Shown here in pieces: positions 1-64,000 of a stretch of DNA of 64,000 nucleotides. Under the pieces are notes generated by a model that saw only the letters and a program-made list of their open reading frames with translations, was not told where the DNA came from and did no database searches. Origin of the DNA: Balanoglossus misakiensis (Eukaryota > Animalia > Hemichordata); contig CM082597.2 of NCBI GenBank assembly GCA_040954595.2, positions 6,597,849-6,661,848 on the forward strand. Direction: 5' to 3'. Every line of letters begins with the position of its first letter. Within the stretch, counting starts at the first letter, position 1. The position numbers were made by a program, and so were the translations under genes.

Positions 1-262
1 TGATCTTTCCTGTATGAATTATCAGATGCTGTGTAAGTGCACAGGCTGTAGACAAAGCACACACCAATGAATGAATCAATCGAATTTTACACAATACCAG
101 TATATTGATCATAAAAATGACAAAATAAAAACAATTTTAATACCGCAAAACAGAAGAATTCTATATAATTTGAACACCCAGATAATGGTATTCCATTTCA
201 TCATGTCTTCAACCAGAGTGACATAGCGCTGTATAAAATGTCTTCTTTGTCTCTTTGTTTAG

Positions 263-3200
263 ACTGTCAGGTAATTGATGGTACAACGTATCACCATGGT
301 GACATGTGGACTCTTCAAGATGATCCCTGTACAACTTGTATATGTGATGTAAGTTGCTTTGATGTGTGGATTTAAAGGGACAAAGTCTCTCTCTCGCTGC
401 CCATTTCCAATTAATTATGTTTGATGGCAGGTGTATGTGATTGAACGTTGATTCACTATATACCCACATGTAGAATAACATAAACGGTGTCTTGTATCAA
501 ACATAATTAATGGAAAATGGGGAAGAAGAGAGACTTTGTCCCTTTAATGAAGAATATATCTTGTATTAGAGCACTTTTGGCTTTGATTGTTATAAGCACA
601 TGCAGAGCACTTTTGGCTTTGAGGGTGATAAGCACATGCAGTGTGTTCATGCCAAGACTTTTCTGTGCAGCAACACAGTGTACAGTGTCACATTCTGCTG
701 TTCTGATGAGCTTTCATGTTTTGTGGATCTTTGCTTCTTGTCATATATCTCAGTAATTAGATTTGTAGATCTGTACTTTTGGCTATTTATTTAATTATTT
801 TTAATCTGTGTATCAATTATGTTATCTTGTGTAGCTAGTGTAGTTTACATACTGTAAAACACTTTATTTTTGCGAGCAATACATTTTCGCGACATACGCG
901 AGAGCCAAAATAACGTGAAAATAAAAAGTAGCATAAATATGTTTTGAAGATAACAATGCAGTGAATATAAATAAGAGAACGTGAAAATTAATACTCGCAA
1001 AACAGTGGCAGCTTTCAATATCGCGAAAATTTCAACTCGCGAAAATAAAGTGTTTCACAGTACTTCTCTTGTTTGTAACTTGGACGTTTTTGTTTTTTGT
1101 GTTGACAGGACCAAGACATCTCCTGTACAACTGTCACATGTCCAGCACCATGTGAGAACCCAGTGCGAGTTCCAAACCAGTGTTGTCAAGCATGTATTGG
1201 TTGTGAATTCAGAGGTGTCACTTATAAGGAAGGTGCTATTTTTAAACCAGATGACGACCAATGTTTGGAATGCCAGTGTTCGGTAAGATGGACATCTTAA
1301 TGTTCGAATTCTTGTCTTATTCTGCAATTACAACCAACATGTGTATACAATATTTATAATGACAACTTTAATTTGTGTTGTCAAGGAAACAGAGCATTAA
1401 ACTACAGATGAAACAACAACTAATTTATATTCAACAAATGACAATTTTTGTTCCATTAACCATAGACAGGAGATTCATCCTGAACAAAAATGATATAAAG
1501 ATGTAAAATAATTGTATCAGTTATTGGACTTCTTGTGAGCTTTTTACACTGTTCTACGATCAAAGCACTGAAAAAAAAACAGGTTAAAATCTCATTCTGG
1601 TGTGTTTTCATAAGAATTATTTAAGGATAGCAAAGTGTGTACCACAACAACAAAAACAGTTCAGAAATGCATGGCAGTGATCTTAATTGGGCAGCCAGGC
1701 CGTGCATGATACATAAAAAATGCATGGATGTGAGGGCTCTCTTTCGCATGAAGTTAAATGGGAACATGATGCCAGTGTATGATAATTCTCCCTACCTTAA
1801 ATAGGTTTTAAGCTACCTAAGTGAGTGATGAAAGTCTCATATGGTCGACACAATTTCAAGATGGCCGATTTTTGCCATGTAAAAGAATGGGAGTTCATAA
1901 GCTCAAGTGATGATAGGTCACTCTGAAACTTTTTAACAGAAAAAATAACAAAATGTGAAAAAAGTTTAATGAGTTTAATGTGGTAACTACAAAGACAGAC
2001 ATGTTTGACCAAAGGAAGTCATGAAATACAGTAAACATATCATTTCTTCTATCTCTTACTACAGTGGGTTGTCGACTTTTCGCCCAGAATGCAATGTGTT
2101 TTGACCCCCTAGCGCAAAGTGAAAACCTATTTAAGGCGGCCAGAATTGAGCATATACACAGATTGAATCATATAACTTGTGGTTACAGGAAGGAATATTG
2201 CTGTGTCTACCAATTCTCTGTCCAACACTGAATTGTCCTCCAGAGAGAGTCACAGTAGAACACTCTGCATGTTGCCCAGCATGTACAGGTCAGTGTTTTT
2301 TAAACAATTCTTTTCTGACAATATTGACAAAGTTTATGCACTTGTTGAAGAGACAGAAATTTAAAAATGAAATTCATTCCTGAAAGTCCCGGAATATTGT
2401 TGATGTTTTTGACACAAGATCTGCATAATCACTCTCAGGAAATGTCAGTTTTGGCTTCAAAAGTCACAGAAAACTAATGAAAAACAATCAGAAAATTGAA
2501 TTTTTGGACTGAAAGCCCTGAAAAACTATTGAAAAAAAAACTGGAAATGAACCATGAGATAAATGGTCTGAATGTTGTACACTCTGATTGGCTTTGAGAC
2601 TCGTGACCTCTCACCAATCATGCTCACTTGTGAATATGTGTGTCGTATAATGTTTTCTTTATCCTATATAGGAGAGCCTTTGGAAAGAGTTTGTGAGAGT
2701 AATACAACAGGCATTGTATATCAGAATGGCACAGAATTTAAACTCAATCCTTGTACATCATGTATGTGTATGGTAAGTGAATAACCCAGATGCAAGTTTT
2801 ACATGTATTTTAACCTTTCACCCCATTTCCCTCTTTGGAAGTCCAACTTTACCATAGAAATCAATGGATTTGGACTAAATTATGGTGGTGGAAGGGTTGA
2901 AGTTAGGCTGCATTCACAAACACCTCTGGAGGGGGGGGGGGGGGCGGGAGAATTCAATTTTTTTTACCGCTAATTTTCACATGCCCCCCTACACAGTCCG
3001 AAATATTTTCAAATCCCCCCCTTCCGAACGGCCAAAATTTTTAAATCCCCCCCCCCCCATTTTCTTTCACAGAGCAAAACACATCACCTATCTATCTTGT
3101 AAAAAAGAAAAACAGCGCTCCCATGAAAAGAATTTGATACTGATGTTTCCCCTCATCAGTGGGTATAAAAACTGAACATTGTTTTTATTTTGTAAGTATT

Positions 3201-4157
3201 TGTATTCTGTGTTGGGAGACATTGTAAACCGAGAATTGAAGGGGGTGGGTTTGGGAGGGGGTGTCCCCCTCCGACGTAAGAAAATTTTATGAAATACAGA
3301 GCTCAAACCTGCATTTTAATGAACCCGGCAAAAGCTAATTAACGCAACTACCGGTATGTTGGGGAGGACAAATTTAACCATCGCCGCTCAAAGTTATCAT
3401 GGTGTAGGGGCAAGTCCCCTGACCTGGGACACTAGATAAACCAGTCAATGATTGAAAGGTGTTGATGAATGGAGGGGGTGGGTGTGGGGGTGTCCCCCTC
3501 CTACATTAGAAAATTTTGTAAAATAAAGGGCGCGAAACTGCATTTTTGTGGACTCAAAATAGATATTTAGTCATCAAAGTTTTCAAGTCCCCCCCTTTCA
3601 GTCCCTAAATTATTTCAGATCCCCCCCTTACATACCCTCAATTTTTTCAAATCCCCCCCCTCAATTCTCCTGCCCCCCCCCCCCTCCAGAGGTGTTTGTG
3701 AATGCAGCCTTAGATCTCCCTGCAGTTAGACATCCACAAAACTGTTGCAAAGATAATAAAATACTTTGATTTAAAAAAGTGTCAATCGAAATCAAAAGTG
3801 GTGAATTGGAAAAACGGTCCAGCATTCATTGTTCAATTTTTACTGATGTTGATAAATATGTTTTTGTGTGAATTTTAACAAGTGTATGATCAATTGGTAA
3901 CCATATGAGTTGTTGTCTTATTGTCTGTGTGTGTATTTTCTGTCAGGATGGTCATGTTTCATGTGATGTCAAATTGTGTCCTGAGTTAGAATGTAACGAA
4001 GATAGAATCCTACGTGATGCAGGTGAATGCTGTCCACGCTGTGCAAGTAAGTTTTTAGGTCCCATTTGGTTAATATGTATATATATACCAGTGGGACCTT
4101 ATGGGATCGGTTGCGTCTGTCTGTCTGTCTGTCTGTCTGTCTGTATATATGTATGTA

Positions 4158-4188
<31 letters not shown>

Positions 4189-7100
4189 ATGTATGTATGT
4201 ATGTATGTATGTATGTATGTATGTATGTATGTATGTATGTATGTATGTATGTATGTATTTATGTATGTTTTATGTATGTCATTTTATGTATGCAATATGT
4301 TTCAGTGTTAACTTTTTACAACACTAAAAGATTCAATATAAGTGAGCATATGTATTCCTTTATACAATTTATTGCTCACAGTGACAATTGTTAATGGCCA
4401 ACGATGGTCTTCTGCACATGTGCGCAATTTAATGTGTATAAACATTACATCCAATCCAAGTATTCTGCAAAGTTTGCGTTCAATACATTCAAATAGTGGA
4501 CTGCCTTCGCTTCCTTCCATATTTTATGTGCACCCAAGCTTTAGTTTTGTCCCTTCTCTGCGCCAAATTTGCTGTTTTTTCCCAATAAGTCACAGATTAT
4601 GGTGGCCGCCATCTTGTCTGTTGTCAGGACAGCACACTGTCTTATGGCAATGACTGTATACACTTTTTGTAACCAGAGTCTCTGGTTTGGCACACGAGCA
4701 TAAGATGATCACTGCACTTTAAAGCGCCTAGCTCGTCTCACACGCATGTTCCAGCTGTAGCCGCTGGTTACAGACATTTAGTGAACAGTCAATCCCATAT
4801 CAAAGGCAGTGCTCTGTCCTAACAACAGACAAGATGGCGGCGACCATAATCTGTGTCGGAGATCGGGAAAAGACACCAGCTTGGGTGAAAAGGAGGGACA
4901 AAACCAGAATCTACTTATACGGTGCGCATGAAATATGGAAGGAAGCGAAGGCAGTCCACTATTTGAATGCATCGAATGGGAAATTTGCTGGGAAGTTACG
5001 CGCAGGAGACGATCTATTGCCTTTAAGAGAGTACTAGTATTCAGAACGTTTCAGAAGTCAGTGACTTTCCACTTCCTCTAGATAATACCACCAGTTGTCA
5101 TGTTCTATTTACAGGTCCTTTGGAATGTAGCTTTGAGAATCAGATTTACAAAACTGGTGAACAGTTTGTTCCATTGGCTGATCCTTGCAGCCTTTGCACA
5201 TGTCTGGTAAGTTTCTGATCTAACACTTCGTCTTCTGTAGACTCTATAGCAGTCGCTGTACCTGTCGATAAGAATGGAACTTTCATCATACTGCGTACGA
5301 CGCGTCGCCAGGCAAAGCGACTGTACATTTCTGTACACATTTGATATGAATATTCATGAGCAGCGTTAATTTGGATATAAAACATCTAGAAGCGCACACA
5401 AGCTCGTGATAACGTCCAAAAATGCGTATTCTATACGTGGTATGTACGCGTATAGAACATCATGTTGACACGACGCTAGTTTGATTGACAGACATATAAA
5501 GTTAGAATGTTCTCAGCTACTTACCAAAATCTGGTAATACCACTTGAGGGCGTTTACAGAATCGGCAAGACTGTGTGATTAGCGTCGCGTTCACAGGACG
5601 TTCTATACGTAACACGGACGCGCATTTCAGTAGTTGACAGTCCTCTGGTGAAGCTCTTTTGTTTGTTGTGTGCAGTTTATTATTATAACCGTGTTCCGAA
5701 CTACTGTAAAACACTTTATTTTTGCGAGTTGAAATTTTCGCGATATCGAGAGAGGCCACTGTTTGCTAGTATTAATTTTCGCGTTCTCTTATTTCATTCA
5801 CTGCATCTTCAAAAAAATTTATGCGACTTTTTATTTTCACGCTATTTTGGTTCTCGCGCATTTCGCGAAAAATTTATTGCTCACGAAAATAACATGTTTT
5901 ACAGTAATTTCGGAATTCCACATTTCAAAAATTATACTTTCTCTTTTTGAAAACATCAAGGTGATGGAAACACTTATGTCTGTTGAAGAAAACCTAAGAT
6001 TAAAAAGAAATTCTAAAATTGGTTCAGTACCTGCAAGCAAACACTTTGAATGGCACATTTTCTCTATCAAAGTGTGATGCAACATTTTCACATAACTTGT
6101 ATAACTCGTTGAATAATGTTGCTATTTTTCCGGTACATTCACTGTATGGATTGTTGAAAATATTTCATCCTCTCCATCGACCTGTTTTATGTCATACAAT
6201 GTTTTCTGAATTTCTGTTAAGGATGGAGAGGTCACCTGTGAAAGACCCAATTGTGAACAAATCAACTGTGATCTAGAAAACCAGATTTTACCAGATGGCA
6301 GCTGCTGTCCAAGATGTACTGTGGAATCTTATTGTATGTACAAAGGCAGGAGATATCAGGTAACAATTTAATTTCTAAGATATATGATAAATTTTCTGAA
6401 AAAATGGATTCTGGTGAGACTTCACAATGCAAGATGAGCTGTGCCAGGTGTTAACTCATCAGCAATTTGTGCCAATCTTTGCACCAAGTGGCATACACCT
6501 CTTTTTATTTGTTTGGTACGCATTATCATGCAAGTAATCTGCAAAAAACCAAGTGGAAATACGGGAGAAGTAAAGAGAATGGACATAAGTGTAGCACAGC
6601 AAATGTATAATGAAATGTAAATTAACACTAACGCTGCCAAGTCAGTTGAAAGGTGCCTAGAATCCTGGCTCCTGGGCCTGTTAGGCTGCCAATTGTGTGT
6701 TAATCAGTAGGGCCTATACAAGACCCTAAGACCAATACAGTGCAAACCAGTGCTATTTGGTACATTTTCTGGGGGGGGGGGGTTCAGACTTCCAAGTGTG
6801 TCTAAGTACGTATGAGAGCCATGTCAAGACAGTCAAAATATGTTATAGAAGATAAAATGGCAAATACGTATTTTATTTAAGGGACTTGAGACTCTGAACA
6901 GGTATGACACCCAGTAGCATTAGGGTTAATTATGACAGACCAATTATACACACACGATCTGCATACCGGGTTTCCAGCAAAATTTGAACTTTCACTTTTC
7001 AGTCAGGTGAAACTTGGCATGTGGGGTGCGACATCTGTGATTGCTTCAATGGTAAAGAGAGCTGCGTTCAAGAAGTCTGTCAACCTTTGACTTGCTCAGC

Positions 7101-10100
7101 GGTAAGTTTATCAGTCATGAATTCAATAGTGTATGGTCAGACTACAGTTTTGCTTTGTTTTACTTTATGGGCCTGAGAACACTAGTTTAAAGCTCCAGTA
7201 ACTCTAACTTTGTGCTGTTTTCTGGATTTGTTGTTTTGGGTATGAACTGAGTTTCTTGGCCTACTTCATAAAAGATATTAAAGAATTTCTCATTATTTGG
7301 TTTTTCAAGATAGCCCTTAATAGACAGGTTTCTCTTTATTATAAATTTGAAGACACTATGTTATAGATGTGTTATTGTGTGTCTTCTCAGTGGATATACA
7401 ATTTGTATTTATTGTGGTAATAATTCATTTGTTGTTTATATTTCCAGGAAGAAGAGATCGGCCATATTGATGGTGAATGCTGCCAGAAATGTGTTCCAAG
7501 TGAGTCTAATTATCAATATATTATGAGGTTATTAAAAACTGACAGCCAAGTTTACACGAAAACATAGTGCAGGCTGATGTGAGTCACTTATGTCTGGGTG
7601 CATACTATACCATATTTAGACATAATGTGATCATAATGTGTCATAAACCCAGGAAATGTTACCAAAGTCGATAAAACTAGATTTCAAAGGGGAGCAACAG
7701 TCTAAGGATTTGGACTTGTTTACAAAATGCAAGAGATATAAGAAATTGTTATGTGAAACAACGCCAGCCAGATTGCCTTTGGAAGTCCTTCAAACCATCA
7801 AATGTGAGCAATTAGAAAGAGTAGCCAAATAGAGACACAGAATGTGATTCTGGGACCTCAAAACTGTCCAGAATGTGTTACGTAAATAATAAGCATTCTT
7901 TGAATATCATTTGTTTACAAATTTTTGGTAACATTTGACGTCTGTTGTTACAATGCTGCGATCATAGCAACATTCTTCGGTAGACACTCTCAAAGGTATA
8001 CAGTCACCTATGGAAAATCAGCAATAGTTACCATGGCAAATTGAGGACTAGCTACCAATCACAGATTTTCAGTGGGTGGCACACGCGTAAAAAAGAGTGC
8101 CACCATGTGTTCTATAGAACGCTGAAATACGCCATTTCAGCCATATATGGGCGTATGCCTTTAAGTCTTTCTGCATTCCGTCTTTTTACAGAATCTGCCT
8201 CGTGTATTGTATTTGGAGATCCTCATTACCGGACATATGATGGGAAATTCTTCTCCTTCCAAGGAACATGTACCTATGTCTTATCACAAGATTGTTATCA
8301 GAATAACTTTAAGATTATAGTTCAGAATGATGGCAAGAGTACCTATGCTGTTGCCTGGACACAAGTCATTCAGATCAGACTAGTTGATTGGGTGATCAAC
8401 CTAATGCCAGATTTGACAGTAAGTGTCAATGGAGGCCTGGTAGAATTACCTTACTTGCAGGAACCAGACCTAAGTATACAAAAAATAGGTAAGTCAATCA
8501 AATTTTAGGTCGAACTTAACCCTTTTCATACCTAGATATGTCTGCATTGTTTAGCCAACTTAAAACATGTAACCACATTCAAAGGGCTGACATATACTAG
8601 GTTCATACAGGGAAAAAATTGAGACACTATTTGCCTATGGTAAACGCAGAGCATTAATCCTTAGAGTTGCTTGTGTCCACACACACAAAGTTTATGTATA
8701 GGCGCTGAGGCTCGGCCCCATAGACGATGGGTTGCGGAGAGGTGTTAATCCTTACACCAGCTCAGGTCTGGCCGGCAAAGCCGTCTCAGATCTGAGACGT
8801 TTCAGAACCACTTGCACCGTCCACACGTGTTTTTTTAAGACGGTATCTGATCTGAGACGCTTCAGAACTGTCTTAATGGTGTGTGTGTGTGTGTGACCCC
8901 CATAATAAACTGACCAATGTGAACCCCATTAAAGTTTGCTATGATAATCACTGATTATTGATAACACACCTAGTGACATTGACATTGTCAATCTGATGAA
9001 AGTTAATTGTAGAGATACGCAACACTTTTTCCTTTACTTGGTCTTTGCTTTTCGTGTTCTTCTGTCTCCCTACATCTGATGAACTCATAATCTTTTCAAA
9101 TTTTAATGCCTCTAGAGCTGTCACTTTTTGCATTAATTTCATGACTTTATTTCCCAAAGTGAAATTGTTCCATCTAAATAAGCTTACTGATAGGTATACA
9201 TGAACACCTTATCGATGTCTGATTGTGACTGCATGTTGCAATTTGAACATGTTATTAAAACGGTGCCACACCGATTTAATAAGCCTCCATAGAAACAGTA
9301 CGCAGCTGTCGTTGTATGCATTGCAAAGAGATGCCAAACTGATGCAAATGCAAGTCATATGGCGTAACGGTAAAGATTTTAGAGGATAGGGAACATATTT
9401 GAAGTATTTTATTGAGGAAAAAATACGTGAAATTTGGCAGCTATAGGGGCTTTAATAGACATATAACCTGATTTGTATCAACAACCTTGTTTTCCATTAT
9501 CACATGACAGGGTTGATGGTGGTTGTGCATACAAGTATTGGTATTCGCGTGTCGTGGGATGGCTCCCATTTTGGAGAGGTCACTGCAGATGGTACATACA
9601 AAGGGAGACTCTGTGGTCTGTGTGGCAACTTCAATGATAATCCTGGTGATGATTTCATGTAAGTCATTTGGTTGTACAATGTGAGAGTCTGTCTTCAATA
9701 TACGCATCAGGGTTTTAGAGTAAAAACAGTGTATTAGTAATACTACTGTAAAACACTTTATTTTCGCGAGCAATGAATTTTCGCGAAACAAGCGAGAACC
9801 AAAATAGCGTGAAAATCAAAAGTTGCATATTTTTTTGAAGATAACGATGCAGTGAGTAAAATAAGAGAACGCGAAAATTAATACTCGCTAAACAGTGGCC
9901 TCTCTCGATATCGCGAAAAGTGTTTTACAGTATTACCTAAAAAAATGTTAATGAACATTGCTTGATGTTCAACAGATATTTTTATCTTATGTGTTGAACA
10001 TCAAGCAATTTACAATTATGATTAGTGTAATAAGATCAACAGATACAGGTTTGTCGGAGGTGTGTATGTTTAAATAACCAAACGCAAATACTCTGAAAAA

Positions 10101-11966
10101 TACCAATACCACAAATAATGTAGGTTTTAATGCAACCAATTTCAGGGATGTCAATGGAACTGTTCACCGATCAGCTTCTGCATTTGGAAATTCCTGGTTG
10201 GCCAAAACTCCAATTCCGTGCAGTTGTAGGGACGGAGAAGAAATTGACACCTGTGGAAAAGCCGGAATGTTGATTAGAATCAATGCCAGACAACAGTGTA
10301 ATATTCTAAAGGTAGGAAGAAATTAGCATATTAACAATTGCTAACGCTTTCCAAACTAAATTCGGACTTCCACAATCAAAAAATACACATCCCTAATTGT
10401 AAAGGAATGAATTAGAGCTTTACAAATGTGACATAAGATTAATGTTAATAACTGTTAATTTGTGCTACACCTTTCCAAAAGTGTTTGTGATCGTATAAAT
10501 ATCAGCTGAATTTTGGGGGAAAACACAAATATGTGAAAAATTCGCCCATTTTTTACTTTATTATGATTTTAATCAGATTGTCCAGATTGAACATTTTTAC
10601 TAACAGTTGTTGCACAAAGATGTGTGTGATGTTTATCCAAATATTCTGTAAATTGTCAATTTTACATACATTTCTTTGCAAGTAGCTTTGTTACATTGAT
10701 AGTAACTTTGTCTTTTCTTATAAAAAAATCATATATGGATAGATAGATTAAAGGTATACAGTCACCTCCAATTTACATACGCCTATATATGGCTGAAATG
10801 GCATATTTGAGAACATATGGTGGCGTTCTTTTTTTCGTGTGTGCCACCAACTGAAAATTTGTGATTGGCTAATTCTCAATTTACCATGGTAACTATTGCT
10901 AACTTTCCATAGGTGACCGTATACCTTTAAACAGTTTCTCATTGTAAATGATCTGTTGTTATTTTTGTTTGGTTTTACACAGGGACCATTATTTCGGCCA
11001 GCCCACAGTGTAGTAAACCCAGCTCCGTTCTATGAATCGTGTTTGTCTGATATGTGTGCATGTCCTGTGCATGAAAAGTGTCTATGTGATGTATTGTTTG
11101 CCTATGCCTATGAAGCCAGGAGGAAGGGGATTGTGCTGGACTGGAGAAAATCGTCCTGTGGTGAGTACAAATCAATATTACGATCACTTATTTGCCAAAT
11201 GTTTAAACCCTCTCACCCCTGTATCCCTGTATTGAGGTCCATCTTTGTCACAGGAAACAGTGGCTTTGGATCAAACCATGTGGTGAAAGGGTTAAAGGTG
11301 CACATTCATGGCGGAGAGCACATTGTTGTAATGAAGTTTGAAAACAATAATTTGTCAACAATGCAAGGTACAGAAGTGGTGTGAAATATACCCTTAAGTG
11401 GTAAAAAGTGTGTATAGCTAAAATCTCTGATTGGCCATGTCTCAACTTTCCATGGTAACTGTGGCTAAATTTGCATACATTGTATACTTTTTAACTTCTG
11501 TAAAACACTTTATTTTCGCGAGCAATAAATTTACGCGAAATACGCGAGAGCCAAAATAGCGTGAAAATAAAAAGTCGCATAAATTGTTTTGAAGATAACA
11601 ATGCAGTGAATGAAATAAGAGAACGCGAAAATTAATACTCGCGAAAAAGTGGCCTCTCTCGATATCGCGAAAATTTCGACTCGCGAAAATAAAGTGTTTT
11701 ACAGTACTTCAGTACGCTAGGTGGATATTGGTTATGGATTGAAGAAATCTTTCATTTTTTTGTTTTCAGCGGTGAATTGTCCGAAAGGAGCAGTGTATAG
11801 TGAATGTACACCAGCCTGTATGGAGACCTGCGATACTGTCAATAGTTTGACGAGAAGTGAATGTATTCAAGACGATTGCGTTCCTGGTTGTATGTGTGCT
11901 GCGGGAACTGTACTCTATAATCTACAGTGTATTCCACCATCACAGTGTCCCAACTTCAGGAAATGA
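263..11966 (+). CDS. BMPER: BMP-binding endothelial regulator / crossveinless-2 type protein (5 VWC - VWD - C8 - TIL), 5' end outside window
   Basis: The GT-AG exons join in frame: 263-348, 1109-1282, 2189-2288, 2672-2772, 3947-4046, 5115-5206, 6222-6359, 7003-7101, 7448-7499, 8192-8488, 9511-9658, 10146-10311, 10983-11160, 11770-11966 (TGA). They encode five VWC repeats (CxxCxC...CCxxC), a VWD starting CIVFGDPHYRTYDG and containing LCGLCGNFN, a C8 (FYESCLSDMCAC) and a terminal TIL (CPKGAVYSECTPAC). Kielin/KCP cannot be excluded if more VWCs lie upstream. Confidence 0.85.
376..543. mobile_element. Non-autonomous TIR element, TTAA TSD, AGGGACAAAGTC ends (Kolobok-like family B), internally deleted copy
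   Basis: TTAA|AGGGACAAAGTCTCTCT...AGAGAGACTTTGTCCCT|TTAA; longer copies at 12139-12463 and 48084-48414. Confidence 0.75.
852..1060. mobile_element. ~205-bp MITE with CTGTAAAACACTTTATTTT TIRs and TA flanks (family A)
   Basis: TA|CTGTAAAACAC...GTGTTTCACAG|TA; further copies at 5704-5904, 9746-9930 and 11498-11704. Confidence 0.8.
2906..3709. mobile_element. PIF/Harbinger-like MITE (TTA TSD)
   Basis: TTA|GGCTGCATTCACAAACACCTCTGGAGGGGG...CCCCCTCCAGAGGTGTTTGTGAATGCAGCC|TTA. Confidence 0.8.
4116..4268 (+). repeat. Compound (TCTG)n/(TATG)n microsatellite
   Basis: directly visible tetranucleotide repeats. Confidence 0.95.
4391..5025. mobile_element. Degenerate foldback element with long TIRs, TTAA-flanked
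   Basis: ~4470-4650 is an inverted repeat of ~4795-4985 (CATTCAAATAGTGGACTGCCTTCGCTTCCTTCCAT versus its reverse complement); TTAA at both ends. Confidence 0.65.
5704..5904. mobile_element. MITE family A copy (opposite orientation)
   Basis: TA|CTGTAAAACACTTTATTTTTGCGAG...CATGTTTTACAG|TA. Confidence 0.8.
8192..8488 (+). CDS. BMPER: BMPER exon: start of VWD domain with GDPH autocleavage motif
   Basis: tttttacag acceptor, SASCIVFGDPHYRTYDGKFFSFQGTCTYVL, gtaagt donor. Confidence 0.9.
9103..9455. mobile_element. TTAA-flanked non-autonomous element (family E)
   Basis: Similar copy at 49688-50050; ends CCTAGAGCTG(C/T)CAC... / ...TGGCAGCTATAGGGGCT|TTAA. Confidence 0.7.
9746..9930. mobile_element. 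MITE family A copy
   Basis: same TIRs and TA flanks as 852-1060. Confidence 0.8.
10752..10926. mobile_element. ~175-bp Kolobok-like MITE, TTAA TSD, AGGTATAC(A/G)GTCACC TIRs (family C)
   Basis: TTAA|AGGTATACAGTCACC...GGTGACCGTATACCT|TTAA; other copies at ~7993-8160, ~27559-27744, 33712-33885, ~35846-36029 and ~36334-36519. Confidence 0.8.
11498..11704. mobile_element. MITE family A copy
   Basis: same TIRs as 852-1060. Confidence 0.8.
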
Positions 11967-12004
11967 TCTTCCTTTGAGTCTTTGATGAATGACACAATCA
12001 TTAA

Positions 12005-12644
12005 GGTAGTATTTGCCTCGTGGACAGTTTTCAGAAAAAGAATGAAAGTCCTCTAAATCTTTCAAGTGTGTGAGGAATCATTTTGAAAGCAACAAAAGAA
12101 ATGAAAAGCTCTACTTTATATTTTCTCAGTTTAGTTAAAGGGACAAAGTCACTCTCACGCTGGCCTTTTTTTTTGATTAATTATATTTGATACAAGACAC
12201 TGTTTATATTATTCTACATGTGGATATATAGTGAATCAACATTCAACGACACACAACTTCTGTTCCGTTTGTAGAATATGAGAGTAAAAATCTCACCAAA
12301 ATGAATAAATGGTAAACACCGAATGTTCATTTTGGCAAGTTTTTTACTCTCGTGTCTACAAGTTGGATGGATGTTGTGTGTGGTCGAACGTTGATTCAAA
12401 CGGTGTCTTGTATCAAACATAATTAACGGAAAAGGGGCAGCGAGAGAGAGAGACTTTGTCCCTTTAACACAGGTCAGTGGGCATTTTGTATTTCAAATTT
12501 GTGTAATTTGAACCAATTTCGCTCTCTCATTCAAAATTTTGCACAGTGATCTTTATTCTCAATTTTAAGAGAAAATAATCCAAAGTTGCATTCACAACAT
12601 CCGAAAAAGTTTTAAGACTTTGATTTTTTGAGGTGCCTACTACC
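12005..12644. mobile_element. TTAA-flanked element (GGTAG...CTACC) carrying a nested family B copy (12139-12463), just downstream of the BMPER stop
   Basis: TTAA|GGTAGTATTTGCCTC...GAGGTGCCTACTACC|TTAA with an internal TTAA|AGGGACAAAG...CTTTGTCCCT|TTAA. Confidence 0.7.
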
Positions 12645-13999
12645 TTAATACACGTAGCTGTATCAGTTTATGCAGTTTGTGGTATATATACCAACAAAAT
12701 GCCCGACTCTGTCCAGAAACTGTTTATAGTTAATTTATAGTGAATTACAAAAACACACATTGATCGGACATAGTCGGTTAGTGGTTAAATTGGACCTTCT
12801 AGGATTTTAATGCCATTTTATAATTATGGTAATCACATTCAGAGGCATGTTATATGCGAATGTCATTCATAGTGTTTTTGAATGCAAAATCAAAACCCTG
12901 ATTGGCCTGTCTTGATCAAGTTAATTGATTGCCCCCCCCCCCCCCCCCTCCCCTACTGAAAGGCTCTCTGGTTCATATTCTAAATTTTCAGGAGTAACTT
13001 TATATGCCAACTTGATGTATACCTGTGATATGGAATGGTTTTTGAGTTCTGGACAATGTCAGACATGATTTGTGTCAAACGGAATGCAGCTACTGGGCCT
13101 TTACGGATCAATTTTCAATTATACTCTCATAATGGTGCTAATACCCTGGGATATGTTAGATATTAAAATGTTAGATATTGCCTTCCAGTATTTCGAAGCA
13201 TCCAAGTGTCCAATAAAAATGCTCTCAATATAAAATCACCCAAAACAGTGTGACCAACCATGTGGGAAGATGAACACTACACTCGATAGTTGCTGAAAAT
13301 TGATGGTAGCCAATTTATCAATATTGATAGAAATATCCAATTGACCAATTTGGATCTTTACGGTAAAAACAAATGAAGTAGGAGTCACTTTTATAAATCA
13401 TTATTTCTTATTAACTACAGTTTGCCTTAAACAAATTCTTCTCTTAAAGCTTGTTGGCTGTCAAGAAAAAAATTGTATAAAAATATTATATCACTGGTAT
13501 TCTAACCAATGTATTTGTATTCAAATACACACAAGTATTCTAAAAGTCTAGTATTTTATATCGTGTATGAATAGCAGTATTTTATATATCTTATGAGAAT
13601 ATATCTGATGAGTTTTGTTAGAAAGTCTTTCAATGTATAGTTCTGTATTACTACCCTTGTATTTAACATCAAATACCACAATTCCTTTCTTGCTAGTTAG
13701 AGTCTAATATTTACTGTATAAGATGTATAATTTTTTATGAAAAGGTTTTCGTAGTTTTTGTCATATTAACCATTGTATAAACTATCTGAGTTTTGTGTTC
13801 AGCTTTTATACCTGTCATGTACACAAACATTCTTATATTTTTATCATTTTCAGCGTAATTTTAGTTGTTTTATGTTTTCACCCCAAACGTGAGAATGTGT
13901 TTTACTGTTGATTTCCAACATTTTGACATGACGGAATACAAAACATACATGGACTGAGCTTACTGATTATTACAGGCAATCCTTGTTTATGCATATTAA

Positions 14000-14734
14000 G
14001 GTGGCATTGCATGAAAAGTTGTGATTTTTGCCAAATTTTACTTTTTTACATAAATCAGTAGGCCTAATACTGACCCACACCCTGACTAATACGTCTTGGC
14101 GGAAATGGTGCATAATCACCCCAAAATAGCACTTTTCTGAATGAGTTCACAGCTTAACAAATAGGTGTCAACAATGCAAATGGCCGTTTTTCTCAGTTTG
14201 CATTTTCGCTGCTCTTGACAACTTCAGACGAAAATAGCTTTGCTCTGCGTTGGCCGAATTTGCTCAAATTTTAACTGGGGATTGTGTATGACCCATCCAA
14301 CAAAACGGTATTTTTGTTAGTCGATAAAGTGTCCCTGGCAGGAATAAACTCTGATTCAATACAACTCACCGTGAATTTGATCAAATTTTACTTAAAATCT
14401 AACTTTCAAACGCTGTTACTCCTCAATGGAAGCAGATAACGCAAAACAAAATTACCGTTTTTTTTGCACGTGTACTCTAGTTTCGAATGACATATTAATA
14501 TGCATGATGCATGGTCAACTTTTTTACCTATTTTAAATTTCATGACATAATATCAAAAAATGTTTTTTTTCACCCAAAATCGCCACCATTTCCGGGGATC
14601 AATAATATTTGCAACTCAAACAAAAGTTCAAAATCTCAGCTTCCAGAATATATATGGTTTATGGGGGTTTTAACATTGTCTTTGATGAGAAATAGGCCTC
14701 TGAAAAAGTCGCGACGGTTTCATGCAATGCCACC
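14000..14734. mobile_element. Kolobok-like non-autonomous element, 17-bp perfect TIR, TTAA TSD
   Basis: TTAA|GGTGGCATTGCATGAAA...TTTCATGCAATGCCACC|TTAA. Confidence 0.8.
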
Positions 14735-16482
14735 TTAATCACTTCCATATCAGCGTATTTGAATTTGGCATGAGTGACTGTTATTACTAAAGTATCCTGA
14801 GTTGTGATTGATGACAATGTGTAGCGAAATGCATCTGCCTGATTTGCGTGTAGGCCTAAAACACCACTGGCAAAACCTGGATTATCGGCATATCACCTAT
14901 CCAGAGCATGCCACGCCCGTGAATGTAAGCCTCATGCCTCACTGATACAGAAGATACTGTAGGCTATGCCATATGTTACGGATCTGCGAATGAAGACACA
15001 GTCACGGTACTTGATAGACGAATAACAGTGTCATCAGCGTCTATGCTGCTTTTTTACTGTGAATGTTGGAATGTTGAGCTGTTAAAAAGTGTATAACCCC
15101 CAGATATGTTGTTTTGGTCAAGAATTGAGGCTATGATTTAAGGAATCATCTGTCGTTAGAAAATGTTCACGTGACTGATCTCTGTGCGTGTAGTATGATA
15201 TCTTATGGGTCACACCCATATCATTGTTTGCTGGCATCTGTCTGGCTAATGCAGTGGCAAAACTATCGATGGATGAGTAAGTCAGGCCGTACCGTGTGCC
15301 ACATCAGTTCCTGAATGACGAAACTGAGAAGGTCAGATTTCAAACGACAAGACAACAGAAATTTTGACAGGACAATTTATAATTAGTATGGGTGATGTCG
15401 CCTGATGTTTTGATAAATAAATTCCGGGTTGGTAAGGGAGGGGGTCACCTGAAATGTCTGTGTTAGAAGAGGTCGGTTACTCAGATTCCGCTTGTTTGTT
15501 TGTCTGAGGGGTTAATCCAAATTTTATGATTTTCTAGTGATATTCCTCCATCATTATATACCCCCGGGGGGTATATAATGACGACCCCTTAAATCATACA
15601 CCTGTTCGCTGTAGTGTCCATGTGTAGGGACTGTTGGCCCATAGTGTGAAAATGTTTCTTAGATTCGATCATGGTGTACTTCATGGACACTCCTGTCTAA
15701 TAAAGGAGAATATTTCGAAACGCCTTTTTTGTAAAGAGGGCACCCTTCCAAGATGACGCGAAAACGAGACCAGTAGGCCATGGGATGTAAATGTTATCGT
15801 CTTGTGTATTGTCGATATAGTTAGGAAATGTTGAATTATAATTTTTACCATCAAATTGTATCATATATACAACAAACCCGACGATCTCCAGCAGTAGTCC
15901 GTGGCTTGCTGGCCTCGTTTTCGCTTCGTCTGCTTGGAGATAACGCCCTGTTTAGGAAGTGTGCCGCTATGAAAAATTTTAAGATTATCAGTGGGGAAAT
16001 TTTCACATTATTGGAAATCTTTTGAAGTCTCAAACCAAACGGCACATACAGAGAATTTGGAACTAACAAGTATAATCCGTGCACGTTGTTCGCACATAAA
16101 ATTACTACCCCTCTGACTAGTATGTTCAACACAGCTTGAAGAAATGAGAGCCAACGGCATTAGATTACATTGCAAGTTTTTTGTTGGTCATATTCCTGAC
16201 CAAATGCATCGTTCAAATGTAAACGTTTATTGGTGTATACCAAAACTCGGCGATTTGACACTAGCTTAGAGAGCATGAATCACAATTAACATGATTAAAC
16301 ATCCATTACTATTGGGTATTGGACAGGCATTTTCATCTCTGTTTTGCATAGTTTAGGCCAATCACAATCAAACACATTTCATAGTAATTATATCTCCAAA
16401 GTAGCTATGATCGTACTGGGAGTTAATACTTGCATCTTTGTAGGCCTACCCGTCAGTGCATGTAGCTCGGCAAACCGTAGAC

Positions 16483-19400
16483 ATGTACTGCCTGATATTT
16501 TTGATTTTACTGATCCCAGCTGCGGCTGTGGGTGAAGGTTTCCCACATGAAGGTATGACGACAAATTCTTTGAATTTTCCCAGTTAACCTTCATGGATTT
16601 TTTTTTCATTATTTGCTGACACTAACTTGACACTTCCTGACTTCAAACGTTTTGATTCGATGTAAGCTGTGCCGGGCTGGGAATGTTTCAACAATCATGG
16701 AGCCACTTATCCATTCATGTCAACAGGTTCCCCTTGTTGGGTAGCACCGGCAATGAGGACCTTGTGCGGACAATCGATTTCGACAAAGGAAGGGTGCCAT
16801 GAGTTAAACTGCTGTTGGGATGATCTGATCGAATTGTGTTACCGAAAGACTGGTTTACGTAAGTCAGGCATTTTGCTCGGTGTTTGTTATCATAGACATT
16901 CATTCATTTATCATTGACTTTCCCTTTGGTGCATTAAGTATGTACGATCAGTAAAATTCAAAGAATTGTCGTTTCTTTTAAGTGTGGATTTTTGGTTATT
17001 CCTTTCGTTAGCGTGATACAAATATGTAAAAATATAGGGGTTATGGGGTGTAATTCATGCCAGACTTAGCTACCAGCTTTTCGATGAGACTATTTTCGCT
17101 ACAAGTTGGATTGCAACACTACTTGCTAGTTTTCGACATTACTCATTGTTTACAACTGTATGCCAGACGCCCTAGTTCACTGAAGAGTTTTATGGCCTTG
17201 ATTGAGACTTCGATAAAAGAAGTCGAAGGGTGCATGACATAATTCTATAGGCCTAGTATATTCTTAGGTCTAGTGGGGTGTGCTGAGGGGGTCTTATACC
17301 ACAGGGGGCTCTCCCTCCGCGATTTGTTTGTTTGTTTGTTGTTATTGATTGGCAGAATAAAACTAATATGGTCAGGTTGGTTGACATGTTAGGTATATTC
17401 AACGGTCAGGGTTAGAGTGTATTCAACAGTTAGAGTAAGTGTTAGCATTTTTTCGATCCACGGCACTCCCAAGATTCCAAAAACTCTTTAGTGAACTAGG
17501 GTGTCTGGCATCCGATTGGAAGCAGAATGGGTAATATCAAAAACTGGGAAAGAATTTTTTGCAATCTAAGTTGTTTTTTCGCCAGTGGTTTGTCCATGGG
17601 CATAGCAATTAAATAAAAAAAATAAAAATACACGAATGAATGAACAAACGAAATAGCGAGCGAACGAAAGAAAGAATGAATGAATGAATACTCCCTGATA
17701 GACATTCACTCTGAACTTCCAGGTACGTACAACGTTGCTATGCATTGTCGAATAACGATGTGGGGCTTAAACTCATGGGCATTGAATGATGGTAGAACAC
17801 CCAGTAATACGGATCTCCACCTGCTTCGGGGTGCTGCAGCGGAGTTCTTCAAGGGTGCCACAGACGCCTTGCCTATATTTACATCTCGTATAGACTATGA
17901 CAAAGGACACATTCCTGACTGTTTTGCTACAACACAAACATCTGTACGGATATTCTTTCCTGTAGAATTACCAGTTGAAAGCGTCAGACTTTTTCACAAG
18001 CAACTACAAGGTGAGAATTATGATGAAGTATCTCTGAGGCAGTAGTTTGCCAAGGTAATTGAGCGGACTTATTAAAGCTGGCTCAAATCACATGCACGAA
18101 ATGTCTTTTTTTTTTAAACAGTAGTCAGATGAACTAGTTATTGAATATAACGCGGTAGAAACAACTCGTTCTTGTCATCGAAATTGTTATGTGTCGTATA
18201 GAATGACTGGAATAAATTTATTTTTACTTCAAGATATACGTCTGACTGTGCAGGACGATCACGGTCGGTTATGTGGTGCGAATTTTGGTGATGGCAGAAG
18301 ATATTATGATGATGATTACATAACCCATGACAGTGAAAATGGCATTACGACATCACACGTCTTCTGCAGAAAGAATCAAACGGAGGAGTTCACTGCCAAT
18401 AAATTGGAATTGCACGTTATATATCCGTATGATGCTAGGGATAAGGTTATATTGGTGTATGAAATCGAAGTTTACACGATTTATAGTGAGTATATATACC
18501 TTTTGTCTATCCTGCCCAGCAACTACACGTGACTACAAATCTCTTTGGAGGGTATGAGGATGAATTTAACTTTGCAGCATTCTACATATGTCAGATCCTC
18601 AGACCCAAGATGTTGCCACTTTCTGCACTTTTTAAGGATTGATCCATTTATATAACCTTACTGAAGAATATACACAATTTTTAGCTCTGCTGTCACTTGT
18701 GTCAGCCGAGCTGTAGCAGTAGGTTGATAAGTGTCCGTCCCGCATCCGTCGTCCGTCAACTTTTGGTATTTCAATCTTCTTCTTTTAATCAACTTGGTAT
18801 ATTTAGCTGAAATTTGGTTGGAATGTGTGTTATGGTGCCCTTACCTGATTTTGTTAATTTGGATTTGATGGGGTCATGAATATGCAAATTAGATCTAAAA
18901 ATACAAGTTTTGGTAAAAATCTTCTTCTCCACAACTACATGTACAATGGAGCTGAAATTTGGTAGGAATGTGTGTTATGGTGCCCCTACCCGATTTTGTT
19001 AATTTGGATTTGATGGGGTCATGAATATGCAAATTAGATCTAAAAATAGAATTTTTGGTCAAAAATCTTCTCCAGAACTACATGTACGATGGAGCCGAAA
19101 TTCGGTAGGAATGTGTGTTATGGTGTCCCTACCTGATGTTGTTAATTTGGATTTGATCGGGTCATGAATATGCACATTAGATCTAAAAATAGAATAGAAA
19201 TTTTGGTCAAAAATCCTATTCTCCATAACTACATGTACGATGGAGCTGAAATTTGGTATAATCACTTTCACAAACAGCTAATCACAATAATTATATGCTC
19301 AATACTTTGTACATGTATGTACACAAACAACAAAGCAACGTGCTCACCCATACAATTGTTATGAATTAAAACCTTGGGTATTCATATCATTGCCCAGGTT

Positions 19401-22400
19401 ACACTGTTAAAGTCAGCAGAGCTCTTTTGACCGACAGGTCACTTGTTTGATATATTATTATTAATAATCTCCGATTCTAATTGTATGGTTGACTGTAAAC
19501 AAGTTAAAAAACAAACTGGCGCCATACCGGTGTTCAACCGCCCATTGCAAGAGTGCACTTCAACAGTGGTATGCTCGCGTGAGTGTTAGAACCATCTGTC
19601 GCTTTATGACAGAGGACAGATTAAAGCATTTTAACGTTTAAAATATACAAAATGTCACCTCTTTAATGACTCAAGTTTGCTTTTTTGTTCTTAAGATAAA
19701 CCTGACATGTCCATGTGTTCTGAAAATCCATGCTTACACGGCGGAACATGCGTGCCTTTTGAATATCAGTTCCGATGTCTCTGTCGCCTTGGTTACAGTG
19801 GTATGAGATGTGAGGCCCGTAAGTACAATTTACATTGACAAATTTGGTCTAATTTGGATCATAATTTAATATTTTTGACTTGCGAATATAACTTTGATTT
19901 TATACCCAGCCAATGTGACTAAGGGTTGGATACTGTACTGTTTTGTTTTGTTTTGTTTTGTTTTGTTTTGTTTTGTTTTGTTTTGTTTTGTTTTGTTTTG
20001 TTTTGTTTTGTTTTGTTTTGTTTTGTTTTGTTTTGTTTTGTTTTGTTTTGTTTTGTTTTGTTTTGTTTTGTTTTGTTTTGTTTTGTTTTGTTTTGTTTTG
20101 TTTTGTTTTGTTTTGTTTTGTTTTGTTTTGTTTTGTTTTGTTTTGTTTTGTTTTGTTTTGTTTTGTTTTGTTTTGTTTTGTTTTGTTTTGTTTTGTTTTG
20201 TTTTGTTTTGTTTTGTTTTGTTTTGTTTTGTTTTGTTTTGTTTTGTTTTGTTTTGTTTTGTTTTGTTTTGTTTTGTTTTGTTTTGTTTTGTTTTGTTTTG
20301 TTTTGTTTTGTTTTGTTTTGTTTTGTTTTGTTTTGTTTTGTTTTGTTTTGTTTTGTTTTGTTTTGTTTTGTTTTGTTTTGTTTTGTTTTGTTTTGTTTTG
20401 TTTTGTTTTGTTTTGTTTTGTTTTGTTTTGTTTTGTTTTGTTTTGTTTTGTTTTGTTTTGTTTTGTTTTGTTTTGTTTTGTTTTGTTTTGTTTTGTTTTG
20501 TTGCACCTCATTATCTCATAACACTGCTTCACAGTCAGTGCTTCTTACCATATCTTATAGCAATAGCCCTCGTGGTACATGGAGATTATTTTCCTTATGA
20601 AATGGAAGACGTGTGTTCACGATTTGGTGCTGAAGTAGCGACCCTGCAGCGAGCCAGACTTGCCTGGTATTTTGGTCTTGAAACCTGTGGCTTTTATTTA
20701 ATACGTGGTAGAAAATCTGTTTCTATGCACCTTAAACTTGCTTTCTCCAACTGCTACAAGGATGACAGCACACAATTTTATGTTATTGACCATAGTCCTG
20801 GAATTCCGGCACCAGTCATATGTTCCCCAACAGAATATGGTAAGTTGCTTTTTAAATAACTAATAATACTTCAGGACCTAACAAACAAACAAACAAACAA
20901 AACACCTAACCAAACCGCACCAAAAATAAAAAATAAGTGGACAGATAGATAGATAGACTTTCTGAAAAAAGCTTTCAACACGATTTGAACTATTTGGGGA
21001 TAATTGCATGGTAATAACTCTCAGCACAGTACATGTAGACTACACACACGACATTTTTATCATTGTTTATTCTTTTGGTCAAACAATAACAGAAATACCG
21101 CATTCTCCCAAAGTACAATGAATACTAAACGTTTTGTACACATTTTATTGATATGCAATTATCCCAAAATAGTTCCAATCGTGGTTTTTTCACTATTTGC
21201 ATATCAAACACATATTTCTTCGATACAGACCCTATAGCTCTGCTCATATTACATTTATTGCTCAGAAAGAATCAACGATACTCCATATATTCTAGTCATT
21301 GCCTTGCAGTTTCAATCCAAGCTTTGGTAACGGCGTAAGGTAGAATGCGACCCGGGGCAGATTCTTAGAAAATGATAGCCCTCCAAATCTTCCAATTCTT
21401 TACTACAATTTTTCATGGGTTATAGCTCATGAAAACTGTCAACAGATGACACATTTTCGACTTTGCTCCTGATTGTTAATCAACTGAAGCAAAGAACAAA
21501 CAATAGCTATGCAAAACTCCTAGTCTGTCGCCCAGTGACACGAATTGAAAGATGGTATCACCCACACCAAGTTGGTCGGAAGTTGGTCCTGGCGCTTTTT
21601 CCCATGATTCAAATTATAGTAAACGCCATATTGGAAATTCTGCCATCTTTCCGTCGTTTTTGTAGAAAATCGAGCGACTAATACATGGCGAAAATGTTTT
21701 TTTTTCCTGAAAGAGTGCCTCAAAGCTACCAAAGTACGTAAAAATCAGCTAGACCGGATTTCCCCTTTAAAGACAAAGAAGAAAACTGGGTTTTCACTGA
21801 CTTGTCTTTCTCCGTAGACTTAACTCAGAGATTGGCGGCCATTTTGAATTTGAAATTTGAGATAATCTGCCTTGTTTAATTGACACCGCTCTTTATCTTA
21901 TTCTGTAGGTGTCGAAAACAACTGTAGACCAGTAGGTGTTGCCAACCTCGACTATGACATTGGTGTGCGACGTAGCTCAGTACCACCTGGGGAGTTACGT
22001 GGGTATACTGAAGGGGTTTATGTCACTCCCTCTTTCCTGAAACATCTTCGTACGATGTCTGGATTTATCTGGACCTCGTCCGCCACAACAAGAGCATTGG
22101 TATTCTTTCAACTTCCGGAAATCTACCTCATATCTGGAGTAGGCCACGGTGTAGTTCAAACTTTCGATGACAAGTATTCTCTTCAAATCTTTCAAATACA
22201 GTACAGTCTAGATGGAGAAACATTTTATCCTGTCAGGAATGGAAAATTCAAGGAAGTAAGTAGTCTCGACTTATCTACGGTAAACATGTACTACTAGTAG
22301 GTCGTTTGAGGGCGTTCTGCATGTGAACATCGACAGTGATGTCGCTCTGTGTCAGTTACTGAAAATCCATAGTTTTTCAGATAGTTTTTTCGGACAATTT

Positions 22401-25400
22401 TTTTGTGAAGGACTGCATAAGACTAGCCGAACCTCTGGAAGCAAATGTGTGGCCCAGTAAGATGTTTACAATGGTGTATCTACCGAAAATGGTGATTTTT
22501 GAACGAGTAACAATTCTAGCAGCAATATTCTGAACGCGTTGAATACGGTTGATTGAATACTTCGGGAGCCCAAATAAAAGTGAATTACATGAATCAATTC
22601 GAGAAGTAATGAATGCATGAACTAATTGCTCTGTAGCAGATTGAGATAAATATTTGCGGATAAGCGCAATGCGACGTAAATGAAAAGTGGCAGAGCGGCA
22701 GATCTGTCCAATAGGTGGCTTCATTGTCAGACAAGAGCCAAGGATCACTCCAAGGCTCTTAGCCTAACAGTGGACAGGAATCAGAGAATCGCCAACACGA
22801 ATTTCTGAAATCCCCCTAGCAGACAGATCACCCGAAGTACCAGAGAAAATAACAAATTCAGTCTTATCATCGTTTAAGCACAAGAAGTTTTCAGACATCC
22901 AAAACCTAACATCGGATATACAAAGTTCAAGATTTGAAACAGTTCTTGCTGCGTTGTCTTTACTAAAAGACATATAAAGTGAAGAGTCATCTGCATAAAA
23001 ACTATAAAGACAAGATCTGACTTTGCAAGAGATATTACGGAAAACTTCATTTCATTTAATAGCATGAAGTAAGCGAAATCTTACTCTTTACAGAAAAGCT
23101 GTGATCCTGAAGACTTTTGGTGTTTTGAAGCTTATTTTCACTTTATCATTTTATTCTTTGATTTTGGGGGTTCAAAAATACACAAAATAACATGTCAAAA
23201 TAGAACTGCTGACTATCATCAAGGTGCGATTAAAATTATCGATAACATGAGCAATACAAAGCACTTCAAGCGACTTCATCAAAACGCTTTCCGAAGGACA
23301 AGTATTGGATGAAAAGTTTGAAACAGTTTTTGATTTTGATTCCTAACATCTATCTATGTACATGCAACCTAGACATACATGTAGTTAGTTTCTATAGTAA
23401 CTTTAACAAACCAATCGACTGTGATGATACTGGCTTTCTGCCACCACTTTATGGGGAAGTGATTCTTTATTTGCATGAATCATTTGATGAAGATAAAATA
23501 GAAAAGCTAGATTTTGCACTGATTCAAACTGGTCAGATCAATTTATAAGGTTGAGAAACAAGATGCCGTTTTTTCCTGGGTTGACTAAATTTGGAATTTT
23601 GTTCATCAAAGATATTTTTATGGGGAAAATAACGAATCAACTGAGCTTTACTTGTTAAACTTTTATCACAAAATGCCCAAATGTTATGGTTATACAGTGT
23701 TTTAACTAAGTTTGTTGTAACCGGGGTTATTAAAAAACTTGAATTTCTTTAGCGACTGAATCTCGATCCTGTATTTACCCCTATAACTAGTTTAGTGATG
23801 ATATATATTTTGAAAATTACTCTTTGAGCAGTATTGGCGGCCATATTGAAAAAAATGAAAAAATGGTTGCCATGGAAACTCATCAACAGATATTGTGGCT
23901 CGCTATATGAATTTGTTTAGTACACATTAACACACATCTGAGCCAAGTACGACACCCACGTTGATTAAATATACATGTATATATGTTGCCTCACTGACAC
24001 AATCTTCACTTTGCACACAGTATTCTATATAAAAACGTAATAAAAATACACATTACTCTTTACTTATGAAGAGAAATTGTTGTTAGAGACCGGGTTTCAA
24101 AAAAACACCGATGACGTCGGGCCATCAGTGTGCATTCAACGTCTTATAACTAAGCATGAATATACGGTGCTGGCATAATGTGAGTGTGGCCATACGATGC
24201 TTTCGCTATTAATAAACAACTTGTACATTAACAAATACTAGTTTTGTTGGCAAAAAGTATGTTTTTGGCTTTTCACAACATTGAACATACATTCATAGTT
24301 CAATAACTTGTGAATTGTGGACCTAAACGTTCATACGTTCAATGTTCTGGTGTTTTTTAACGGAGCGATCGGTCACGATGTTACCAGCGAGCATGTACAG
24401 TCTAAACTAAACCCTCGTTGTGTATGTTTGTTTGTTTGTTTGTTTGTTTGTTTGTTTGTTTGTTTGTTTGTTTGTTTGTTTTTGTTGCTTTTTACATGCT
24501 ATTACATACAAATATGAAAAGTTTCATTTCAGTTATTCATTAAAATGCAAACACATGTCAAAAAACATATGAATAGACACCTCACAGGCCATAGTCGTAT
24601 CATTAGCTTTCAGTTGTCAATTTTAGCATGACATCATGACTAATTAAGCTAATTTTGCATATTTTCCATGCTGCACCTTGTCTGACAAGGTAACCGATTG
24701 CATATTTGAATTCCTTGACCCTGAAAACATTGGAATAGACACCTCACTTAACACCGTTAGCTCTCATTTGTAGACCATTGATTTTAGATGGGCGTGTCGC
24801 CTAATTAACATAAATTAGCATTTTTACCAAATCACCAAATGTTTCTAAATTAATTTTTTTTAAATATTTAAATGAATATCAAAAAATGATTTCAATAGAC
24901 TATTATGGTGTTGACCTGTGATATTGCACCATAATGGCTACAAACAGCGTTTTCTTTTAGGTATTTTGAAATTATGACGTAAAAAATTAATTTGCCATTT
25001 TCGACATGAAAACGTGAAAAGAATTTTTTGGGAATAGGCAAATTCGAAATCAGCGTATTCGAAATATCCAAAAACAACTTGTTCCCAGCTTGTACCAAAA
25101 AATGCCTGACATGCTTTTAAAATGCTCATTTTCTGAAATTTCCACCTGACTATAAGTAAAATTTTTACATTTATTTTAACAGACAGACTTGTACATTGGT
25201 TTGATGAGTTCAATGAAATTGTGGAACCTCAGAGTGGATTCAGAAAGAAAAGAAATACTTTGGATAACATTTTTATTTTACGTACACTTATTGAAAAGTA
25301 TGTTTTCCATTTAAAGAGTCGCCTATATTGTGCCTTTATAGACTACGAAAAAGCATTCGACAGGGTTCATCATTATTCACTTTTCTATAAACTAGCCATG

Positions 25401-28228
25401 ACAGGCATGAGGGGTAAACTTTTGTCTTCTTTATACGCTATGTATTCGCATGTTAAAGCAGCAGTTAAAACTCTTCATGGGGTGACCATTTTTTTATATT
25501 AATATAGGAGTCCAACAAGGTTTTGTTATTTCCCCCTTTTGTTTTGCTTCTACATTAATGATATTGAAGACGCTCTTACACAAGGTAGAGAAACTGTTGT
25601 CTTTGCCAACACAGTAAAATTGCTGTATTTACTCTATGCTGATGATCTTGCTTTACTTAGCAGCACTCCCGTTGGTCTACAGCGTTTGCTGAATAGACTG
25701 GCAGACTATTGTAAAAAGTGGAGACTCACTTTTAATCTTAACAAAACAAAAATTATTGTTTTCCGTAAGGCTGGAAGTTTGTAGAAAAGTAAAAAATTGT
25801 GTTTGAATGGGAAAAAGATAGAAGTTGTTTCTAAATATAACTATCTGGGTGTAATATTTTCCAGTTCTGGAATTTGGTTTCAAGCTCAAAAATATATTTC
25901 AGAACAAGCCAGGAAAGCTCTTTACTTAGTACAAAGTAGCCTCTGTAAAGTAGACGGAATACAACCAGACATTGCTTTCAGAGTTTTCGATTGTAAAACA
26001 TTGCCAATCCTTCTTTATGGCAGTGCAATTTGGGGGACAAATGATTTTATAGATGTGGAAAAGATTCATCATAGATTGTGTAAGTTTCTTTTGGGTGTAC
26101 GTATAAATACAACAAACTCAGCGGTTCGGGGAGAACTTGGAAGGTATCCCATTCGCATACAAATTTATATACAAATATTACGATTTTGGTTCAAATGTGT
26201 TAATCCAACTTCACCAAAAATAGTCACACACTGTTATAAATACCAATATAATAGGGCTTAAAAGGGTTATAAATACTGGGGGCTGTTTGTGAAAAATTTA
26301 CTTTGTAATTATGGTTTTGCTGAGATATGGGCTTACCAAGACTCAGTAAATGGAGAACTCTTTTTACCTCTGTTCAAACAAAGATGTCAAGATATTTCAA
26401 TACAGGAATGGCAATCTGAAAAAAGATGTAGCCCAAAACTGAGTACTTACTGTATGTTTAAAAATAAGTTTTCATGCGAGAAATATTTGGAATGTATTTC
26501 AGACACAGTCAATAGATTCGCATTGTCTCGTTTTAGATTATCATCACATAATTTAAACATTGAACAGGGAAGAAAACATGGGGTTCCACGCGAAAAAAGA
26601 CGTTGTCCTTTTCAATCTTGTGATTCTGTACAAGATGAGTTTCAATTTTTATTTGTGTGCCCAGTATATCGTTGTATTAGAGAGAGATTTATCCCCACAT
26701 TCTTCTATGACACACCCCATGAGTGGAATTAAATTTACTTTATTACTTCAGTCAAACAAACCATACACAGTACAAAATCTTGCCAGATACATCTTTTATG
26801 CTTTTAAACAGCGACATAAACTCTTGGATGATGATCTAGAGTAAAACTGTACGAGGAACGAACCCTCAAGCGTCTGTAAATGTTGATATCTTTTTTTGTT
26901 GTGTACAATATGGCCGGTGGCCAATAGTACTGAATAAGTGCATTATAGTAGGATGTTTATGTATGTTTATAACCTAAAGTTTTTGAGTTTTATTGGGGCT
27001 TTAAAGTATGATGGAATGTGTAACATTTATTGTTAGTAAAACACATGTCAATAGTCATAATTTTAGTGATTAAAACTGAACAACGAATTAGAATAAAGCT
27101 TTCAACAGTCTAAGAGATGTCGACAGAAAATGAAAAAAAAATGAATTTCGTATCCTGCTCTTTCAGGTTTTTCTGGTTAACAATGCAGGGAGGAAACCAG
27201 GTTTTCACTCCATATATCCACCGGTAAGGGCTCGTTTCATTAGTATTATAGCTTACCGCAGGCATGGTGACAAGATTGGAGGTGAAATTGAATTGTGTGG
27301 ACGAAAATTTAACGAAAGCTACGGTACCGACGAAGAGGGTAGGTCATAACTCTGCATTATTAAATAAGTATGCGCCTCGATTATGAAGGTGTTACACTTT
27401 ATTTTCTAAATTTCTGCTCTGTTCCACACTGTAGCTCGATCAGCTCGAACTTATCGATACGTTTTCAGTATTTCTGTTTGTATACGCACTGCAGTGTCTT
27501 GTTCAAATACCTTAAGCATGATGAAATGCCCGGTATATTGTTATTGGGAAACATTTGAAAGGTATACACTCACCTCCAATTTACATACGCCCATATATGG
27601 CTGAAATAGCGTATGTGAGAGTTCTAAAGAACATATGGTGGCGCTCTTTTTTTCGCGTGTGCCACCCACTGAAAATATGTGATTGGCTAGATTTCAATTT
27701 GCCATGGTAACTGCAGCTATATTTCCATAGGTGACCGTATACCTTTAAAGTCCAGACTAAATTCATTTGTGAGCAATTGAAATTGCTATTTCACACATAC
27801 ATGGTATGTCGACGAGTGGAGTACTGGGTAATATAAGCATGCTGTTTAAAATACCGAAAATAAAGCCAAAAGTTACGTACAGCTAATGTCAATATTAAAT
27901 ATGGTAAAAACTTTCAGCTGAATCGAGGAGTTTTCCCTTCTACAAAAGACCAAACCGACTGCCAATGCCTCTAAGAGACCCAGAAGGATTTAAAAATATA
28001 AGAATATACAGCCCAGAGTCTTTAGAAGAATGCGTGGCATTATGCTTGGGAGAGTTGCATTTCAATTGTAGTTATTTCTCTTACGGGGGAGGAATATGCT
28101 TGTATGGGTTGATGCCCATTTGGAAATACACTGAACAAGATTTGCTTCGAAATTCATATGGCACTGATTACTACATACGACTTACAAAAGGTACGTAGTC
28201 TGTCTGTCTCTTGTTATATGTATGTATG

Positions 28229-28262
<34 letters not shown>

Positions 28263-28356
28263 TGTATGTATGTATGTATGTATGTACGTACGTACGTACG
28301 TACGTACGTACGTACGTACGTACGTATGTATGTATGTATGTATGTATGTATGTATG

Positions 28357-28387
<31 letters not shown>

Positions 28388-31300
28388 GTACGTATGTATC
28401 TATGTCTTAATTAGTAACGTGCAATGTTATTACACAAAAATAGAATTTCAAATTTTGTTGTTGAAAATGAATAAACATTATCAAAGATACGTTCTGGTTT
28501 GAAATTAAATCCTTATTTTTGATTCGCGTCTATGAATAATCCATTGTGTTGTTGTTGCTGTTGTTGTATATCCATTTCTCGCGCAGATGTTGTCAGTTGT
28601 GAAGACATCTCCAGGATTTGTCCCCAAATGCAACACTGCAGCGGGGATGCCGGTGTCATCTCCACAATCGACTACCCTGTACCATACCCTACGACGTTGC
28701 ACTGTTCCTGGGTGTTACTGGCGCCGTCAAATGCGTACATTTCGTTGGACTTCAAAGGTGTTGACGTCGGTAGGAAGGATCCATTTTGCAATACGGATTA
28801 CGTGAAAATCATCAGTGGTTCTGCACACAACGGCACGGTAATGGGCCGCTACTGCAATAGAAATCCACCAACGCCGAACATGAAGTCTGATTTCAACGAA
28901 ATGCTTTTATTGTTTATTTCCGACAACAATGACGATGGTTCAACAGGATTTCTGGCTGAATACTCATTTCATGAAGTATTCCGTCATGATGATTCGTTTA
29001 TTTCTACAGGTACGGGGTTTTCAATGTCTAAACTAATCGCACAAATATTAAAATGTTGATAAAAGAGAGAATATCAATTTTCATAACTCGTAAAAAATTA
29101 AAAACTCATTTTCTTCTCTTGCAAAAGTTACATGTCGTATCATTAATTCTATAGGATACACGTGTCCTGTTAACTGGATAGGGTTTGATAGAAGTTGCTT
29201 TAAGTTATATCAGGCGCCCCATTACATCTCATGCAAGACTGCCGAAATTGATTGCGCCAGAGACCAAGCGACATTGACAAGTATTACATCTCAGGCAGAG
29301 GCACGAGTGGTTCATGGGATAGCTTCCGAACACCCTCGAAAATGGATTTACATAGGTACCGTTATAAAGTCTTGCGACACACATTTTAAGTTCCACTTGC
29401 AGATTGTTTCTACTTTTTTCGTAAGAAAGTTTACAATCACATTGTCCATCTATTTAAAATTGTGTTTTGATTCGCAATATTGACTAAAGATAGCAAACAT
29501 TACATAATCACCATTCGCATCTTCAAGACATCCATGCTACCTTTCAGTAAGATATTGTAAAACTAATAATGTTCACCATTATCACTCTTCTCTTTAACGA
29601 TATGGATTTAATTTTTTACCCTACCAAAAACGGTATATTACTGGGGTTTTTTTTTTTATAATGGCAGGCCTTACAGACATGAAAAGGGAGGGAGTGTACC
29701 GATGGAATGATAACGTGCCATTAACGTATACAGATTGGAACCATGAGAGGTAAGCCTGTGTACGCTAAACCATGGCCATATACATGTAAAAAAAAACAAA
29801 GGGTGATGCATCATAATAGTAAATTTTAGCCATTGCCTTTTTTTCGAAAAGTTTGGTTTGTCATGTGAACAATTATAACAATCATGTCTTGCTGAAAGGG
29901 CCAAATATAATCAAGAAGAACAGAGAAAAGTTAACTTATATAAAGCTATATTCAATATCTTATCAGGAAGGAGTTCCCATTGTTTTCACATCTGTACATA
30001 TCAAATCTGTACATGTGAAGTTGCTACATTTTGTACCTTCAAACTTGAAGTCCGTAAAGGACAGTAAATTTAAGAACTCAATGGTGTTCATACCCCTTGA
30101 CTCAATCCCCTGCTTTGAAATTTATCTGGCTGCTTTGGAGCTAAGCTAACTCATTTTCCACCTAACCATTAGCCATCAACCGAATGGTGGTGTGTACGAG
30201 AACTGCGTTGCAATCTTCCTGGCTAACGTTCACTCAACGGATCACTGGCATGACATATTATGTGATGCACGTTTGACAGACACATTTATTTGCAAACGAG
30301 CAGCAACTGCTGTGGGTAAGTAAATATTGGACTTCATTCAGGGTTTACCACATTACAGAGAACAAGTCTGGATATAACGATATAAGGAATATAACTGGAG
30401 AGGTGTAGAGCTTGCACTAACAGAATTCCTGATCCAAATTCATCAACAATCACGCTGATTTAGTTGTGGTCATCAACTGCCGGTATAGTTCATATACTGT
30501 CTTTTAACATGGAAATGCATTTATGAGAGTAATTATTAAGATTCACGCATGTCTTTCCCAAGGAACGTCTTACATACAGCTGTACTCTTATTTTCGTGTA
30601 TTAGCAGATAACTCGTCAACTATGGTGAATGGTACAATGTTTCCACGGAAGACACGTTAAGTACAATTACACTGACCGAAAATTTATCCAGATTGGCAAA
30701 TAAGATGTCATGAGATTGATTTAATGTTTATTGTTTGACATTGATGAATACAAATATAACGATTTTTCTGTTTTTATAACGACCTCTATATCAAGTGGAA
30801 TGAGACCAAAGCAACATGATATCATCACTGTGTGTTACAGCATAGCTACATTTGAAAATGAAAGAAAACCCATTCGTTGAGTTATAGAGATTGCTTTCTT
30901 GTGGTGAAATTGACGCATTTGTGATTTTTTTTTATTCTTGCAGGAAATGCAACCGCAAACTGTCCTCCCAACCTTTATCAATGCACAAGTGGAGAGTGTA
31001 TTCATCGCAGTGATGTCTGTGATAGCAAAGTTGATTGCTATGACCACAGTGATGAAACAATATGCAGTACGGTTAATTTTCGTTTACCCGGTTTCAATCA
31101 ACACAATAGCAATTCGATCTGTATTGTCTACTTACGAACCTTAGCCATGTTTGGAAATAGGCAAATGCAGAACACAGTGGAAACCCACGAACCCTACAAT
31201 ATAACCACCATAATCGGCAGTGTACATTGTTTCACAAAGATAAATGCAGTTAAACTTTGACACTTAAATCATTCTACAGATTCCATATTAGCCAAAAATA

Positions 31301-31520
31301 TCCACAGAGATACGCACTAGATAGTACTCAAATAAAAGTAATTAAAAAGGGCCCGTTTCCTTTAATAAGACTGACTTGAATATTTTACAGATTTTGAGTC
31401 ATGCAGTGGTTTTCAATGCGGCAGTGGTGAATGTATACCATTTTCGAAATATTGCAATTTTCACCAGGATTGCAGTGATTGGTCTGACGAGATAGAGTGC
31501 GGTAAGCAAATATTTTGGTT

Positions 31521-31552
<32 letters not shown>

Positions 31553-34500
31553 GCCGTTGTCGTTGGTGATTTGTCTGACGAGATACAGTATGGTAAGCAA
31601 ATATTTGTTGTTGTATGTGGTGGTGGTGGTGTAGGAATAGAAGTAGTACTAGTGACAGACTAGTGGGGATTATTTTGTATTCCAATTCCCTTGTAAAACC
31701 ATACTTATTTCTGTGAATAGATTTTCCAACGCATGGAAATGCCTCAGATATTTTTACATGTGCAAATGGACAGGTCATTGACATTGATCAGCGTTGTGAC
31801 GTGGTTGAGGACTGTGTCGATAGGAGTGACGAGGTGGATTGTGCTGATATTGGTATGTTTTTTTACCTGAACCTCAAAGTACACAGTCTATATAGGTAGC
31901 ATGGTATATTTTGCTCGGGTATGACGTATAGGTCAATTTTGTATACATAAGGGTCTGAATTCAAATGTTAGACAATCATTTGTTTCATTTTTGCAATTTC
32001 TCAACCTTATGCGGGAAACACTTGATGTCACCCATACTGGGCCTCAGACACTCGGTATACACACTGTTACAATGACACTTGTCTTGCACCATATCTTTCC
32101 GCAACGCCCACTGGTCAAATATTTGTTCCAATTAATGATACATACTATTTTAAGTGCAACAGGTGTATCCAAACACTTATTAGAGAATACTTCCATATAT
32201 GCGCCGTTTCCCCATGGTTTTCTTACATGTATAATTCCATTATACACGACAGGTATTTGTAACGCCATTGAGTGTTTAGATGGAACATGTCTGCCCAACA
32301 AACTTCGCTGTAATGGATTCACTGAATGTGTTTACTGTGAAAGAGACACTGCTCCTGATGAAATAAGTTGTGGTAGGCGCACATAGGCACACTTTACAAA
32401 CCCTTTTGCTGATATTTTTTGATGCCTACTTACTGTTGTTTCGAGACAATTATTATATTATGCGAGTGATTGCGCTTAATTGTTTTGCTTTGATTCTAAA
32501 TAAGGACTGTAAACAAAATATAGCAAAATAGGAATCTGGGATCAATGGCTGACGTATTGTATTACCGTCGGCAGTTATTCTTGTGTCTCATTTGGGAGAT
32601 AGAATGGAAAATGCCTGTTTTATTTACCAGTTTTATTTACAAGTACAAGTCCTTGAAGGATATAACAGTATATATTGCTACAGGAATGCGAATGAGTAGA
32701 ACTGTCAGAGGATTTATGCGTGAATATTTAAATGCCTTCAAATTCAATACACTTATGACATGGCGTGAAGTTGTGTGAATCCACGTTGCTCATGATAATT
32801 ATGATGTCCATACTACAGAAATCCATTACTTAACAGCTCATTGACAATCCAATGTTTTGCTTACTCTACCCTTTTCTATTGTATGTGTTAGAGACACATA
32901 GTCAATGCAGGAGTGATCAGCTAAGGTGCCATATGGGTATTTGTGTTGATAAGCGATATGAATGCATTAATGACGTCGATCACCTTGGTCACACTGTTGG
33001 CTGCCAAGATGTCAGCCATTTGGAAGGTTGCGGTAAGGTCATTTCTTCTGTTTACGCCAGTGTGCTTGGTTGTAGGTGGCATTATGATGACAGGGTGCTT
33101 ACATAAGCGTATCACGGCACCTGTATTTGCAAAAGAGAGCCCGTGTTATCATCAGCTTTGCTATGTGGCTGGATACATATACTTTCGTGGCCAATGACTA
33201 CTGATATACTGCAATAAACGTTAAGATTATGCCTAATCGTTAGCATAATTTTCAATATAGTATATACGGTAACCACATGTTGAATCTTTGTGAATTTAGA
33301 CGCAGTCAATGAGTAAATTTCAAAGTAGCCATTTTCATTAATGAGCTGATAACCAGCATGCCATTTGTAGACATTCATAGGCAGTAATGAATTTATAAAT
33401 ATACAACTGGTTACTATCACAATTGCTCTTGTATTTTCAGAAAATTTCACATGCCCAATGTTCACGTTCAAGTGTCCAAATGATTACTGTGTACCGCTAC
33501 ATAGGATGTGCGATGGTCGTGCAGATTGTCAGTTCGGTGAAGACGAATTGCAATGTGGTAAGTGCAGGGATCATGCCACAGGTACTGGCCAGGGTTTTTT
33601 CAGGTGGAGGGGTGAAGTCTTAGATGGATACATGGCGAACCAATTGTGCGAACTCATTGCACTGAACAGTTTAAGAATGTAGATTATTGCGTTCTTCAGT
33701 GTGGGAATTAAAGGTATACGGTCACCTCCAATTTACATATCGCCATATATAGTTGAAATGGCGTATTTGAGTGTTCTAAAGAACACTTTATTTTCGCGTG
33801 TGCCACTCACTGAAAATCTGTGATTGGTTAGATCTCAATTTACCATGGTAACTGTGGCTAAATTTGTATAGGTGACCGTATACCTTTAAGCAATAACCCC
33901 CGCCACAGGCGGGTATACACGAGATTTTGGTACAATTCGAGACATATAGCACGAGTTGTAAGGCGAGTGCTATATGGAGCGAATTGTACCAAAATCTCGT
34001 GTATACCCGACTGAGGCGGGGGGTTATTGCTATTATATTATATCAACAATTAATTTTTGTGGCATATCAGTGTAATTTTCTTAACGAAACAGTCAGAAAA
34101 AGACGTTACGAGCATTGAATATGAAGCAGGCGACAAAAAGTGACAAAAGTGCAAAATATTCAGAGTAGAGCAGTTCCAAAATAAAACGTCCGTCAATTTA
34201 AGTGTTTTATGTTATTTATTTGGTTTAAACCCACATGACTTTGGTTTAACCGCACATTTTCCCTGCTGCATGCTAGTTCAGGGGCCTGTTTTACCACTGC
34301 CAGCAGTGGTAAAACAGTATTTTACCATCGCTCTCGTCCAATCAGAATCGCGGACGGTAGCATGATATAATATAATTCTTTTTTGCCATTGGTTATATAT
34401 TCCGGGGAAAACACTGCTTTCTATTGTCATTTAAATGTTACTAATGGACATTTTGAAACATTATCTTGGGATACTTCTTATAACGCTAATTTAGTACTGA

Positions 34501-37500
34501 TGTTATTTTAGAACAACACAGCTGTCCGCCTGGTTCATACAAGTGTGACAATAACCATACGTGTGTCGGCCCTAATAATTTGTGTGATGGTGATTATCAA
34601 TGTCCAGACGGCGATGATGAACTGTACTGTGGTAAGTTAGATACACAGAATATTTTTTCACATTATGTTATTTTTTTTCTTTTAACAAGTTTCAGAATGA
34701 CCCGTCATCACTTTAGCTTATGACCGGCCATCTTGAAATTGTGTCGACCATGTGAGATTTTTTTCTGGGACTTGTACTTAACCCTTTCGATGTGTACTTG
34801 CAAAATAAATTGCAGTCTTCAGTCCCGAATATAGTACCACTTTCTAAATTTCCCGCCAGACTTCCACTGTCCAATCGGATGTTCCTGTACAGGGTATGAT
34901 GTTTCATGTACGCCAACCTCTGCCACTCATCTGTCTACACTTCAACGCGACACGCGCAGCCTGTAAGTTCAACTGTCTTGTTGTGTTATGATGTGCAGCT
35001 TTTGTTACGGCCAAAATTGAGGCGTGTCAATTTTGTGAACGTTTGGAGTTCGATTGCAGGACATTTGGGTTTCTTTGTATTCATTTGTTCGCGACGCGTC
35101 TCACAACGTCTAGTCTAGGTTACCCAGACGCCTTTGCTTCTTCCGATGCTCTCCAGAAACGGGTCTTGGGAAATACCATTGAACGGTTTGTAAAACAAAA
35201 TGGCCGATGTCAAGATTTTGATCATCCGCTGATTGGTTTAGCTGTCAGTATGACCTGGGTCACTGCAACTCGACCAAAATGGATGGAGACCGATTGAACG
35301 CTGCAACTGAAGCGTCTTTGACCTTGTATGATATATCATACAAGTTAAAGGTAGGAATATCAATTGCAGCGTTCAATCGGTCTCCATCGATGGATGTCGC
35401 CGAAGTTTTGCTGGATGTCGTCATTTTGGTCGAGTTGCAGTGACCCGGGTCATACTGACAGCTCAACCAATCAGCGGATGATCAAAATCCTGACATCGGC
35501 CATTTTGTTTTACAAACCGTTCAATGGTATTTCCCCAGACCCTTTTCTGGAGAGCATCGGAAGAAGCAAAGGCGTCTGGGTAACCGAGACTACACAACGT
35601 CAAGCAAAGATTATTTATAGAACAATGCGTCATCATTTTTGAGCATTCCAGATTCACTTCTGAGGTAGTTGTTTATGTAGAGCACTGTTCGCCTGGGTCC
35701 CGGAACATTAATATGTGTCTATTCGATCATTGCCAGGTGGCTTATTTATAGTTTAAAAATAGTATAGGCTGCATGGGAACATCTTTGTTAGAATCGCAGC
35801 CTTTCGCAGATTAACGCAGCTTAACACAGCTCTATCGCAGATTACAGGTATACGGTCACCTATGGAGAATTAGCTATAGTTACCATGGCAAATTGTGATC
35901 TAGCCAATCAAAGATTTTCAGTGGGTGGCACACGCGAAAAAAGAGCGCCACCATATGTTCTTTAGAACACTCAGATACGCCATTTTAGCCATATATGGGC
36001 ATATGTAAATTGGAGGTGACTGTATACCTTAAAAGCACCCTTTCGCAGCTTTACGCAGTTTCAACATAGCTAGTTTTCTATTTATCACAACGTTTTTTGT
36101 TTCTGGCGATCTTGCATACTAAACTGATATGCATGTTCTTTTAAATAGGAATGCCAGCGGTGTACAACATGCAATATCAACGGTGCCGTTTCATGACCTC
36201 AGTTACGTTGGAATTTTGTAAGTAATGACTCCCATGGTGAAAATAAATTAATCGAACATTCACGTCATCTAGCATACGGACGATATCAATGTATTAGCAT
36301 TTTCGATGTTCACATACTAGTCGGTACATTTAAATGTATACGGTCACCTATGCAAATTTAGCTACGGATACCATGGCAAACTGAGATCTAGCCAATCACA
36401 GATCTGAGTAGGTGGCACACGCGAAAAAAAAAGAGCGCCGTCATATGTTTTTTTAGAACACTCAGATACGTGATTTTGCCGTTTATCGATAGGTGTAAAT
36501 TGATGGTGACCGTGTTCCTTTAATATTCTATATTATGAAAATCCCATCCCCCAAAAGTATACGTAACTGCAGAACATTAAAATAACTATAATTTATTCTC
36601 AAAGGGATTTTGCTTGGTGCAAGATAGCCGAATTACCTACAGGCATGTTCCTACGGCAGAGAAACCTATTGAGACTGTAAGTCTTGTTTGTCAAGTTTAA
36701 AGGGGAGGGTCGTCAGAACTGCACATGCGCGACTTTTCTGTTTATAAACACGCCAAAGGCATTGTTTCCACTGTTCAGGGTGATCCTGGCAATCAATACA
36801 TGTTATATCCAATTAACTTGGAAATGTTATAAAAAGGTAGCAAAGCATTAATTAAATAATAACACATGATGGCGAAGGCAATATCACGATTTGAAGACTG
36901 AATATTGATTGTGCCTGAGCCGCAGACGAGGGTATCATCAATATTATGGTCAAAGAGCACCAGCCCGAGGGCAGGCTTCAAATCGTGTTGTAACACACCT
37001 TATACGCAGACTGTGTTCTCATCCATCAATTGATAGTCACGTAGTCTTTTTGTGCTGTTGCCCGCCATGCATCAGTTCTGAAAAATGATGCCCGCTCATT
37101 TTGTGTATGTTTAGACTTTTTATGCATGGCTGCTGATGAGTTACGGGCAACAGCATACGTCTTTCACCCCTCTGGACTCTGAGTCACCCCAAAACAGACT
37201 GTTTCACTCAGCCTTCATCCTCTGGAAACAGTCTGTTTTGCGAGGTGACACCACAATCCCTTGGGTTACAGACGTATGCTGTTGCCCTCAGTGGCCAGTC
37301 AATATGTGTATAATGTTGCCCGAGCATTATGTGTTATTAATTTTATTACACCGAACATTTGAACATATATACGACATAGAAGAAAGTCGTACGTTGCAGT
37401 GAACTAAAATGTCGTGATCTCCCTAAAACTGTGGGTCTGTATACCTACTTCGAAGTAATATAATTTTGAGGATACTGCACTGTTGGTTGCGATCTTGGTG

Positions 37501-40500
37501 TATTTACTGTCCGTTTGCAGTAAAATATCGTCCAGTTGAACAGGTGTTAAGCTTGTGTGTCGCTTTGAAGCCATAGATGCGGGAGTTGACTGATCGTGGA
37601 GGAAGCCATTGAACGACAGTTTGTTACGCGCAAAAGTCGTGCGCAGAACACCAAAACAAACCAGAGAACGATCATGGTACCAATCTGTGCACAACTAAAT
37701 GTCCGGTGTCACTAAAATCGAAAATATCCTACGTAAAAGATTCAAAGAAAGTGATCGTCCAGACGCTGCGAACGTGTGTACTCGAGGCGAGTCGGAAGTC
37801 AAATGAACGGCTACTCACGTTGGAACCCCCATGATGCTTTGCGTTTGACCCACACCACCTTTATTTAACTATAACACTGCGTGCCATGTTTACTCCAGCG
37901 CTAATGTTGTGGTTTGGAATTCTTCACAGGTATTTGCCGAATAATGTCATAGAAACACTTGGAGATAAAGTATTCAATGGCCTTACTCGTCTTCAGCTCC
38001 TGTAAGTGTAAACCAATGATCAATTTAATATCCTTAACCATTAATAATCACAATGAGTAAGACCTGAACATGTGCGGGCTTATTTGACACGAACACTTGT
38101 TGTCTTTTACCTCCAGTGACATACGAAACAACAGAATAAAGTTCTTCACAAAGAATGTTTTCAAGACACTTTCAAATCTCAGAATTTTGTAAGTACCTGA
38201 TATAGACTACCTTTTTGCATCTTCATGATTGTGGTTATATGTCTCATATGTACAATGCCGTGTGATTGGTCAAATTATTGGAACACGATATGCAACATGT
38301 GCATGTAGGGGTCATGTTTGAGGTCATAAATAGCCCTAGCCAATCAGGACCGAGGTTTTCCTTCAGCAGCCATCTTGAAGATTGTCTGCACCCCGGGTCT
38401 GCTGACAGGGATAGGGTGCTCGGAGACTTCACCCTGGAAAAGAGAGCCTGTGGAATTTTCTGGAGGAGAAACATCAGCTTCTTACTGGATTAAATTATTT
38501 CTGACCTCGGCGATTGTTAGCAGCCACAGACGCTATTGTACCAGCGCAAGTGTAGGGCCCAAAGCAGAGACTTTGGCTCACCGAGACTAGGCCTATCTGA
38601 GAACAGAACAGAAAAGACTGAGTTTTATGTGTCAACGTCAGAGTCTATTGATTTATATTCTGTTTATCTACCGTAAACATTGCTTGACATTAAACGTGTA
38701 GTAGACTGAAGCGTGCAAGTACTAACATGCATGACATCTCGTTTGATATCTAGACATGGTGATGTGTACGCACTGTGCTGTATTGCCGAAGGTGACGTTG
38801 GTAGCTTAGCAGAATGCCTACCTGAAAAATCCGCCTTGTCATCCTGTGAAGACCTGTTGCATAGCTGGCCTCCCAGAATCATTGCCTGGGTCGTCGGGTT
38901 AACGGCGTTCAGTTTAAATCTTCGACGTGTTGTACTGAGAATGAAAGATGGAAATCTGCGATCAATGAAGGCTGACACGCTATTCATCCTCGTTTTGTCT
39001 ATCACGGATTTCCTCATGGGGGTTTATTTGATCATTGTCGCCAGCGCTGATGCATTTTACTTACACGACTACATAACTCATGATGACATCTGGCGACAGA
39101 GTGTGTTCTGCACTATCATCGGTATTTTGGCAACCCTGTCGAGACAGACATCTATTTTCGTAGTGGCGGCCATGACAGTTCTTCGCTGCGTCACCATTTC
39201 ATTTCCGATGAAGCTGGTTCGCTTCACGCTTAAACATTCTATCATACTTGTTACAGTTGGTGTTTCTTGTAACTTGCTCTTCATTCTGTTGCCGTTCCTC
39301 CCAGTCGATTATTTCGAGGGGCCTTTCTATGGCCAAATTAGTGTCTGCCTGCCTGTGTTTATCAGCCATGATCGTCACGTGGGGTGGGAGTTTTCTTTCG
39401 CACTGTTTTCTGTCCTGAACTTGTTTTATGTTGTCCTGATCACGTGTTGTTACTACGTCATTGTCAGGCGATCTCAACGTCGCCCCGACATGGCAGGCAC
39501 ATTAAACAGAAAGCAACATAACACTTACAAGTTGGTCACTAAAGTTATCATGATTGTCAGCACAAACATGTTGTCATGGATACCCATCATTGTCATGAGT
39601 TTTGTCGGTCTGGCTGGGGTGCAGATACCAAATGCAGTTTATCCGTGGATAGCAGTTGTCGTGTTGCCTTTAACTTCTGTCACAAACCCTTTACTCTATC
39701 CATTGGTTGTTGGCCGGGTAAATCCATTTGAGAAAAATTGTGAAGAAACAAAGGAAGAACTAGGCAAGCTGCATTTTCTTCTCAGTTTGATTTTTGATTT
39801 CGTACTGTCATGCTTCTACTAATTAAAAATTACAAACAATTCAGATGGTGCCATGTTACCGTTGAAAGCCCATATTGTTGATTCGGTGACAGTCAAATCA
39901 AGCAAAACACCATTGGAACTATTTGGGGATAATTGCATGGTAATAACTCTGTACAACTGTCAGCACAGTACATGTAGCCTACACACTCGACATATTATCA
40001 TTTTGTTTTGTTTTGGTGAAACAATGACAGAAATACCACATTCTCCCCATGTACAACGAATACTAATCGTTTTGTACGCATTTTATTGATATGCAATTAT
40101 CCCAAAATAGTTCCAATCGTGTTGTAATTAAAACGGTGTTTATGTCATTCGGCAGACGTGACTCTATGTGTGCTTTGGTTCATGGTTCCGAAGTAAATGT
40201 AATCTTTACATGAACGCCCCTTTTACACCCTAGCATATATTGATCTTACAAAGTTGGGACTAACATTTCTAATCTCACCATGTTTCACTTTAAGGACATT
40301 CTTTCAAAGAAGTACAGAAGAACTTCTTGAGACGCACGAGGATTTTGTGGTCTGGCATCGACACACACTCCCGCGGCGGTTCCCACAAAGGGGGACTTTT
40401 GGCAGAAAGGAAGCCTTTGGAGGCTACAGACCGAGATGTGATTATCGAGGACATCACTCGAGCTGCAAATGCCATCCACAACTCAGGCCTACTGCATGGA

Positions 40501-41400
40501 AGTGTAGACATCAACCATGTGTTGATCAGACCTTATAAGGTCTGTTGCCATACACAGATGGTCCACACAATCGACAAATAAGCCACTTTCATGTCCCCAA
40601 GTAACATTTACATCCAGGCATTTTCGGTATGGGTTAACAAGTTTGAACTTCAACTCTGGAACAGTCTACTATGCTATTGAATGTTATCATTATGATTCAT
40701 CCTTGAAGGAAACATATGAATTTCGTCTATATGTACTTATGTATGATGCACGTAAGGGGTCATGCAATTGGCTTAATAGGATAATGAATTCGAAAGAAAT
40801 GTGCATAATATTAATCGGACACACTTGGTTTGTTTTTCTGTACTACTGATGTTAGTACTAGTGAGCGTTGCCACTAACCAGGGTAGTACTAGTATAAGTA
40901 GAATATTTAAACGAGTAACGCAAAAGCCATATCCATCGAGAAATGAAGTCAAGCTTGTGTCACTTTTACTATTTCAGAAACATTTCAACGGAGCATTCTT
41001 GCTTACTGGCGGCACACTGAACAAGATACCCGCTGAATCAAGAGGCGATTCTGAAGCAGAGATATCTGAACCAGTCGGTGAAGTGCCTGATGTGTCAGAT
41101 GGATCCAAACTTGACACACGTGGAAACGCGCAAAGAATGAAAGAAGGCGAAGAAGAGCAAACTGCACCCGTGAATGTGTCGGGTGAACATGGCACCCAAA
41201 AAAGGCAACGCGATCTCTGCACAGAATTAAAGCTGTCAGGACTCTCCGCCTTCCTGGAAGGCCAACACAAACGCGACGGCACAAATGATTCGGGCCACGT
41301 GCCTGAAATTGTCAGTCGTGACATATCAATGTTTAAGGTGTTAATCGACAGCTTGAAAGCAGAGAGTAATCATCACCCTGCATCAGTTGAAAAGCCTTGA
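16483..41400 (+). CDS. GRL101-like LDLa/LRR-containing rhodopsin-class GPCR with mosaic lectin-rich ectodomain and pseudokinase-like tail (~1920 aa, 28 exons)
   Basis: The exons join in frame: 16483-16552 (signal [17 protein letters not shown]), 16667-16858, 17723-18010, 18234-18485, 19696-19818, 20561-20839, 21909-22255, 27167-27338, 27918-28190, 28587-29009, 29155-29355, 29668-29749, 30173-30315, 30944-31066, 31391-31501, 31721-31852, 32253-32372, 32892-33032, 33441-33557, 34512-34631, 34860-34962, 36149-36217, 36605-36676, 37930-38001, 38117-38188, 38754-39763, 40295-40539, 40978-41400. Total 5775 nt with consistent phases and no stop seen. Additional small exons are possible. Confidence 0.8.
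16667..16858 (+). CDS. GPCR exon: trefoil (P-type) domain
   Basis: [36 protein letters not shown] fits the trefoil C..R..CG..C..CCW..C pattern. Confidence 0.75.
17723..18485 (+). CDS. GPCR exons (17723-18010, 18234-18485): divergent F-type lectin / galactose-binding-like domain
   Basis: YNVA...ALNDG...CFATT...CG...VFC...LVYEIEVY; the N- and C-terminal hallmarks of the fucolectin fold are present but divergent. Confidence 0.55.
18678..19447 (+). mobile_element. Helentron-associated non-autonomous element (HINE-like) with ~3.5 internal ~123-bp tandem repeats
   Basis: TTTTTAGCTCTGCTG start, complementary CAGCAGAGCT near the 3' end, then a GACCGACAGGTC hairpin; tandem units at ~18805-19260. Confidence 0.6.
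19696..19818 (+). CDS. GPCR exon: EGF-like domain
   Basis: [33 protein letters not shown]. Confidence 0.9.
19940..20500 (+). repeat. Perfect (GTTTT)n pentanucleotide array, ~560 bp
   Basis: directly visible. Confidence 0.98.
20561..20839 (+). CDS. GPCR exon: Link (hyaluronan-binding-type) module
   Basis: [29 protein letters not shown] resembles the Link consensus C..GA.LAT..QL.AAW..GL..C..GW. Confidence 0.65.
20979..21183. mobile_element. ~205-bp MITE with CACGATT(G/T)GAACTATTT TIRs
   Basis: second copy at 39908-40121; the ends are inverted repeats. Confidence 0.7.
21909..27338 (+). CDS. GPCR exons (21909-22255, 27167-27338): FA58C/discoidin domain split by a 4.9-kb LINE-rich intron
   Basis: [12 protein letters not shown]...KE|VFLVN...[10 protein letters not shown]...IELCG. 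Confidence 0.75.
22377..23010 (-). mobile_element. Decayed L2/CR1-group LINE ORF2 fragment
   Basis: YADD region near 22990; [13 protein letters not shown]; [14 protein letters not shown]...[17 protein letters not shown]; stops and frameshifts. Confidence 0.85.
25160..26940 (+). mobile_element. 5'-truncated, disrupted RTE-X-like LINE (RT + C-terminal Cys motif)
   Basis: [44 protein letters not shown]...[10 protein letters not shown]; several stops and frameshifts. Confidence 0.85.
27918..28190 (+). CDS. GPCR exon: PAN/Apple domain
   Basis: [28 protein letters not shown]...TDYY. Confidence 0.8.
28218..28396 (+). repeat. (TATG)n microsatellite with an internal (TACG)n block
   Basis: directly visible. 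Confidence 0.95.
28587..29009 (+). CDS. GPCR exon: CUB domain
   Basis: [22 protein letters not shown]...CNTDYVKI...GRYC...FISD...GFLAEY. Confidence 0.9.
29155..30315 (+). CDS. GPCR exons (29155-29355, 29668-29749, 30173-30315): C-type lectin domain
   Basis: [13 protein letters not shown]...IYIGLTD..EG.YRW...QPN...ENC...WHDILC...FIC. Confidence 0.9.
30944..34631 (+). CDS. GPCR exons: seven LDL-receptor class A repeats
   Basis: phase-1 exons with DC.D.SDE-type motifs, including the GRL101-type variant [11 protein letters not shown]. Confidence 0.88.
33889..34372. mobile_element. Hairpin-bearing non-autonomous element, Crypton-like
   Basis: 143-bp hairpin at 33889-34031 (AGCAATAACCCC...GGGGTTATTGCT), second palindrome at 34288-34316, then CCAATCAG; superfamily assignment is inference. 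Confidence 0.45.
34860..38188 (+). CDS. GPCR exons: LRRNT (34860-34962) and four 69-72-nt LRR exons
   Basis: [14 protein letters not shown]; phase-2 exons such as [25 protein letters not shown]. Confidence 0.85.
35111..35592. mobile_element. Palindromic 482-bp MITE, TAG termini, 9-bp TSD (AcademH-like)
   Basis: CACAACGTC|TAGTCTAGGTTACCCAGACGCC...GGCGTCTGGGTAACCGAGACTA|CACAACGTC. Confidence 0.8.
36850..37800 (-). mobile_element. Decayed tyrosine-recombinase (Crypton-like) relic
   Basis: Minus strand [34 protein letters not shown] plus a frameshifted TGH.LRATA near 37280-37300; boundaries approximate. Confidence 0.4.
38754..39763 (+). CDS. GPCR exon: hinge + 7TM domain (LGR/relaxin-receptor-like)
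   Basis: YALCC...SSCEDLL hinge, [12 protein letters not shown] (TM2), VCLP (ECL2), WIPII (TM6), TNPLLY (TM7). Confidence 0.92.
40295..41400 (+). CDS. GPCR terminal exons (40295-40539, 40978-41400): cytoplasmic tail with degenerate kinase C-lobe motifs
   Basis: [29 protein letters not shown]...GAFLLTGG...[12 protein letters not shown]; phases fit a GC donor at 39764. Confidence 0.6.
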
Positions 41401-41649
41401 ACAAAGTAACCAGAGTCAGAAGAGATTCGAACTACTTCTCATTTCAAAAAGACATGTTGATGTAAGAAATGATGATGTAAGAAATGTTGGCTGTGTATTT
41501 AAATACATGATAATAATGCCATAACAATTTCAATACTTAAATGTTTTACTTTAATTACATGTTAATTAAATATTGCATATAGTTTTGTGGCTAACACAGA
41601 GGTCCAAATATAACGACTTGAACGGTAACTTATGAAACATCCACTGTGC

Positions 41650-42265
41650 TGATCATCATGATTTGTATTGTATTCATCATTGTAGCATTTTTGTTTATTC
41701 TACATTCCCACTGATTTTTTTCAAAATAATATTTCATGTAGGGGCCTATGCTATAAAGCAACTGCTGTGATTATTATAGCTGTAACATCAATTGAAACAA
41801 CCAAAGTGCGTAGCTATAGTACAGATCATCATGATTTATAGTTTTTCATCATTGTAGCATTTGTGTTTATTCTATATTCTCACTGAATTATTTCAAATTA
41901 ATATTTAATGTAGGGGCCTTTTTCATGTAGGGGCCTATGCTATAAAGCAACTGCTGTGATTATTATAGCTGTAACATCAATTGAAACAACCAAAGTGCGT
42001 AGCTATAGTACAGATCATCATGATTTATAGTTTTTTATCATTGTAGCATTTGTGTTTATTCTACATTCTCACTGAATTTTTTCAAATTAATATTTCAAGT
42101 ATGCTACAAAGCAACAATTGTGATTATTACAGCCCTTACATCAATGAAAACAACCAAAGGGTGTAGCTTTAGTACTGATCATCATGATTTATAGTTTTTC
42201 ATCATTGTAGCATTTGTGTTTATTCTACATTCTCACTGATTTTTTTTTCAAATTAATATTTCACG
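41650..42265 (+). repeat. Tandem ~175-190-bp repeat (about 3.5 units) downstream of the GPCR stop
   Basis: GATCATCATGATTT...CATTGTAGCATTT...GGGGCCTATGCTATAAAGCAAC recurs at ~41651, 41824, 42013 and 42177. Confidence 0.85.
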
Positions 42266-42884
42266 TTGTAACGTCAATTATTGTTTAATAAACTAAATAT
42301 TGAACCAGTGCAGAATATGTGTGTCTGTAGCTGTATACACTTTTGCGTTGACAACATTACCAAACCTGCCGCGCTGCAAATTAGCTGAGGTTTAAACGAT
42401 AACTGCATTGATTGACAGAGTTTATTTCATCAAATTTGTGAAATACAAACAGTGACAAAAATACGGACGAGGGCAGGGTAAAGGTTCAGGATAACGTAGG
42501 GGTTAGGTCATTACGCTATGCATGCTATATTATTCAAGTACGCATGTTCACCTTCCCATCTTCTCGGCCCTCTCTTAAAAATGATTGTATGATCCATGGT
42601 AAGAAGTTGCTCGCAAAACACATTTCACAATTTCATGCATTCCTAGGCAAAAGATTGATAATATCAGCCCCCCCCCCCCCCCGCCCTCATTAGGATAACG
42701 AGATTTTTGGTAAATTGGGAAAACGGAAATAGTGCTTAGTTTGAAATGAAGTTCGTCGGAAGGAAATTTGAATGGCCGCAAAGTGCCATCCTCACAGCAG
42801 TATATACCAATTTTCCATTTGTCAGACGAAGGATTTGTAATTAGAAAATAGGCCTAAAATTTATTAATCAAGATGAAGAAACGC

Positions 42885-43255
42885 CCAATGCTGCTGGCTG
42901 GCCCGTAGGACTTCAATTCCTTCCCGTAGAAAACGTGGACATTTTGCACAGCAGATCTGCTGAACGTTCAAGATGGCGGTAGGTTTGAAGAAAAAAACTA
43001 CACTCAGAGTCGTTAAACTATGATTTTTTTTCAGCCTAAAGTATTGCTATCGAGCAATTGGTTTGCGTTCATATGATCTTTTATGATCAGGAAGCAAGAT
43101 TCTAGTAAAATTTCCTTGGGGTACGGTGAGATTCGCCGCCAGTTCGGCCGTTTCTGTGCACAACAGATCTGCTGTGCCAAAATTTCCACGTTTTCTATGG
43201 GAAGGAATTGTAGCCCTATAGGCCAGCCAACTCGGCACATAGAGGCCCGTAGGCT
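42885..43255. mobile_element. Foldback/TIR element remnant
   Basis: CAATTCCTTCCCGTAGAAAACGTGG...CAGCAGATCTG at ~42915-42960 is inverted at ~43160-43215. Confidence 0.6.
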
Positions 43256-44433
43256 ACAATTATTGCAGCTACACTCTATATATCAAAGCTTACACACATC
43301 AGAAATTTCTCATGACAAACTGACGAGATGCTCTGCTTAAGAATTCTAACCAAGATACAGAGAGAATATGAACCGTTTTCTTTACCTGTTATTGTTTATT
43401 TACCATTTCTGTGGTCCGTATTAGGATACATGTACAAATAATCGTATATTTAGTTTTTGGTGATGGTCGTGATTACTTGTGATTTCTGAGGTTTATTTCT
43501 TCTTAAAGGAAAAGTTCAGTTTAGTTTATTTACATATTTCTTACGTTTCAGTTAAGTTATTCAGGGAAAAAAATATGCACAACTGGCGCGGTTGTTGTTG
43601 TTTCTTTGCCAAATAAAACTGGTAGAAATGGCGGAAGATGGCTTCATCAATTATATGTAATTTGATTCGTGGGGAAAAAAGGGCAACACATACATATTAG
43701 TGAGTGTACGCTTTAATGTCAACCAGAATAATCAAGAGCAATACAACTCAAACACATATAAAAACTCTTTCAATTACAGAAAACTAGAACGCCACCAATT
43801 AATGACAAGTACAATTACGGGTTATTACAATCGCAAGTGACAGTACTGGTTATTACTATTAAAACAGAAATATTGATCAATGTATACACGTAATTTGATT
43901 CTGGGAGAAGGCACAATACATACAAAGTGTACAGTAAGTGTACGCTTTAATGTCAACCAGAATAATCCAGAGCAATCCATGGCAAACACATACAATTTGT
44001 AAAGTTACAGAATACTATAACTCCACCAATTAATGGCAAATACAATTACGGATTATTGTGACATTACTGGTTATTACAAACAGAAATATTGACCCATGTA
44101 TACATGTATATATCCAATACTGGCGGATTACAAAGAAATGTATAAATTACATCAAACTATATGAACAAACACAATCAATTAAAGACGAACGCAACCTAAA
44201 AAATTCTCATCCAAACGCTTCTCTTTCGGACACCTCTAGCTGAATGTGCATCTATGTTTTTCACTTAATGCATTATCAACTAAAATCTCTTTCCAAAACG
44301 GCAATATGAACACTTCTTGCTTCACAAAGTCTAAAGAAAACACGAACACATTTTGAGTGGTACATCATTAGTTTAGAACTCGTTCCATAACCTTTTTTTC
44401 GTCAATGCTGTAGACCAAACGGACGCCCCTGTG

Positions 44434-47400
44434 CTAAACGTGGCATCGTCCGTCAGATTCAACAACTCCCACCATTGCACTGAAAACAGTCAGGTGATTA
44501 CACAGACACAGGGTAGAATTGAAGTCGGATTTTGGTGACACCTGCAAAAAATCGAGCAGAAAAAAAAACACATATTGACACAGCAGTGGGCGTTTCTTTG
44601 CAAGTGGAACAAGATTAAACACCTGGTTCACGTCCCAGCGTTACTTTTAATAGATAAAGCGCCGTCACGTGAATCAGTACATTTTTAATGTTTTCCACAA
44701 GTTAACATTAATCGTAATATGCACTGATTGCTACTTGTCTTTAGTTTCATTACTTGGAACTACATGGAGCATTTCATTTTGGCCAAAATTTAGAAGAAAA
44801 TAATTGGTATACCTTACAACCATCATTCTGCCAATTATTCTCATCAAAGTAGCTACATCTGTGTTGAGTAGTGAGAACCTTGATGTCAACCCCATGAGCT
44901 GTAGAGAAAAAAAGAATAACAGAACTAACTTCGGTTTCTTCCACGTATGTCATATATAATCAAATGGAGTATCTTTTGAAGTTGTGAAACAGGAATCACA
45001 ATGGAATACTTCGAAATAAGGCCAAATTTTCTAATATTTTAAAGTCAAAATGACCGCCAATATGTGCGTAACCCAACAGAGAAAAAGTAAATTAGTGTTT
45101 TTTTATGATAACAAGTTGATAAATACAGTTTCAGAAGAACCTTAGACACAAGGCAAAATTTTGTATTAGTTTAAATTCAAAAATCACGAAAAAAATGCAA
45201 AAAGTGGCAGCTCTTTGTGCTTTAATGAAATCGCAAGATCGTGGCATAACTTACTATATACATGTTGATTGATGAATTTGACAGTGATATAAACAGCAAA
45301 ACAAAAACACGACATACCACTGGTAAGGTCAAAGGCTATGTAATACAAGCCCGTCCTGGTGATGTTTGCTTCTGATAGAAATATGGATGCTGTACACCCT
45401 GCAAATACCAAGTCAGTTGCATAATGGGAACCATTGTAGACACCGACGGCGTCAAGTCTTTCCAGTGACATGTATGCTGTAGTAGTCTCGAAGACAGGCG
45501 CTGATGCTTCCAGGATGATTTGAAATGCAGAGTAGGCCGATAGCGCCTGCAACGTAAATAATGATATATTGATGCAAGATAAATTTCACACAATGAAATT
45601 TGTGAGGTAAAAGATAACACAGTGTTTGAAATAGCACCAATGTCATTTATACTCATGTTTGAGTTTTGCGCTGTTGATCAAATGGTTATGTAAAAGACTA
45701 GATCAGAAAACATGCAATGATCAGTGAATTTCATATATTATGTAAACATTACCGTTACTGTCAATGCATAGTGAGTGACTCCTTCCCTTTCCACGTATAC
45801 TCCCCTGACGATGCTTTCATTTATAGGTGTCTGATAATTACCAAGCCATACGCCGAGATCCTTGGAAGCATTTTTCACTGAAAAGGGACATGTTTCATGA
45901 TAATTTTAAAACAATGCCAAAACTAAATTCACAAATTGGTCATTAATCGACTTCTGCCCTCCAAGATGGTATGTTTATACAAGAATGTCGCCGGGTTTCT
46001 AGTTAAAGGAATTCGCCATTTCCGGTTTAAATGGTGCGACGTTAACTGGTAAAATATTGAGAGTTCAATGCGAATGTTAGGATACCACTGATGGCTTTAA
46101 TGAAAACCAACCCTTAATCTCATTTCCATCTTCATCTCTGAATTCCAGGGTCAGTATATCGGTAGTGAAGCCATCTGTCCTATTTGCTAATCCGTGGGGG
46201 TTCCCACCGAAACGGAAAATCTAATTGTAATTAAAAAAAAAAACTTACTTTAATTATTCCTCGAGCACCAGAACGCATTATGATAACAGCAGAATTGTAC
46301 ATAAAACCAAAGATCGCCATTAGAAATGTTTATGGTCCTAAATTGTAAAAAATTACAACGGTTGCATTGACACAGATATCAGCCTAAAGTTCATCCCATA
46401 TAAACGCGACAGCTGCCCAGGACGTCACATTTACGTTAACTAGCGGCAAATGGTTATTCAAATATCCATATACAAGAATAGAGTAATGTTTTTATATAAA
46501 CAGACGTTATATTTTTCTTAATATTATTAAAGTTGTATACGGACCATTCTGTTCAAGACTGTGTCCCGCGACAATTGTGGAAACATACTGTCTGCTGGTG
46601 GAATATTGAATCCACTTCCATCTCCAATCATTATGGTGACGTTGCACAATTCCTGCGCAAAGTTCTTTTCCAAATGCAGCGCAAGAGATGATGTTTTCAC
46701 GATGAGTGGTCCATCTCCACAATGAGTCTTGTTCAGTATAAACATTGATAACTGGTCGAATACTTTCGTTGTTATCTTTGTCAGGTGATTTGCCTGCCCA
46801 GGATTCAGCTTCTCGTTCGGATTGGCGTCAAATAGGGATTGCATTCTGTCTATCACCTTTTGCATAACATTCAGTGTTTCTGAAATATGTAAACATTGGC
46901 ATTTAAAACTATCTCACTCTGTCTGACTGTCTTTCTCGACTTCTAATTCAGTGTGTCATTCATCATTGAACACGTCCAATGCTCGATGTTTCTCTAAGCT
47001 ACATATAAGATATTTGACGGTCACCAATAATTTGCATGATTTGTGGAAACAAACGAACTATAGTTGATGCATTTTCGGTAAGCTTTATAATTGTAAGGTG
47101 CTGTTTTTTCTGCGTCTGATACCAATATCGTTTTCACATCATTGGATGATATTGAATGTGATGGATACCGATGTCACAGAATCGTCTTGATTAAAACAAT
47201 AAATATCACAATACCTTTTGCAAATAGAATTCTTCCTTTAAATATAACACTTTTCGTTGAAAGGTCAGAGGTTAAAGTGTCTATCTTGTCAATTACACTA
47301 ATACCCTGGAAAAAGAATAGACAATTATTTAGTACGTGGCTTTATAGCTTTATATGGAATCATTTAGTATATAGCTTTAGTTGTCACAAAATAGTCATAT

Positions 47401-50400
47401 CCCATAAGGACCTTTAATAAACGTGTAAAGACAATTACATAGTATGTGGTTTATAGCATTATGTGAAATTATTTTAGAATGTAGCATTAGTTGTCAAAAA
47501 ATGTTCTGTCTCTTCAGTAGATTTCCCTAACTTGGGGCTTTATACAATACAGTGCATTGCGTCAGTCTCAAATGATTGGAATCTTTCTTACCACATCTGC
47601 TGTTCTGAATTCATCGTCACTTATCTTGACCAACCTCTCCCGCAGCAGAAGTAAGTCATCATCTGGATGTTGCAAATGTAAAAGACAGATGATGTGAGAG
47701 GCGCCAAAATATTATGTGTTGTATTTCTAAAATTGAGAAGGCATTCGTGACTTAAAAATAGTACATGAATATATAACATTTTCAGGGGACATCTTTGCTC
47801 CGTTGTCAACAACCTTCTTTCATGTCAGGACGGTCATAAATAATTTCAATGTCATGCATTCTTTTATATGTGTATACTAATGAAATTGGTAAAAATAATC
47901 TCATACAAAAGTCATCGCGAAATCGAACGCTCGAATCATGCAAATATTGTCCATGAAACATTTGGATATTATAATTCGACTCCCTTGTATGTACACGGCA
48001 CTAAGATGACACATGCAAAGGCAAGCAGACGAATATGGTCTTCAAACAACTTGACTATTATTTAGAGATTCACTTAGTTTTAAAGGGACAAAGTCTCTCT
48101 CTCGCTACCCTTTTTCCATCAATTATGTTTGATACAAGACACCGTTTATGTGATTCTACATGTGGATATATAGTGAATCATCGTTCGACCTCACACAACT
48201 TCCACCCCACTTGCAGACACTAGAGTGAAAAACTCGCCAAAATGTATAATGGGTGTTTATCATCTAATCATTTTTGACGAGATTTTTACTCTCATATCCT
48301 ACAAACGGGGTGAAAGTTGTGTGTGGTCGAACGTTCATTCACTATATATCAAACATATATCAAACATAATTGATGGAAAGAGGGCAGCGAGAGAGAGAGA
48401 GAGACTTTGTCCCTTTAACCCTATATAACCCAACGGAATGTTCATGTCCAAACTGAAGTTTAGGCGCTGCAATAATTTCAGTCATTGTTCCTTCTCTTCC
48501 TATACACTGCAGGACCATCATTTAACCGTCTCGTTGCGGAACAATACAACTTTTGTTTCAATTATCCATTTACCAAAAGCAACAAGAGGTGGTCCATTAC
48601 ACATACGGGCATTTCCAATGTGACTCCCTTCCAACGCGGCTAAATGTAGTTACCATGTGTATGCATTTGTCGACTTTCCATGCATCATGGCATATGTTGT
48701 ATGTATACACACCACAGAACTACACAGGTGGTCAACTATGCAGGAAAGGCTGATGTCCCAACTACTTACTTTTATCCTCGCAAACAACCCTTTGAACGTC
48801 TCCGCAGTTTTTAGTGTACCAACTGAATGTTCTCATAGAGCTACAACTGTATAACAAAGTATTGTTTAAGACTTGTACAATGATTACTGTATAGTGTCAA
48901 TAGTGATCTCTACAGAATGCGGGTTGGTCATAAGGCCAAATTTTGCGTTATTTGAATAAAATCATTAACCATGAAGCATACCCTGGCCTAGTTTTCCAAA
49001 ATCGTTCAATATAAAAACTCAATCTTGACATGGGCAGAGTTCCGATTACTTTCCTACATCCACTGTCTTTCATGTTGTAAGGCACATGTTGGAATTGTAA
49101 TGCAATCAGCGTTAGCTGTAAAGTATCATGCTAAAATTGTGCTTTGCAATTCAGACGATATGGCAGATTAAGTTGACAAAATACCAGAAATAGTGCAAAA
49201 TACTGATTGTAACCTTTAAGATAAGAAACACGTGTTGCAACAAGCATACACACATTTAACTGCCATCATTTCTCCAATGTAATCTCGCAAGTTCCAACGC
49301 CTATGACAGCTAGAGTTAAAATCATTAACGAAATGGAAAAACATGCATACGGTTCTAGCAACGCGGAAAACAGCGTGAACAAAGAGTGACTCACTCTGCG
49401 TAAATGCACGATCCGACTTCAAAAGCCTGGTTGGCCGCAAAAGGCGTGTGTTCCAATATTAAACCACTGGCTGTCTTGACATTGCCATCTGCCGCGATGA
49501 TAGCATCAATCCATGATGTTATCCATGGAACGCCGTTACAGTACTGGTCGAAATCCCATACGGTTGTGTCGGTTAGAAGACGTAATCCAGACTTTTCACA
49601 TACCTGGTATGCATCCATTGCGCTCACCCCGTAACTCGTAGTTAAGTCGAAAGAAGCTGCAAATGAGATAAACGTAATTTATTTCCCTTAAAATCCCCTA
49701 GAGCTGCCACTTTTTGCATTATTTTCATGATTTTATTTTCCAACTTAAATTAGTCAATCTAAATAAGTTTATTGATAGGTATACATGAACATCTTATCGA
49801 TGCCCGATTGTGACTGCATGTTGCACTTTTGAACACGCCTTATATTAAACAGGTGCCGCACCGATTTAATCAGACTCCATAGAAACAGTACGCAGCTATC
49901 GTGGTATGCGTCGCCAAGAGATGACAAACTGATTCAAATGCAAGTAATATGGCTTTTAGCCTAATGGAGAGGATTTTAGAGGATAGGGAATATATTTGAA
50001 GTATTTTACTGCGGAAATAATGTGAAATTTGGCAGCTATAGGGGCTTTAAAATAAATGCCTATAATGATTTGTTGTCTCTAATTAAGCGTTTATTTGTCG
50101 TCTGTATTTAAGAAAAACGGCGAAAAACACCGATAAGTATCTACATATATTTCGTAAATAAAACAAATACATGTTGTATCAATTTAAGAAGGTGATTGTT
50201 TCATATACATAAAGAGGCAAATGTTATAAAAATACATAAATTAAAAACGTGTCTTTCCACTTGAACAAACTAAGATGGGTCGATCAGTCATAAGAAAAAG
50301 TATGAACTAAGTGGCAAAGAATTAATTGAACCATAACTTACTCGTATTTTCACACAAAGCCTCCACAGTAAAGCCGTTGGAACCGTCCATGCCACATTTA

Positions 50401-52432
50401 ATATTTCTCCATGTGCCATACCTGGGAATTGAAACGTCAAGTAATTATATGTTATCTCCACTCATTAACGTCGATCAACCATCAAACAACAATGGAGAAT
50501 TCAATCCACATGATCTTAAATTGACAGAAACAAGAGATAAATTTGTTAGATTGTTGTACCACATTTTGCAGAGCAATATGGACATATCTCACAGTTTCCG
50601 ATTGAATTTTTCCACAAAAGGAGACATTTGTACACACAGTTTTTTCATATTATAATGTAGTTTCAAAACGCTCAACTCACCACAGTAAGAGACACTTTCC
50701 ATCATACTCTGGAGTAAGTGTACTCCAGTTCTTGTGACTCAAAATGTCCCCGTCTCTTGTGACTGCGCGTTCGTTCTTAATCACACGAGCATCTATCCAG
50801 AATCTATTGTGTTGAAGAAGGCCTCGTTCTTCTAAAATGTTTACTATAGCTGCATGTTTTTCTTCGCTGTCATCTTTAACAAGGCGAAGACCTAATCGCT
50901 CACAAAAAATGTAGGCAGAAGGGTGATCCATCGGCCCGAAAATGTGGTAGGTGACGCAACCTGGAAATCAAATCCTTATTCTTATGACAGTCAGTTTAAA
51001 CAATCACAAAATAATAAGATTCATGTGCTCCTGTTTTCAGGCCTAGGTAAGAAATATCAGCAAAGCGGCGAATCTACACCGTCTAGATGGAAAGAAAGGC
51101 TGTCAAGCAGCGAAATCGAGATAATTTAGCTGCGCAAGGGGTTTGTCAAGCAGCAACACCTAGATAGTCTAGCTGCAATTCCCGGGGTTTTTCCCGAAAG
51201 TCCGTGGGATTTCAAAATGGCGACCAGGAGTACAAACACTCGCTAACTGTCAGTTTTTCCTGATATTTATGTGTTTAAAACACAATTTAGGAATAAAAAG
51301 TAGCGCGTTCTAGGACTAGTGAATTTAAAAATAGTTGTGCCAAACGATTTTGTTAAACTCTCAATACTTTTGAAGAAGATAGAAAAAAACTCGGTGTACG
51401 GACAAGTCTAGCTATGCATGGCTGCAGGGCCCTTGTGTCTTAATGCCGGCGATGCCGCCAAGGCATCACCGTAAGATACACAGCCCTGTAACTGTAAGTT
51501 TATCCCGACACTTGTTTATCTACATGGGTAAACACAAAAATTTCAAAAAGCGAGCAGTTCGGACGTGAGGAGAAATTAATCGCGTCATATTTGGTGTCAG
51601 TTAGGAGGTAGAAGTAGAATAGCTGCGGACCGCAGACGCACCAGATTTCTATGGACCTTTGCAAGGGCTGTGGTGGAGGCCGTGTAACGCCACGAACACA
51701 CAGACCTGTTGGTAGGGCTAGACGTTTCCTTGCTCCGAGTTTTTTTCTATCTTCTTCAAAAGTATTGAGAGTTCAACAAAATCGGTTGGCACAACTATTT
51801 TAAAACGCATTGGTCCCTGAACGCGCTACACGTTATTCCAAAATGTTGCCTTCAAACAAGTAAATATCGGGATAAACTTACAGTTACAGGGATGTGTATC
51901 TCGCCGGCCGTAAGACACAAGGGCCCTGAAGCCATGCACAGCTAGAGACGTGTCCGTGCTCCGAGTTTTTTTTCTATCTTCTTCAAAAGTATTGAGAGTT
52001 TAACAAAAACGTTTGGCACAACTATTTTTAAATGCACTAGTCCAAGAACGCGCTACTTTAAATTCCGAAATTTTGCTTTTAAACACATACATATCAGGAA
52101 AACCTTACAGTTAGCGAGTGTTTGTATTCCTGATCGCCATTTTGAAATCCCACGGAATTTCGGGAAAAACCCCGGGAATTGCAGCTAGACTATCTAGGTG
52201 TTGCTGCTTGACAAACCCCTTGCGCAGCTAAATTATCTCGATTTCGCTGCTTGACAGCCTTTCTTTCCATCTAGACGGTGTAGATTCGCGAGTTTGCTGA
52301 TATTTATTACCTAGGCCTGGTTTTGAGGAATTAAAATGTCTTACCTGCTTGCTGCAGTAATGTCACCGACAGAATGACGAATGTAGCGATGAGCGTTAAC
52401 TTTAAGGGTATTTCACGACAATCTCGCAACAT
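44434..52432 (-). CDS. Copy A: secreted 2x C-type-lectin-like + polycystin-1-like GAIN/GPS protein with no TM domain (~646 aa, 13 exons)
   Basis: Exons (-): 52432-52345 (signal MLRDCREIPLKLTLIATFVILSVTLLQQAG), 50960-50681, 50421-50342, 49656-49395, 48846-48770, 47662-47592, 47305-47215, 46879-46545, 46220-46112, 45877-45753, 45546-45318, 44898-44813, 44541-44434; 1941 nt in frame. GPS: CSYFDENNWQNDGCKV...TLCLCNHL|TVFSAMVGVVESDGRCHV*. Confidence 0.8.
48084..48414. mobile_element. Family B Kolobok-like MITE, full-length copy, present only in copy A intron 5
   Basis: TTAA|AGGGACAAAGTC...GACTTTGTCCCT|TTAA. Confidence 0.8.
49688..50050. mobile_element. Family E TTAA-flanked element
   Basis: homologous to 9103-9455. 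Confidence 0.7.
51038..52319. mobile_element. 1.28-kb non-autonomous DNA transposon with ~380-bp TIRs, CAG termini and 5-bp TSD (GTTTT)
   Basis: GTTTT|CAGGCCTAGGTAA...TTACCTAGGCCTG|GTTTT; the empty site GCTCCTGTTTTGAG is in the paralogue at ~61290. Confidence 0.88.
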
Positions 52433-54508
52433 TTTACAGCTTCTCAGGCAAGTCATGGTTGCGAGTTGTGCGGCTAATCTGCGATCAACCTGTATATTAA
52501 AAGCTTGATAAGTTATGCGTGTTTTGCAAAGAATTGTAACTACTGGTTGTGTGAGCAAGGCCGCAGGGAGACGCTATGCCTTGGGATCGTTTGGAACTGG
52601 AACGTTGCTGCGTCAATTGCCCCGCCCCTACACGTTTCTCAAGATAACAAGAATAACGTCTTTGTGTATGTACAAACTTCAACTGCTGAAGGACATTAAA
52701 AGCGCTCAGGGGACTTGACAAATGATTATGTTTTGTAAAGAATTGCAACCGCCGCAGAGAGCATGGGATAAATGGAGACGCTATGTCATGCTCTTTCATG
52801 TTTTGTTAGCAGATACATCCTAGGGGTTGTTCGGTCCAACCAACTGGAACGTTACTGCGTCAATTGCCACTACCCTCGAGATAACAAAAAGATAGTCTTT
52901 GTGCATGTACACACGTTACCTGCTGAAGGGCACAATGAAAAGTGTAAAGGGGTGCATGTTTGAACAATTAAAATTCGTGGGAAATTATATTTGAAAACAG
53001 TATTGCATATATCGAATGACAAGTTTCCCTGGTCTATTGTTTAAATCAAGGAAATACGTACGTGTAAATATCAACTTTAATTCCTATACTGTTTCACCCA
53101 ACTAATGGAATTTCGGCTTATTGTCCTGTAAATATACATTTCTCTTGAGTGTACATGTGATATATATTTAATGTCTTGCCTTTCATGCATTGACCACACA
53201 AATGATAATGCTACTATGCGGTTTCCCAGAGGTTAATCCTCCGGTAAGGGCCCCCTGGATTAGATCTTAAGAGAGTGGCTTTAATTTATTTATGGTCACA
53301 TTTTTATTCTCAAATTCTGTAGTTCTAAAAATACAATTTGTAATATTCTACCGCCTCTCATGTCATCTGCATTTAACATTTGCATTATTCAGATATTGAA
53401 TGACTTCTGCTGCTGCGGGATATGTTGTGACATATGCGAGTATGAATTCAGCACATCTGGTATACAAAAGTGTGTGCAAAATTTACCCAAATACGACATA
53501 CACCCCCCCCCCTCAATATCAACATTCCCAAAATCGATCGTCTCCCACTACGTGAGGAATGCAACATTTTCAAATGCTTTCGACGAATGTTGCAATGATC
53601 GTTAACGTCAAAGGGATTTCACGACAACATTGTAACAATTTACGTCTTCACAGGCAATCCATGGGTGACAAATTTTGCATCTGACCCCAATCAATGAAAA
53701 TTCGGCAAATTGTCCCGCACTTATACATTTCCTTTGAGTGTACGTGTGATATATATTTAATAACTTGTCTTTAGTACATTGTCCACGTCAATAATAATGC
53801 TACAATACGGATTACCAGAGGTTAACCCTTCGGTTAGGGTTCTGAGGTAGACCCTGAAAGAGTGGCTTTAATTTATTTATGGCAACATTTCTTATTCAAA
53901 AAATTGCTATTCTAGAAATCCAATTGTAAGATTTTATCGCCTCTCTTGTCATCTACATGTCACATTTGCATTATTCAGTTGATGACTAACTTCCGCTGCG
54001 GGAGATGTCGGTGAAGATAAATATGTCCAGGAATTCAAAACGGCACATATGGTGAGAAAGTATCTGCAAAATCTACCCAAATACGGCATAGTTTATTCCT
54101 CAAATATCCACATTCCAAAAAAAATCGATTGTCTGCCATTATGTATAGTATGCAAATTTTTCAAAAGTTTTGTAAAGAACCCCATCGAGAACAACAACAA
54201 TAACAACCCCTCCCTCCTTCCCTCCCTCCCTTCCATCCACCAGAGTATCATCAAATGAAGTGTAATTTGATTCGATGGGAAAAGGCGCCATACATACATA
54301 CTGCACTTTAAGTGTACGCTTTAATATCAACCATAATAATCCCGAGTAATCCAAGGCCAACACATACAATTTGTTTTAAAGTTACAGAATATAACTCCAC
54401 CATGATGACAAGTGAAATTATGGGTTATTACAATGGCAAGTGACAGCTTACATGTACATTATTAGTTCAAAACTTGTCCCATAACCTTATTTTGTCACTT
54501 CTCTAGAT

Positions 54509-57500
54509 CTAATGGACGACCCTGCGCTCATCGTGGAATCGTCCATCAGATTCAACAACTCCCACCATTGCACTGAAAACAGTCAGGTGATTACACAGAC
54601 AAAGGGTAGAATTGAAGTCGGATTTTGGTGACACCTGCAAGATATCAAGCAGAAAAAAACGTGATGACAAAGCATTAGGCGTTTCTTTGCAAGTGAAACA
54701 AGATCAAACACCTGGTTCACATCCCAGCGTTAATTTAAACAAGGAAAAGCGCCCTCACGTGAATCAGTACATTTTTTACGTTTACGGTATTTTCCATGTG
54801 TCAGTATTAATTGTAAGATGCAGTACCTAGTTCTGCATTTTAAGTTTTTGTTGCATATTTATCCACAGTACCCACTGAAATCACACTGATTGCCACTTGT
54901 CTTAAATTGCATCAATCGCAAGTACATGGAGCATTTCAACTTTTGCAAAATTTAGAAGAAATTAATTTGTATACCTTACAACCATCATTCTGCCAGTTAG
55001 TCTCATCAAAGTAGCTACATCTGTGTTGAGTAGTGAGAACAGTGATGTCAACCCCATGGGCTGTAGTGAAAAAAAGATATACAGAACTGCGGTTACATCA
55101 ACATATTCCATATAAAACCAACTGGTGTGTCTGTAAGGTAGTGTGCACCCAGAAAATGAAATTCATAATTTTTTGTATTATACTGCTAAAGGCAAAAGAA
55201 ATACAGAACGCATACCACGTGTTTTGTGTACACCTTTGTATGGAGGCCGATTAAACGGGTTGAGCGCCCGTTTAATATATCACTTGATCAAATTGCAACA
55301 TGCAGTCACAATTGGGCATCGACAAGAAGTAAATGTATAACAATCAGTAAGCATATTTAGATAAACATAAGTAAGCATATTTAGATGAACCCATCTAAGC
55401 TCGATAGTAAAATTAGAAAATTGGGAACGCTATTTTAAAACCGCAAGATCGTAGTATAACTTTCTACATATGTACGTTTTTGAAATTAAAAAGAAGCATA
55501 AACAGCAAAAAAAAGAAAAGAAAACATAACTATGAGTTTCAATCAACGATCATTGTGCAATAGTTGTATTAATTATGTAAATACCACAATCTTACCACTG
55601 GTAAGGTCAAAGAATATGGAATACAAGCCCGTCCTGGTGATCTTTGCTTCTGGTAGAAATATGGATGCTGTACACCCTGCAAATACCAACTCAGTTATAT
55701 AATGGAAACCACTGTAGCCACCGACGGCGTCAAGGCTTTCCAGCGACACGTATGCTGTAGTAGTCTCAAAGACAGGCGCTGATGCTTCCAGGATGATTTG
55801 AAATGCAGAGTAGGCCGATAGCGCCTACAACGAGAAATTGAGATAAAGTTAACATAATGAAATTTGTGAGGTAAAGGATAACACTGTGTTTGAAATAGCA
55901 CCAATGTCATTTATACTCATGTTTGAGTTTTGCCCCATTGACCAAATGGTTATGTTAAAGACTAGATCAGAAAACATGTAATGATCAGTGAATTTCATAT
56001 ATTATGTAAAAGATTACCGTTACTGTCAATGCATAGTGAGTGACTCCTTCCCTTTCCACGTATAATCCCCTGACGATGCTTTCATTTATAGGTGTCTGAT
56101 AATTACCAAGCCATACGTCGAGATCCTTGGAAGCATTTTTCACTGAAAAGGTAGATGTTTCATGATAATTTTAAAATAATGCTAAAACTAAATTCACAAA
56201 TTGGTCATTAATCGACTTCTGCCCTCCAAGATGGCATGTTTATACAAGTATGTCGCCGGGTTTCTAGTTAAAGGAATTCGCCATTTCCGGTTTAAATGGT
56301 GCGACGTTAACTGGTAAAATATTGAGAGTTCAATGCGAATGTTAGGATACCACTGATGGCCTTAATGAAAACTAACCTTTAATCTCATTACCATCTTCAT
56401 CTCTGAATTCCAGGGACAATATATATGTTGTGAAGCCATGTGTCCTATTTGCCAATCTGTGGGGGTTACCACCGAAACGGAAAATCTAAATAAAAAAAAG
56501 TTACTTTAATTATTCCTCGAGCACCAGACCGCATAGAAATGTTAATGATCTTATTTTGTAAAATAAAATAAAATGACAATGGGTGCATTGACACAACACA
56601 GATGTCAGCCTATAGTTCATCCCATAAAATGACATCTTACCAGAACGTCACATTAAAGTTAACTGGCGGCAAATAGTTATACGTTTATCCATGTACAACA
56701 ATAGAGCTATGTTTGATATAAACAAACGTTATATATTGTTTCTTATTATCATCGAATTTGTATACGGACCATTCTGCTCAAGACTGTGTCCCACGACAAT
56801 TGTTGAAACATAATATCTGCTGGTGGAATACTAAATCCACTTCCATCTCCAATCATTATGGTGACGTTGCACAATTCCTGCGCAAAGTTCTTTTCCAGAT
56901 GCAGCACAAGAGAAGACGTTTTCACGATGATTGGTTCATGTCCACAATTAGTCTCGTTCAGTATAAACATTGATAACTGGTGGAATACTTTTGTTGTTAT
57001 CTTTGTCAGGTGATTTGCCTGCCTGGGATTCAGTCTCTGGCTCGGATTGGTGTCGATTAGGGATTGCATTCTGTCCATCACTTTTTGCATGACATTCAGT
57101 GTTTCTGTAATATGCAAACATTGGCATTTAAAACTATCTCACTCTGTTTGACTGTCTTTCTCGGCTTTACATCAATGCCCGAAAAATATTAAGTGAGTTT
57201 CATTTCTTGTAACCATTTGGAAAAAAAATGATGGAGTGATAATGGAGTCCTGTCCTCCTACTTTTAATTTAGTGTATCATTCAGCAGTCTGACATGTCCA
57301 ATACTCGATTTTTCTCTAAGCAATACAATCACCAATAATTTGCATGTTTTGTTGAAACAAACGAACTGCAGTTGACGCATTTTCGATACGCTTAATAATT
57401 GCAAGGCCCTATTTTTCTGCATCTAATACAATTATCTCATATACATCTTTGGATGATATTGAATGCGGACGGTGTTGTGATGGATTCCGATGTCAAAGAA

Positions 57501-60500
57501 TCATTTTGGTTAAAACAACAAAATATAACAATACCTTTTGCAAATGTAATTCTTCCTCCAAATATGACACCTATATTTGAAAGGTCAGAGGTTAAAGTGT
57601 CCACCTTGTCAATTACACTTATGCCCTGGCAAAAGAATATACACTTACATAGTCATAGTATGTGGTTAATAGCATTACATGTATGTGGAATTGTTTAGTA
57701 TGGAACATTTTCAAAAATGTTCTATCTCTCATGTGGATTTCGCTGACTTGTGGCTTTATATAACACAGTGCATTACATGAGTCTTAAATGATTGGAACCT
57801 TTCTTACCACATCTGCTGTTCTGAATTCGTCGTCACTGATCTTGACCAAACTCTCACGAATCAGAAGTAAGTCATCATCTGAATGTTGCAAATGTGAAAT
57901 TCAGATGGCGTGAGAGGGGGCAAAGTATTATCAATTGAATTTCTAAAATTGCGAAGGCACTAATGACTTAAAATAGCACAGGAATATATTACACATTCTC
58001 TAAGGAGACGTCTTTGCCAGTCAATGCCAAATTATCCATTTACCGAAAACAACAGGTAATCGTCCATTATACATATTTTCAATGTGACTCCCTTCCACGC
58101 GGATAAATATATATTTACAATTAAAGTGTATGCATTTGTCGACTTTGCATGTATCATGGCGTATGTTGAATGTATACACACCACAGAACTACACAGGTGG
58201 TCAAATGTGTAGGAAAGGGGTAATTTAAGAACGAGATTAATCGCTGATGTCTCAAAATACTTACCGTTATCCTCGCAAACTAAATCCAGTGGTCTGTTAC
58301 AGTCTCTAGTTAACCATTCACATTTGTCTGAGGTTGGGACACACCTGAATAAAAGATTCACTGTTAAACGCTTATTGAAGTTAATGTCTACAATGGTCAC
58401 TGCACAGTGTCTATATTGATAATTATACGTGTGTAGAATGATCTCTATAGGATGGCCTCATGACCAACCTGCAAAATTTGCATTAATGAATAAAATCATT
58501 AACCGCGCTGCCACACCCTGGCTTAGTGTTCTAAAATCGTTATGAATATTTAAAATAAAATTTGGTATGGGCATGGTGCCGATAAATTTCCTACATCCAC
58601 TGTCTACTATGCTGTAAAACGCATGTTGGAATGATATTGCAGCCAGCGTTAGCTGTAAAGTATCCTGCTCACATTGTGGTTTGCGATTCAGACGATATAG
58701 CAGGTAAAGTTGATAAAATACCAGAAATAGTGCAAAATACTGATTGTAACCTTTAAGATAAGAAACACGTGTTGCAAAAGCATACACACATTTAACTGCC
58801 ATTATTTCTCCAAGGCAAAACATAAAACTCAAACTTGACAAAATACCAGAAATAGTGCAAAGGTAGTGATCTTTAGCAGCAGAGAGTAACCTTTGGGATA
58901 AGAAAACGTAACAATACACACATATTCAAATCATTCAACTGCCATCATTTCTCCTATGTAATCTCGAAAGTTGGAACTCTATGACAGTTAACGTCATGAA
59001 AGAAATGTAAAACTATGTCTTCTGTGTGGCACTAAGGACAATAGCTTGAACAGACAGCGACTCACCTTACGTAAATACACCACCCGACGACAAGATTCTG
59101 GGCGGGGGCATAATGGGAGTGTTCCAGTATTAAACCGCTGCTTGTCTTCACGGTGCCATCTGCCGTGATGGTGGCGTCAATCCAAAATCTTGGCGTGTAT
59201 GCATCACAAATGGACACACAATACTGGTCGATGTTCCATTCAGTGGTGTCAGTCAGAAGACGAAGCCCACTCTTCTCACATAGCTGGTATGAAGACATCA
59301 TGCTCGCCCGTGTGGGAATTAAGTCTAAAGATGCTGCATATTGGGGAAAAAAGTCATTTCTTTCCCGTCAAATTCGAATACGCAAAAAGTATATTTTGTT
59401 TTGGTGCAATTAAAGGCATATAAGCTGCAACTTTTGGGATAATTATCATAATTTTTGTTTCAAATTATTTATCTAAATAAACCAATACATTTTGACCACT
59501 TAAAGAAAAAAAATGCTATGAATTGACTCTTATCCATAGCTAAAGGAAACTTGAAGATTAATAATTTAAGCATTTCATCACATTCAGTGCATTATTTTCA
59601 GAAACGGAGCACTAATCAGAACAAGTCATAAAATATGCAAATTTGCCTTGCATTGATTAGAAATAGGCACAGTATTTTTAAATACAGTATAATTGATATA
59701 GAAACAGTTTGGCTGACTATTTCAATTAAATTTGGTGCAGGAACTCGGGATTCGAAGGGCTAACTGCCCAAATTAGTTAAATATGCAAATTATTCATAAT
59801 TAACATGACACTGCTAAATGTCATACAAAATAGTCAGATTCCTGTCGTATCAACATTTCTAGCATGTTTCATCAAATTCGGTACATATATTTCACAAATA
59901 TAGCACTAAACAAAACAGGTTCATAAAATGCAAATGAGCTGTAAGTTATTACTAAATGCAGCTTAATAGACGTGAAAACAGTATCTAGAGATTCATCGGA
60001 TTTGCTGTATGAGCTCTGGATCGTTTGAGGCCGATTGATTAAAATCATTAAATCTGAAAATTAGCCATTAATTAACATTTCATTGCTAAATTTCTCATAA
60101 CACAGCCACATGTCGGTCACATCAATATCTGTAGCAAATTTCATCAAATTCGGTGCAGTAATTTCGGAAATATAGCATAAATTAGAAAATGTCATTAAAT
60201 ATGCAAATAGGCCTAAGCAGGTAATCGACCACATACAATACCATTATAACCTCGTGAGATACTGAATCACGTGAGTAAAATGTTATAGAATACCAAAAAA
60301 CATGATAGGTTAGGTCACTCGCCAGGAACAACCGTGAACTTGGTTAAAAGATCTTCATTAAACTGTAACTTACTTGCATTTTCACATAAAACGTTATGGA
60401 GGCGCGAACACTCAAAATAGCCCCTCTCTTTTCTGTGAATTAAAAAGTTTTGAAAGTATATTAAAGTTTCACCCCTTAACGCAAGTCAACCCGTACATCT

Positions 60501-61438
60501 GACAAACTATATTGAAACGTTTTCTACATGTTCCCTTTAACTTTATTAAGACACGGAGTTATTTAATAATAAGGTCAACTTGATCTAAAATTTAGAAAAA
60601 ATAGGCAAATGTGGGTAAATGTTTTACCACATTTTGCAGAATTTTCAGATAAAGCTTGGTGTTCAAAAGTAACGTTGATAGAAAACTGGACATATATCAA
60701 AGTTGCAGATAGAAATTTCCCATAAACTCGAGGTATATGGGTGTGCAATTGTCAATAATGTTCTTCTGGAGACATTGCCGATTGTAACATCTGGATATCA
60801 TTAAAATGTAAATTAATTCTGTCCCCACTGATATATTTTTACAGATTGCATGTCTCTGCACTGGCTCGACTGTGACTGATTAAAGTTAAGCTATATAAAA
60901 ATGACCACAAAGACATTATTTTTCATATTTAAATATATTGTCAAAACTCTCAACTCACTTTATTGCGGCGCAATTTCCCCATTTCAATTGAACCTGCGGC
61001 TGGAAAGTCAAAATTTCCCCATCTCCTGTGACTACGCTTCCGTCGTCAATTAACAGTCCGTCTATCCAGTACCATATGTCTGCGATGCCTCGTTTCTCTA
61101 AAGTGTTTACTATAGCTGCGTTTTTTCTTTCACTGTCAACTTTAACAAGGCGAAGACCCAATCGCTCACAAACCGTGTAAGCTGTAGCGTGATCCGACCA
61201 CCCGCGAAAGATGTTGCAATCTGGATATCAAATCGTTATTCTTATTACAATCATTCATTTACCAATAACACGATGATAAGACTTATGAGCTCCTGTTTTG
61301 AGCAGCTTTAGACTTTCTGAACGTGCACAAATCCAAAATTAGTGTCTTACCTGCTTGCTGCAGCAATGTCACCGACAACATCACGAATGTAGCGACGAGA
61401 GTCAACGTCGAAGGTATTTTACCACAATCTTTTAACAT
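54509..61438 (-). CDS. Copy B: secreted 2x C-type-lectin-like + GAIN/GPS protein with no TM domain (~642 aa, 13 exons)
   Basis: Exons (-): 61438-61351, 61220-60959, 60432-60374, 59333-59066, 58344-58265, 57878-57808, 57625-57535, 57104-56770, 56485-56377, 56142-56018, 55824-55596, 55060-54975, 54634-54509; 1929 nt, same phases as copy A; ends CLCNHL|TVFSAMVGVVESDGRFHDERRVVH*. Confidence 0.8.
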
Positions 61439-62314
61439 TTTACAGCTTCTCAGGCAAGCCACAGTTGAATGCTTTGCGACTAATCTGCGATAATCTAATA
61501 TATGAACAATTTGACCAAATATGCGTATAACCCAAGAGTGTACATGTGATCTATATTTGAAAACTTGTCTTTAGTGCATTGTCCACGTCAATAATAAGGC
61601 TACAATACGGATTCCCAGAGGCTAACCCATCGGTTAGGGTTCTGAGGTAGATCCTGAAAGAGTGGCTTTAATTTATTTATGGCAACATTTCTTATTCAAA
61701 AAATTGCAATTAGAGAAGTCCAATTGTAAGATTTTATCGCCTCTCACGTCATCTACATTTCACATTTGCATTATTCAGATGATGACTAACTTCCGCTGCG
61801 GGAGATGTCGGTGAAGATAAATATGTCTACGGCACATATGATACAAACATATCTGCAAAATATACCCATACTGCATAGTTTATTCCCCCTAATATCCACA
61901 TTCCAAAAAATCGATCGGCGGGCACTATGTAGAGTATGCAAACATTTTCAAAGGCTTTGTATAACCTATCTAATCACGACATACTCACTCAAGAAATACT
62001 CACTCACTCACTCACCCACCCAACAAACCAACCACCCACCCACCCGTTAAAATTGCTTTGTCTGATAACTAAAGATTTTATCCTTAGGGCGGCCAAAAAT
62101 AGCATTTTCATCTAGACAAGGAATGGACAACGGAGAGATTTAAAAACAGACTATTTTTGTTTTCTGTTCCATAGATCAGGGATACATTTTCTGTTTTCAT
62201 TACGGTATTTGTCAGGTGAACACATTAGCTACATTGTAAGTATAGAAATATGAATTTAGATTCTCACCAAAATTCATTTCGCAGCTATTACAAATTACTA
62301 TGCAAATTTTACAT

Positions 62315-62372
62315 ATTCATTCATTCATTCATTCATTCATTCATTCATTTAATCATACATACATACATACAT

Positions 62373-62463
<91 letters not shown>

Positions 62464-62533
62464 TACACACATACATACATACATACATACATACATACAT
62501 ACATACATACATACATACATACATACATACATA
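62315..62533 (+). repeat. Compound (ATTC)n/(ATAC)n/(AC)n microsatellite
   Basis: directly visible. Confidence 0.95.
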
Positions 62534-63708
62534 CGAAGTATGCTGTTGGACTGGTCCGATACAAAGTGCTCAATACAAAAGTAGAGTGGAGTATAAAGTA
62601 GGGTAGTAGGAGAAACGAAAGGCGGTAAAATCTCTACAACGCTGTTTCGCGAGTCACTGGGCTCACTCATCAGGAGACCAAACTGGCGAAAATGCAAGGG
62701 GGAAGGCGCGTTCATATGCAGGTACGCAGATGGTGGAATGTATGTTGGGGTGGGCCGTTTTGCATAACAATATGTGTAGCTGCATGGTTTGACTCAATTA
62801 ATAGAAATTCTGCATATGTCTTGTAAATATACATCTCTCTTGAGTGTATAGGCTTATATATGATATACAATGTCCTGCTTTCCATGCATTGTACACGGCA
62901 ATGATGCTACAATACAGATTCCCAGAGGTTAGATATTGAGAGAGTTGCTTTTAATTTATTTATGGTCCCTTTTTATTCTCAAACTGTGCAATTCTAGACA
63001 GACAATTTGCCACGTTCCACCGCTTCTCACGTTATCAGCACATTTTCATTATTCAACTGATAATTTACATCTGCTGTGGGATATGTCACAATTACAGAAT
63101 ACTATAACTCCGCCAATTAATGACAAGTACAATAACGGGTTATTACAATGACAAGTGACAGTAATGGTTATTACAAAACATAAAATATTGATCAATGTAT
63201 ACATGTATATATCCTATCCTGGCACATTACAAAGACATGTGTAAATTACATCGAACTATATGATTTTTATAAACCTCCGTCAATGCTCATTTCAGACCCA
63301 TCGGTCCTTGTGTTTCTGTCCAGCGTAAGCGCACTGGGCAAGAACAATGTAAGAGTGCGAAAAGTGTCGCAGTACAATTATGAAACAGTGTATTACTCCG
63401 CCTGACTACAGACAAACACAATCAATCATAGACGTACGCAACCTAACAAAATGCAATTCTTTTTTAAACATCAAATTTTCATCCAAACGCTTCTCTTTCG
63501 GACACCTCTAGCTAAATATACATCTATGCTTTTTACTTGATTCATTATCACCTAAAAACTCTTTCCAAAACTGCAATATGAACATTTCTTGCTTCATAAA
63601 GTCTAAAAAACACGAACACATTTTGAATGCTACATCATCTGTTTAGAACTCGCCCGAAAAGCTTATCTTGTCACATACATGTATGTAGACCCAAAGGTCG
63701 CCCCTGTG

Positions 63709-63816
63709 CTAAACGTGGAATCGTCCATCAGATTCAACAACTCCCACCATTGCACTGAAAACAGTCAGGTGATTACACAGACACAGGGTAGAATTGAAGT
63801 CGGATTTTGGTGACAC
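63709..63816 (-). CDS. Copy C: terminal GPS exon of a third paralogue (remainder beyond window)
   Basis: cag acceptor then VSPKSDFNSTLCLCNHL|TVFSAMVGVVESDGRFHV*; flanks homologous to copies A and B. Confidence 0.8.
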   Translation of the reverse strand: MSPKSDFNSTLCLCNHLTVFSAMVGVVESDGRFHV

Positions 63817-64000
63817 CTGCAAGATATCAAGCAGAAAAAAACGTGATGACAAAGCATTGGGCGTTTCTTTGCAAGTGAAACAAGATCAAACACCTGGTTC
63901 AAATCCCAGCGTTAATTTAAACAAGGAAAAGCGCCCCCACGTGAATCAGTACATTTTGTACGTTTACGGTATTTTCCATGTGTCAGTATTAATTCTAAGA

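Follow-up and report, generated by a model that had tools for sequence, protein, structure and literature searches.

The closest described relatives of the genes analysed here are the PKD1-like proteins (polycystin-1, PKD1L2 and PKD1L3), which carry a C-type-lectin-like domain at the N terminus, an extra beta-sandwich in the GAIN domain, as reported for PKD1 GAINs in PMC11697300, and an HL|T GPS. The family described below resembles them in all three features but lacks TM1, PLAT, the 11-TM core, the channel domain, REJ and the PKD repeats, and the window's proteins end 18-24 residues past the cut. PKD1L3, too, is without a REJ domain, as described in PMC1934368. According to the same paper, the sea-urchin protein SpREJ1 is a shortened member of the PKD1 family with a GPS and lectin domains under positive selection, yet it keeps the REJ domain and one TM segment; SpREJ10, in turn, has no predicted TM segment but also no GPS. 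Neither, as portrayed there, is a GPS protein without a membrane segment.

Ectodomains without a membrane part are also known from adhesion GPCRs (aGPCRs), where about half of the genes yield soluble N-terminal isoforms straight from their transcripts (PMC6667449, PMC11039983). These arise, however, by alternative splicing or termination in genes whose 7TM is retained, whereas the family presented here consists of whole genes without TM exons, is an expanded family of its own and has a GAIN modelled as PKD1-type. Microbial MAIN domains (bioRxiv 10.64898/2026.05.12.724683) likewise place a self-cleaving, GAIN-like domain behind interchangeable adhesion domains without a TM signalling unit; unlike in that system, no anchor is seen in our family. 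The founding paper on the GAIN domain (Arac et al.) said that an anchorless arrangement does not occur, and our literature search, with most subscription papers outside its reach, returned no description of a GAIN family lacking the TM part. The main text of the chromosome-level genome paper on Ptychodera flava (PMC11175523), the acorn worm in which we found nearly all relatives, makes no mention of polycystin/PKD, lectin, GPS or egg jelly.

Gene structure and domains of the tandem copies

The window, the whole stretch of 64,000 nucleotides from Balanoglossus misakiensis that we analysed, had been read from its sequence alone as holding three tandem minus-strand paralogues, two of them complete with 13 phase-matched exons. 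This arrangement was recovered: copies A and B are open throughout, and the last exon of copy C is seen at the window end (Table 1). GT-AG borders are found at 24 of 24 introns of A and B, and the 12 intron phases agree between the copies. Six of the 13 exons differ in length, by 24, 18, 21, 6, 3 and 18 nt, all multiples of three; because these differences are all frame-keeping and dN/dS is 0.61, the gene structure of A and B is not due to chance. The proposed stop shortly after the cleavage site is present in all three copies, 18 (A), 24 (B) and 18 (C) codons past HL|T, and the spacing from the B stop to the A start codon, previously put at 2 kb, measures about 2.05 kb. A tblastn search of the window with both copies and all fetched relatives gave no further family exon besides A, B and the last exon of C.

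Table 1. Positions of the three gene copies and their parts in the window
Feature	Position	Strand	Details
Copy A, complete gene	44434..52456	minus	13 exons, 654 aa, open frame, all introns GT-AG
Copy A, exons (high-low)	52456-52345, 50960-50681, 50421-50342, 49656-49395, 48846-48770, 47662-47592, 47305-47215, 46879-46545, 46220-46112, 45877-45753, 45546-45318, 44898-44813, 44541-44434		stop in last exon
Copy B, complete gene	54509..61438	minus	13 exons, 1929 nt, 642 aa, no internal stops
Copy B, exons (high-low)	61438-61351, 61220-60959, 60432-60374, 59333-59066, 58344-58265, 57878-57808, 57625-57535, 57104-56770, 56485-56377, 56142-56018, 55824-55596, 55060-54975, 54634-54509		stop in last exon
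Copy C, last (GPS) exon with stop	63709..63816	minus	rest of gene past window end
Exon 1, predicted signal peptide	A 52345..52456, B 61438-61351	minus	hydropathy only
Exons 2-5, two C-type-lectin-like domains	A 48770..50960 (aa 38-157, 158-270), B 61220-58265	minus	fast-evolving, without EPN/QPD/WND
Exons 6-8, predicted helical GAIN subdomain A and first strands of subdomain B	A 46545..47662, B 57878-56770	minus	mapped from models of relatives; Atlas lead
Exons 9-12, predicted GAIN subdomain B with inserted beta-sandwich, first half of GPS	A 44813..46220, B 56485-54975	minus	models of relatives; PMC11697300
Exon 13, CxC-N-H-L|T-V-F cleavage motif, last beta-strand, short tail, stop	A 44434..44541, B 54634-54509	minus	sequence

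Purifying selection on A and B is supported: over 626 codons dN/dS is 0.61 (bootstrap 0.47-0.77), although values near 0.5, such as that of the GAIN (0.49, 0.33-0.78), speak for only moderate constraint. In the lectin-like part dN/dS is 0.67 (0.46-0.95) and amino acid identity 50%, as against 87% in the GAIN; for exons 9-13 alone the interval, 0.25-1.13, includes 1. It had been argued that the copies are not simple pseudogenes, and open frames together with a dN/dS whose interval stays below 1 agree with this.

For the head of the protein, the label 'lectin' holds at the level of the fold only. Pfam Lectin_C, applied to single exons, matches two of the four lectin exons below cut-off (E 0.0056 and 0.13), but a profile built from the Lectin_C domains of four relatives finds both domains in A and B (E 1.3e-18, 2.6e-5, 8.2e-15 and 1.3e-7). 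EPN or QPD and WND are the calcium-dependent sugar-binding motifs of C-type lectins, and none of them occurs in aa 1-275 of A or B. The homology part of the earlier lectin claim therefore stands, while the sugar-binding motifs are absent.

The proposed canonical GPS fared similarly, as H-L|T and the conserved Cys and Trp are present in A, B and C, but Pfam GPS, with the motif split over two exons, stays below its cut-off (E 0.0008-0.0013); it scores above cut-off in five of the 29 relatives scanned. For the GAIN itself, structures were modelled for two relatives, P0005 and P0038, which are 40-44% identical to copy A. Both models show the expected fold of a helical subdomain A and a beta-sandwich subdomain B, with the last strand predicted, and the top 4 and top 5 Foldseek matches are GAINs, so that the GAIN-like region claimed from sequence is borne out on the relatives' models (P0005 against GPR126: Z 16.9, rmsd 3.0, 213 aligned; P0038 against latrophilin-1: Z 18.1, rmsd 4.0, 234 aligned). 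The lectin part of the P0038 model has a pLDDT below 50, too low to confirm the lectin fold. The best structural matches of these models, at Z of about 14-18, are adhesion GPCR GAINs (GPR126 6v55, latrophilin 4dlq and 8vti, BAI2 8oek, BAI3 4dlo), which differ in having no inserted beta-sandwich and in being followed by a 7TM. In the models a sandwich of about 120 residues is inserted (residues ~204-324 in P0005 and 330-443 in P0038, corresponding to aa ~486-604 of A), whose segments match separate beta-sandwiches with Z up to 8.9, the level of a common fold. An additional beta-sandwich is what has been reported for PKD1 GAINs (PMC11697300), and the models support a PKD1-type GAIN for the family. 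A solved PKD1 GAIN was not among the fold-search matches, and according to PMC11697300 (2025) no experimental structure of one was available. Of the suggested 'PKD1-like/REJ-derived' origin, the PKD1-like half is upheld by these models, but no REJ domain was found: the GAIN directly follows the second lectin-like domain, and 29 relatives gave no REJ match at E 0.05. In the Atlas, exon 8 has GAIN subdomain A as its first match (0.92), a lead only, given its low recognition score, and the clusters nearest to P0005 are unnamed or GPS-bearing (PLAT+GPS 0.85, REJ 0.75); when the PDB was searched by sequence, the sole matches were designed helical bundles and the GPS part of GPR126.

But is there a membrane anchor? 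A 19-residue hydropathy window exceeds 1.6 only at the start of the protein, where the signal-like stretch lies (A 2.15, B 1.93), and with a maximum of 1.56 in the GPS region and C-terminal tail, hydropathy indicates no membrane helix in either copy. The hallmarks of PKD1-like proteins, TM1 right after the GPS, PLAT and a multi-TM core, are absent from the window genes at the genomic level, as is the 7TM domain that follows the GAIN in adhesion GPCRs. The earlier statement that no TM, PLAT or channel exons are seen nearby was supported by Pfam, which found no PLAT, 7tm or polycystin match in 177 ORFs (78 minus-strand ORFs of at least 30 aa between and just after the copies, and 99 further downstream, below position 41000, of at least 55 aa). 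Phase-0 TM-like exon candidates are lacking between the copies; the 44 kb downstream contain three, compared with two in 22.5 kb of the opposite strand used as a control. Where hydrophobic ORFs did occur between the copies, they were rejected as TM exons, being simple repeats or having no scoring phase-0 acceptor.

A wider family in Ptychodera flava

Searching with exon 8 by phmmer returned 35 matches, of which 31 align to the GAIN; four long matches (P0004, P0015, P0017 and P0035) were excluded because they failed to align with the spliced GAIN, and seven records added later bring the set to 38. Nearly all are predicted proteins of P. flava, the sole Glandiceps record ending before the GPS. 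The window genes and their P. flava relatives share 26-47% identity, and the N-terminal domains vary among the relatives (C-type lectin, HYR, F5/8, SRCR, PAN, SUEL, NHL). RefSeq names some of them 'polycystin-1-like protein 2/3', and several models carry isoform X1/X2 labels, which usually imply transcript support. A word-indexed protein search with exon 8 produced no match among 32 candidates, and profile searches recovered one and six P. flava proteins among the best 7985 and 7992 candidates scored; that no TM-bearing or non-hemichordate relative appeared among these is a weak indication that there are none.

None of the 38 records has a hydrophobic window of at least 1.8 after the GAIN start. 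Relatives ending after the GPS were looked for, as the sequence-only reading had proposed, and were found: the GPS exon is reached by 17 records, which represent 15 genes on 11 P. flava contigs told apart by their lengths, and each of them terminates 0-23 residues past HL|T. Seven of these genes keep the last strand, all with H-L-T/S, while eight stop within two residues of the cut site, four of them having lost the His. The two ending states change at least three times on the tree. That eight of 15 genes stop at the cut suggests that the N-terminal fragment is the useful product, and that some members of the family can do without self-cleavage. A further 21 of the 38 records stop earlier, mostly near exon ends, and a signal-like N terminus is seen in only about five of the 15 genes with complete ends, indicating that many P. 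flava models are incomplete; intron read-through may account for some of the ends, and five of the eight short ends (T-stop or K-stop) could derive from a phase-2 donor.

Probable secreted ectodomains and competing explanations

The reading we favour, and hold to be reasonably probable, is that these genes encode a polycystin-1-type ectodomain without its membrane part: since they stop before any membrane anchor, they are likely secreted, predicted to cut themselves at HL|T, and would act as free recognition proteins made of a head and a docking GAIN. A PKD1-like parent gene would have lost everything from TM1 onward, followed by expansion through duplication and swapping of N-terminal domains. 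The functional unit would be the equivalent of a shed N-terminal fragment, with the variable lectin-like head likely binding outside ligands and the conserved GAIN module docking on a shared partner; predicted cleavage would remove just a tail of 18-24 residues, a step that roughly half of the relatives would skip, as their proteins finish at the cut site. The soluble N-terminal fragment of PC-1 activates PC-1/PC-2 polycystin channels (PMC7728438), and by analogy the most likely partner would be a membrane polycystin complex, the weakest step of the proposal.

The secreted architecture is shared by a reading that differs only in the partner, namely pattern-recognition or mucus proteins that act alone, with the GAIN as a stable stalk or secretion aid. 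The N-terminal repertoire of C-type lectin, SRCR, F5/8, SUEL, PAN and HYR domains is characteristic of recognition and matrix proteins in invertebrates, the heads have changed far more quickly than the GAIN, 7-10 N-glycosylation sequons are present, and the catalytic His is lost in four relatives; canonical calcium or sugar-binding motifs are nevertheless missing, and retention of the 380-residue GAIN in every member that reaches it suggests that it has a job of its own, leaving this reading unlikely. Could the stops instead be intron read-through, with transcripts splicing from the GPS exon into farther TM exons, possibly constant exons common to several tandem cassettes? A candidate phase-0 donor, identical in A, B and C, lies 69 nt from the start of exon 13; its score of 6.2 bits falls among those of the 24 real donors, which run from -0.5 to 10.6. 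In most aGPCR genes the GAIN and TM parts occupy separate exons (PMC11039983), many P. flava models terminate near exon boundaries, and below position 41000 our Pfam scan took in ORFs of 55 aa or more. We consider this quite unlikely, however, as that scan as a whole was empty of TM, PLAT and 7tm matches, two opposite-strand genes fill the downstream 41 kb, and none of the 17 P. flava records runs on to a TM, their tails stopping at many different positions and the records being spread over 11 contigs. Furthermore, the 39 nt past the candidate donor are far more alike among the copies (35-37 of 39 identical) than the following 100 nt (66-79 identities), which weakly suggests that they are coding.

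It is decidedly unlikely, in our view, that we are looking at a birth-and-death family of partial PKD1-like duplicates, mostly decaying, in which the window copies are recent and weakly constrained or non-functional. The early truncations and missing signal peptides among the relatives would fit, as would a dN/dS of 0.5-0.7 and the partial pkd1l3 remnants known in fish (PMC5318412), and the introns in the 3' half, 87.9% identical between A and B over 1638 nt, imply that part of the copies is young or gene-converted. Against decay, both frames are open even though dS reaches about 0.64 across the lectin-like exons, every splice site is intact, length differences and dN/dS are as given above, and the end point is common to the window genes and their P. 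flava relatives. A polycystin/adhesion receptor that acorn worms would have divided between separate genes, in which secreted ectodomains with interchangeable heads plug the empty GAIN groove in trans onto the exposed first strand of a membrane fragment with a gene of its own, strikes us as a long shot. The groove would be emptied by the stop at the cut site or by self-trimming; reassociation and exchange of GAIN fragments have been reported for aGPCRs (PMC12300799; bioRxiv 10.1101/2023.01.12.523854), although the latter preprint remarks that most studies argue against it. If true, one membrane unit could gain many specificities in trans.

Finally, we would like to consider what such a family means beyond this locus. 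PKD1-type GAINs that are small and secreted lend themselves to structure determination. Can a GAIN that lacks its last strand be stable and functional, and what role do shed polycystin ectodomains play? The family may offer natural examples for both questions, as a gene family that consists of ectodomains only and ends just past or at the cut site suggests that the N-terminal fragment can be maintained in evolution in its own right.

Structure and selection of the paralogues

Strand reading and self-BLAST identify two complete paralogues on the minus strand, together with the 3' end of another (table), with no further family exons found in the window outside copies A and B besides the last exon of copy C. 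The sequence-only reading had described two complete, phase-matched copies with open frames that stop 18-24 codons past the predicted GPS self-cleavage site, HL|T, and both points are confirmed: introns of A and B are GT-AG in 24/24 cases with identical phases at 12/12 positions, and the stop lies 18, 24 and 18 codons past HL|T in A, B and C. Hydropathy exceeds 1.6 at a single peak, the N-terminal signal-like stretch. Six of the 13 exons differ in length between A and B, always by a multiple of three. A dN/dS of about 1, which the same reading had named, in combination with a lack of expression, as evidence against itself, was not found: the value is 0.61 (0.47-0.77) overall, although the interval for exons 9-13 taken alone includes 1. 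It is 0.49 (0.33-0.78) for the GAIN and 0.67 (0.46-0.95) for the lectin-like part, with amino-acid identities of 87% and 50%, respectively. The divergence of A and B is one of moderate purifying selection, with heads changing fast. The introns of the 3' half are 87.9% similar over 1638 nt by self-BLAST, so this half is young or gene-converted.

Features of the window, in within-window coordinates
Feature	Position	Strand	Content
Copy A	52456 to 44434	minus	13 exons, 654 aa
Copy B	61438 to 54509	minus	13 exons, open 642-aa frame
Copy C	63816-63709	minus	last exon only within window
GRL101/LGR-like receptor gene, large	17680-41400	plus	F5/8, PAN, CUB, C-type lectin, LDLa exons, then 7tm_1
7tm_1 exon of GRL101/LGR-like gene	38710-39822	plus	
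VWC, VWD and C8 exons	3890-11384	plus	compatible with a BMPER/crossveinless-2-like gene
Broken reverse-transcriptase (LINE-like) fragments	22380-23051	minus	within GRL101/LGR-like gene
Broken reverse-transcriptase (LINE-like) fragments	25137-26732	plus	within GRL101/LGR-like gene

Intron 1 measures 1384 nt in A versus 130 nt in B, and in A only it holds an element (51038-52319) with long inverted repeats (475 nt, 89% identity). The short spacers upstream of A and B (52900-54200 and 61500-63100) contain a block of 300-600 nt in several diverged copies, part of which also appears in an intron of each gene; it may be duplicated promoter or repeat sequence. After the 7tm_1 exon of the GRL101/LGR-like gene, an exon near 40294-40580 resembles the catalytic-loop region of a kinase in degenerate form (weak match to Kdo kinase, E 0.029), so this GPCR may carry a pseudokinase-like tail.

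Predicted fold of the ectodomain

Folds were modelled on two relatives standing in for the window's own proteins. P0005, 44% identical to A across 338 aligned residues and modelled with a mean pLDDT of 79, matches GPR126 (Z 16.9, rmsd 3.0, 213 aligned) as well as latrophilin-3 (Z 16.3) and BAI3 (Z 14.5); in Foldseek, GAINs take the first four places. P0038 is 40% identical to A. Its GAIN has a pLDDT of mostly 85-97, with the last strand predicted at 479-482, and eleven aGPCR GAIN entries match it with Z 13-18. A GAIN fold, whose absence would have spoken against the earlier reading, is thus predicted in both. Each model also has a separate beta-sandwich of about 115-120 residues, corresponding to aa 486-604 of A, which alone aligns to CBM- and GOLD-like folds at the common-fold level (Z up to 8.9). 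This extra beta-sandwich is described as the mark of PKD1-type GAINs in the available text of PMC11697300, and a PKD1-type fold is predicted for the copies; Atlas clusters with GPS, PLAT and REJ, together with RefSeq names, are in line with this type. The proposed lectin domains held in part: both N-terminal domains are C-type-lectin-like by profile, but neither has the sugar-binding motifs EPN, QPD or WND. Separately, the axonemal doublet-microtubule chains 9y6s_9f (Z 13.7), 9fqr_Hn (Z 10.8-13.0) and 8glv_AE (Z 10.6) align across the whole GAIN model, which may mean that a GAIN-like fold also occurs in an intracellular protein of cilia.

Membrane exons and the ends of relatives

But could the genes continue, by unannotated splicing, into transmembrane (TM) exons? 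In exon 13, the GPS exon, all copies share a candidate donor in phase 0, located 69 nt from the exon start. On a matrix derived from the 24 donors of A and B, which themselves score -0.5 to 10.6, it reaches 6.2 bits. However, the 39 nt past it are 35-37/39 identical among the copies, compared with 66-79 identities in the 100 nt after the stop, which mildly favours coding. The claimed absence of TM, PLAT and channel exons nearby was borne out within the ORFs scanned: no PLAT, polycystin or 7tm Pfam family occurs in 78 minus-strand ORFs of at least 30 aa between or just after the copies, or in 99 ORFs at positions 1-41000, where the scan covered those of at least 55 aa. Between the copies, a splice-aware scan detected no TM-like exon in phase 0; downstream, where two plus-strand genes occupy the region, three isolated candidates lie in 44 kb versus two in a 22.5 kb control. 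Long microsatellites at 19900-20500 (5-nt unit) and 62350-62530 (4-nt and 2-nt units) produce spurious ORFs and false hydrophobic windows. We consider hidden splicing quite unlikely.

A phmmer search with exon 8, which encodes part of the GAIN, against 1.84 billion representatives gave 35 matches. Four did not align to the spliced GAIN and were discarded as unrelated; the other 31 aligned at 25-47% identity and include 27 Ptychodera flava RefSeq models, one from Glandiceps talaboti and two fragments. Further searches added seven, for 38 records, all automated gene models, compared here as protein; none has a hydrophobic window of at least 1.8 after the GAIN start. In PKD1-like genes, conservation is highest in the TM and PLAT exons, and none of the 17 records reaching the GPS exon continues into them. 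Merging two isoform pairs leaves 15 genes, and relatives that likewise end after the GPS, sought as a check on the earlier reading, were found: all 15 end 0-23 residues past the HL position, eight within 0-2 residues (five of these short ends fit a phase-2 donor, judged from the protein models) and seven with the last strand retained. A signal-like N-terminus is present in only about 5/15, and 21/38 records end before the GPS exon, mostly close to exon ends.

That the family members are decaying seems quite unlikely to us. H-L-T/S is kept in 7/7 genes with the last strand, and His is lost in 4/8 short-ended genes. A maximum-likelihood tree was built from 24 GAIN regions, those of the 15 genes, of A and B and of seven of the earlier-ending records; along it, the two kinds of ending switch at least three times. 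Catalytic residues kept with the tail and partly lost without it, and a tail repeatedly lost or regained, suggest that selection keeps the N-terminal fragment. The tree places the P. flava relative XP_070568693 as sister of A + B (support 98/96); it has two lectin-like domains as in the copies, then HYR repeats, then the GAIN. N-terminal domains vary among the 29 relatives scanned: Lectin_C, HYR, F5/8, SRCR, PAN, SUEL and NHL.

A probable ectodomain family among known systems

We favour, at somewhat better than even probability, a secreted polycystin-1-type ectodomain family. Its proteins would be secreted, HL|T cleavage would merely trim a short tail, the mature product would be the equivalent of a shed receptor N-terminal fragment, and the variable head would select the ligand. 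Our best guess for the partner is a polycystin complex, since PC-1/PC-2 channels are reported to be activated by a soluble piece of PC-1 that includes the lectin domain (PMC7728438). Secreted proteins with a stand-alone recognition role are an unlikely alternative; taken jointly, the two readings make it probable that the genes encode TM-less proteins under selection.

In the portions of the literature available to us, the GPS is stated always to precede TM1 immediately (PMC3321182). Among sea urchin proteins, SpREJ1, 8 and 9 each carry a single TM, and SpREJ10 has no TM, yet also no GPS (PMC1934368); soluble aGPCR ectodomains are transcript variants of TM-bearing genes (PMC6667449, PMC11039983); and microbial MAIN proteins, which have no signalling unit, are typically surface-anchored (bioRxiv 10.64898/2026.05.12.724683). 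The accessible parts of PMC13197933, PMC12716839, PMC13554239 and PMC5318412 describe no TM-less GAIN family, and our searches of the open-access literature, supplements aside, found no description of such a gene family. All the parts are known; what appears undescribed is a dedicated, expanded family in which they are arranged without an anchor. We propose that these proteins work like a polycystin ectodomain; by the TM/PLAT criterion they fall outside the PKD1 receptor family. At the long-shot end, secreted ectodomains may plug onto a separately encoded membrane fragment, which would give a split receptor many specificities in trans.
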